This document shows, one piece after another, positions 1-64,000 of a DNA stretch of 64,000 bases (the first letter of the stretch is position 1; the number at the start of each line of letters is the position of its first letter). Origin of the DNA: Eledone cirrhosa. Taxonomy: Eukaryota. The notes beneath the pieces are model-generated. The model ran no database searches. It was not told the origin of the DNA and saw only the letters and a list, made by a program, of their open reading frames with translations. Both the position numbers and the translations under genes were made by a program. The DNA is taken from assembly GCA_964016885.1 (NCBI GenBank), contig OZ024741.1:86738001-86802000 (forward strand), written 5' to 3'.

Positions 1-2
1 AA

Positions 3-350
3 CCATATCACTGTGATATCTGTGGTAAATCATTTTCTCTATCTTGTAACTTAACTAATCACAAACGGACTCATACAGGAGAAAAACCATATCACTGTGA
101 TATCTGTGGTAAATCATTCTCTCTTTCTAGTCACTTAGTAAGTCACAAACGAACTCATACAGGAGAGAAACCATATCACTGTGTTATCTGTGGTAAATCA
201 TTTTCTGTATCTTGTGACTTAACTAAACACAAACGAACTCATACAGGAGAGAAACCATATCACTGTGTTATCTGTGATAAATTCTTCTCCAGTCGTGATT
301 ATTTATCTAAACACAAATATATTCATATTGGAAAAAAACAATTTCACTGA
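3..350 (+). CDS. 3' end of a tandem C2H2 zinc-finger gene (paralog of 39923-41467), truncated by the window edge
   Basis: Frame from nt 3 reads [12 protein letters not shown]...HTGEKPYHC repeats to TGA at 348-350; the last finger ([10 protein letters not shown]) and the 3' flank match the end of the gene at 41467. Confidence 0.9.
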
Positions 351-959
351 TATCTGTGGTCAATCACTTTCTTATACAAGTAACTTAACTAAACACCAGT
401 ACAATGATACAGATTAAAGTCATATAACTGATATATGTGGTAAATCATTTTCTCAAAACCTTTTCTTTACCTATACAGGAGAGTAATTCTGTAGTGAAAT
501 TGTACACTAGGTAGTTTGTTATTGCATGATCTATGGCTATTTTCATATTGTTTGCATTGCCATATTAATAGTCATTAATTTTGGACCAACTGACCAGGAA
601 CAGTAGATCTTTGGTTGGTGCTGCCAGCTTGTGTACTCTCAGTTGATCACAGACTTTGAAATGTAATGTACCTTGATTACATAGGAAATGAAATATATAA
701 ACCACAATAACACAAAGCTGCTATGCTACTAATTTATTAAATATAACTATTGCCAAAGTTATATGACAATACATGAAGAACAAATAACCACAGATGAAAT
801 GTGTGATGTTATGTATCAGGATGATGTGTATGCGTGTTTGCTTGCAAAATTATTATTAAAAATGTATTTACCAAACTTCTGTTGATGGGATGAATTTCGC
901 TGGCTTGGCTGAGAGAGAAAGAGCAGATAAGACGCACAGTGTCTGTGTAAAGCAGTGGA

Positions 960-1916
960 GATGGTGCTTCAGCTTTACCAACAGTACAAAGGTGGGCAGC
1001 TGGATTTAAGAGGGGAAGGAAGAGCCTTGAAGATAATCCAATATCTGGACGCCTTGCAACTGTCACTACAGAGGAAAACATTGATTGTGTTCATCACATG
1101 AAGAAGGATGACAAATGATTGACTATAAATCAAATAGCCAATGGTATATCACATGGGAGAGTTGAGAATATTCTGCACAATAAACTTGGCATGACGAAGG
1201 TTTCTGCTCAGTAGGGGCCACGTCTTCTGATACCTGATCAAAAGTTCACCAGGCTGGTGAACAGGAAAATCTGACATTGTTTGAGGCAGATCCAGATGGT
1301 TTCTTTAAATGTTTCCTAATCCGGAAGGAGTGTTGGGTTCATCACTTTGAGCCAGAAAGAAAGAGACAATCTATGCAGTGGTAACACCCCTCCTCGCCTG
1401 CTCCAAAGAAGGCCAGGGTCATTTCATTTGCAGGGAAGGTGGTGGTTTCAGTTTTGGAGGATGCAAAAAGCATTGTGTTTTTTGACTATCTTCAAAAGGG
1501 CCTTGCTGAGGCAGTTATGAAAGGCTATCAAGACCAAACACCCAGGAAAACTAATGAAAGGGGGTCTTGTTTCCTCAGGACAATGCTCCAGCACACAAGT
1601 CCTCGATTTCAAAGACTAGTGTACATGACTGGTTGATTACCCTCCCTATTCTCTTGATTTGGCTCCATTTAACTATCATTATTCCCCAACATGAAAAAAC
1701 ACTTGGCTGGTAACCAGTATCACAATGATGATGATATCATATCTGTTGTTGACTAATTTTTTCACCAACAGGATGAAAGTTTTTTCACCAATGGTATCCA
1801 TGCACTGCAAAATCCATGGAAGAAGTTTGTGGACTATGTTGAAAAATAAGCCTTATTTGGTTACATTTCGCAAGAGTATCTTGGTCAGCCTATGAACTTT
1901 TAAACCAATCCTCATA
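960..1916 (+). mobile_element. Decayed Tc1/mariner (mariner-type) transposon
   Basis: Broken translation includes WAAGFKRGRKSLED.P.SGR, KVSAQ*GPRLL (WVPRLL-like), WVHHFEPE, QDNAPAH and YSLDLAP; it ends in the TIR-like CCTATGAACTTTTAAACCAATCCTCATA. Confidence 0.85.
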
Positions 1917-2620
1917 TTCTAGATCAAAATCTAGATGTGATGGAGCAAAACTGATTCCTTATTCAGAAAGAGCACCCTAAAATTAGCTTAAATCACCTGA
2001 ATCCTGAATTATCTGTTGCTAAAGAAACTTTTTTTCATTTAGTCATGCAGTGTAAGTAGTAAATAATATTAAAAACAATTTTGGAGGTATGGGAAACAAC
2101 TCTAGACATTTTTTGATCTTATGATTTCATTATCAAAATTAGGTAAGTCTAAATGCTTCCATACGAAACAACCGAGGAAAAAAATACTTCCCCAATGAAA
2201 TCTGTGGGGGTGTTTTTCTATAACAATACCTATATATTATATGAAACAAGTAGCATCTAGCATATCTCTTTCTAGGCAAGAGGAGGTTTTTGAAGCCAGT
2301 TGATGTTATTATTACTTTGTTCCTCAACCAAAATGAAATGTGTATTACCAGCGGTGATAACACCAGTGAAGTCCCTCTTGAAAAACTATCCTCTTTGGAA
2401 ACGTAATATATATATATATATATATATATACATACACATGCTCTTTCTCTCACACACATCACATGCATATCCACTGTAAATGCAAAAGGATTTTATCCCG
2501 TTTAGCACGATATAAACTCCGTTGATCACAACCTTTCAAAGGACAGCCAACAGATCTACCTACACTATAAACGCCATTTTCCTACAAATGGCGCTATAAA
2601 CAGACCTGTTTTTATCTTTC

Positions 2621-2660
2621 TATTTTCTGATGAAGGACTGGTGCCCGAAACGTTAAGACC
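2621..2660 (+). ncRNA. Degenerate minimal type I hammerhead motif of a Penelope-like pseudo-LTR remnant
   Basis: CTGATGA-AGGACTGGTGCCC-GAAACGTTA with palindromic stem III (AACGTT); stems I and II are decayed. The paralog at ~42961-43000 has lost part of the core. Confidence 0.5.
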
Positions 2661-2799
2661 CTTTTCCTACTATGTCACGCATAACATTAATAATCGATAA
2701 TGATCATGCGGCTCTATGGTCGCTCAATAAGAGAATTGAAGCTAAAAATATAAAACTTCAGAGCGTCAATATTTAATATATAATCAGGCTAAAAAACAG

Positions 2800-3430
2800 A
2801 GACAGAATACGTATTATACTTACATAGCCACTAAATTTTTATTAGGCCTATATGTCACCATTTCACTCCCTCTTACTATTGCTTAGGTGCCTTTCCAGAG
2901 ACCTAGGTTATCCGGTACACACGGGTCAGCCAGAGAATACCTTCTCTATTTAAGGCTTTTAACATCTCGGGCCGGATTTCATCATTCCCAGTAGCCTTGC
3001 CTCATTTGAACTCTTTGACTGCTCTTGTGACCTCAGCCCCTGAGAGATTAGTCATCACTTCCAGATGTACCTCTTGTACATCAGAAGATGCTGTTGTGAT
3101 TAAGTTCAGGAGATCAACAAAATATTCTCTCCACCTTGCAGGTGTGGAGGAGGACTTCTTATTACGATGACAGTGGCTGGTCGGATTCCAGCTTAACACC
3201 AAAGTCCTCCTGTCTTAACTTTGGACGCCTTTACTGTCCCTGTTGCGATTCTTTGTGCCTGCTTGTACCACAAATGCAAGAAGGAGGACTTATTTCCAAG
3301 CCAAGCTTTGTAGATCTTCTTTGCTCGGATAGATCTTTAACACCTTGATTGAACCAAGGAGTCCTCCTGCCATCCGGCGCCTCAACAAGCTTCTTTCCTC
3401 TCAAGAAAGTCTGCGCAGTGCACTCTACAT
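2800..3430 (-). mobile_element. RTE-type LINE fragment (region upstream of the RT core), inverted relative to the adjacent 3' part
   Basis: Minus-strand peptides RTPWFNQGVK, RWREYFVDLLN and EVTRAVKEFK, followed by a decayed DEIRPEMLKAL-like segment. Confidence 0.75.
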
Positions 3431-3439
3431 GTGAAACGT

Positions 3440-3900
3440 GTTCCACTGAAGCAGGTGGATAACTTCAAGTATCTTAGGGCTGTGTTCATGTGTGATGGAA
3501 GGCAGGAGGCTGAATTAAGTGTAAGAATTGCAGAAGCTGGTGCAGTAATACGCCAGCTTCAGCATTCGGTCATCAGAAGAAGGGAGGTAGGTGTAAAAGC
3601 CAAACTCCCTGTCTTCAATTCGGTATTCGTGCCAACCCTTACCTATGGTCATGAATCTTGGGTAATGACCGAAAGAATACGATTGTGAATACAAGCGACC
3701 GAAATGGAATTCCCCCGAAGAGTCTTTGGAGTAACATTACTCGATACAGGTCATAGCTCGGAGATTAAAAAGTCACTCCAGGTAGAGCCGTTACTTCTCC
3801 GAATTGAGAGATCACAGCTCCGATACTATGGGCAAGTGGTTTAAATGTGTTAGGAAAGAATCGTTAGACAGATTTTACGGGGAAAACCAACCGACAGGAG
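3440..3900 (+). mobile_element. RTE-type LINE, C-terminal RT/thumb fragment
   Basis: LKQVDNFKYL, PTLTYGHESW and IERSQLRYYG motifs, interrupted by stops. Confidence 0.85.
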
Positions 3901-3904
3901 ACTC

Positions 3905-4510
3905 CGGGGTATTGCGTGCTTATACCGACCTGCAAAAATGGAGTGAAAACCTACCGATTGTTCTTCTAGGCTGTCGCTCGGCAGTGAGGGAGGATCTCGG
4001 GTATTCCCCAGCGGAATTGCTGTACGGACCACCTTTATCCTTGCCGGGACAGATGTTAGTCTCAATCGACGCATCGCTGGAGGATCTGACGTTATATATC
4101 AATCGTCTACGATCATATTTCAATGATCTTCCGCCTATGGGAACACGACAACAGAAGATTAAATCTTCGGTTCCCAAAGACACTGCTTCTTGGACTCACG
4201 TTTTTCTACGTAAATCTCAGTGAAAGGCCCACTTGTGCCACCGTATACAGGACCCTACTGTGTCCTGGCAAAAACGGACAAACTTTTTACCATAGACGTT
4301 TGTGGTAGGAAACACACAGTGTCAGTAGATAGGGTTAAACAGGCCTTTACAGACGCTCCACCAGTTGAACCCCGTACAACCCCCACATACAATACATTGT
4401 ATGTTGAACCTTCACAAGCACACCCACAACACACACACCTTCCTTACCGTCACCAACATATGTTACGACGACTCGTAGTAGTCGTAGAGTGCATTGGCCT
4501 CAGAGATTGA
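3905..4510 (+). mobile_element. Gypsy LTR retrotransposon integrase C-terminal remnant
   Basis: LPIVLLGCRSAVREDLGYSPAELLYG and the GPY/F module PPYTGPY...VSVDRVK, with a frameshift at ~4220. Confidence 0.85.
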
Positions 4511-4794
4511 GTAAAACAATCTATATATGAACTCTGTTTTTGATCAAACTTTTGACTCTCTTATAAAAAAAAAATAATGACTTTTGCTTGTTCAATAATG
4601 TTATGTTTCATTTTCCTTGGTTGTATTCATGCATGTATCTTTTCTTGGTGTACCGGATGATTTTTTATTGTTTGATGTCATGTAGACATATTGCATATTT
4701 AACACTACTCATGTAATATGGGAAGAGTTGCAGCCACCATAGTTTTGCCTTGGCTTATATATTGATATTGATCTTCGATCTAAACGGAGGGTAA

Positions 4795-5245
4795 TGTAGT
4801 GAACAGATAAATCGGTCAATTTACACGTGTTGATCCCTGTTGCACTAACTCACTTCACCTGAATATTAGCCAATCAACGATCCGATACAGCTATCTATCG
4901 GATGAGTAATGTATTGTGCCAAAACCGAAAGCAATGAGTTCAGCAGATAATTTCAGACCATAAACACGTAATAATTTGCTGTCCTCAACATGCGACACGT
5001 GGCGCGAAATATGACTAACCCGAGAGTGCTATGTTGAATCTACCAACTGGATATTAGACATTAATAATGTCTTTACAACCAGTAGAGGTAACATTGTATT
5101 ATCTTCAAACACCCTTGTACTCTTTTCAAGTTCAAATGTATTCTGCTTGTTCACATTCACAAACACGATTAAAAGATATGTTCTTCGATAAATAAATGTT
5201 CTGCGTTCATACTATTGCGACTAGCGGTGTTCCACGAACACCACA
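4795..5245 (+). mobile_element. 3' LTR of the Gypsy remnant
   Basis: Purine tract AAACGGAGGGTAA, then TGTAGTG...CACCACA inverted termini and an internal AATAAA; duplicated at 45208-45658. Confidence 0.7.
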
Positions 5246-5954
5246 AATTGCTGAACAGTTAACCGCAAGTACACCACTAAAACCCATGCCAATGCTGCAA
5301 GTGTGTTGGCTTGCCTCAAAAAAGTATTAGAGGGAGGGTCCAGCACCCTTGTAGTGTGTGATTGAGTGTGCCGGTCTGCTATATCACCTTTCTTCCTTGT
5401 TATTTCCTTCCTTTCCTTTTCTTTCTTTTTTTTTTGTACTGTATATCTACATAGTCTTATGGTTATTAAATAAGCCGAATACTCTGTTTAAAACCTATAT
5501 AGTCTTGTTGCAAAATGAAATGAGGTTGGATATTCTCATTTTTTTTTTTTGTCCTATTTCTCATCTTGCTGATACTTGTGGAAAAAGGATGCAGGCATGG
5601 CCAAATGGTTAAGAAATTCATTTTGCAATCCAGAGGTCCAGGGTTAGGTCTTAACATATAACATATATTAGACAAGTGTCTTTTTCTGTAGTTTTTGATT
5701 CACCCAAGCCTGTGAATGTGTTTTGGTAGAAGGATTTGTTGGTGCCACTCTAAAACACATGGAGTGCATTTTATTGTAGCCTCATCCCTTACATATAGGG
5801 TGGGGGTGATGACTTGGCCTAAGTGAAGCATATTTAGGGGAGGGAGGGTAAGTAAGACGGATGATAGTTATGATGTCAAGGGTGAGTGATACCAAGTGTG
5901 GTGGGATTTAAGGGGTGATAGGGAGAAAAAGGGTGAGGAATTATTTCATGGGTA

Positions 5955-8765
5955 TGTAGTGACCTACATTCCGCGGGCTCACATACATTCTCTGTGCGTG
6001 ATTTGGCTCAGTTCAGCCAATCAGCGCCAGTAGAAGAGGATGTATCCCTACGCGCCCTGAGGAAGAAATTCCCCGCGAAGATTTGAAGAATCTCTCTCTT
6101 GTACCGTACACTTCAAGCCAGCAACACGCATAATGTAACAGTGAGATATTGCACCCTAGCCTCGCCGGCTTAACGGCGCAATGGCACATTCCCTTTTGTA
6201 ACCTCTTTTTATCTGTAACTTCAACCATATAAGTTAACAAACATTGTTTGTACTACATCAAAGATAAACATACATTTCATCTCTAATTACTGCTGTTGAA
6301 ATCATTATTATGTTACTCGTGTCTCAATAACATATATAACCCATGCTGCTGGAATTGGCGACCTGACGAAAGGAATATTGTAAATAGATGGTAAATAGAT
6401 CGAGGGACCTTCCCTCACGTCTATGTCAACAAGATAATCCAACGAGGATACTATCACTTACCACACTGGCAACTAACGACCATCAATCAATCATCTACCC
6501 TGTTAAAGTAACGACAACATCTATAATTAACCCTGCTAAAGTGGTGCCCGACGTAAGAATTTAACGCAGCCCTTCTTTTTCATTCAGTTGAACTTTTATT
6601 GCCACGTTGCCAACCTTTTTCGCAACTTGCGAAAATTCAATATATTCCTTTCAAAATTTTTTTTGAAAAATTGGCAGTGTTTCAAGAGAATTTTCGCCAC
6701 GAAAAAATTTCAAGATGGCTACCGACATGTCATGGCTACACTTGACAACAACAACGACAGCAGCAGCGACAGCGTTGTTTAACCACTGACCAATACAGGG
6801 AATAGTGAGTGGCAGCTTCATAGCCTTACCGACGCAAACCACCACACATCGGAAATTTCAAAACGGCTTGTAACTTTGCCGACGCAACCACCATACCTTC
6901 TGTCTCGTTGCCACAGGGACTCGAGAAATTGAGACAGTAATTTTCTCACCATTGTGGCGTCAGACGTGACTGCCATGTCTGGTGACTGCTACTCTACAGA
7001 AGATTCTTTGACTTTGCTTTAACAATAAGCAACACAACCTTATGCCACACAAGATGGCCACAAAAACTCACAAAAACACCATACATCTAACCCCTAACGG
7101 CATTAACAAACTTCTTTTTCAGTTTTCAGATAGAACTAGTGTCTGTACACTGGTGATGTGTGAACTATTTGACTTTGAAAAACTTTGAACTTATTGAGCA
7201 ATTTCTCTGCTCCCTTAGATTGACTTTGAATTATCAGTTTGTTACATTCACATATTTCTTTGTGGAATGCATTTACTTGTTTTGTGCTCTTTTGCTATTT
7301 GCTTGCTCATGGTTTTTGTTCATTCACATTCTTTGCTGTTTTACATGCCTGCATATGCACACATTTTTTTTATCACACACCAACATGTTGTTCTTGGTAT
7401 ATGTTCTTCAAACGTAATATTCTGCGAGTCCCTTTTCACCTGGTCGAGGTGCTGTCACGTGCTAGCAGCTCACAGAGCTTAATCCACTGGATTCAAACAG
7501 GCACCGCAACACGAGAATACTAATTGCAGCTGAACTCAAACAGCTTCGCATCTCGTTGCACACTGATCGTCCATGACGGCCATCCGTCTTGTTGTTTTTG
7601 CCCGACTCGCTGGGAAAGCAACAAATTGAACTGGACTTGTCAACATTTCGGCCACTTCTGTAGATTTGCCCGAATTATGGAATTTACACTGCAACCCACC
7701 TACAGATTAAACTTGCCTTTTTTTCTTTACAAAGCAACCAGCCATTTTTTCCTGGCTCCCTAGCACATTCGACAATACATCTCGGGGCCATCATTTTCTC
7801 GCCAGCACTGGTAAACTACCATAATAGCTTCGTTCACAGCTACTGGTACAACGCTTACCATTGACATTTAATGCAAGAACAGCAACTTCGCCCATGTCAG
7901 ACTTTATCTGTTTTCTGGTAGGCCCTTGAGGGTCTCGTTTAAACTACAAAACAGCTAGTCATTTGACAGCGGCTCAACACGGCCCGTCGCGCCTAATTTT
8001 TTTTGTTCTTGCATGAATCTTTCTGCTCAATTATTTTTTCACTGATGTGCTGTTTCAGCATTTGTTCTTGCTGATTCAATAATATGTGGGTCCTTGGTTT
8101 CTTCGTTATGGATTTTCGGCTGAAAATCTGGTCGGAGGTGATGTAGTGACCTACATTCCGCGGACTCACATACATTCTCTGTGTGTGATTTGGCTCAGTT
8201 CAGCCAATCAGCGCCAGTAGAAGAGGATGTATCCCTACGCGCCCTGAGGAAGAAATTCCCCGCGAAGATTTGAAGAATCTCTCTCTTGTACCGTACACTT
8301 CAAGCCAGCAACACGCATAATGTAACAGTGAAGTATTGCACCCTAGCCTCGCCGGCTTAACGGCGCAATGGCACATTCCCTTTTGTAACCTCTTTTTATC
8401 TGTAACTTCAACCATACAAGTTAACAAACATTGTTTGTACTACATCAAAGATAAACATACATTTCATCTCTAATTACTGCTGTTGAAATCATTATTATGT
8501 TACTCGTGTCTCAATAACATATATAACCCATGCTGCTGGAATTGGCGACCTGACGAAAGGAATATTGTAAATAGATGGTAAATAGATCGAGGGACCTTCC
8601 CTCACGTCTATGTCAACAAGATAATCCAACGAGGATACTATCACTTACCACACTGGCAACTAACGACCATCAATCAATCATCTACACTGTTAAAGTAACG
8701 ACAACATCTATAATTAACCCTGCTAAAGTGGCGACCACGACTACTTAATAACGAATACTGCTAAA
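5955..8765 (+). mobile_element. Young non-autonomous LTR retroelement (586-bp LTRs at 5955-6540 and 8142-8727, non-coding interior)
   Basis: LTRs differ at only about 6 positions; PBS-like TGGTGCCCGACGT at 6542; purine tract GGTCGGAGGTGA before the 3' LTR; GGTA target duplication at 5951-5954 and 8766-8769; empty site (GGTATATGACAAC) in the duplicate at ~46366. Confidence 0.9.
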
Positions 8766-9049
8766 GGTATATGACAACTGTAGTAGATTTAGAGAGGAAA
8801 AGTATGGGGGGATAACCTCTGAATAGGACAGACACAAAGCTATGAGTAGTGTCATGGGATTTAGCAAGGTGATGAGAAGGAGGAGGGTTGAAGGTGATCA
8901 TGGATAGAATGGTTGGGGTACAGTGATGGCGAGAATAATTACTAAGGAGTAATGGTGCTGGGGGTATGAATGGGTCAGGTCACATTTACATTCTATACTG
9001 TTAGGTGAGTTTTCTCCAGTACAACATGTTGCCAATCCTCGCAGTCCTT

Positions 9050-10150
9050 TATTGAGAGATTCAGTTTCCTAAGGTTGGGCTTCTCTACTTTATTCCATGT
9101 CTTTTCTATGTCTCGTACACAAGTCCTATTGACTAAGATTTCTTTGCCTTTCTTTATACATACATCTGTCATCTTCCATATGCATCAAATGTTCATACTA
9201 CACTACATTCAATTCCTCTTATACCCAGTTTACTTTTCAGCTCACTTATGCTACTTTGTTTATGTACAATGATGTTCCAATTAGATTGTTGCAAGTCAGA
9301 CATGTAGAAAAAACATGAAAAGTGTGGGAATTCCAAAGGGGCAGTATTTTGGGCAGGAATGACCTGGCACAATGGTTAGTGCCAAGTCATTCTTGGGGGA
9401 GAAGGCACAATATAACAAGAAGAGGAGGGATGAGTAAATCAGGACTGCCTAAGTTGAGGTGGCACAAGACAAGTTAACCTTGAGAAACAGAGACCATTGT
9501 AGTGGTAGTAAAGAAGCAGGGAAAGAAGGCAGCATATCTGCACACCAAAGACTGGAGTATGTCTGAGTGACTTTATGCTAGTTAGTTGAGTGGCTTATCT
9601 CTAGATGCAATTCAGGATGTCTGTGTGTGTGCAGCACCACCACCCTAGACACAAGAGCAGCACCACGTCATGGGTTGCATCTGAGTACTGCCGAGGATCA
9701 GCAATTGCTGAGGACAAGAATTTTAAATGTACTTAAAAAGAAAGACAAACCCCCAAGATGCAGTCCTAGCTATGCTAAATGACACATGCTCTTATAGGTC
9801 AAGAGAGGTCATGGGGATCAAAATTGTTGCAGGATCTAAATCAAACTACTAAATTGTAAAGAAAACAACCAGGCCAAAGTGTATATTAAAAAAAACAAAG
9901 TATGTTACTTCAATATGGAGTGAAGGTGTGTGAAGTAAACTTTAAAACAGAAGGACGTGTGTAGTTATGAGTCACATACTGGAAGTAACAGTGATCCTAT
10001 GGGTGGAAGGGGAAAGGAGAGGACCCCTGTCCTTGTTCAGATTTAACATGAGAAGTGTCTTGGATCTCAGGTGAAACCCTAATTTCTGGTCAGAGTTATG
10101 GTGTGAGTATGAGTCTTGGATTATGCAGCTAAACAAGAATGACAATCAGA
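9050..10150 (-). mobile_element. Heavily decayed non-LTR retrotransposon fragments (RTE 3' piece plus CRE-like RT)
   Basis: Minus-strand remnants such as SISEL..KLGIRGI and a decayed GVQQGDPL-like motif; boundaries are approximate. Confidence 0.45.
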
Positions 10151-11299
10151 GAGGACTGGCAATGTAAACAATTTTGCGTTTTTCCATCACACACATAATT
10201 ACCTATCTAGCAGTGGTACACAGGTGCTGAATATATATACATATATTTGTTTTGCAAGGTTTTTGATATGAAACTGTGTCGAAACCAATATTGTTATACT
10301 TGGGGAGGGTCATATTGTTATAATATTGCCAGAAATAATAACAGAACACACTCACTGTTTGGTTTGGATTGGTTTTCGCTTCTGTATCTTTTATATCTCC
10401 ATAGTTAATTTGTTTGGCAATCAATGTTTATCATTGATTGACCAACGGTTAAAAATATAGATATAAATATATATATGGTCTATCAAAGTTCTTTCGTCAC
10501 ACATCTGCGACAACATCACTGGTACTATCATGTTTTCTCCCATTGTATTGTAATGTCTACGTCTTTTTTATTATATTTATTTATTCTTGTCTCTGTCTCT
10601 GCGCATGCGTTTGCGTGTGTGTTTAATGTTTGGTGTGTTTTTGTATTCTATCTTTGTTCACTAGTGTGTGTTTGTATGTGTTTGTTGTACTTGTGTATAT
10701 ATTTATTTATTTATTTATATTTCCCTTAAGTCATAATTGTTTGTTTGGGTATGGTTGTTGTTGGTATTTAGGGTAGTTTTAATACTAGCCCTATATTGCA
10801 TGTGCGACCATTTTTCTCACCTGATCATTGTTTTGGGGTTCCTATATGGCTTTGGTCCATCCATTCCATCTTCCTATGGGAGTCTTTTTAGCCATTGAGG
10901 TTATGGTTGTGGTGGTGGGGGGAGTCTACCTTTTATAGGTCTTCTGGGGCAGAAACAGCTAAGGTCATGATTATCTAGGTATTCGGTGTCATAAGTAAGT
11001 CTAAGTAGGAGGCCCAGTTCATCTGTGCCGACGTCGCAGAACTCCACTTTGCTCTCACTGATTATTTCCACACACACACAAACACATATATATATATATG
11101 TATTCGCGAGTTTTATATCCTTTTGTTCTAGCGGTGGCACAGAGAAACAATCGACAACGTTGTTTCTAGATTATTGTACTTTGTCAAGATTGTCTCTTTC
11201 TGTCACTCACTAGAACTCTCAGGAATATATAGTATTCTCTAAAGTATACATCAGCTGATTAGCCTCATTTGCAAATAAGGTTAATCAGCGATGGTAGAC

Positions 11300-11625
11300 T
11301 CCTTATCTGGGATGCCACACACGTTCTCTGACAGCAACTTGGTGCATTTAACGACTAGTCCAGGCTTCGATGCTCGTCGGGCTGAAGAGGGAAAACTGTT
11401 GAAGTAACGGTCGCTCTCCGATAGTTTTGTGGTCAAGCCTGTGACAGTGGAGATTTTCGGTATTCGTGGCCCTCGGACCACAGCCTTACTGTTATTGGAG
11501 TGGAGTTGGCTACTCGCACTAGTTAGCCCCGCGAGTTGGAGTGACTGTTCCAGTGCATCCCCTTGCCTTCCTCTTGGGTAACCTTTTCCTCAGTCTCTCT
11601 ACTGGGACTACGAGATTGTCTAACC
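11300..11625 (+). mobile_element. CRE-like non-LTR retrotransposon 3' fragment
   Basis: ARRAEEGKLLKYRSLSDSFVVKPVTVEIFG (open in the paralog 48894-49166) resembles the AE..K..KY...P.A.E..G tail of restriction-like-endonuclease LINEs. Confidence 0.6.
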
Positions 11626-11693
11626 CTTAAACATATTTCTTTTTTGTTCTCTCAAGGTTACAGGACAACTAGCTTTGACTTCTTTAGTGTAAA

Positions 11694-13125
11694 CTAGCAG
11701 AATGGCCTGGCGTTGCTCGAGATTTGCTCTAGGGTTCTTATATATTTGATATATATTTATCCTTATCGAGCCTCGTGAAATAAATACGTTTGTTTATATT
11801 TTGTTATTGTGTATGCAAAAATATCTGTACACGAATATATAATTATATATATATATATATTTAGCAACGGAGGTGGGTGTTCGGAAAGTAAAATAACTAG
11901 GGTAAGAACGGTATGGAAGAAGTTCAGAGAACTACTGCCACTGCTAGCTGCAAAAGGCTTTTCCCTCAACATAAAAGAGAGACTGTATGATGCGTGTATA
12001 CGAACAGCATGTATACGATGCGTGTATACGAACAGCAATGTTACATGGTAGTGAGACCTGGGCGCTGTCTGTGGAAGACTTGTGTAGGTTAGAAAGAAAC
12101 GAAGCCTGCATGCTCCGATGGATGTGTAATAGTAATATACGCGAACGGCAAAGCATAAATGAATTGAGAGAGAGACTGGGCATAAGAGGAATCAAATGCT
12201 GTGTGCAAGAGAGGCGGTTGCGTTGGTACGGACATGTGATGTGTATGAAGGATGACAGCTGCATAAAAAGGTGCAGAGCACTAGAAGTCGATGGATACCG
12301 CGGAGTGGGGAGACCCAAGAAGACCTGGGATGAGGTGATAAAAGCCGACCTTACCCAATTACACCTCTCAAAGGTGATGACACGACCGTGACCTCTGGCG
12401 TCCCGCAGTAATACAGAAGACCCAACCCCCCACCGGTACAAGCTGAAGCTGAAGCATATAGACAATATGTCCGCACACCCACTGCAAAGCGGTCGTTGAG
12501 GTGCCATGGCAAAAAAGCACCCAGCCCACACTGTAAAGTGGAAGTGTAGGCGCCACAGAAAAAAGCACCCAGCACTCACTGTAAATGAGGTTGGTGTTAG
12601 GAAGGGCATCCAGCTGTAGAAATCAAGCCAACATCAGTTCCCGTATGAGCAAGACAAGGTCAGCCGACCGGACACTTACCACAACAGGACAACCCGTCTA
12701 ACCCATGCTAGCGTGGAAGAACGGACGTAAAACGGTGATGATGATAATGATATATATTAAAATAACAGATTAAAGTTTAAGCAAAGAATCGCTGCTTTCA
12801 CCCTTAACGGGATCTTCTGAAACTAAAAAAAATCAATCTGTGAACGTAGAAGTAAATATTTCGAAAAACGTTACACACTATATATACAGACAGATATTAT
12901 ATGGGCGAGACTTTATAGCTATGTATCTATCTAAAAAGAAAGACTAAGAATTATAGAGAGATCGCCTAATGCGGTCCCTAGGGCATTGAAAATTTGAAAT
13001 TTTCTTTGTTCAAAACACTCACACGACCATAAGTATTACATGTGTAAAGTTTGAAAACAATCAGTTGGGTGGTTCTCGAGATTTAGGGAGTCAGACAGAC
13101 ACATTCTCTGTTTTAGAAATATAGA
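11694..13125 (-). mobile_element. Non-autonomous Helitron interrupted by an RTE LINE
   Basis: Minus strand starts TCTATATTTCT..(TGTC)n at 13125 and ends with a subterminal hairpin remnant plus CTAG|T at 11694; paralog at 49279-50659. Confidence 0.7.
11861..12750 (+). mobile_element. 5'-truncated RTE LINE with (GAT)n tail, inserted in a (TA)n tract
   Basis: WKKFRELLPLL, AMLHGSETW, RLRWYGHV and GRPKKTW motifs; ends GATGATGATAATGA; paralog at 49446-50300. Confidence 0.9.
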
Positions 13126-13653
13126 CTAGCAGAAAACCACCCAGAAGGCGGTTTTCTGCTAGTCTATATATATATTACACACAGAGAAATGTATATATAT
13201 TTCTGTGTGTGTATATATATATATATATATTACACACACAGAAATGTATATATATTTCTGTGTGTATATATATATATATATTACACACACAGAAATGTAT
13301 ATATATTTGTGTGTGTATATATATATATATATATATAACACACACACAGAAATGTATATATGTTTCTGTAGCACTCCTCAATTCCCCCCTCTCTCCCTCC
13401 CGCTATCCCCCTCTTGTAGTCTGTCTCTTTATTTCACTCTCTCTCTCTACGTGTGCGCAAAAAACATTCTCACGCGCGCACGTTTTTTAGCGTCTATTCA
13501 CTCTCCCTCCCGCTATCCCCCTCTCGTAGTCTGTCTCTTTCTGTCACTCTCACTCCCTCTCTACGCGTGCGCAAAAAGCATTCGCATGCGCGCACGTGTT
13601 TCCACTGTCGGACAGACAGACAGAGAAATTGCTGGTTATATATTATAAGGAGA
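13126..13653 (-). mobile_element. Minimal Helitron unit (terminal palindrome plus 5' module)
   Basis: 5' end TCTCCTTATAATATATAACC at 13653; 3' end hairpin and CTAG at 13126; paralog at 50660-51205. Confidence 0.75.
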
Positions 13654-14998
13654 CTAGCAGAAAACCACCCGGTGGGCGGTTTTCTGCTAGCAAATCTAGT
13701 GTATATACTGATATTTTTGAGATTTGGATGAGAAAGGTTTTCGGCACCACATGTTCACCGTCTCTCGGTGTATCTTTTATGCATGTATAAATATATATGT
13801 TATCTATACGGTGAAATCTTTGAAATAAATATATGTTAAAACGAAAAAGGAGAAAAAGAGATTAGTGACGGAAATATAAACGTTATGATACATAAACGTT
13901 ATGATATAACGATGGAAATATATAAACGTTTATGATAAAATGATGGAAATAGAAACGTTTATATATAATGATAAGCCGAAACACGCGTAAGCCGAAACAC
14001 TCGTAAGTCGAAACACTCGTAAAGCGAAACGTATAAATAAAGATTAATGTAATGAATTTGAAAAGCATAGAGATTTGAAACCGCGTCTATAGGTGTGTAA
14101 ATTTCAGACAGACAGACAAACAAACAGAGAAATGCCCATTATATATTATAAGTAGACTATCTAGTACCCGTCCTTTGAACGGGTGAAGTAGCTTTCGATG
14201 TAGCTCATTAAAGTAAACAAAGTAAATTTGAATACATAGAAGAAATACGTACTTTATGTAAACATGAAAACTTAGCGCGTGATGGCTTAAACTTAAATAA
14301 CTTTTAATGTATGTGTGTGTAAACCAGTGTTCGAAATCGGAGACGCTGGTCGCGGAGAAAGATAACTCTTGTCATACTTAATCACGAACATTGGCAAAAA
14401 TAATCCAAATTTTGATATATCTCCAAAGGCCGCAATATCGATTTTTGAAAACCTGTGCCGCTCAATTACAGGTCTTATGCTAGAAGAAGCTCTGTAAAAA
14501 AATTTCAAAGAAATAGGATATATGAACCATCAATGAAAACAGATGTCGACACACACAAGCCTGTACTGAGAGATTGGAAGAAACCTGTGCAAAGTTTGAC
14601 CCATTGTCACTTTTATCGATTTTTTACCTAAAAAAAGTGGTTGTCAATTATTCGCAATATTGTGCCGACCTGCCCTGATAAATTTATGCTTGATTACAAA
14701 AAAAAATATTGAAAATCGGCGTTGCGGATCAAAAGTTGCTGCATCACAGACACAGAGAGACAGAGAGACAGACAGACAGACAGCAAGATATGTATATCTA
14801 TTTTTTTTTATAAAGCTTATATAATAATTTGTTGAATAATTATTATTTTTAATTAATATTTTAAAATTACCAAGAGATGAGAAGCATCAAGAGAGTTATC
14901 AAGAGAGCCAATTATCAACAGAGTCAATTATCAAGCGAGTCAATATGCACTTTGAATTTTTTTCCTATTAATATTTTAATTAGAATTTAATTTTGTTA

Positions 14999-15110
14999 GC
15001 CAAAGATACCTCAATTTTTAACAAAATCAGAATTAGAAAGGTTGTTTCTCCTCGATTTCGTTTTTAAAAAAATAAGGTATTTCGTCCTTTTTAGGACTCA
15101 TCAGTTTGGC
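14999..15110 (-). ncRNA. Type I hammerhead ribozyme in the RepHel 3' UTR
   Basis: Minus strand reads GCCAAA-CTGATGA-GTCCT-AAAA-AGGAC-GAAA-TACCT...AGGTA-TC-TTTGGC. The core is complete, stems I, II and III pair perfectly, and AUC cleavage is predicted between 15005 and 15004. Confidence 0.9.
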
Positions 15111-15136
15111 ATAAACGATGAATACATTGTTACACT

Positions 15137-18100
15137 TTAGTTCCTAAAAACCTCAAGAAAGACAACATTTTTTACTACACCATTCTGGTTTTCGGGAACT
15201 AAAATCGTAACATTTGCCGGATTTGTTACCCTGCTTATTGCAACATAGAACTGGCCATGCGAAAAGAAATCATTCAGGCAGCTTATACCAATATGTGATT
15301 TGTTGGAGGTCATCGCAAACGATAATTTAACAGGAAACTGTTTCCGGTAAAAATCGAATGGAACCCTCTCTTCTTCGCTATGAAGCTCAATTCTAGGCAA
15401 ATGAAACAATTGTCCCTTCTGAGGGCCCACCGCTACTTCGAGTTCGAGTATTCGTGTGTGGATATTTTTTACAACGTATTGAGTACCGTTGCAATGTCCC
15501 TCGGCGGGACATATGTTTCTGAGCAGAATAACCGGAGCACCTATCTTCAGTTTCAAAAGGTGATCCGGCATTCCAGGAAGAACTATCGAGTTCAAAGTGT
15601 CCACTGAAACATGATGCTTTCGGTCTGTTTGCTCGTGGTTACGATCAAACGAAGGGATTACTATTTCCCTACCGGGCAATCTGTCAAGGACTTTTTGATT
15701 GATCTCGTCTACATCCTTATTCGTGGGAGTAATGATTGCGCGATCGGTCACCCAATTCACATAATCATTCTCGCCCAACCTAGTTGACACATTAGGGTAT
15801 ATCCTATCTATCAATGGGTCAGGCGTGTCACCTGTCATGAGAAACTGAGGGGGGACTTCAAAGTTGTGGGTCCTCCGATTGTCCTGTCTGCGATTGGCGA
15901 CACCATCCCCAATCCTCAAAAGGAGGGCTTTAAAATCAATGGAAGCCTGATCGATCCCGTTGACCCTCATGTTTGTATTCAACTTGAAAATGTTGAAAGT
16001 ATTCCACGATGGGTGATTTTTTAAAGTAGAAGCGACAATTTGTGGTCGCTCTCCATTAGGATCAACTGGGAGAACTTGTCGCCAATCGCCGGAGAGTAGC
16101 ATGGTGACACCTCCGAAGGTTTTCTTGGATGGTTCCACCCCTCCGCGGACAAATCTTAGAGTTTTATCCAAAAACTCCATCAGGTCCCTACTGAACATGG
16201 GGGCCTCGTCCCAAATAATCAGGTCAAGTTTCGCAAGTTCCTTTGCGAGTTTTGATCCCTTCTGGATACTAATCGCTGTTTTATCTTGCGGATTCAAAGG
16301 CAACTTCATCCTTGAGTGCAAGGTTGTGCCGCTTTTAAGCAATAGTGCCGCAATGCCAGATGAGGCGCAAGCAGTCACCTTGTAACCCTCACTGGCAACC
16401 TTTTCTACTATCGCATTGATAAGATAAGTCTTGCCAGTTCCCCCGGGTGCGTCCACGAAAAAGTTTTTTCCCGAATTCTGCCTCACCGATTCCAATACGG
16501 AGTCGTAGAGCGCCCGCTGATCAGCATTCAGGGAGTTTTCAACCTCCAAAATGGACTCCGAGCTTGCTGTGCTCTCATAAGAAATCCCAATTTTCTGATT
16601 CTCAGGCACTCTAACCTCCTCGATTGGCTGGGGAATGTTGCAAGTATCCATTTTGGTGCCGTAATTTAGCAGGTAAGCGTAAACCTGGTGCAATGCCCTA
16701 TTGTGTATGATATCCACATCCGCAATGGGGTCTGCTCGGACTAAATCATGTGACATCCAGTCTTTGTGGTCATTCCACAGTGACAGGGCGTCAGTCGGCT
16801 TCCAAAAGTGGATAAGCATTGCGAACATCCTCCGCATCATGCGAGAGCTCATCGAAATCTGAGCATCATGCAATACTAAACTGATTTCGTTGTCCGCCTC
16901 CATGAGCTTGCGGAATACTGCTGCCTCTTTGAAGGTCGGAAAAACTTGATCGCCTACTGTTCTGAGATCGGTGTAGCACTTGGGACCTTTTGTTTTTAAA
17001 AGCAAAAGGTAGAGGGCGAAGGTTTCCTGATTACCACCTGAGTTTGGTAAAATGTTCGGCATGCGGGATATCTGATCACCCCTGGGAATGCCGAACTCAG
17101 GATCATTCTCGCCCTGTACTCGACGCTTCCAAAACCTTTCTTGGACCATCCAGACGTAAAATTTCGGAATATCCAAATACAAAAAATTGTTGGCCTTTTC
17201 ATCTTCTCGATTGAGAGTGAAAAATTCGGTCAATTTCGTCTTGGATAGTTTTTCCAGGGTTTTTGAATCGGGTTTAGCTAACTTGGGGTCATAAAAAACT
17301 TTTTGTTTCCCTTCGAGGTGGATATCCAGCTTTAGGATCGAGGGGTACATTCCGTATTGGGCCAGGCAGAGTAACCACCACATCGCCTCAACGCTGGACA
17401 TATACCTACCGTTAAGGTATATCCTAACCTCGTTCTTTTCCTGGTCATCCATAAGGTTCCCCTGGTCATCACAGACCTTTTCCACCTTATAGTTGATGTG
17501 GTCGGCACCTTTTAGTATATATTGAAATATAGTGACCCCGGCCACCACCTCTACGTTAATGTGGCACTGAAATATGATCCCAAGAAAAAGATTGTGTGGA
17601 ACAACATCCCTGCTTGTTACCACACACTTTTTTTTACCTTTCTGATGAATTTCCACCTGTCCACCATTATTATCGGGCGTTCTACGCCTGTATTCAGGGT
17701 AGTTAGCCTCGTTAAAATTGGTCACATTGTTATAGTCCTTCGGAAACATCTTAGAGCAAGAAGTTCCGTTTTGGGACTTTTTACACTGCTTCATACAAGG
17801 ACACCGGGGATTAAAAACACCGCAAGGACCGTGGATCATTTTTGTAATCACAAAATTATAGGCCAGCTTCTGATTTTTGGTATCCCCTGTCGGGATTTCA
17901 GCGCTAATGAGACTATCAACATCCTCCGTGGATGAAATCTTATCGGTCTCGGCCAACCAAATTAAAGCGTGGACATGTGGGAGGCCTCTTTTCTGAAATT
18001 CTATTTTGTAAGTGTATGCAACACATTTACCAAAAATACCTCTCTTTTTGATTTTCACATCAAAAAGAAGCCTCACACGTTCCATGAAACTCCTGCAAAT

Positions 18101-19480
18101 TAGATCAGGCCTAAATTTTGCAGTTTCATCTTTATTATTTCGAGATAATTCTTCTATTTCAGGCAGTTTAGGATTGGAGGTCATGGTCACAAAAAGGTCT
18201 GGACATCCAAATTCTCTGACCAGTGCCATTGAATCTCGGTACAATTTTTTGTACCACTTTGGAGTCCCAGGAGTCGATTCGGACAGGACGACGCCGACTC
18301 CAACCTCTGCAGGATTTTCACAATCCTTTAGAGTGTCGACCGATTCAAACCTATATGACCCCTTAATCCTTTGCTGATGCTTAACCTGAAACTGGAAATT
18401 AATGTAATCCAGACGCATTTTCATGTCTATCGCATACTGGTGCAACAGATTACCGCTCAATATAAGAGGGTTGAAAAAATTGTCCTGGACCATTAAATAG
18501 TACTTGATATACTGCAACAAAGTTTCTTTATGGCCAGTTTCTGTTTTTGGGTTCCAACGGCTCCACCCATTTTGGCCATAATTGAAAATAAGGGGATAGC
18601 CCAGAGGTTCATAAAACGGGCTTAGGAAGTCAACACGGACGTATCCTTGTTTTCCTGCCCGTTTTCTCATTAAAATGACCCTCCCAAGTTCCTTAATATC
18701 CTTCTCTTGGTAGAGCCCCGCTATTTCAGACACCGTAGGGAGAAGATGAGTTTTATTGGCAGGCAGACAATCCCCTAACACCAGCCTATATTCGGGCATC
18801 TGTTCGAGCATTTCGTATCCCGTTTTGAAAGTTCTTGATAGAATATTCTCATCCAGGATGAAATCATTGAACTTAGCCTGGATATAGTTCAGAATTGCAC
18901 GGTACCGAGGCTCGAACTCAAATTTTTCCCTCTCGAGTTTTTGGGTCTCCTTATCAAAGATGTGCACCTGAGCATATCTAGGTCTTTGGCCTGCTTGCGG
19001 CTCAAGTCGGACCATCGTTTGATACGAAAACCCATGAATTTTCATACTCGGCTTCACTTCACCGATTGGAAGCTCAGTACAGTGCATATTACTGAAGGCA
19101 AATCCTGTGTTAAGACACCTTGAGAATTTAGCGAACATTTTTGCATATTCGTCATTACCCTCATATAAACTGGCGATTTCCTCCCCTGGGCGTTCAAATT
19201 CAGGGAGTTTAACCTTGCCATTCATGCAACACAATCCAGGTGGCTCTAAGGGCAATTTGTACGCCCCGCAATGCTCACACGGATTGTCCTTATATTTGAG
19301 GTGGATTATCTCCGAGTCGAAATCCACCTCATCTATGGGCTTAAAAGCAATACGGAAGTATTTTGGGTCCTTTTTGAAGGTCCTATTGTAATAGGCCTCA
19401 GAGTGCCCAACTTTGTCCTTGTTCAATCTGATTTCCTGTTCTTCGGTAGTCTCAGATTGCTGAGTAGCATCTTTATGCAC
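15137..19480 (-). CDS. Helitron Rep/Helicase (HUH endonuclease + Pif1-like SF1 helicase), probably defective
   Basis: N-terminal CxxC..CC (CEHCGA..CCMNG); Rep motifs PDLFVTMTSNP, EFQKRGLPHVH and QYILKG; helicase motifs APGGTGKT, IIWDEAPM, GDWRQVLPV, HCNGT and FSHGQFYVAISRV. Starts at GTG rather than ATG. Confidence 0.95.
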   Translation of the reverse strand: MHKDATQQSETTEEQEIRLNKDKVGHSEAYYNRTFKKDPKYFRIAFKPIDEVDFDSEIIHLKYKDNPCEHCGAYKLPLEPPGLCCMNGKVKLPEFERPGEEIASLYEGNDEYAKMFAKFSRCLNTGFAFSNMHCTELPIGEVKPSMKIHGFSYQTMVRLEPQAGQRPRYAQVHIFDKETQKLEREKFEFEPRYRAILNYIQAKFNDFILDENILSRTFKTGYEMLEQMPEYRLVLGDCLPANKTHLLPTVSEIAGLYQEKDIKELGRVILMRKRAGKQGYVRVDFLSPFYEPLGYPLIFNYGQNGWSRWNPKTETGHKETLLQYIKYYLMVQDNFFNPLILSGNLLHQYAIDMKMRLDYINFQFQVKHQQRIKGSYRFESVDTLKDCENPAEVGVGVVLSESTPGTPKWYKKLYRDSMALVREFGCPDLFVTMTSNPKLPEIEELSRNNKDETAKFRPDLICRSFMERVRLLFDVKIKKRGIFGKCVAYTYKIEFQKRGLPHVHALIWLAETDKISSTEDVDSLISAEIPTGDTKNQKLAYNFVITKMIHGPCGVFNPRCPCMKQCKKSQNGTSCSKMFPKDYNNVTNFNEANYPEYRRRTPDNNGGQVEIHQKGKKKCVVTSRDVVPHNLFLGIIFQCHINVEVVAGVTIFQYILKGADHINYKVEKVCDDQGNLMDDQEKNEVRIYLNGRYMSSVEAMWWLLCLAQYGMYPSILKLDIHLEGKQKVFYDPKLAKPDSKTLEKLSKTKLTEFFTLNREDEKANNFLYLDIPKFYVWMVQERFWKRRVQGENDPEFGIPRGDQISRMPNILPNSGGNQETFALYLLLLKTKGPKCYTDLRTVGDQVFPTFKEAAVFRKLMEADNEISLVLHDAQISMSSRMMRRMFAMLIHFWKPTDALSLWNDHKDWMSHDLVRADPIADVDIIHNRALHQVYAYLLNYGTKMDTCNIPQPIEEVRVPENQKIGISYESTASSESILEVENSLNADQRALYDSVLESVRQNSGKNFFVDAPGGTGKTYLINAIVEKVASEGYKVTACASSGIAALLLKSGTTLHSRMKLPLNPQDKTAISIQKGSKLAKELAKLDLIIWDEAPMFSRDLMEFLDKTLRFVRGGVEPSKKTFGGVTMLLSGDWRQVLPVDPNGERPQIVASTLKNHPSWNTFNIFKLNTNMRVNGIDQASIDFKALLLRIGDGVANRRQDNRRTHNFEVPPQFLMTGDTPDPLIDRIYPNVSTRLGENDYVNWVTDRAIITPTNKDVDEINQKVLDRLPGREIVIPSFDRNHEQTDRKHHVSVDTLNSIVLPGMPDHLLKLKIGAPVILLRNICPAEGHCNGTQYVVKNIHTRILELEVAVGPQKGQLFHLPRIELHSEEERVPFDFYRKQFPVKLSFAMTSNKSHIGISCLNDFFSHGQFYVAISRVTNPANVTILVPENQNGVVKNVVFLEVFRN

Positions 19481-19549
19481 ACGGTCTTTTTCCTTCCTTA
19501 TGCCTTTTGAGTCCTAAGACCCCTGACCACTAGAACGCTGCCTATCTTT

Positions 19550-20743
19550 TCACTGCTTTTCAAGTCGCTTATTTCTTTGCGACTCGGTTTCAGAGGCCTT
19601 TTGAGCTTTTCTGCGTAAAGCTGTTTTCGCAGAGGCTTCGGTGCACTTATGCTGAGCCATATACTCAGCAACCAAAACTGGATCCAAAAAATATGTGGGC
19701 TTGCGTTTGGAATCTTCTGTCGGTTTTGCAGCTAGCAAAGTTTTATCAGCTGGAGGCGAAACTACCGCAGCTGGCAATACGTCTGCAGTGATTCCAGGCA
19801 ATTCGTTTCCAGTTTTGGTTATTTTTGGACTTTTTTGATCTTCCTCAATTATAATTGGCTTTTTATTGCCTTTTATAGTTGGGATTTGAGCTAAAACCGG
19901 GTTGGACAGAAAGGTTGAGGTTTTTCCATAATGATTTTCTTGGAAATTTATCATCAAGGGGTCAGATAGGTGTGCAGCCAGACCTAGTTGATTTAAATTA
20001 GAAAAAGTTTTTCTAATAGGGTCGAAAACAAAAACATTCTCATATAAAATGGGATTCACAACTTCCCTGCGATTTAAAAAATTAGACTCCAAAATTTTAT
20101 TGATATTATAGCAATGCCTGAAAATTTTTCTGAGCAGATAAATTTGATTCTGAGTGGAAAACTCAAAATTTGTGGGATTAGAATTTAGAACCCATATCAA
20201 AGAATATAAAATTGCAAAAAGACCACAATCAGTTCCATTAGTCTGCTGCTGCACATTTAGAACCCTGAACCTAAAAACGAAATTTGGGGTCAAGGAAAAA
20301 GTTTTGAATCCATTCAGAATTCCAATTTTTTTCACTGTAGCCCTGTGTCCATCATCAAGGTAATATTTAATCCGACCAAAAAAGTCAAAATTTTTGAAGT
20401 GAAGACCCGAATCTGCCAGCTCAAGCACAGGTAATGAGTCTGCATAACCAAACTTGAAAGTCAAGAAATGGTGACTGTCGCAAATAACGCCAACAGAGGC
20501 AGACTCATTAGAGCCAATAGAATTTTCCCCAATATAATATGGGCCGAAGCCGAAAAAAATTTTGTTTGGCAGCTCTAATTGCGCCTTAATTTTATTCAAA
20601 AAATTGTATACTAACATATTTGAATACCAGGCACTATTGGAATCAACAATAGCAGCGTCCTGAAGGTCATTACCAAACACAAATTCGCGAGAATTAGTGT
20701 TTAAGGCTTGGAAGGTGGTAAAAAAATGCACAAAATCTTCCAT
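19550..20743 (-). CDS. Ulp1/C48-like (clan CE) cysteine protease domain ORF, in frame with RepHel
   Basis: Order WYSN..VYNFL, SHHF (His), LADS (Asp), QQTNGTDCGLF (Gln/Cys) matches SUMO-protease-type catalytic motifs; the C-terminus ETESQRNKRLEKQ resembles the charged repeats at RepHel N-termini. Confidence 0.75.
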   Translation of the reverse strand: MEDFVHFFTTFQALNTNSREFVFGNDLQDAAIVDSNSAWYSNMLVYNFLNKIKAQLELPNKIFFGFGPYYIGENSIGSNESASVGVICDSHHFLTFKFGYADSLPVLELADSGLHFKNFDFFGRIKYYLDDGHRATVKKIGILNGFKTFSLTPNFVFRFRVLNVQQQTNGTDCGLFAILYSLIWVLNSNPTNFEFSTQNQIYLLRKIFRHCYNINKILESNFLNRREVVNPILYENVFVFDPIRKTFSNLNQLGLAAHLSDPLMINFQENHYGKTSTFLSNPVLAQIPTIKGNKKPIIIEEDQKSPKITKTGNELPGITADVLPAAVVSPPADKTLLAAKPTEDSKRKPTYFLDPVLVAEYMAQHKCTEASAKTALRRKAQKASETESQRNKRLEKQ

Positions 20744-21119
20744 TCTTTTTTAAAAAAAATTTATTTTTAATAATATTTAAATAACTGGCGGTTAGAAAAA
20801 AATATTCCTATGAAATTTTAATCATACCATTAGGTGTGAATAAGGAAATATTTTTTTATTGTCAAAACAAATGTTCAAAAGTTAAACTTCAATTTTTTGA
20901 ACTATTTCCAACTTTTTCATGAAATTGAACACTGGACATTGGCTGCTGGAAATGGAAATTAAATCGTATTTAATTGTATTTAAATTTCTAACCTTATTTT
21001 ATTATTTTTATTTTTTCAATAAGAAATAAAAAAAAAACAACAAAAAAAAAATGGAGAAAAAAATTGAACAAATCAAATGTAGATTATGGAACTGCGCAAT
21101 CTGATTAATAAATTACCTC

Positions 21120-21285
21120 ATCAGCAGCAACCTTCTTCAAACGGTCCTTATTATCAGCAGCAACAACCACAAATTCAATGGCAACCTTCTTCAAACCACA
21201 AATTCAATGGCAACCTTCTTCAAATGGTCCTTATTATCAGCAGCAACAACCACAAATTCAATGGCAACCTTCTTCAAATGGTCCT
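21120..21285 (+). repeat. Q/P-rich minisatellite (54-nt and 29-nt units) in the Helitron 5' region
   Basis: CAGCAGCAACAACCACAAATTCAATGGCAACCTTCTTCAAATGGTCCTTATTAT units; copy number differs at ~25200, ~28920 and ~58612. Confidence 0.85.
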
Positions 21286-21507
21286 TGGCATGGTGTCGTC
21301 AGAACCGCCTCGAACTGGTTACTTCTGGCTTGTGCAAGGTGTCTCTATAGCAACCAGCGATTCCCTCGGCCTCAGTGACCAAAGTTAGTGGAGAGGGGAA
21401 GGTAATGTTTCTATAGCGACAGTGTTTCTCTTGGTAGTACCAAAGTGGAGAAAGGAAGGGGAAGGTAATATTTCTGTAGCACCTACATTTGAGTTTTAGG
21501 GAAGGAA

Positions 21508-21554
<47 letters not shown>

Positions 21555-21597
21555 GAAATGCCCATATATTTCTGTGTGTGTATATATATATATATAT

Positions 21598-23394
21598 AAT
21601 ATATTTAGAAACACACAGATACATGCGGACACACACATATACATGAATGCATCCGCACCCAACCGTGAGTTAAGGGTGCCAACTTCACCGATGTTGCTCA
21701 ATGAATGACTGGGACAGACCAATCCGGTTGAACTAGACTGAACTAGTATCAGAGTTAAAAATACATTATGAAGAGAGAAGAAACATTTAGATATAATTAG
21801 TAATAAAATGTATCATACCTAAACTGCTCCTAGATTCCTCGACTACGTAGTTTCGTGGCATAAACAAAAACAATACATCATAAAGATATAGAGTCCTTGC
21901 GAGGTCTGCCGACTTAGCAAGAGGATACCTCATTTTACTAGTCTCAAGAACGCGTCTACACGACGTGAGAAAGAATCCCAAAAGGCGGAGGGGGAGATAG
22001 TCACGCGATATAACGGTCGAGAAACAGAGCTAAGCCTCTTATAACCCCGAAGAAAATACCACGGAGGCGGAGGGGGTATTTATATCGAAGCCGTAGAAGA
22101 GGTGGTGAAGGAGGCGAGAAGTATGAGTAATAGAAGCTTTTCAGCAGTCCCCACACTTCAAAGGTTGCTCGACCAGAGGGAGTTATTAACAATATATTTA
22201 GAAACACACAGATACATGCGGACTCACACATATACATGAATGCATCCGCACCCAACCGTGAGTTAAGGGTGCCAACTTCACCGATGTTGCTCAATAAATG
22301 ACTGGGACAGACCAATCCGGTTGAACTAGACTGAACCAGTATCAGAGTTAAAAATACATTATGAAGAGAGAAGAAACATTTAGATATAATTAGTAATAAA
22401 ATGTATCATACCTAAACTGCTCCTAGATTCCTCGACTACGTAGTTTCGTGGCATAAACAAAAACAATACATCATAAAGATATAGAGTCCTTGCGAGGTCT
22501 GCCGACTTATCAAGAGGATACCTCATTTTACTAGTCTCAAGAACGCGTCTACACGACGTGAGAAAGAATCCCAAAAGGCGGAGGAGGAGATAGTCACGCG
22601 ATATAACGGTCGAGAAACAGAGCTAAGCCTCTTATAACCCCGAAGAAAATACCACGGAGGCGGAGGGGGTATTTATATCGAAGCCGTAGAAGAGGTGGTG
22701 AAGGAGGCGAGAAGTATGAGTAATGGAAGCTTTTCAGCAGTCCCCACACTTCAAAGGTTGCTCGACCAGAGGGAGTTATTAACAATATATTTAGAAACAC
22801 ACAGATACATGCGGACTCACACATATACATGAATGCATCCGCACCCAACCGTGAGTTAAGGGTGCCAACTTCACCGATGTTGCTCAATAAATGACTGGGA
22901 CAGACCAATCCGGTTGAACTAGACTGAACCAGTATCAGAGTTAAAAATACATTATGAAGAGAGAAGAAACATTTAGATATAATTAGTAATAAAATGTATC
23001 ATACCTAAACTGCTCCTAGATTCCTCGACTACGTAGTTTCGTGGCATAAACAAAAACAATACATCATAAAGATATAGAGTCCTTGCGAGGTCTGCCGACT
23101 TATCAAGAGGATACCTCATTTTACTAGTCTCAAGAACGTGTCTACACGACGTGAGAAAGAATCCCAAAAGGCGGAGGGGGAGATAGTCACGCGATATAAC
23201 GGTCGAGAAACAGAGCTAAGCCTCTTATAACCCCGAAGAAAATACCACGGAGGCGGAGGGGGTAGGACTCTATATCTTTATGATGTATTGTTTTTGTTTA
23301 TGCCACGAAACTACGTAGTCGAGGAATCTAGGAGCAGTTTAGGTATGATACATTTTATTACTAATTATATATAAATGTTTCTTCTCTCTTCATA

Positions 23395-23400
<6 letters not shown>
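21598..23400 (-). mobile_element. Retrozyme-like tandem array: 593-bp unit x ~2.8 plus 136-bp inverted end, in a (TA)n tract
   Basis: Units start at 21598, 22191 and 22784; 23265-23400 is the reverse complement of part of the unit; the duplicate has only (TA)n at ~59055-59145. Confidence 0.85.
22427..22520 (-). ncRNA. Type I hammerhead with U3-A8 variant core (also 23020-23113; mutated copy 21834-21927)
   Basis: Minus strand reads TCCTC-TTGATAA-GT(C)GGCA...TGCCAC-GAAA-CTACGTAG-TC-GAGGA, with palindromic stem III and a GUC cleavage triplet. Confidence 0.7.
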
Positions 23401-23442
<42 letters not shown>

Positions 23443-23638
23443 CACACACAGAAATGTATATATATTTCTGTGTGTGTGTATATATATATATATATTACAC
23501 ACACAGATATGTATATATATTTCTTAGAACAAGATTATTACTAATGTTTTGCTGTTCATAATTAGAATTGAAAAGTTACTTTTGAAATTATTAGTTATAT
23601 TACTAATGCTTAGATATGTCAAAATGAAGCAATGTTTC

Positions 23639-23833
23639 TAATAATTGTTTCTACTTTTGACACAAGGCCAGCAATTAGCCAGTACATTACTGGTACTCTA
23701 TTTTATCGACCCCGTGAGGATGAAAGGCAAAGTTAACTTCGGCGGTATTTGAACTCAGACCGTAAAGAGACGTAACTCCATGCTATGAAGCATGGTGTCC
23801 GACTCTCTACAGATTCTGCCAATCCACCGCCCT
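23639..23833 (-). mobile_element. tRNA-derived SINE
   Basis: B-box GAGTTCAAATAC followed by GCCTTTCATCC..GGGGTCGATAAAAT..GTACCAG core; same family at 35510-35695, 36801-36987, 37040-37140 and 59357-59551. Confidence 0.8.
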
Positions 23834-24202
23834 AATGTCTGTACGTAATGAGGGAGTGAGAGGGGAGAGAAAGAAAGGCAGAAGTGAAGTGACGAAGTGA
23901 CTCTCTCCTCCTCCTCCTCCATCTCCCCATTCGTCACAGTGATAGAGGGGAGGAATGTTAGTGTGTTACAAAGAGAAAGAGTGAGAGTGAGAGAAACAGA
24001 CAGACTAAAAGAGAGGGATAGCTGGAGAGAGAGTGAGATAGCAACAGATACAGTACAGTAGCTAAGGGATGTATATATATTTCTGTGTGTATATATATAT
24101 ACATTTCTGTGTGTGTAATATATATATACACACAGAAATATATATCATTTCTGTGTGTGTAATATATATATATATACACACACGGAAATATATATATATT
24201 TC

Positions 24203-24257
<55 letters not shown>

Positions 24258-25718
24258 CACACACAGAAATGTATATATATTTCTGTGTTTATATATATAT
24301 ATATATTACACACACACAGAAATGTATATATGTTTCTGTAGCACTCCTCAACCCCCCCTTCCTCCCACTATCCCCCTCTTGTAGTCTGTCTCTTTCTTTT
24401 ACTCTCACTCTCTCTCTACGCGTGCGCAAAAAACATTCGCACGCGCGCACGTGTTTTAGCGTCTATTCACTCTCTCTCTCTCCCTCCCTCCCTCCCTCCC
24501 TCCCTCCCTCCCGCTATCCCCCTCTCGTAGTCTGTCTCTTTCTTTCACTCTCACTCTCTCTCTACGCGTGCGCAAAAAACATTCGCATGCGCGCACGTGT
24601 TTCCACTGTCGGACAGACAGACAAAGAAATTGCTGGTTATATATTATAAGGAGACTGGCAGAAAACCACCCGGCGGGCGGTTTTCTGCTAGCAAATCTAG
24701 TGTATATACTGATATTGTTGAGATTTGGATGAGAAATATTTTCGGCACCACATGTTCACCGTCTCTCGGTGTGTCTTTTATGCATGTATAAATATATATG
24801 TTATCTATACGGTGAAATCTTTGAAATAAATATATGTTAAAATGAAAAAGGAGAAAATAAATAACTGGCGGTTAGAAAAAAATATTCCTATGAAATTTTA
24901 ATCATACCATTAGGTGTGAATAAGGAAATATTTTTTTATTGTCAAAACAAATGTTCAAAAGTTAAACTTCAATTTTTTTAATTATTTCCAATTTTTTCAT
25001 GAAATTGGACCCTGGACATTGGCTGCTGGAAATGGAAATTAAATCGTATTTAATTGTATTTAAATTTCTAACCTTATTTTATTATTTTTATTTTTTCAAT
25101 AAGAAATTAAAAAAAGTAACAAAAAAAATTGAAGAAAAAAAATGAACAAATCAAACGTAGGTTATGGAACTGCGCAATCTGATTAATAAATTACCTCATC
25201 AGCAGCACCCTTATTCAAATGGTCCTTATTATCAGCAGCAACAACCACAAATTCAATGGCAACCTTCTTCAAACCACAAATTCAATGGCAACCTTCTTCA
25301 AATGGTCCTTATTATCAGCAGCAACAACCACAAATTCAATGGCAACCTTCTTCAAACCACAAATTCAATGGCAACCTTCTTCAAATGGTCCTTGGCATTG
25401 TGTCAAGTCAGAACCGCCTCGAACTGGTTACTTCTGGCTTGTGCAAGGTGTCTCTATAGCAACCAGCGATTCCCTCGGCCTCAGTGACCAAAGTTAGTGG
25501 AGAGGGGAAGGTAATGTTTCTATAGCGACAGTGTTTCTCTTGGTAGTACCAAAGTGGAGAAAGGAAGGGGAAGGTAATATTTCTGTAGCACCTACATTTG
25601 AGTTTTAGGGAAGGAAAGACAGACAGACAGACAGACAAACAGAGAAATGCCCATATATTTCTGTGTGTATATATATATATATATATATATTACACACACA
25701 GAAATGTATATATATTTC

Positions 25719-25758
<40 letters not shown>

Positions 25759-25762
<4 letters not shown>

Positions 25763-27926
25763 TATAGACATAGAATATTCGAAAATATTCTGTATGTTTA
25801 TAATAAACATTTTGAAGACCTAATCGCTATAGAATAGAATACGTCACGTATTACAATTAGATTCTCGATAAAAGCAAGGGAAGTAATCTACGCGTTTCAT
25901 TCTTGTTAGAATTCATCAGGACTACATATCCAGTGCTTTTATCGAGAATGACACAGCTAGAGACTTATAGAATACTTAGCTGTGTACTGGAACTGGTTTG
26001 AAAGAGCGGTTGCCGGTCCGGCAGAAATTAGAAATTGGAATAAATGCTCTGAAATAGCGATATATATGTGAGTATAGACATAGAATATTCGAAAATATTC
26101 TGTATGTTTATAATAAACATTTTGAAGACCTAATCGCTATAGAATAGAATACGTCACGTATTACAATTAGATTCTCGATAAAAGCAAGGGAAGTAATCTA
26201 CGCGTTTCATTCTTGTTAGAATTCATCAGGACTACATATCCAGTGCTTTTATCGAGAATGACACAGCTAGAGACTTATAGAATACTTAGCTGTGTACTGG
26301 AACTGGTTTGAAAGAGCGGTTGCCGGTCCGGCAGAAATTAGAAATTGGAATAAATGCTCTGAAATAGCGATATATATGTGAGTATAGACATAGAATATTC
26401 GAAAATATTCTGTATGTTTATAATAAACATTTTGAAGACCTAATCGCTATAGAATAGAATACGTCACGTATTACAATTAGATTCTCGATAAAAGCAAGGG
26501 AAGTAATCTACGCGTTTCATTCTTGTTAGAATTCATCAGGACTACATATCCAGTGCTTTTATCGAGAATGACACAGCTAGAGACTTATAGAATACTTAGC
26601 TGTGTACTGGAACTGGTTTGAAAGAGCGGTTGCCGGTCCGGCAGAAATTAGAAATTGGAATAAATGCTCTGAAATAGCGATATATATGTGAGTATAGACA
26701 TAGAATATTCGAAAATATTCTGTATGTTTATAATAAACATTTTGAAGACCTAATCGCTATAGAATAGAATACGTCACGTATTACAATTAGATTCTCGATA
26801 AAAGCAAGGGAAGTAATCTACGCGTTTCATTCTTGTTAGAATTCATCAGGACTACATATCAAGTGCTTTTATCGAGAATGACACAGCTAGAGACTTATAG
26901 AATACTTAGCTGTGTACTGGAACTGGTTTGAAAGAGCGGTTGCCGGTCCGGCAGAAATTAGAAATTGGAATAAATGCTCTGAAATAGCGATATATATGTG
27001 AGTATAGACATAGAATATTCGAAAATATTCTGTATGTTTATAATAAACATTTTGAAGACCTAATCGCTATAGAATAGAATACGTCACGTATTACAATTAG
27101 ATTCTCGATAAAAGCAAGGGAAGTAATCTACGCGTTTCATTCTTGTTAGAATTCATCAGGACTACATATCCAGTGCTTTTATCGAGAATGACACAGCTAG
27201 AGACTTATAGAATACTTAGCTGTGTACTGGAACTGGTTTGAAAGAGCGGTTGCCGGTCCGGCAGAAATTAGAAATTGGAATAAATGCTCTGAAATAGCGA
27301 TATATATGTGAGTATAGACATAGAATATTCGAAAATATTCTGTATGTTTATAATAAACATTTTGAAGACCTAATCGCTATAGAATAGAATATGTCATTCT
27401 CGATAAAAGCACTGGATATGTAGTCCTGATGAATTCTAACAAGAATGAAACGCGTAGATTACTTCCCTTGCTTTTATCGAGAATCTAATTGTAATACGTG
27501 ACGTATTCTATTCTATAGCGATTAGGTCTTCAAAATGTTTATTATAAACATACAGAATATTTTCGAATATTCTATGTCTATACTCACATATATATCGCTA
27601 TTTCAGAGCATTTATTCCAATTTCTAATTTCTGCCGGACCGGCAACCGCTCTTTCAAACCAGTTCCAGTACACAGCTAAGTATTCTATAAGTCTCTAGCT
27701 GTGTTATTCTCGATAAAAGCAACTGGATATGTAGTCCTGATGAATTCTAACAAGAATGAAACGCGTAGATTACTTCCCTTGCTTTTATCGAGAATCTAAT
27801 TGTAATACGTGACGTATTCTATTCTATAGCGATTAGGTCTTCAAAATGTTTATTATAAACATACAGAATATTTTCGAATATTCTATGTCTATACTCACAT
27901 ATATATCGCTATTTCAGAGCATTTAT

Positions 27927-27931
<5 letters not shown>
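25759..27931 (-). mobile_element. Retrozyme-like tandem array: 310-bp unit x ~5.3 plus ~540-bp inverted end, in a (TA)n tract
   Basis: Near-identical units at 25761, 26071, 26381, 26691, 27001 and 27311; orientation flips at ~27391; (TA)n on both sides. Confidence 0.9.
25883..25925 (-). ncRNA. Minimal type I hammerhead ribozyme (5 minus-strand copies every 310 bp; 2 plus-strand copies at 27420-27462 and 27731-27773)
   Basis: GTAGTC-CTGATGA-ATTCT-AACA-AGAAT-GAAA-CGCG-TA-GATTAC, enclosed by a 15-bp stem TTCTCGATAAAAGCA/TGCTTTTATCGAGAA. Confidence 0.88.
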
Positions 27932-27958
<27 letters not shown>

Positions 27959-28375
27959 TACACACACAGAAATGTATATATATTTCTGTGTGTGTATATA
28001 TATATATATTACACACACAGAAATGTATATATATTTCTGTGTGTATATATCTATATATTACACACACACAGAAATGTATATATGTTACTGTAGCACTCCC
28101 CGCCCCCTCCCGCTATCCCCCTCTTGTAGTCTGTCTCTTTCTTTCACTCTCACTCTCTCTCTACGCGTGCGCAAAAAACATTCGCATGTGCGCACGTGTT
28201 TTAGCGTCTATTCACTCTCTATCTCTCCCTCCCGCTATCCCTCTCTCGTAGTCTGTCTCTTTCTTTCACTCTCACTCTCTCTCTACGCGTTCGCAAAAAA
28301 CATTCGCATGCGCGCACGTCTTTTTACTGTCGGACAGACAGACAAAGAAATTGCTGGTTATATATTATAAGGAGA

Positions 28376-29315
28376 CTGGCAGAAAACCACCCGGTGGGCG
28401 GTTTTCTGATAGCAAATCTAGTCTATATACTGATATTGTTGAGATTTGGATGAGAAATGTTTTCGGCACCACATGTTTACCGTCTCTCGGTGTGTCTTTT
28501 ATGCATGTATAAATATATATGTTATCTATACGGTGAAATCTTTGAAATAAATATATGTTAAAATGAAAAAGGAGAAAATAAATAACTGGCGGTTAGAAAA
28601 AAATATTCCTATGAAATTTTAATCATACCATTAGGTGTGAATAAGGAAATATTTTTTTATTGTCAAAACAAATGTTCAAAAGTTAAACTTCAATTTTTTT
28701 AATTATTTCCAAATTTTTCATGAAATTGAACACTGGACATTGGCTGCTGGAAATGGAAATTAAATCGTATTTAATTGTATTTAAATTTCTAACCTTATTT
28801 TATTATTTATATTTTTTCAATAAGAAATTTAAACAAAAACAACAACAAAAATTGAAGAAAAAATTGAACAAATCAAACGTAGGTTATGGAACTGCGCAAT
28901 CTGATTAATAAATTACCTCATCAGCAGCAACCTTCTTCAAATGGTCCTTATTATCAGCAGCAACAACCACAAATTCAATGGCAACCTTCTTCAAACCACA
29001 AATTCAATGGCAACCTTCTTCAAATGGTCCTTGGCATGGTGTCAAGTCAGAACCGCCTCGAACTGGTTATATCTGGCTTGTGCAAGGTGTCTCTATAGCA
29101 ACCAGCGATTCCCTCGGCCTCAGTGACCAAAGTCACTGGAGAGGGGAAGGTAATGTTTCTGTAGCACGTGTTTTAGCGTCTATTTACTCTCTCTCTCTCT
29201 CCCTATCCCCCTCTCGTAGTCTGTCTCTTTCTTTCACTCTCACTCTCTCGCTACCCACGTGTCTCCACTGTCGGACAGACAGACAGAGAAATTGCTGGTT
29301 ATATATATAAGTAGA
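28376..29315 (-). mobile_element. Shortest deleted Helitron unit, forming the outer 5' end of the array
   Basis: Same palindrome and the same internal deletion joint as 24655-28375; ends A|TCTACTTATATATATAACC at 29315. Confidence 0.8.
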
Positions 29316-29910
29316 TTAGAAAAAAGATTTCGAATTAGAAACACCGCTTTCGCTTAACTTTCAATTTAAAAATAAATATTTCTTCAAAGTAACAATTCGT
29401 ATTTTGTCTAACTTGTCCGTAGAGAAAGGCGACAGTTGGCACTTTCGTATTTGTGCATGTTTTGTATATGTAAACTGATACTTGGAACTTCGTTGACTTA
29501 ATGTGCATTTTAGCTGCTATTTCTAGCGTCACGGATAGGCTCATCGTTGATACGTAATAGTTATTTCGCTGGTTGATGAATTTCTTTTTGCATTTTTGTT
29601 ATCATGGTTTCGATAAAGGAACATATTGATGTAAAGGGTTCTTCTGAATGTTAGGAACCCTTTACTTATGAAGCCGGTGTTATTCAAGTAAGGGAAAATT
29701 GCCAACGACACCGCCTATCTAAAATCTTTACAACTTCATCTGATATAAACAGTCCTATGACAAAAATAGTATCATAATATATTATGGAAGAAGTTAATCA
29801 CTCGAACACTTTTCACTGAACCATAATAGATTATACTTCATCTAACGTAATTACAACTTGTAAATAGAGACGTTGTGTACCCAAGACAAAAAACTTTATC
29901 ATAATACATT

Positions 29911-31403
29911 ATGGAAGACATTAATCACACAAACACAACAGTTTTCAACACTCTATATTCAGTTACAGTGGCATACAGTAGTGAGAAACCATTATGTAGT
30001 GAAGCATTTACTAAACAAATATTTTGATTCTAATAGTAATTAATTTAACAAGTCACAAAAGAATTCACACTGGAGAAAAACCCTATCACTGTGAAATATG
30101 TGGTAAATCATTCTCTGTTAATTCTAACCTTGTAGTTCACAAGAGGATACATACTGGAGAAAAACCGTATGAATGTGAAATATGTGGAAAATCTTTTAAC
30201 ACTAACAGTTATTTAACAACACACAAGCGAATAAACGCTGCAGAAAAACCATTTCACTGTAAAATATGTGGCAATTCTTTCACTGAAAATTCTAAGCTTA
30301 CAATTCATATACGTAGACACACTGGAGAAAAACCGTATTGCTGTGAAATATGCGGGAAATCTTTTGTCAATAATAGTTATTTAACCAGTCACAATAGAAT
30401 ACACACCGGAGAGAAACTCTACCACTGTGAAATATGTGGGAAATCTTTCACTCAGAATTCCAGTCTTATTATTCACAAACGTAGCCACACTGGTGAAAAA
30501 CCATGTCATTGTGGAGTATGTGGAAAATCTTTCTTTATCAATTCGAGTCTTGTTATCCACCAACGTAGACACACTGGAGAAAAACCATGGCCCTGTCTAA
30601 TATGTAGGAAATCATTCTCAAATAATTCAAGTCTTGTTATCCACATATGCAGTCACACTGGAGAAAAACCTTATCATTGTGAAATATGTGGAAAATCATT
30701 CACAAATAATTCAAATCTTGTTATCCACACTGGTGAAAAACCCTTCGACTGTGATATATGCGGAAAATCCTTTGTTTCCAACACTATTTTAACAACACAC
30801 AAAAGAATACATACTGAAGAAAAACTATTTCACTGTGAAATATGTGGGGATTCTTTCATTAATAATTCGAATCTTGTTATCCACAAATGCAATCACACTG
30901 GAGAAAAGCCATATCAGTGTGAAATATGTGGTAAATCATTTGTGATAAATAGTGTCTTAAGAACACACAAAAGAATACATACTGGAGAAAAACCTTATCA
31001 CTGTGAAATATGTGGGAAATCATTCATAAATAATTCCCAACTTGTAGTTCACAAAAGAATACATACTGGAGAAAAGTCCTTCCATTGTGATACATGTGGG
31101 AGATATTTTGTCTTTAACAGCTATTTGGCAATACACACTAGAGATAACCCATTTCACTGTGAAATATGCGGAAAGTCTTTTGTTGAAAATTCCAAGCTTA
31201 CAATCCACAAACGTAGACACACTGGAGAAAAACGGTATCGCTGTGAAATATGTGGGAAATCTTTCTCTCTTAATTGTAGTCTTGTAGTTCACAAACGTAG
31301 TCACACTGGAGAAAAACCCTATCATTGTGATATTTGTAGGAAGTCATTTAGCAGTCTTTTAAAAAGACATGAACGAATACACACTGGAAGGGAAAGCATT
31401 TAA
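29911..31403 (+). pseudogene. Tandem C2H2 zinc-finger gene (~15 fingers open over 30024-31403), 5' end disrupted
   Basis: [16 protein letters not shown] repeats. The ATG at 29911 (MEDINHTN) is out of frame with the finger ORF after a ~0.27-kb deletion relative to the paralog at 61233. It could still be used through splicing. Confidence 0.8.
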
Positions 31404-32212
31404 CTGGGAAACATGACAAATCCTATGGCAAATCTAAATTTATTGTCCACCAAGTACATATTGTATCTTCCAGCAGGCTATCAATATAATTTCTTTTCAT
31501 TCTACCACTGTTAGTGTAGGAGCCATCTGATGGCTCCTATAGAACAAGATCACTTGTAGTTCACAGCTGAATACTGACTGGAGGAAAAATCATCTGTGAA
31601 ATATGTTGGAAATCTATCTGAATTCTAGTCTTTTGATTTACAGAGAAAGATATATTTACTTATTTTTTATTCAAGATTTTCTTTAGACACCATCTCATTA
31701 AACATGACTGGAAAAAAGATGTAAAATCTTATCACTGAAATTTAGGACAAAATAATCAAATTTTAATGTAAACCACCATTTTCTTAATAAAAATGTTAAT
31801 CTATGTTATAATTGTAATAATTATTACATGTAATTTCTGGATAGTCTAACTTACGTTTTTTTTAAAAATCGATTGACCTCTGAAAAAGATATTTGTAACA
31901 AAATCTATACTATAATAAAGGGAGGAGTTCGGGACAGCTTACGGTTTATATATTTTAATCCACTTAGTAAAAGAAGTTGGATTACTTTGAATAAATAATG
32001 AATGGATATTACATAATTTATGTACTAAATTTCATAATTCTTGATTAAATATAAATAATTTTATTGTTTATTTAAAATTGACTTCTTTTCAAAGTTTTAA
32101 ATTTCTACACTTCTGGTATATTGCCGCTGCCACCACCACTTCAACTACCATATATATAGAAAAAGAGAGTGTGTGATGAGAGAGATACAGATATATTGAG
32201 TGATTATATGAC

Positions 32213-32254
<42 letters not shown>

Positions 32255-32559
32255 TGAAAGAGATAGATGAAGAGATAAGGATTTTTTTCTTACATGCTGA
32301 CGCGTATGTGTGTGTATGTGCACAAACACATCTATATGTATGAGTATATAACTATAATCGAACAACTTACAAAAATACACCCTCACGGACATACATTCGC
32401 ACATATACATTTACACAAACGCACACATACAGTCATGATAACAGCTTTCAATGACTTGGAAATGGGAGAATAAAATAAAGTACAACCTTTTATTTATTTA
32501 TTAACAACACAGTTTAACTCTTTTTTTTTAAACTCATTTGTATAAAAATTTAATATAAT

Positions 32560-35100
32560 GGTTACAGAACGAAAACACATATAATATATACAAAGGAAAG
32601 GGAAAGGGGAAAAAAATACACAAGCACGTAATACACACATCTTAGACCACATAGAACAATATGCAGATGAAAGGGATGGACAAACGAGCTGCTACCAGAG
32701 TAAAAGATAACAATATAGCGAGGAGCACTGGGAAACCTCTCTAATAATTTTTTAGGCAAGTCAGCATGCTCGTAACGTTACCTGGGATGATGGCGAGGCT
32801 GAGGTGCTGGAACAACCAAGTGCCCTCAAGAGCATCACCAGTTACCGCTGTATGGTGAACCGCCAGTGAAGATGAGAATAAACAGGAAATCACAGCATCT
32901 CATGCAAATGTTTGAGGGTTCTGGTGGACAAAACGAAGAATGTGTTACCCCAGGGGCGGTTGGTGGCAGAAATAGGGCTTGTTCTTGTGGCTGGTCATCT
33001 TTATCCTTATCAGAGTGAGTAGACAGGTGGTATGAAAGCCCAGGACATCAGATATTTCCATCACTATAGATCTGATAAGAAACTTATCAGGGAATGTAAA
33101 CTTTGTTAGCTTGAGATCTTCAACCTGTCAGGTGACAAACCCTGGATCTGTCATTGCTCACCAGGTTGCTGTAGGTCATATCCTAGATTAATGGTTTCTC
33201 TCCTCAGTTTAATTCTGCAGTGGGAAAATCAACTGTCCAAATCACACGAAATGATAACATTGAGATTAGCATATCAAGGGAAACAAATGGAATCTCAAAA
33301 TGTCTACTGTAGAGCCATAATGGCATTTGTGTTGCTCACAAATTTGGAAAACAAACCTGAAAAGAAACGCCTATTCAGAGACAGTTATTGTCTGACTGGG
33401 TACCAGTTGACTGAAGGTATGCGGTATCCATCCAAGCACTACTAGGGGGCAGGGCTGAGACATGCTGGTCAAACAGGTACATTAGGTTGTCCAAGACTTT
33501 ATGGTGTCCCATTTATATTGGACTAATGGGACTTCTGCAGGATGAAGGCCAAGTTAGGTAATTGTGGTAGGCTCTGCAGTGTTGTGGAGTACATTAAGGG
33601 CATGATATGAGGACTAAGGAGGGAAATGTCAGCAATGCTAATGTAATGAGAGACAGAAGACCAAGGCAGGAAGGGTGACTTACTGCCATCCAGTTTCGAT
33701 GAAATGGAGGTTGCATATACCACACCAGATGGATTTATTTTTAGTTCAGTGAAAAATTGGCTGCAATAAGGTATGCTGTGAAATGTATACATCAGAATAT
33801 TGTCAGAGCTGCAATATCATAGGCATATATTAGGTATGAGAAATTATTATTAACTCCTACATGAAAAACCACATTAGCAAAACAATGTTGTAAAGGAATC
33901 ACATTAAAAATAGTCTTTACTCTAATAGTGCAAATATTTGATCCAAAAGACTGTTATTAACTCAATGTCTCGTACCACAGAAGACTACATTAGCAAGACA
34001 TTCTAGAAAAGTACTAAACAGCACAATGACTGCACCACATAAAAAATTGTTTTTACTCTAATCAAATTTTCACATCATTCTGTCCACTAGTAAAAATCAG
34101 AGGTTATAGAAAAATAAAGAGTTGAAGGCACTCTTGTTCCTAAGCAGTAAAGTAGACATGAAAGCATGCCACCTGCAAACATAAAGCTGACACAGAAGAG
34201 GATAGAGAATTTCATTCACTTCCCTGTTGGAACTAGTCATGTTGGAAAGGAGATGTTACCTACCAGAGGGGGAAAAGCATGGATGGAGGAAAGGAAGAGA
34301 CAGAGACGAGTATTTACATAGACCTAGGCCCTCAAATCATTTGGTCATTGCAGCATGGTCACAGTATTTTGGAGTCTGGCATAGACCACGCATTCAAGTT
34401 TTCTCAAGATTAGGTTGTCAAAACATTGCAGAGACGACGAGAATCCATATGAGTGTCTGACTCTGAGCATATACAACTTAGGAATTAATAGGTAATTCCT
34501 ATTGGGGCTTGATTACCACAATGCTTTTCAGTAATTACGGAAGGTTGCCATCTTGAAAGCTAGGTCAGTAATTGGGGCTCCTAGGGAGCACCATACTGAT
34601 AAGGGAAGGATTCATTGAATAGGTTTATAGTCAGCTGATGTGAAACTGAGTAGTTGAAGATTCAGTGCTTGCATTTGGCACTGTTGATATGTAGGCCTCT
34701 ATGACCATCTTCCTCAATCACTGTCTTTGTAAATACCATCAAGATACAAGACATTCAAATCCAATTTAGCCCCTATCTTAGTAACATCGTTAATGTCCAA
34801 TGCAAATAGAGCAGGTCCGAGTGGACCGCCTCGTTGGACTCCCAAGGTGGAGAGTATGAATTGGTTACCGAAAGAGAGATAGGAGGGCTCCCAATAAGCA
34901 AAGAGGTAGGGCTTGGTGGCCCTCTCCATAATTAAGCTGAAGATGACATCACGACTAATAGAGTGAAATGCCTTCTTGAGATCATGTATGGGGATCTCAG
35001 AAAGAAAGTTGGTAAAAAACCCACCTTGGTACCCACTCCCAGCTGAATAGGGGAAAATTCTGTAGACAGGTGGTCTGAGACCGATGTCAAAGACACTTAT
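32560..35100 (-). mobile_element. Decayed CRE-like non-LTR retrotransposon
   Basis: GVQRGGPLGPALF...LYLDG (GVQQGDPLGP / YLDD-like) at 34714-34929 and a QRGN-like C-terminal remnant near 32780; boundaries are approximate. Confidence 0.6.
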
Positions 35101-36800
35101 GTTATGAACTGTATCAGAGTATTTCCAAATGCAATGGGGGCGAAGGTCGCCATTGAGTTTTACAAAGCTGAACCAGCGACCTATATAAACTGAAACTAAA
35201 ACAAAAATAATTATTTTAAATTTTCAGAAAGCGAAACAACTAATATTTTCAAATATATATATTTTTTCTTGAATTTTAAAAAGTTTCTTTCTTTCATTTT
35301 TTTCCTGTAATCAAAAACTGATTAGGATTACGATATTTACAGATGAGTACATTTTTGATATAAATATGCTTGCATGTGCAATGAAATAAAAAAAAAAAGA
35401 AGATTGTTCGTTTCGGTTATTCAAGGCAGCCAATATATTTTTTTAACATTCACCATTATTGTTAGTTATATTTTCAATCTCGTAAGTTTTAAAAGTTCTA
35501 CCTAAATATTATTGGTAGTATCGTTGGAGGGTCAGACGCCATGCTCTGCAGCATAGAGTTACGCCCCTTTACGGTCTGAGTTCAAATCCCACCCAAGTTA
35601 ACTTTACCTTTCATCCTTACCAGGTCGATAAAATATATCACCAGTAATGCACTGAGATAATTGCTGGCCTTGTGCCAAAAGTAGAAACAATTATTAATAT
35701 TTGTAATAAAAGAAAATTTTGGAAGTGAGGGACGGTTGAAATATCGGAAGTATCATTGATTATTTGGGAACAACAATCTACCTCGAATCATTAGAGAGTG
35801 TGATACCTCAGACCTAACAAACCAAATAACATTTACAAATGTTATTGTTGTTTAGTCTCGGCTCAAATTTGATTCCAAATTAAATGACATTATGGAAATT
35901 GAATTATGCTAAATGACAACAGGACACAGAGGACTTCGATCGCAAAAGAAACAGGGGAAGCCAAAAGAACAAGAATGAGATAGATGTATGTAACAAAAAT
36001 GTGAGATCGGAAAGATAACCTAAATTTCTAAAACTAAATAATATAAGTAGTATTAAATATTTAGCCTTCATTGTTGAGTTCACTGAGATGTAAGTAAATA
36101 TTTCTAATATTAATTTCTGACGTAAAAGTGTTTTTCCAAGAGAGAGAGTTAATGAAAACTGATGATAAATAATAAAAAAAAAAAAAGGCTGCAAATAACG
36201 AAGCTATTTATTATTATTTCAAGTCTAAGTACGTAACAGCGTATAAATATTAATTAAATACAATTCGTGGTTTCGTATATTATTTTTTATTCACATAAGT
36301 TTACTTTCTGTTTGTAAGAGCTAAGTATCTTGGTTATAGACATAATTGATATGTTCGTGACAATTAACTGAACAGTCTTCAGGTATATGTGATAGTTTTG
36401 ACAAATATACTTTACATTAAACCTTAGCCTAAATTTTAATGTAATATGTAGCGACACTTTCTCTAGTGGTAACCTAGTGAATTCGGTGACAGACATAAGT
36501 TTCGTTCCTTGAGAAGCTGAAGATCGCAAGCTGTTGAAGTATCGACAGATTTGCCGTTGAATCTGTAGCCGTGGACACTTTCGGCATCCTTTGTCACAGT
36601 ACGACACCCTTACTCACTGCTATTGGAGGGGTAGGGGAATTGGTCAGCCACATGAGTGAGCACTGTAAGCTGGAATGGCTATCTTCAGGGATTTTCTCCA
36701 TTCTGTCCGCTGGGACCACGAGGCGGCTTGCGTCAGGATTTCTGTATACCAGAGTACATTCTCCCACATTATCTAGGTTCGTATTATTAGTGTAGCGAAA

Positions 36801-36987
36801 GGGCGGTGGATTGGCTGTATCGGTAGAAGGTCGGACGTCATGTTTTGCAGCAGAGTTACGCCCCTTTACGGTCTGAGTTGATTCCTGCCGAGGTTAACTT
36901 TGCTTTCATCTTTACGGGGTCGATAAAATAAATACCAGTAATCCAGTGAAATAATTGCTGGCCTTGTGCCAAAAGTAGAAACAGTTA
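36801..36987 (+). mobile_element. tRNA-derived SINE whose tail is interrupted by the Chapaev3 element
   Basis: GGCGGTGGATTGGC..TCTGAGTTGATTCC..CTTTCATC..GGGGTCGATAAAAT. Confidence 0.75.
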
Positions 36988-38792
36988 CACTGTGTAACAT
37001 ATTTTTTGTTCCCCGGTTCTAAGTGTCTATATCCCATTATTATTTTTGCCTTTCATCCTTGCGGGGTCGATAAAATAAAGTACCAGTAATGTACTGGGTA
37101 ATTGCTGGCCTTGTGCCAAAGGTAGAAACAATTATTATTAAAAAAAACACTATTATTTAATCAGAAGTTTGGGTTTGTGGTCAGGAGTTTGATATTTCGA
37201 AATTTTCATATTTTTCAAGAAAAAACACATTTAAAAAAAATTTATCAGTTCATATAATTAAATCAACAGAGTATATATTTATTTTATTACACAAGCTTAT
37301 CAAAAGCAAACAAGTAAAAACAAATAACACTTATAAAGCAACTTATACACGTCAGAAATGACCGGATTTCCTGGATTTGCGGTTGTAGTCCAGGTCGCAT
37401 TCCTGCACTAGCCCCCAGATATAGGCCCCCGTCATTTTTTCATTGTAGTGGCCCTGGTACCTCCGCTCTATCTCTTTCACATCTTGGTGGAATCGTTCGC
37501 CTTGTTCTTCTGAGTAGGCGCCCTTATTGTCCTTGAATTTTTCCAGGTGAGCGTCCAGTATATGGAGTTTAAGCGACATCCTGCATCCCATGGCGCCAAA
37601 AGGCTTTATCAGATCCTACACCAGTTGCTGGTAGTTTTCCGCTCTGTAGTTGCACAGGAAGCCCTTAACAACTGCCTTGAAACAGTTCCATGCTGTTCTC
37701 TCAATCCTATTGAGCTTATTGGAGAACTCGGTAGACTCAAACACCTTCTTTATCTGAGGTCCAACAAAAATTCCACCTTTGATTTTGGCCTCAGATAACT
37801 TGGGGAAGAACTCAAGAAGGTACTTAAAAGCGGCTGATTCTTGGTTGAGAGCCTTCACAAACTGCTTCATCAACCCCAACTTAATGTGCATGGCGGCATG
37901 AGCACAATCCTGGGATCAACCAGTGGCTCCCACATGACGTTCCGGGTCCCAACAACAAATTCTGTTCGCTGCTCCCAGTTCTTTCTTTTGTAGTGGTCAG
38001 AGGTGGCTCTGCTGTCCCAAAGGGAGAGGAAGCATTGGGATTTGATAAAGCCGCCTTGGAGTCCAAGCAGGAAAGCCACCATCTTGAAGTCTCCAATGAT
38101 TTCCCAATTGTACTGGTTGTATTGCAGAGCTTCCAAGAGGACTTTCACACTGTAGTAATCTTCCTTCGGGCAGACTGAATGAGCTAGGGGCAGTGTCGGG
38201 AACTTGTTTCCATTGTGGAGGAGGACAGCCTTCAAACTTGTGGTGGAGCTGTCTATAAATAGCCGCCACTCCTTGGGCACAAACTGCACCCAATAACGTC
38301 AAACAGTCCAGGCACGTCATGGCAGAAGCAGAGGCCACCCCTAAGAGTGTAAAAGACTGAGAAAGGTTTGTGTCGACTTCTCTGATTTGTCACCTGTACT
38401 TCCTCCTTGACCAAGTTCCACTGCTTCATCCTGGAGATGAATGCTTAAAACACAACTTAACCTTTATTCAGGGTGCGAAAATCGAGTATCAATAAATCTC
38501 TTTAATCCCCTTTTTAACAATTTTATAATTTTCTTTAGGTATTACTCTTTATTTTATAATTTTAATTTAACCTGAAACATATATAAAAAAATCATTTAAC
38601 GTAAGCAAATTAAACTTACATACAACGTAAAATCCAGCATACAAATAATTCTAGTGAATAGCTTAGAATTTTTACAAACCCAAACTTTTAACTGTTTAAT
38701 ATAGCACTTTTTTATTTATTTGGAACCTAAGCAACACAAAAAAAGTGATTACAAGTCAGGAACAGAGAAAAAAGTTTTTTTTTGTTACAGTG
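36988..38792 (-). mobile_element. Chapaev3-like (CMC) DNA transposon with frameshifted, 5'-deleted transposase
   Basis: Termini CACTGT...ACAGTG with imperfect TIRs and a TTA duplication (36985-36987, 38793-38795); peptides WRLFIDSS..SLKAVLLHNGN, HIKLGLMKQFVKAL and SEEQGERFHQD..ERRYQG. Confidence 0.85.
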
Positions 38793-38825
38793 TTATTAGG
38801 TTACGGTAGATGTATAAGATGTATA

Positions 38826-39037
38826 GAACTGATGTAAGGGACGTAATTTGAAAGAAAAAATTTTTTTTTTCGAAAAGTATACACACACATATCTATATGT
38901 TCTTTCATTACACTCGCTCATTTCGAAAACTCATTTTTTTTTCTCAAAAAGTGCATAATATAAATATGTTCTTTCATTACGCTCACTCATTTCGAAAAAA
39001 CCTTGTGTTTTTTCAAACTACGTCCCTACATCGGTTC
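38826..39037. mobile_element. MITE-like element with ~27-bp terminal inverted repeats
   Basis: GAACTGATGTAAGGGACGTAATTTGAAA versus TTTCAAACTACGTCCCTACATCGGTTC. Confidence 0.6.
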
Positions 39038-39922
39038 GTTGTAATCAGAAATCCAGCAGGAAAAAAATACTTCACTCACCATATTCTCCAAAACTTGCTC
39101 CTTCTGATTATCATTTGTTTAAGAATTTACATAATCATTTTGATAGACTGAAATTAACACGAAGAGAGGAGGGTGAAAATTAGTCCTCTAATGAATATGG
39201 TTATTGAAAACAATGGAGACTATGATTAAATGCAATCCTAAATACCACTATTTTGATCTTCAAAATACATGTTAAAATCTGACAGAACTTTTATTCAAAC
39301 CAAGTATATATAATGTTATAGAAGCTGCAAGTGTAGCTATAGTCTGCAAATATACAAACTTCAGTCATGAATGTATGATATAAAGTTGAGTTATTCAGGT
39401 AATGGTTTATATCTACATTTTATTAATATGGAAATATAATAAAATTTTAACTATTTAATCTCTATCTTTTAACTACCCCTTATTTCTTTCTTTTCCTTTT
39501 TAACTACCCCCTATTTCTTTCTTTTCTTAGAATATCAGATGACATTGCTAGAATATTTTCCAGTAGACCTTCATCAATATTTATCGTCTTTTAAGGATCA
39601 AAAGAAGATGTATTGTTTATATAAATTGCTGGTCGTATTACTATAAAGTACTTGTTTGGAACCAACATTAATAGCACATTGCTCTACTTCACAGTCTTCA
39701 ATGTGTATCAGATGATTTGCCATTCTTGAAAGAAAATTCAATGGAGTTTGCAACATCTTCAGATATTGATAAACATCATAGTTGATGTATCAGTAAAAAT
39801 AATTGTAAAGAATGAAATATAAATAAAAAAAGACGAAAATTATCCATGTATTGAGTTGAGAAAAATGATGGTAAAATTAATTACATAAGAAACTTAAAGG
39901 ATGGATTTTTTTTCCTGAAAAA

Positions 39923-41467
39923 ATGGCAAAAGAAATAAAAAAACCTCAATACCACTGTGATATTTGCAAAAAATCATTATCTCGGAAAGATACACTCATT
40001 CATCAATGCATCCATAATCGAGAGAAGCCATATCATTGTGATATATGTGGTAAATCATTTTCTATATCTAGTAACGTAACTAAACACAAACGGACTCATA
40101 CAGGAGAAAAACGATATCACTGTGAGATCTGTGGTAAATCCTTCTCTGAAAATTGTGACCTGACTAAACATAAACGGATTCATACAGGAGAGAAGCCCTT
40201 TCACTGTGATATTTGTGGTAAATCATTCTCTCAAAAAGATAGCGTAAATGGTCACAAACGGATTCATACAGGTGAGAAGCCCTTTCACTGTGATATTTGT
40301 GGTAAATCATTCTCTTCAAAATCTAACTTAACTGTTCACAAACGGAGTCATACAGGAGAGAAGCCATATCATTGTGATATCTGTGGTAAATCATTCTCTG
40401 AAAGTGGTGTCTTAATTAAACACAGACGTATTCATACAGGAGAGAAACCATATCGCTGTGATATCTGTGGTAAATCATTCTCTGAAAATGGTGTCTTAAT
40501 GAAACACAGACGTATTCATACAGGGGAGAAACCATATCACTGTGATATCTGTGATAAATCATTCTCTCAACATTATCACTTAGCTAGACATAAATACATT
40601 CATACAGGAGAAAAACCATATCACTGTGATATCTGTGGTAAATCCTTCTCTGAAAATAGTGACCTGACTAAACATAAACGGATTCATACAGGAGAGAAGC
40701 CCTTTCACTGTGATATTTGTGGTAAATCATTCTCTTCAAAATCTAACTTAACTGTTCACAAACGGAGTCATACAGGAGAGAAGCCATATCATTGTGATAT
40801 CTGTGGTAAATCATTCTCTGAAAGTGGTGTCTTAATTAAACATAGACGTATTCATACAAGAGAGAAGCCATATCATTGTGATATCTGTGGTAAATCATTC
40901 TCTGAAAGTGGTGTCTTAATTAAACATAGACGTATTCATACAGGAGAAAAACCATATCACTGTGATATCTGTGGTAAATCCTTCTCTGGAAATAGTGACC
41001 TGACTAACCATAAACGTATTCATACGGGAGAAAAACCATATCACTGTGATATCTGTGGTAAATCATTTTCTGCAACTTATAACTTAACTAAACACAGACG
41101 GACTCATACGGGAGAAAAACCATATCACTGTGATATCTGTGGTAAATCATTTTCTGCAACTGATAACTTAACTAAACACAGACGAACTCATACGGGAGAA
41201 AAACCATATCACTGTGATATCTGTGGTAAATCATTTTCTGTATCTTGTAGCTTAACTAAACACAAACGGACTCATACAGGAGAAAAACCATATCACTGTG
41301 ATATCTGTGGTAAATCATTCTCTTGTTCTAGTCACTTAGTAATTCACAAACGAACTCATACAGGAGAGAAACCATATCATTGTGTTATCTGTGATAAATT
41401 CTTCTCCAGTCGTGATTATTTATCTAAACACAAATGTATTCATATTGGAAAAAAACAATTTTGCTGA
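39923..41467 (+). CDS. Intact tandem C2H2 zinc-finger protein (~18 fingers, 514 aa, no KRAB/BTB seen)
   Basis: ATG start; uninterrupted [17 protein letters not shown] repeats; candidate splice acceptor TTTCTTTTCTTAG ending at 39530. Confidence 0.92.
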
Positions 41468-43149
41468 TATCTGTGGTAAATCATTTTCTCAAAACCTTTT
41501 CTTTACCTATACAGGAGAATAATTCTGTAGTGAAATTGTACACTAGGTAGTCATTAATTTTGGACCAACTGACCAGGAACAGTGGGAGATCTTTGGTTTG
41601 TGCTGCCAGCTTGTGTTCTCTCAGCTGATCACAGACTTTGAAATGTAATGTACCTTGATTACATAGGAAATGAAATATATAAACCACAATAACACAAAGC
41701 TGCTATGCTAATAATTTATTTAATATAACTATTGCCAAAGTTATATGACAATACATGAAGAACAAATAACCACAGATGAAATGTGTGATGTTATGTATCA
41801 GGATGATGTGTATGCGTGTTTGCTTGGAAAGTTATTATTAAAAATGTATTTATCAAACTTCTGTTGATGGGATGAATTTTGTTGGCTTGGCCGAGAGAGA
41901 AAGAGAAGATAAGACCCACAGGGTCTGTGTAAAGCCGTGGACTACATGTTAACTGTGAGAATTCAACTCTGTGACTGACCTGCCTGACTCTGGGAATAGG
42001 CTATTTATGAATATACCTTCCTTTGTCTCTGGGACCTGAGAACAATCCGATGGCCATTTGCTGAGGCAGTTATGAAAGGCTATCAAGACCAAACACCCAG
42101 GAAAACTAATGAAAGCGGTCTTGTTTCCTCAGGACAATGCTCCAGCATACAAGTCCTTGATTTCAAAGGCTACACTGTACATGACTGGCTTTGAACTGGT
42201 TGATTACCTTCCCTATTCTCTTGATTTGGCCCCATTTAACTATCATTATTCCCCAACATGAAAAAACACTTGGCTGGGAACCAGTATCACATTGATGATG
42301 ATATCATATCTGTTGTTGACGTATTTTTTTACCAACTGGTAAATAATATTAAAAACAGTTTTGGAGGTATGGGAAACAACTCTAGACGTTTTTTGATCTT
42401 ATGATTTCATTAGCAAAATTAGGTAAGTTTAATTGCTACCATACGAAACAACCGAGGAAAAAAATACTTCCCTACTGAAATCTGTGGGGGTGTTTTTCTA
42501 TAACAATACCTATATATTATATAAAACAAGTAGCATCTAGCATATCTCTTTCTAGGCAAGAGGAGGTTCTTGAAGCCAGTTGATGTTATTATTACTTTGT
42601 TCCTCAACCAAAATGAAATGTGTATTACCAGCGGTGATAACACCAGTGAAGTCCCTCTTGAAAAACTATCCTCTTTGGAAACGTAATATATATACATACA
42701 CATGCTCTTTCTCTCACACACACACATTTACACATACATATCCACTGTAAATGCAAAAGGATTTTATCCCGTTTAGCACGATATAGACTCCGTTGATCAC
42801 AACCTTTCAAAAGACAGCCAACAGATCTTCCTACACTATAGACGCCACTATCAATAGTTTTCCTACAAATGGCGGTATAAACAGACCTGTTTTATCTCGA
42901 AGAATTTTTTTTTGTTTCTACTGCTCACTATCTTTCTATTTCTTCTTTAATTCCCCATTCTATTTTCTGATGGACTAGCGCCCGAAACGTTAAGACCCTT
43001 TTCCTACTATATGAAGCATAAAACTAATAATCGATAACCATCATGCAGCTCTATGGTCGCTCAATAAGAGAATTGAAGCTAAAAATGTAAAACTTCAGAG
43101 CGTCAATATTTAATATTTTGAAGAGAACAATATAATCAGACAGAATACA

Positions 43150-45658
43150 TATTATACTTACATAGCCACTAAATTTTTATTAGGCCTATATGTCACCATT
43201 TCACTCCCGATTACTATTGCTTAGGTGCCTTTCCAGAGACCCAGGTTATCCGGTACACACGGGTCAGCCAGAGAATACCTTCTCTATTTAAGGCTTTTAA
43301 CATCTCGGGCCGGATTTCATCATTCACAGTAGCCTTGCCTCATTTGAACTCTTTGACTGCTCTTATGACCTCAGCCCCTGAGAGATTAGTCATCACTTCC
43401 AGATGCACCTCTTGTACATCAGAAGATGCTGTTGTGATTGAGTTCAGGAGATCAGCAAAATATTCTCTCCACCTTGCAAGGATCCACCTCTCTGAAGAGA
43501 GAAGAACCCTACGTGTTCCTTATAGCAGGTGTGGAGGAGGACTTCTTATTACGATGTCAGTGGCTGGTCTGACAGGACGCTTTATTTGTTGATCTGAAGT
43601 CGGATTCCAGCTTAACCCCAAAGTCTTGTCTTAACTTTGGAGTCCCTTACTGTCTCTGTTGCGATTCTTCGTGCCTGCTTGTACCACAAATGCAAGAAGG
43701 AGGACTTATTTCCAAGCCAAGCTTTGTAGATCTTCTTTGCTCGGATAGATCTTTAACACCTTGATTGAACCAAGAAGTCCTCCTGCCATCCGGCGCTTCA
43801 ACAAGCCTCTTTCCTCTCAAGAAAGTCTGCGCAGTGCACTCTACATGTGAATGGTGTTCCACTGAAGCAGGTGGATAACTTCAAGTATCTTAGGGCTGTG
43901 TTTATGTGTGATGGAAGGCAGGAGGCTGAATTAAGTGTAAGAATTGCAGAAGCTGGTGCAGTAATACGCCAGCTTCAGCATTCGGTCATCAGAAGAAGGG
44001 AGGTAGGTGTAAAAGCCAAACTCCCTGTCTTCAATTCGGTATTCGTGCCAACCCTTACCTATGGTCATGAATCTTGGGTAATGACCGAAAGAATACGATT
44101 GTGAATACAAGCGACCGAAATGGAATTCCCCCGAAGAGTCTTTGGAGTAACATTACTCGATACAGGGCATAGCTCGGAGATTAGAAAGTCACTCCATGTA
44201 GAGCCGTTACTTCTCCGAATTGAGAGATCACAGCTCCGATACTATGGGCAAGTGGTTTAAATGTGTTAGGAAAGAATCGTTAGACAGATTTTACGGGGAA
44301 AACGAACCGGCAGGAGACTCCGGGGTATTGCGTGCTTATACCGACCTGCAAAAATGGAGCGAAAACCTACCGATTGTCCTAGGCTGTCGCTCGGCAGTGA
44401 GGGAGGATCTCGGGTATTCCCCAGCGGAATTGCTGTACGGACCACCTTTATCCTTGCCGGGACAGATGTTAGTCCCAGTCGACGCATCGCTGGAGGATCT
44501 GACGTTATATATCAATCGTCTACGATCATATTTCAATGATCTTCCGCCTATGGGAACACGACAACAGAAGATTAAATCTTCGGTTCCCAAAGGCAATGCT
44601 TCTTGGACTCACGTTTTTCTACGTAAATCTCAGTGAAAGGCCCACTTGTGCCACCGTATACAGGACCCTACTGTGTCCTGGCAAAAACGGACAAATTTTT
44701 ACCATAGACGTTTGTGGTAGGAAACACACAGTGTCAGTAGATAGGGTTAAACAGGCCTTTACAGACGCTCCACCAGTTGAACCCCGTACAACCCCCACAT
44801 ACAATACATTGTATGTTGAACCTTCACAAGCACACCCACAACACACACACCTTCCTTACCGTCACCAACATATGTTACGACGACTCGTAGTAGTCGTAGA
44901 GTGCATTGGCCTCAGAGATTGAGTAAAACAATCTATATATGAACTCTGTTTTTGATCAAACTTTTGACTCTCTTATAAAAAAAAAAGCAATGACTTTTGC
45001 TTGTTCAATAATGTTATGTTTCATTTTCCTTGGTTGTATTCATGCATGTATCTTTACTTGGTGTACCGGATGATTTTTTATTGTTTGATGTCATGTAGAC
45101 ATATTGCATATTTAACACTACTCATGTAATATGGGAAGAGTTGCAGCCACCATAGTTTTGCCTTGGCTTATATATTGATATTGATCTTCGATCTAAACGG
45201 AGGGTAATGTAGTGAACAGATAAATCGGTCAATTTACACGTGTTGATCCCTGTTGCACTAATTCACCGTACCTAAATATTAGCCAATCAACGATCCGATA
45301 CAGCTATCTTTCGGATGAGTAATGTATTGTGCCAAAACCGAAAGCAATGAGTTCAGCAGATAGTTTCAGACCATAAACACGTAATAATTTGCTGTCCTCA
45401 ACATGCGACACGTGGCGCGAAATATGACTAACCCGAGAGTGCTATGTTTAATCTACCAACTGGATATTAGACATTAATAATGTCTTTACAACCAGTAGAG
45501 GTAACATTGTATTATCCTCAAACACCCTTGTACTCTTTTCAAGTTCAAATGTATTCTGCTTGTTCACATTCACAAACACGATTAAAAGATATGTTCTTCG
45601 ATAAATAAATGTTCTGCGTTCATACTATTGCGACTAGCGTTGTTCCACGAACACCACA
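43150..45658 (+). mobile_element. Duplicate of the RTE/Gypsy/LTR block
   Basis: ORFs 43847-44104, 44220-44636 and 44536-44922 are near-identical to those at 3431-4510; LTR at 45208-45658. Confidence 0.85.
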
Positions 45659-48600
45659 AATTGCTGAACAGTTAACCGCAAGTACACCACTAAAACCCAT
45701 GCCAATGCTGCAAGTGTGTTGGCTTGCCTCAAAAAAGTATTAGAGGGAGGGTCCAGCACCCTTGTAGTGTGTGATTGAGTGTGCCGGTCTGCTATATCAC
45801 CTTTCTTCCTTATTATTTCCCTCCTTTCCTTTTCTTCTTTTTTTTTGTACTGTATATCTACATAGTCTTATGGTTATTAAATAAGCCGAATACTCTGTTT
45901 AAAACCTATATAGTCTTGTTGCAAAATGAAATGAGGTTGGATATTCTCATTTTTTTGTCCTATTTCTCATCTTGCTGATACTTGTGGAAAAAGGATGCAG
46001 GCATGCCCAAATGGTTAAGAAATTCATTTCGCAATCCGGAGGTCCAGGGTTAGGTCTTAACATATAACATATATTGGACAAGTGTCTTTTGCTGTAGTTT
46101 TTGATTCACCCAAGCCTGTGAATGTGTTTTGGTAGAAGGATTTGTTGGTGCCACTCTAAAACACATGGAGTGCATTTTATTGTAGCCTCATCCCTTACAT
46201 ATAGGATGGGGGTGATGACTTGGCCTAAGTGAAGCATATTTAGGGGAGGGAGGGTAAGTAAGACGGATGATAGTTATGATGTCAAGGGTGAGTGATACCA
46301 AGTGTGACAAGTGTGGTGGGATTTAAGGGGTGATATGGAGAAAAAGGGTGAGGAATTATTTCATGGGTATATGACAACTGTAGTAGATTTAGAGAGGAAA
46401 AGTATGGGGGATAACCTCTGAATAGGACAGACACAAAGCTATGAGTAGTGTCATGGGATTTAGCAAGGTGATGAGAAGGAGGAGGGTTGAAGGTGATCAT
46501 GGATAGAATGGTTGGGGTACAGTGATGGCGAGAATAATTACTAAGGAGTAATGGTGCTGGGGGTATGAATGGGTCAGGTCACATTTACATTCTATACTGT
46601 TAGGTGAGTTTTCTCCAGTACAACATGTTGCCAATCCTCGCAGTCCTTTATTGTGAGATTCAGTTTCCTAAGGTTGGGCTTCTCTACTTTATTCCATATC
46701 TTTTCTATGTCTCGTACACGAGTCCTATTGACTAAGATTTTTTTGCCTTTCTTTATACATACTTCTGCCATCTTCCATATGCATCAAATGTTCATACTAC
46801 ACTACATTCAATTCCTCTTATACCCAGTTTACCTCTCAGCTCACTTATGCTACTTTGTTTATGTACAATGATGTTCCAATAAGATTGTTGCAAGTCAGAC
46901 ATGAAAAGTGAGGGAATTCCAAAGGGGCAGTATTTTGGGCAGGAATGACCTGGCACAATGGTTAGTGCCAAGTCATTCTTGGGGGAGAAGGCACAATATA
47001 ACAAGAAGAGGAGGGATGAGTAAATCAGGACTGCCTAAGTTGAGGTGGCACAAGACAAGTTAACCTTGAGAAACAGAGACCATTGTAGTGGTAGTAAAGA
47101 AGCAGGGAAAGAAGACAGCATATCTGCACACCAAAGACTGGAGTATGTCTGAGTGACTTTATGCTAGTTAGTTGAGTGGCTTATCTCTAGATGCAATTCA
47201 GGATGTCTGTGTGTGTGCAGCACCACCACCCTAGACACAAGAGCAGCACCACATCATGGGTTGCATCTGAGTACTGCCGAGGGTCAGCAATTGTTGAGGA
47301 CAAGAATTTTAAATGTACTTAAAAAGAAAGACAAACCCCCAAGATGCAGTCCTATAGCTATGCTAAATGACACATGCTCTTATAGGTCAAGAGAGGTCAT
47401 GGGGGTCAAAATTGTTGCAGGATCTAAATCAAACTACTAAATTGTAAAGAAAACAACCAGGCCAAAGTGTATATTAAAAAAAAACAAAGTATGCTACTTC
47501 GATATGGAGTGAAGGTGTCTGAAGTAAACTTTAAAACAGAAGGACGTGTGTGGTTATGAGTCACATACTGGAAGTAACAGTGATCCTATGGGTGGAAGGG
47601 GAAAGGAGAGGACCTCTGTCCTTGTTCAGATTTGACATGAGAAGTGTCTTGGATCTCAGGTGAAACCCTAATTTCTGGTCAGAGTTATGGTGTGAGTATG
47701 AGTCTTGGATTATGCAGCTAAACAAGAATGATAATCAGAGAGGACTGGCAATGTAAACAATTTTGCATTTTTCCATCACACACATAATTACCTATCTAGC
47801 AGTGGTACACAGGTGCTGAATACATATATTTGTTTTGCAATGTTTTTGATATGAAACTGTGTCGAAACCAATATTGTTATACTTGGGGAGGGTCATATTG
47901 TTATAATATTGCCAGAAATAATAACAGAACACACTCACTGTTTGGTTTGGGTTGGTTTTCGCTTCTGTATCTTTTATATCTCCATAGTTAATTTGTTTGG
48001 CAATCAATGTTTATCATTGATTGACCAACGGTTAAAAATATATATATAGTCTATCAAAGTTCTTTCGTCACACATCTGCGACAACATCACTGGTACTATT
48101 ATGTTTTCTCCCATTGTATTGTAATGTCTACGTCTTTTTTTATTTAATTTATTTATTCTTGTCTCTGTCTCTGCGTGTGTGTTTAATGTTTGGTGTGTAT
48201 TCTATCTTTGTTCACTAGTGTGTGTTTGTATGTGTTTGTTGTTGTACTTGTGTATATATTTATTTATATTTCCCTTAAGTCATAATTGTTTGTTTGGGTA
48301 TGGTTGTTGTTGGTATTTAGGGTAGTTTTAATACTAGCCCCTATTGCATGTGCGACCATTTTTCTCACCTGATCATTGTTTGGGGGTTACTATATGGCTT
48401 TGGTCTATCCATTCCATCTTCCTATGGGAGTCTTTTTAGCCATTGAGGTAATGGTTGTGGTGGTGGTGGTGGTGGGGGGGTAGTCTACCTCTTATAGGTC
48501 TTCTGGGGCAGAAACAGCTAAGGTCATGATTATCTAGGTATTCGGTGTCATAAGTAAGTCTAAGTAGGAGGCCCAGTTCATCTGTGCCGACGTCGCAGAA

Positions 48601-49445
48601 CTCCACTTTGCTCTCACTGATTATTTCCACAAACACACAAACACACATATATATATATGTATTCGTGAGTTTTATATCCTTTTGTTCTATCGGTGGCATA
48701 GAGAAACAATCGACAACGTTGTTTCTAGATTATTGTACTTTGTCAAGATTGTCTCTTTCTGTCACTCACTAGAACTCTCAGGAATATATAGTATTCTCTA
48801 AAGTATACATCAGCTGATTAGCCTCATTTGCAAATCGCTCGGTATGCAAATAAGGTTAATCAGCGATGGTAGACCCCTTATCTGGATTGTTACATGTTGC
48901 GACACACCTTCTCTGACAGCCACTTGGTGCATTTAACGACTAGTCCAGGCTTCGATGCTCGTCGGGCTGAAGAGGGAAAACTGTTGAAGTATCGGTCGCT
49001 CTCCGATAGTTTTGTGGTCAAGCCTGTGACAGTGGAGATTTTCGGTATTCGTGGCCCTCGGACCACAGCCTTACTGTTATTGGAGTGGAGTTGGCTACTC
49101 GCACTAGTTAGCCCCGCGAGCTGGAGTGGCTGTTCCAGTGCATCCCCTTGCCTTCCTCTTGGGTAACCTTTTCCCCAGTCTCTCTACTGGGACTACGAGA
49201 TTGTCTAACCCTTAAACATATTTCTTTTTTGTTCTCTCAAGGTTACAGGACAACTAGCTTTGACTTCTTTAGTGTAAACTAGCAGAATGGCCTGGCGTTG
49301 CTCGAGATTTGCTCTAGGGTTCTTATATATTTGATATATATTTATCCTTATCGAGCCTCGTGAAATAAATACGTTTGTTTATATTTTGTTATTGTGTATG
49401 CAAAAATATCTGTACACGAATATATAATTATATATATATATATAT

Positions 49446-50300
49446 TTAGCAACGGAGGTGGGTGTTCGGAAAGTAAAATAACTAGGGTAAGAACGGTATG
49501 GAAGAAGTTCAGAGAACTACTGCCACTGCTAGCTGCAAAAGGCTTTTCCCTCAACATAAAAGAGAGACTGTATGATGCGTGTATACGAACAGCAATGTTA
49601 CATGGTAGTGAGACCTGGGCGCTGTCTGTGGAGGACTTGCGTAGACGAGAAAGAAACGAAGCCAGCATGCTCCGATGGATGTGTAATAGTAATATACGCG
49701 AACGGCAAAGCATAAATGAATTGAGAGAGAGACTGGGCATAAGAGGAATCAAATGCTGTGTGCAAGAGAGGCGGTTGCGTTGGTACGGACATGTGATGTG
49801 TATGAAGGATGACAGCTGCATAAAAAGGTGCAGAGCACTAGAAGTCGATGGAAGCCGCGGAGTGTGGAGATCCAAGAAGACCTGGGATGAGGTGATAAAA
49901 GCCGACCTTCCCCAATTACACCTCTCAAAGGTGATGACACGACCGTGACCTCTCGCGTCGCGCAGTAATACAGAAGAACCAACCCCCACCGGTACAAGCT
50001 GAAGCTGAAGCATATAGACAATATGTCCCCACACCCCCCCACTGCAAAGCGGTCGTGGAGGTGCCATGGCAAAAAAGCACCCAGCCCACACTGTAAAGTG
50101 GAAGTGTAGGCGCCACAGAAAAAAGCACCCAGCACTCACTGTAAATGAGGTTGGTGTTAGGAATGGCATCCAGCTGTAGAAATCAAGCCAACATCAGTTC
50201 CCGTATGAGCAAGACAAGGTCAGCCGACCGGACACTTACCACAACAGGACAACCCGTCTAACCCATGCTAGCGTGGAAGAATGATGATATATATTAATGA
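49446..50300 (+). mobile_element. Duplicate RTE LINE 3' fragment
   Basis: ORF 49394-49948 carries AMLHGSETW and RLRWYGHV. Confidence 0.88.
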
Positions 50301-52532
50301 TGATATATATTAAAATAACAGATTAAAGTTTAAGCAAAGAATCGCTGCTTTCACCCTTAACGGGATCTTCTGAAACTAAAAAAAATCAATCTGTGAACGT
50401 AGAAGTAAATATTTCGAAAAACGTTACACACTATATATACAGACAGATATTATATGGGCGAGACTTTATAGCTATGTATCTATCTAAAAAGAAAGACTAA
50501 GAATTATAGAGAGATCGCCTAATGCGGTCCCTGGAGCATTGAAAATTTGAAATTTTCTTTGTTCAAGTATTACATGTGTAAAGTTTGAAAACAATCAGTT
50601 GGGTGGTTCTCGAGTTTTAGGGAGTCAGACAGACACATTCTCTGTTTTAGAAATATAGACTAGCAGAAAACCACTCGTGGGCGGTTTTCTACTAGTCTAT
50701 ATATATATTACACACAGAGAAATGTATATATATTTCTGTGTGTGTATATATATATATATATTACACACACAGAAATGTATATATATTTCTGTGTGTGTAT
50801 ATATATATATATTACACACACAGAAATGTATATATATTTCTGTGTGTATATATATATATATTTCTGTGTGTGTATATATATATATATTACACACACACAG
50901 AAATGTATATATGTTTCTGTAGCACTCCTCAATCCCCCCCCCCTCTCTCCCTCCCGCTATCCCCCTCTTGTAGTCTGTCTCTTTCTTTCACTCTCACTCC
51001 ACGCGTGCGCAAAAAACATTCGCACGCGCGCACGTGTTTTAGCGTCTATTCACTCTCTCTCTCTCCCTCCCGCTATCCACCTCTCGTAGTCTGTCTCTTT
51101 CTGTCACTCTCTCTACGCGTGCGCAAAAAGCATTCGCATGCGCGCACGTGTTTCCACTGTCGGACAGACAGACAGAGAAATTGCTGGTTATATATTATAA
51201 GGAGACTAGCAGAAAACCACCCAGTGGGCGGTTTTCTGCTAGCAAATCTAGTGTATATACTGATATTTTTGAGATTTGGATGAGAAAGGTTTTCGGCACC
51301 ACATGTTCACCGTCTCTCGGTGTGTCTTTTATGCATGTATAAATATATATGTTATCTATACGGTGAAATCTTTGAAATAAATATATGTTAAAACGAAAAA
51401 GGAGAAAAAGAGATTAGTGACGGAAATATAAACGTTATGATATAACGATGGAAATATATAAACGTTTATGATAAAATGATGGAAATAGAAACGTTTATAT
51501 ATAATGATAAGCCGAAACACGCGTAAGCCGAAACACTCGTAAGTCGAAACACTCGTAAAGCGAAACGTATAAATAAAGATTAATGTAATGAATTTGAAAA
51601 GCATAGAGATTTGAAACCGCGTCTATAGGTGTGTAAATTTCAGACGGACAGACAGACAGACAAACAAACAGAGAAATGCCCATTATATATTATAAGTAGA
51701 CTATCTAGTACCCGTCCTTTGAACGGGTGAAGTAGCTTTCGATGTAGCTCATTAAAGTAAACAAAGTAAATTTGAATACATAGAAGAAATACGTACTTTA
51801 TGTAAACATGAAAACTTAGCGCGTGATGGCTTAAACTTAAATAACTTTTAATGTATGTGTGTGTAAACCAGCGTTCGAAATCGGAGACGCTGGTCGCGGA
51901 GAAAGATAACTCTTGTCATACTTAATCACGAACATTGGCAAAAATAATCCAAATTTTGATATATCTCCAAAGGCCGCAATATCGATTTTTGAAAACCTGT
52001 GCCGCTCAATTACAGGTCTTATGCTAGAAGAAGCTCTGTAAAAAAATTTCAAAGAAATAGGATATATGAACCATCAATGAAAACAGATGTCGACACACAC
52101 AAGCCTGTACTGAGAGATTGGAAGAAACCTGTGCAAAGTTTGACCCATTGTCACTTTTATCGATTTTTTACCTAAAAAAAGTGGTTGTCAATTATTCGCA
52201 ATATTGTGCCGACCTGCCCTGATAAATTTATGCTTGATTACAAAAAAAAATTGAAAATCGGCGTTGCGGATCAAAAGTTGCTGCATCACAGACACAGAGA
52301 GACAGACAGACAGACAGCAAGATATGTATATCTATTTTTTTTTATAAAGCTTATATAATAATTTGTTGAATAATTATTATTTTTAATTAATATTTTAAAA
52401 TTACCAAGAGATGAGAAGCATCAAGAGAGTTATCAAGAGAGCCAATTATCAACAGAGTCAATTATCAAGCGAGTCAATATGCACTTTGAATTTTTTTCCT
52501 ATTAATATTTTAATTAGAATTTAATTTTGTTA

Positions 52533-52644
52533 GCCAAAGATACCTCAATTTTTAACAAAATCAGAATTAGAAAGGTTGTTTCTCCTCGATTTCGTTTTTA
52601 AAAAAATAAGGTATTTCGTCCTTTTTAGGACTCATCAGTTTGGC
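52533..52644 (-). ncRNA. Type I hammerhead ribozyme in the RepHel 3' UTR (copy 2)
   Basis: Sequence appears identical to 14999-15110. Confidence 0.9.
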
Positions 52645-52670
52645 ATAAACGATGAATACATTGTTACACT

Positions 52671-55600
52671 TTAGTTCCTAAAAACCTCAAGAAAGACAAC
52701 ATTTTTTACTACACCATTCTGGTTTTCGGGAACTAAAATCGTAACATTTGCCGGATTTGTTACCCTGCTTATTGCAACATAGAACTGGCCATGCGAAAAG
52801 AAATCATTCAGGCAGCTTATACCAATATGTGATTTGTTGGAGGTCATCGCAAACGATAATTTAACAGGAAACTGTTTCCGGTAAAAATCGAATGGAACCC
52901 TCTCTTCTTCGCTATGAAGCTCAATTCTAGGCAAATGAAACAATTGTCCCTTCTGAGGGCCCACCGCTACTTCGAGTTCGAGTATTCGTGTGTGGATATT
53001 TTTTACAACGTATTGAGTACCGTTGCAATGTCCCTCGGCGGGACATATGTTTCTGAGCAGAATAACCGGAGCACCTATCTTCAGTTTCAAAAGGTGATCC
53101 GGCATTCCAGGAAGAACTATAGAGTTCAAAGTGTCCACTGAAACATGATGCTTTCGGTCTGTTTGCTCGTGGTTACGATCAAACGAAGGGATTACTATTT
53201 CCCTACCGGGCAATCTGTCAAGGACTTTTTGATTGATCTCGTCTACATCCTTATTCGTGGGAGTAATGATTGCGCGATCGGTCACCCAATTCACATAATC
53301 ATTCTCGCCCAACCTAGTTGACACATTAGGGTATATCCTATCTATCAATGGGTCAGGCGTGTCACATGTCATGAAAAACTGAGGGGGAACTTCAAAGTTG
53401 TGGGTCCTCCGATTGTCCTGTCTGCGATTGGCGACACCATCCCCAATCCTCAAAAGGAGGGCTTTAAAATCAATGGAAGCCTGATCGATCCCGTTGACCC
53501 TCATGTTTGTATTCAACTTGAAAATGTTGAAAGTATCCCACGATGGGTGATTTTTTAAAGTAGAAGCGACAATTTGTGGTCGCTCTCCATTAGGATCAAC
53601 TGGGAGAACTTGTCGCCAATTGCCGGAGAGTAGCATGGTGACACCTCCGAAGGTTTTCTTGGATGGTTCCACCCCTCCGCGGACGAATCTTAGAGTTTTA
53701 TCCCAAAACTCCATCAGGTCCCTACTGAACATGGGGGCCTCGTCCCAAATAATCAGGTCAAGTTTCGCGAGTTTTGATCCCTTCTGGATACTAATCGCTG
53801 TTTTATCTTGCGGATTCAAAGGCAACTTCATCCTTGAGTGCAAGGTTGTGCCGCCTTTAAGCAATAGTGCCGCAATGCCAGATGAGGCGCAAGCAGTCAC
53901 CTTGTAACCCTCACTGGCAACCTTTTCTACTATCGCATTGATAAGATAAGTCTTGCCAGTTCCCCCGTGTGCGTCCACGAAAAAGTTTTTTCCCGAATTC
54001 TGCCTCACCGATTCCAATACGGCGTCATAGAGCGCCCGCTGATCAGCATTCAGGGAGTTTTCAACCTCCAAAATGGACTCCGAGCTTGCTGTGCTCTCAT
54101 AAGAAATCCCAATTTTCTGATTCTCAGGCACTCTAACCTCCTCGATTGGCTGGGGAATGTTGCAAGTATCCATTTTGGTGCCGTAATTTAGCAGGTAAGC
54201 GTAAACCTGGTGCAATGCCCTATTGTGTATGATATCCACATCCGCAATGGGGTCTGCTCGGACTAAATCATGTGACATCCAGTCTTTGTGGTCATTCCAC
54301 AGTGACAGGGCGTCAGTCGGCTTCCAAAAGTGGATAAGCATTGCGAACATCCTCCGCATCATGCGAGAGCTCATCGAAATCTGAGCATCATGCAATACTA
54401 AACTGATTTCGTTGTCCGCCTCCATGAGCTTGCGGAATACTGCTGCCTCTTTGAAGGTCGGAAAAACTTGATCGCCTACTGTTCTGAGATCGGTGTAGCA
54501 CTTGGGACCTTTTGTTTTTAAAAGCAAAAGGTAGAGGGCGAAGGTTTCCTGATTACCACCTGAGTTTGGTAAAATGTTCGGCATGCGGGATATCTGATCA
54601 CCCCTGGGCATGCCGAACTCAGGATCATTCTCGCCCTGTACTCGACGCTTCCAAAACCTTTCTTGGACCATCCAGACGTAAAATTTCGGAATATCCAAAT
54701 ACAAAAAATTGTTGGCCTTTTCATCTTCTCGATTGAGAGTGAAAAATTCGGTCAATTTCGTCTTGGATAGTTTTTCCAGGGTTTTTGAATCGGGTTTAGC
54801 TAACTTGGGGTCATAAAAAACTTTTTGTTTCCCTTCGAGGTGGATATCCAGCTTTAGGATCGAGGGGTACATTCCGTATTGGGCCAGGCAGAGTAACCAC
54901 CACATCGCCTCAACGCTGGACATATACCTACCGTTAAGGTATATCCTAACCTCGTTCTTTTCCTGGTCATCCATAGGGTTCCCCTGGTCATCACAGACCT
55001 TTTCCACCTTATAGTTGATGTGGTCGGCACCTTTTAGTATATATTGAAATATAGTGACCCCGGCCACCACCTCTACGTTAATGTGGCACTGAAATATGAT
55101 CCCAAGAAAAAGATTGTGTGGAACAACATCCCTGCTTGTTACCACACACTTTTTTTTACCTTTCTGATGAATTTCCACCTGTCCACCATTATTATCGGGC
55201 GTTCTACGCCTGTATTCAGGGTAGTTAGCCTCGTTAAAATTGGTCACATTGTTATAGTCCTTCGGAAACATCTTAGAGCAAGAAGTTCCGTTTTGGGACT
55301 TTTTACACTGCTTCATACAAGGACACCGGGGATTAAAAACACCGCAAGGACCGTGGATCATTTTTGTAATCACAAAATTATAGGCCAGCTTCTGATTTTT
55401 GGTATCCCCTGTCGGGATTTCAGCGCTAATGAGACTATCAACATCCTCCGTGGATGAAATCTTATCGGTCTCGGCCAACCAAATTAAAGCGTGGACATGT
55501 GGGAGGCCTCTTTTCTGAAATTCTATTTTGTAAGTGTATGCAACACATTTACCAAAAATACCTCTCTTTTTGATTTTCACATCAAAAAGAAGCCTCACAC

Positions 55601-57002
55601 GTTCCATGAAACTCCTGCAAATTAGATCAGGCCTAAATTTTGCAGTTTCATCTTTATTATTTCGAGATAATTCTTCTATTTTAGGCAGTTTAGGATTGGA
55701 GGTCATGGTCACAAAAAGGTCTGGACATCCAAATTCTCTGACCAGTGCCATTGAATCTCTTTACAATTTTTTGTACCACTTTGGAGTCCCAGGAGTCGAT
55801 TCGGACAGGACGACGCCGACTCCAACCTCTGCAGGATTTTCACAATCCTTTAGAGTGTCGACCGATTCAAACCTATATGACCCCTTAATCCTTTGCTGAT
55901 GCTTAACCTGAAACTGGAAATTAATGTAATCCAGACGCATTTTCATGTCTATCGCATACTGGTGCAACAGATTACCGCTCAATATAAGAGGGTTGAAAAA
56001 ATTGTCCTGGACCATTAAATAGTACTTGATATACTGCAACAAAGTTTCTTTATGGCCAGTTTCTGTTTTTGGGTTCCAACGGCTCCACCCATTTTGGCCA
56101 TAATTGAAAATAAGGGGATAGCCCAGAGGTTCATAAAACGGGCTTAGGAAGTCAACACGGACGTATCCTTGTTTTCCTGCCCGTTTTCTCATTAAAATGA
56201 CCCTCCCAAGTTCCTTAATATCCTTCTCTTGGTAGAGCCCCGCTATTTCAGACACCGTAGGGAGAAGATGAGTTTTATTGGCAGGCAGACAATCCCCTAA
56301 CACCAGCCTATATTCGGGCATCTGTTCGAGCATTTCGTATCCCGTTTTGAAAGTTCTTGATAGAATATTCTCATCCGGGATGAAATCATTGAACATAGTC
56401 TGGATATAGTTCAGAATTGCACGGTACCGAGGCTCGAACTCAAATTTTTCCCTCTCGAGTTTTTGGGTCTCCTTATCAAAGATGTGCACCTGCGCATATC
56501 TAGGTCTTTGGCCTGCTTGCGGCTCAAGTCGGACCATCGTTTGATACGAAAACCCATGAATTTTCATACTCGGCTTCACTTCACCGATTGGAAGCTCAGT
56601 ACAGTGCATATTACTGAAGGCAAATCCTGTGTTAAGACACCTTGAGAATTTAGCGAACATTTTTGCATATTCGTCATTACCCTCATATAAACTGGCGATT
56701 TCCCCCCCTGGGCGTTCAAATTCAGGGAGTTTAACCTTGCCATTCATGCAACACAATCCAGGTGGCTCTAAGGGCAATTTGTACGCCCCGCAATGCTCAC
56801 ACGGATTGTCCTTATATTTGAGGTGGATTATCTCCGAGTCGAAATCCACCTCATCTATGGGCTTAAAAGCAATACGGAAGTATTTTGGGTCCTTTTTGAA
56901 GGTCCTATTGTAATAGGCCTCAGAGTGCCCAACTTTGTACTTGTTCAATCTGATTTCCTGTTCTTCGGTAGTCTCAGATTGCTGAGTAGCATCTTTATGC
57001 TC
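52671..57002 (-). pseudogene. Helitron RepHel, disrupted
   Basis: TAC>TAA stop at 55761-55763, Walker A APGGTGKT>AHGGTGKT, GDWRQ>GNWRQ and a 12-nt deletion (LAKELAKL>LAKL). Confidence 0.92.
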
Positions 57003-57071
57003 ACGGTCTTTTTCCTTCCTTATGCCTTTTGAGTCCTAAGACCCCTGACCCCTAGAACGCTGCCTATCTTT

Positions 57072-58264
57072 TCACTGCTTTTCAAGTCGCTTATTTCTTT
57101 GCGACTCGGTTTCAGAGGCCTTTTGAGCTTTTCTGAGTAAAGCTGTTTTCGCAGAGGCTTCGGTGCACTTATGCTGAGCCATATACTCAGCAACCAAAAT
57201 TGGATCCAAAAAATATGTGGGCTTGCGTTTGGAATCTTCTGTCGGTTTTGCAGGCGGCAAAGTTTTATCAGCTGGAGGCGAAACTACCGCAGCTGGCAAT
57301 ACGTCTGCAGTGATTCCAGCAAATTCGTTTCCAGTTTTGGTTATTTTGGACTTTTTTGATCTTCCTCAATTATAATTGGCTTTTTATTGCCTTTTATAGT
57401 TGGGATTTGAGCTAAAACCGGGTTGGACAGAAAGGTTGAGGTTTTTCCATAATGATTTTCTTGGAAATTTATCATCAAGGGGTCAGATAGGTGTGCAGCC
57501 AGACCTAGTTGATTTAAATTAGAAAGAGTTTTTCTAATAGGGTCGAAAACAAAAACATTCTCATATAAAATGGGATTCACAACTTCCCTGCGATTTAAAA
57601 AATTAGACTCCAAAATTTTATTGATATTATAGCAATCCCTGAAAATTTTCCTGAGCAGATAAATTTGATTCTGAGTGGAAAACTCAAAATTTGTGGGATT
57701 AGAATTTAGAACCCATATCAAAGAATATAAAATTGCAAAAAGACCACAATCAGTTCCATTAGTCTGCTGCTGCACATTTAGAACCCTAAACCTAAAAACG
57801 AAATTTGGGGTCAAGGAAAAAGTTTTGAATCCATTCAGAATTCCAATTCATTTCACTGTAGCCCTGTGTCCATCATCAAGGTAATATTTAATCCGATCAA
57901 AAAAGTCAAAATTTTTGAAGTGAAGACCCGAATCTGCCAGCTCAAGCACAGGTAATGAGTCTGCATAACCAAACTTGAAAGTCAAGAAATGGTGACTGTC
58001 GCAAATAACGCCAACAGAGGCAGACTCATTAGAGCTAATAGAATTTTCCCCAAAATAATATGGGCCGAAGCCGAAAAAAATTTTGTTTGGCAGCTCTGAT
58101 TGCACCTTAATTTTATTCAAAAAATTGTATACTAACATATTCGAATACCAGGCACTATTGGAATCAACAATAGCAGCGTCCTGTGGGTCATTACAAAACA
58201 CAAATTCGCGAGAATTAGTGTTTAAGGCTTGGAAGGTGGTAAAAAAATCCACAAAATCTTCCAT
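57072..58264 (-). pseudogene. Ulp1-like protease ORF, disrupted
   Basis: Split into three ORFs (57848-58264, 57341-57814, 57072-57299); QQTNGTDCGLF is retained. Confidence 0.85.
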
Positions 58265-59046
58265 TCTTTTTTAATAAAAATTTATTTTTAATAATATTTA
58301 AATAACTGGCGGTTAGAAAAAAATATTCCTATGAAATTTTAATCATACCATTAGGTGTGAATAAGGAAATATTTTTTTATTGTCAAAACAAATGTTCAAA
58401 AGTTAAACTTCAATTTTTTGAATTATTTCGAATTTTTTCATGAAATTGAACACTGGACATTGGCTGCTGGAAATGGAAATTAAATCGTATTTAAATTTCT
58501 AACCTTATTTTATTATTTATATTTTTTCAATAAGAAATAAAAAAAAACAAAAAAAATTGAACAAATCAAACGTAGGTTATGGAACTGCGCAATCTGATTA
58601 ATAAATTACCTCATCAGCAGCAACCTTCTTCAAACGGTCCTTATTATCAGCAGCAACAACCACAAATTCAATGGCAACCTTCTTCAAATGGTCCTTATTA
58701 TCAGCAGCAACAACCACAAATTCAATGGCAACCTTCTTCAAACCACAAATTCAATGGCAACCTTCTTCAAATGGTCCTTGGCATGGTGTCAAGTCAGAAC
58801 CGCCTCGAACTGGTTACTTCTGGCTTGTGCAAGGTGTCTCTATAGCAACCAGCGATTCCCTCGGCCTCAGTGACCAAAGTCAGTGGAGAGGGGAAGGTAA
58901 TGTTTCTATAGCGACAGTGTTTCTCTTGGTAGTACCAAAGTGGAGAAAGGAAGGGGAAGGTAATATTTCTGTAGCACCTACATTTGAGTTTTAGAGAAGG
59001 AAAGACAGACAGACAGACAAACTGAGAAATGCCCATATATTTCTGC

Positions 59047-59147
<101 letters not shown>

Positions 59148-59839
59148 CACACACAGAAATGTATATATATTTCTGTGTGTGTATATATATATATACATAT
59201 ATATATATATTACACACACAGAAATGTATATATATTTCTTAGAACAAAATTATTACTAATGTTTTGCTGTTCATAACAATTGGAATTGAAAAATTACTTT
59301 TGAAATTATTAGTTATTTTATTAATGCTTACATATGTAAAAATGAAGCAATGTTTCTAATAATTGTTTCTACTTTTGGCACAAGGCCAGCAATTACCCAG
59401 TACATTACTGGTACTTTATTTTATCGACCCCGTGAGGATGAAAGGCAAAGTTAACCTCAGCGGTATTTGAACTCAGACCGTAAAGAGACGTAACTCCATG
59501 CTATGAAGCATGGTGTCCGACTCTCTACAGATTCTGCCAATCCACCGCCCTAATGTCTGTACGTAATGAGGGAGTGAGAGGGGAGAGAAAGAAAGGCAGA
59601 AGTGTAGTGACGAAGTGACTCTCTCCTCCTCCTCCTCCATCTCCCCATTCGTCACAGCGATAGAGGGGAGGAATGTTAGTGTGTTACAAAGAGAAAGAGT
59701 GAGAGTGAGAGAAACAGACAGACTAAAAGAGAGGGATAGCTGGAGAGAGAGAGAGAGAGATAGCAACAGATACAGTACAGTAGCTAAGGGATGTATATAT
59801 ATTTCTGTGTGTATATATATATACATTTCTGTGTGTGTA

Positions 59840-59872
<33 letters not shown>

Positions 59873-59888
59873 AATATATATATATTTC

Positions 59889-59953
<65 letters not shown>

Positions 59954-60049
59954 CACACACAGAAATGTATATATATTTCTGTGTGTGTATATATATATAT
60001 ATATAATGAGGAGGTTATAGTTCACTTGAAGCATTATGTAATGAGGTAT

Positions 60050-60273
60050 AAACGTTTGAATATGTGTAATAAAGCCAAAACAATGCAGGTATGGACATAG
60101 AAAAAAGAATGCAATTGTAAAAGATATTGTTGACAATTCGTCCTTTACCTTAAATTTATTTAAATAAATTCAAGGTAAAGGACGAATTGTCAACAATATC
60201 TTTTACAATTGCATTCTTTTTTCTATGTCCATACCTGCATTGTTTTGGCTTTATTACACATATTCAAACGTTT
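60050..60273. repeat. 224-bp spacerless palindrome inside a (TA)n tract
   Basis: 112-bp arms centred at 60161/60162 (AATTTATTT|AAATAAATT), with one mismatch seen. Confidence 0.9.
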
Positions 60274-61232
60274 CTATATATATATATATTACAAACACAC
60301 AGAAATGTACATATGTTTCTGTAGCACTCTTCAATCCCCCCCCCCTCTCTCCCTCTTGTAGTCTGTCTCTTTCTTTCACTCTCACTCTCTACGCGTGCGC
60401 AAAAAACATTCGCACGCGCGCACGTGTTTTAGCGTCTATTCACTCTCTCTCTCTCTCTCTCTCCCGCTACCCCCCTCTCGTAGTCTGTCTCTTTCTTTCA
60501 CTCTCACTCTCTCTCTACGCGTGCGCAAAAAACATTCGCACGCGCGCACGTGTTTTAGCGTCTATTCACTCTCTCTCTCCCTCCCGCTATCCCCCTCTCG
60601 TAGTCTGTCTCTTTCTTTCACTCTCACTCTCTCTCTACGCGTGCGCAAAAAACACCGCATGCGCGCACGTGTTTCCACTGTCGGACAGACAGACAAAGAA
60701 ATTACTGGTTATATATTATTCGTATTATGTCTAACTTGTCCGTAGAGAAAGGCAACAGTTGGCACTTTCTATTTTTGCATGTTTTGTATATGTAAACTGA
60801 TACTTGGAACTTCGTTGATTTAATGTGCATTTTAGCTGCTATTTCTAGCGTCACGGATAGGCTCATCGTTGATACGTAATAGTTATTTCGCTGGTTGATG
60901 AATTTCTTTTTGCATTTTTGTTATCATGGTTTCGATAAAGGAACATATTGATATAAAGGGTTCTTCTGAATGTTAGGAACCCTTAATTTATGAAGCCGGT
61001 GTTATTCAAGTAAGGGAAAATTGCCAACGACACCGCCTATCTAAAATCTTTACAACTTCATCTGATATAAACAGTCCTATGACAAAAATAGTATCATAAT
61101 ATATTATGGAAGAAGTTAATCACTCGAACACTTTTCACTGAACCATAATAGATTATACTTCATCTAACGTAATTACACCTTGTAAATAGAGACGTTGTGT
61201 ACCCAAGACAAAAAACTTTATCATAATACATT

Positions 61233-63090
<1,858 letters not shown>

Positions 63091-63915
63091 CTGGGAAACA
63101 TGACAAATCCTATGGCAAATCTAAATTTATTGTCCACCAAGTACATATTGTATCTTCCAGCAGGCTATCACTATAATTTCTTTTCATTCTACCACTGTTA
63201 GTGTAGGAGCCATCTGATGGCTCCTATAGAACAAGATCACTTGTAGTTCACAGCTGAATACTGACTGGAGGAAAAATCATCTGTGAAATATGTTGGAAAT
63301 CTATCTGAATTCTAGTCTTTTGATTTACAGAGAAAGATATATTTACTTATTTTTTATTCAAGATTTTCTTTAGACACCATCTCATTAAACATGACTGGAA
63401 AAAAGATGTAAAATCTTATCACTGAAATTTAGGACAAAATAATCAAATTTTAATGTAAACCACCATTTTTTAAATAAAAATGTTAATCTATGTTATAATT
63501 GTAATAATTATTACATGTAATTTTTGGATAGTCTAACTTACGTTTTTTTTTAAAATTGATTGACCTCTGAAAAAGATATTTGTAACAAAATCTATACTAT
63601 AATGAAGGGAGGAGTGCGGGACAGCTTACGGTTTATATATTTTAATCCACTTAGTAAAATAAGTTGGATTACTTTGAATGAATAATGAATGGATATTACA
63701 TAATTTATGTACTAAATTTCATAATTCTTGATTAAATATAAATAATTTTATTGTTTATTTAAAATTGACTTCTTTTCAAAGTTTTAAATTTCTAGACTTC
63801 CGGTATATTGCCGCTGCCACCACCACTTCAACTACCATATATATAGAAAGACAGAGTGTGTGATGAGAGAGATACAGATATATTGAGTGATTATATGACA
63901 GATATATATATATAT

Positions 63916-64000
63916 CATCATCATCATCATCATCATCAACGTTTAACGTCCGTGTTCCACGCTTGCATGGGTTTGGACGGGGGTAGTCCCACTTGGGGCA
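63916..64000 (-). mobile_element. 3' tail of an RTE LINE, truncated by the window edge
   Basis: (CAT)n followed by sequence resembling the reverse complement of the RTE tail at 12690-12750; absent from the paralogous (TA)n at ~32215. Confidence 0.75.

Follow-up and report, generated by a model that had tools for sequence, protein, structure and literature searches.

A putative clan CE isopeptidase in frame with the RepHel transposase of a decayed canonical Helitron

That a transposase may carry a protease for ubiquitin-like modifiers is already an established theme, and the presence of Peptidase_C48 domains in Helitrons is likewise in print. In Helentrons, an isopeptidase of the VTD or OTU class lies within the RepHel frame. 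The VTD domains of zebrafish Helentrons are active deubiquitinases and deneddylases, acting on ubiquitin and NEDD8, and not deSUMOylases, with no reaction to SUMO probes in the assays reported; the authors suggested that these domains prevent degradation of transposition proteins (PMC9741609). For Helitron-like elements more broadly, HELIANO (PMC11417382) names Peptidase_C48 and STPRs among 20 stably carried domains, with STPR repeats in canonical Helitrons, and places 17 domains, these two included, in ORFs separate from RepHel. Among DDE cut-and-paste transposons, the Ginger1 transposase bears a C-terminal Ulp1 fusion, Mutator elements carry Ulp1 domains, and OTU and Ulp1 domains alternate between families (PMC2836005). 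Helraiser, a reconstructed bat Helitron of 1,496 aa, combines a zinc-finger-like motif, an HUH Rep, and an SF1 helicase with TC and hairpin-CTAG ends, and its described domain list contains no protease (PMC4778049). Since Helraiser transposes, the core reaction can evidently do without a protease.

Here, we describe a related locus in Eledone cirrhosa (assembly GCA_964016885.1, contig OZ024741.1, positions 86,738,001 to 86,802,000), a stretch of 64,000 nucleotides (nt) that we refer to as the window. Positions are those of the window, and all annotated features lie on its minus strand. Like the Helentron proteins, the RepHel frame at this locus includes a predicted isopeptidase for ubiquitin-like modifiers, but the protease is of another class (clan CE), the Rep motif is of the Helitron form, and no endonuclease is present, whereas Helentron VTD and OTU domains occur in endonuclease-bearing hosts. 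In contrast to the separately encoded C48 domains of HELIANO, the window protease is in frame with RepHel, and the two are fused in a relative, P0006; its C48 match (E = 0.004 to 0.006) is also weaker than the HELIANO threshold of 1e-3. Unlike the Ginger1 domain, it is N-terminal, and it accompanies an HUH rolling-circle transposase and not a DDE enzyme. Like Helraiser, the element has a zinc-finger-like motif, Rep, helicase, and hairpin-CTAG ends. The original prediction, which was made from the sequence without database searches, had called a Ulp1-type domain at the RepHel N terminus less familiar; HELIANO already names Peptidase_C48 as a Helitron-borne domain. The novelty lies, as far as the sequences go, in a protease fused in frame to the N terminus of RepHel in a canonical Helitron and in the divergence of this domain, which scores below threshold and lacks the standard SUMO contact. 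None of the papers that we examined describes a C48-RepHel fusion.

Structure and decay of the element

A frame from 20743 to 15137 spans 1,868 codons plus a terminal stop (15137 to 15139) and contains two internal stops, at codons 398 and 410. Its first part is an ORF of 397 aa (20743 to 19553, with the ATG at 20743) that is closed by a TGA at 19550 to 19552. Shuffling the same DNA 2,000 times gave open stretches of at most 175 codons, and the length of this ORF is far beyond chance. It opens with a predicted clan CE (Ulp1/SENP-like) cysteine protease domain (aa 1 to 231; 20051 to 20743), followed by a low-complexity linker (aa 232 to 384; 19592 to 20050) that exceeds its counterpart in P0006 by about 100 aa and ends in a basic segment, SAKTALRRK, common to the window, P0006, and P0004. 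Three charged repeats of 23 aa come next (aa 385 to 453; 19385 to 19591) and hold both internal stops. The RepHel part then comprises the CxxC...CC zinc-finger-like motif of its N terminus (aa 489 to 506; 19226 to 19279), the Rep (Helitron_like_N) domain (aa 745 to 928; 17960 to 18511; Pfam PF14214, E = 5e-41), and the PIF1 helicase core (aa 1405 to 1621; 15881 to 16531; Pfam PF05970, E = 2e-64).

Rep and the PIF1 helicase share one frame, as in canonical Helitrons (HLE1). Rep motif 2 reads EFQKRGLPHVH, with the HUH histidines at 17969 to 17977; the Leu between G and P (RGLPHVH) is the Helitron form, the corresponding residue being Ser in Helentrons (PMC4067079). No endonuclease domain follows the helicase, and no AP endonuclease family is found among the 16 Pfam rows. 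A GTCT microsatellite (21508 to 21554) in the 5' region of the element (20744 to 21580) had hinted at a Helentron (HLE2) identity, which we rejected in view of the Leu in motif 2 and the missing endonuclease. Judged by these features, the element is a canonical Helitron.

Downstream of RepHel, we identified a GC-rich hairpin followed by CTAG (14161 to 14184), in agreement with the CTRR that follows the 3' hairpin of canonical Helitrons. Two further hairpin-CTAG terminators lie beyond it, one at 13654 to 13690, which is the 3' end used by deletion derivatives, and one at 13126 to 13162, the third of the head-to-tail array. Each hairpin-CTAG end is followed by a new TC start, and there are three candidate 3' ends for the autonomous element. 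The second terminator closes a small Helitron of 503 bp (14156 to 13654) whose 5' end matches that of the protease-bearing element. Canonical Helitrons begin with 5'-TC and insert between A and T. Both long copies of the protease-bearing element have lost this TC end, and a TA/CA microsatellite now takes the place of about a dozen bases at the start of the family terminus; TC starts are kept in the sibling ends at 14156 and 29315. Two deletion derivatives (24655 to 25702 and 28376 to 29315, the second with an intact A-TC 5' end at 29315) join the 5' region of the element, up to 20778, to 13856 to 13654. The breakpoint at 20778 is 35 nt upstream of the protease ATG. The derivatives count as one event, because a single junction is common to both. 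They place the protease gene within Helitron ends and do not prove mobility of the whole unit.

The RepHel is damaged in both of its enzymatic parts. In alignments with the proteins P0012, to which the window RepHel is 45% identical, and P0013, an in-frame 4-aa deletion in Rep motif 3 (17519 to 17545) removes the first catalytic Tyr and keeps the second (Y1075), and an in-frame 6-aa deletion in a C-terminal helicase motif (15280 to 15310) removes the conserved QGQT segment. Two catalytic tyrosines and intact helicase motifs mark an active Helitron, a combination that the window RepHel lacks; Helraiser depends on its two tyrosines, and its reaction goes through a phosphotyrosine intermediate (PMC4778049).

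A second copy of the whole gene (52671 to 58264) has both of these deletions, with no difference between the copies there. This copy lies inside a 12.8-kb segmental duplication (8766 to 21607 versus 46366 to 59084) that includes more than 4 kb of host flank, in which the copies differ by 2.0% substitutions, and we therefore rejected it as independent evidence. The original prediction had noted that copy 2 shares both stops of the long frame. They are indeed present there, but the two copies are one insertion seen twice and lend no independent support: since the duplicated segment includes host flank, the shared stops show only that they arose before the duplication. Copy 2 has extra lesions of its own: its protease ORF contains an added stop as well as a frameshift, its RepHel has gained another stop, and 12 nt are deleted. 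The codon differences between the copies (9 synonymous, 33 nonsynonymous, and 2 stop) are close to the neutral expectation. The Helitron at this locus is dead and probably does nothing in the host today. The original prediction had also seen significance in its position inside a ZNF cluster; for a dead element amid a pile of Helitron ends, the ZNF setting looks incidental. One observation counts against this reading: between the copies, RepHel differs by 0.55% and the flank by 2.0%, a pattern not expected from neutral decay alone.

One could still imagine that the stops freed the 397-aa protease for use by the host while RepHel decays. The protease ORF of copy 1 is open, its ATG has an AAGA-ATG-G context, and all catalytic residues are kept. 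However, the ORF of copy 2 has both a stop and a frameshift, and the protease part has diverged like the host flank (2.2% versus 2.0%). The differences between the copies in this ORF are 3 synonymous, 16 nonsynonymous, and 1 stop, changes that cannot be assigned to either copy as there is no outgroup. We consider such an exaptation highly improbable.

The reading frame across two stop codons

Retranslation bore out the earlier description of an in-frame spacer between the TGA and the GTG at which the RepHel ORF had been taken to begin. This spacer is 69 nt long (19549 to 19481), reads KDRQRSSGQGS-stop-DSKGIRKEKDR in the RepHel frame, and contains the second stop, a TAG at 19514 to 19516. The charged repeats reported on both sides of the stops are there as well, as three units in exact 23-aa register; lags of 46 and 23 score highest, and the observed score was reached in 13 of 5,000 shuffles. 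The STPR domain is defined by charged repeats of 23 aa, and we take those of the window to be STPR-like. The Pfam STPR model gave no row at an E value of 10 or less for the window repeats, which are degenerate and contain two X. At the TGA, the other two repeat units have Arg or Lys and P0006 has Arg; at the TAG, the other two units have Glu or Thr. Each stop is 1 base away from a sense codon for the residue at the equivalent position of another unit.

P0006 is a distantly related protein of 451 aa (ENA record, single-member cluster) that stops at the equivalent of aa 577. It matches the window protease with E = 6e-15 and 28% identity (local score of 169, against a maximum of 71 in 1,000 shuffles) and aa 371 to 577 of the read-through protein with E = 3e-34 and 35% identity (score of 261, against a maximum of 53 in 1,000 shuffles). 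It is stop-free across the junction, the zinc-finger motif of RepHel included, and has RLEKQR at the place of RLEKQ-stop in the window. P0006 is the sole relative that spans the junction, and since its protein sequence alone was seen, splicing in its gene model is possible. P0004 is a protease protein that ends before any RepHel sequence. A search with the protease region against proteins of 696 to 2,000 aa found no full-length protease-RepHel protein among 521 candidates. A three-sequence alignment found none among 6,977 proteins of 238 to 1,012 aa; this search is insensitive here, because even P0006 and P0004 were missed. Both of the RepHel relatives recovered in a further search are without the protease, and tblastn against GenBank phage records returned no match.

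GTG is not a credible eukaryotic start codon, and we rejected the GTG at 19481 as the beginning of RepHel. No RepHel ATG lies ahead of the zinc finger; the first in-frame ATG past the stops is M507, just beyond the CxxC...CC ligands. Within 790 nt downstream of the TGA, there is no AATAAA or ATTAAA.

These features bear on whether the locus might encode two genes by design, the protease ORF ending at the TGA and RepHel being expressed by splicing, by read-through, or from a start of its own. Two stops within 36 nt, present in both copies, could be expected of such an arrangement, HELIANO puts C48 and STPRs in ORFs apart from RepHel (PMC11417382), and P0004 has the protease without RepHel. Eight GT-AG pairs could also bypass both stops in frame, but all have weak donors and no more than 7 pyrimidines in 15 nt, they would excise sequence that is conserved in P0006, and we rejected splicing across the stops with only these weak sites as candidates. 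Moreover, the copies are not independent, the 23-aa register runs across the stops, P0006 is open at the stop positions, and RepHel is damaged elsewhere as well. A design of two genes is therefore quite unlikely.

The stops are best read as decay, because they fall inside a 23-aa repeat, RepHel lacks a start, and P0006 is open there. In a relic with deletions in its catalytic motifs and neutral-like differences between copies, two further nonsense changes are to be expected. Very probably, both stops are point mutations that the inserted element acquired ahead of the segmental duplication, and the active ancestor would therefore have encoded one protein of about 1,870 aa. The single protease-Rep-helicase protein of the original prediction is thus the most likely ancestral product, given the open frame of P0006, the unbroken register, and the missing RepHel start; at the level of sequence, the fusion appears well supported, though by one relative. 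The prediction had named two outcomes that would count against it, the lack of a clan CE fold and a family composed throughout of separately initiated ORFs. What we found instead was a clan CE fold, described below, and a relative, P0006, that fuses the protease to the RepHel N terminus.

Fold and predicted substrate of the protease domain

The window domain matches Pfam Peptidase_C48 (PF02902) at 17.0 to 17.3 bits, under the curated cut-off of 20.7 bits, and the same holds for P0004 (17.2 bits) and P0006 (20.4 bits). Among the Atlas feature hits, 27 of 30 fall in C48 clusters, with a best score of 0.94. A homolog search over 1.84 billion representatives yielded nine proteins, four of which (P0001, P0002, P0004, and P0006) are related to the protease region over long stretches. 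P0005, P0008, and P0009 are C48 proteins that match mainly at the Cys motif. We dropped P0008, a plant transposon protein with a match limited to that motif, as well as P0003 and P0007, which are chance matches driven by repeats. P0005 and P0009, which have no visible link to Helitrons, served only to deepen the folding alignment. In single-sequence searches of the PDB, the window domain gave only E values of 0.1 or higher. A profile of the window with P0004, P0006, P0002, and P0001 gave four PDB matches, all to Ulp1-type proteins or OtDUB (E = 0.03 to 0.18); adding the single domains of P0005 and P0009 brought Ulp1 to E = 4e-9, partly via those two.

AF2 gave no usable model from the single sequence (pLDDT of 31.5). 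From an alignment of seven sequences, which included two Pfam-C48-positive proteins matching mainly around the Cys motif, it produced a model of moderate quality with a pLDDT of 66 and a pTM of 0.72, with aa 134 to 153 below 50. In a Foldseek search with this model, SENP5, SENP2, and Ulp1 lead (E = 2e-6 to 2e-5, with SENP5 at 2e-6). The VIA Z scores are highest for OtDUB (13.3; rmsd of 3.2 over 158 aligned residues) and SENP1 (12.6; rmsd of 3.8 over 169), followed by RickCE (12.6), SENP5 (12.4), and NEDP1 (10.5). The top 27 VIA rows are all CE-type folds (Z of 8.3 to 13.3), and the next, unrelated rows have Z of 4.3 or less. Taken together, the model predicts a clan CE (Ulp1/SENP) fold for the N-terminal domain, and the proposed Ulp1-like identity stands when checked by structure prediction.

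The His/Asp/Cys motifs of C48-type proteases, claimed from the sequence at the outset, are present as H92 (20468 to 20470), D111 (20411 to 20413), and C173 (20225 to 20227), together with an oxyanion Gln, Q167 (20243 to 20245). In a sequence alignment, His92...Asp111...Gln167-x5-Cys173 align with Ulp1 in order, and an N-terminal Trp, W39 (20627 to 20629), aligns too. The predicted active site of copy 1 looks intact. Ulp1, SENP1, SENP5, NEDP1, OtDUB, and RickCE resemble the window domain in fold, His-Asp-Cys order, oxyanion Gln, N-terminal Trp, and aromatic gatekeeper, yet it is only 12 to 17% identical to them, has Phe for the Trp that follows the catalytic His and Asn for Asp451 of Ulp1, and carries an insertion near aa 115 to 148 that is common to P0002.

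Phe follows the catalytic His in the window (F93; 20465 to 20467), P0002, P0004, and P0006. An aromatic gatekeeper at this position marks CE enzymes that cleave after Gly-Gly, and acetyltransferases have it too (PMC7391069); the motif does not separate the two. YopJ-type enzymes perform acetyl transfer with the same fold and triad (PMC7391069), and AvrA, HopZ1a, and PopP2 are among the fold matches (VIA Z of 8.7 to 10.0). These matches rank below the isopeptidases, however, and the sequence profiles yield Ulp1, SENP, and OtDUB only. We regard it as extremely improbable that the domain is an acetyltransferase. It is probably an isopeptidase, whose predicted cleavage site follows the terminal Gly-Gly of a ubiquitin-like modifier.

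Gly-Gly and Ala-Gly are the cleavage motifs of viral CE proteases. The original prediction had raised the possibility of polyprotein processing, in which the protease would cut itself off RepHel much as viral CE-clan enzymes process their precursors. An N-terminal position and a long linker would suit this role, the proteases of adenovirus, ASFV, and poxvirus are among the fold matches (VIA Z of 9.2 to 9.8), and Helentron OTU domains have been proposed to cleave RepHel subunits (PMC4067079). But the viral enzymes rank below the isopeptidases, the window read-through has no Gly-Gly in its first 1,026 residues and no Ala-Gly ahead of aa 584, and neither motif occurs anywhere in P0006 or P0004. 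With such sequences, self-processing is unlikely, and as an account of the domain we give it a very small chance.

The other role originally put forward was de-SUMOylation in the service of counter-silencing, with the fused domain removing SUMO from chromatin silencing factors at the element locus. This would agree with the SENP and Ulp1 chains that head the Foldseek and profile lists and with the dependence of piRNA-guided transposon silencing in Drosophila on SUMO and the ligase Su(var)2-10 (10.1101/533091). Against it stands the position of Asp451, which in Ulp1 forms a salt bridge to SUMO and is needed for SUMO binding, the D451N change abolishing it (PMC3216068). The equivalent residue is Asn in the window (Asn42), P0004, and P0006 and Ile in P0002, which accounts for all four close family members that cover the position. 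In addition, VIA places the deubiquitinase OtDUB first, in a tie with SENP1 and RickCE, and the Helentron proteases tested did not react with SUMO probes (PMC9741609). Matches to two ZNF ORFs showed no KRAB family among the best 25 of 36 and the best 25 of 27, respectively. A counter-silencing deSUMOylase is thus unlikely, and the claim of de-SUMOylation specifically is not borne out. SUMO is no more likely than ubiquitin to be the modifier that the protease would cut.

A proposed role for a protease tethered to a rolling-circle transposase

Hosts clear covalent DNA-protein adducts by SUMO or ubiquitin tagging and proteolysis. The ancestral gene would have had the order protease, linker, 23-aa repeats, zinc finger, Rep, and PIF1 helicase, and its RepHel would have joined DNA covalently through a 5'-phosphotyrosine. 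We tentatively suggest, at somewhat less than even odds, that the tethered protease would act on the transposase itself and on proteins close to the site of transposition, freeing them of ubiquitin or SUMO. Because the host tags and degrades covalent adducts, such a protease may prolong the life of the transposase and the intermediate. Overall, we lean toward reading the locus as a dead canonical Helitron with a single protease-RepHel gene, whose putative tethered isopeptidase would have shielded the transposase. The fuller proposal is possible but rather doubtful: an undescribed lineage of canonical Helitrons, in which a putative sub-threshold clan CE isopeptidase without the standard SUMO contact is fused to the RepHel N terminus and would shield the covalent transposase-DNA intermediate from removal triggered by SUMO or ubiquitin.

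For annotation, the protease domain scores too low for the Pfam cut-off, and fused domains can look like separate ORFs where a decayed copy has acquired stops. Decay stops of this kind may therefore partly explain the assignment of domains to a different ORF by HELIANO. In the papers that we examined, a role of such proteases in transposition is not demonstrated. The element class has a working cell assay in Helraiser, and the small size of the domain, together with its intact state in copy 1, makes the substrate of the protease directly testable. Unrelated classes of transposon repeatedly acquire proteases for ubiquitin-like modifiers, and the clan CE fusion would be one more independent capture. 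If the proposal is true, this would be the third class of protease, after OTU and VTD, that rolling-circle transposases have taken up by fusion for one and the same purpose.

Duplication of the region and its zinc-finger genes

A large segmental duplication (about 1-32000 versus 41000-64000) contains zinc-finger (ZNF) genes as well as the Helitron. Substitutions between the flanks of its two arms amount to about 2%, whereas the RepHel copies differ by only 0.55%, a low divergence that possibly reflects gene conversion. C2H2 zinc-finger arrays lie on the forward strand at 39881-41467, 30015-31403, 61404-63035, and 1-460; Pfam recognizes 17 zf-H2C2_2 stretches in one of the two open frames and 15 in the other, and the copy at 61404-63035 is frameshifted. 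In style and base composition, these arrays resemble octopus ZNF clusters. For Octopus sinensis, the HELIANO survey gives 55,718 insertions of HLE1, the canonical Helitron class (PMC11417382).

Repeats and debris around the element

Three 593-bp units in tandem (21598-23264), 99% alike, adjoin the element directly upstream and are missing from copy 2, its duplicate; a Pfam search with their 134-amino-acid open frame returned no match. In the element's 5' region, a T-rich stretch bounded by GT and AG is a candidate intron (20946-21116, reverse strand); it is preceded by 29-, 54-, and 83-bp repeats whose number varies among the four copies. Between the two deletion derivatives, at 25750-27932, a 310-bp satellite runs for 5.3 copies (99%), and after it comes a partial block in inverted orientation. 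Further mobile-element debris is found at 34714-35223 and 37870-38298 (reverse strand) and at 11975-12391, 49364-49948, 3786-4223, and 44202-44636 (forward strand). One piece is a reverse-transcriptase fragment (Pfam RVT_1, E=5.5e-5). The remaining pieces look like remnants of LINE, LTR-integrase, and DNA-transposase sequences, and the three such pieces searched against Pfam gave no matches.

Arrayed Helitron ends

Helitron ends form a head-to-tail array on the reverse strand at 13060-14185 and 50600-51735. Within it, CTAG abuts TC at 13654/13653 and 13126/13125, and CTAG-ATAG-TC occurs at 14161/14156. This arrangement fits repeated insertion at 3' ends or their read-through. The terminators at 13654-13690 and 13126-13162 are palindromes of unusual length, with 17-19-bp stems that include the terminal CTAG itself (-17.9 and -20.2 kcal/mol, respectively).

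Relatives of the protease and RepHel

Our homolog search of 1.84 billion representatives identified closer protease relatives, P0001 (66%) and P0002 (40%), but these are fragmentary. The Cys motif is missing from P0002, and in P0001 DCN stands in place of DCG; decayed protease relatives therefore exist elsewhere. The RepHel relative P0013 carries the Helentron-type Ser in Rep motif 2, and Pfam found no endonuclease in it, a reminder that the single-residue test separating Helitrons from Helentrons is not absolute.
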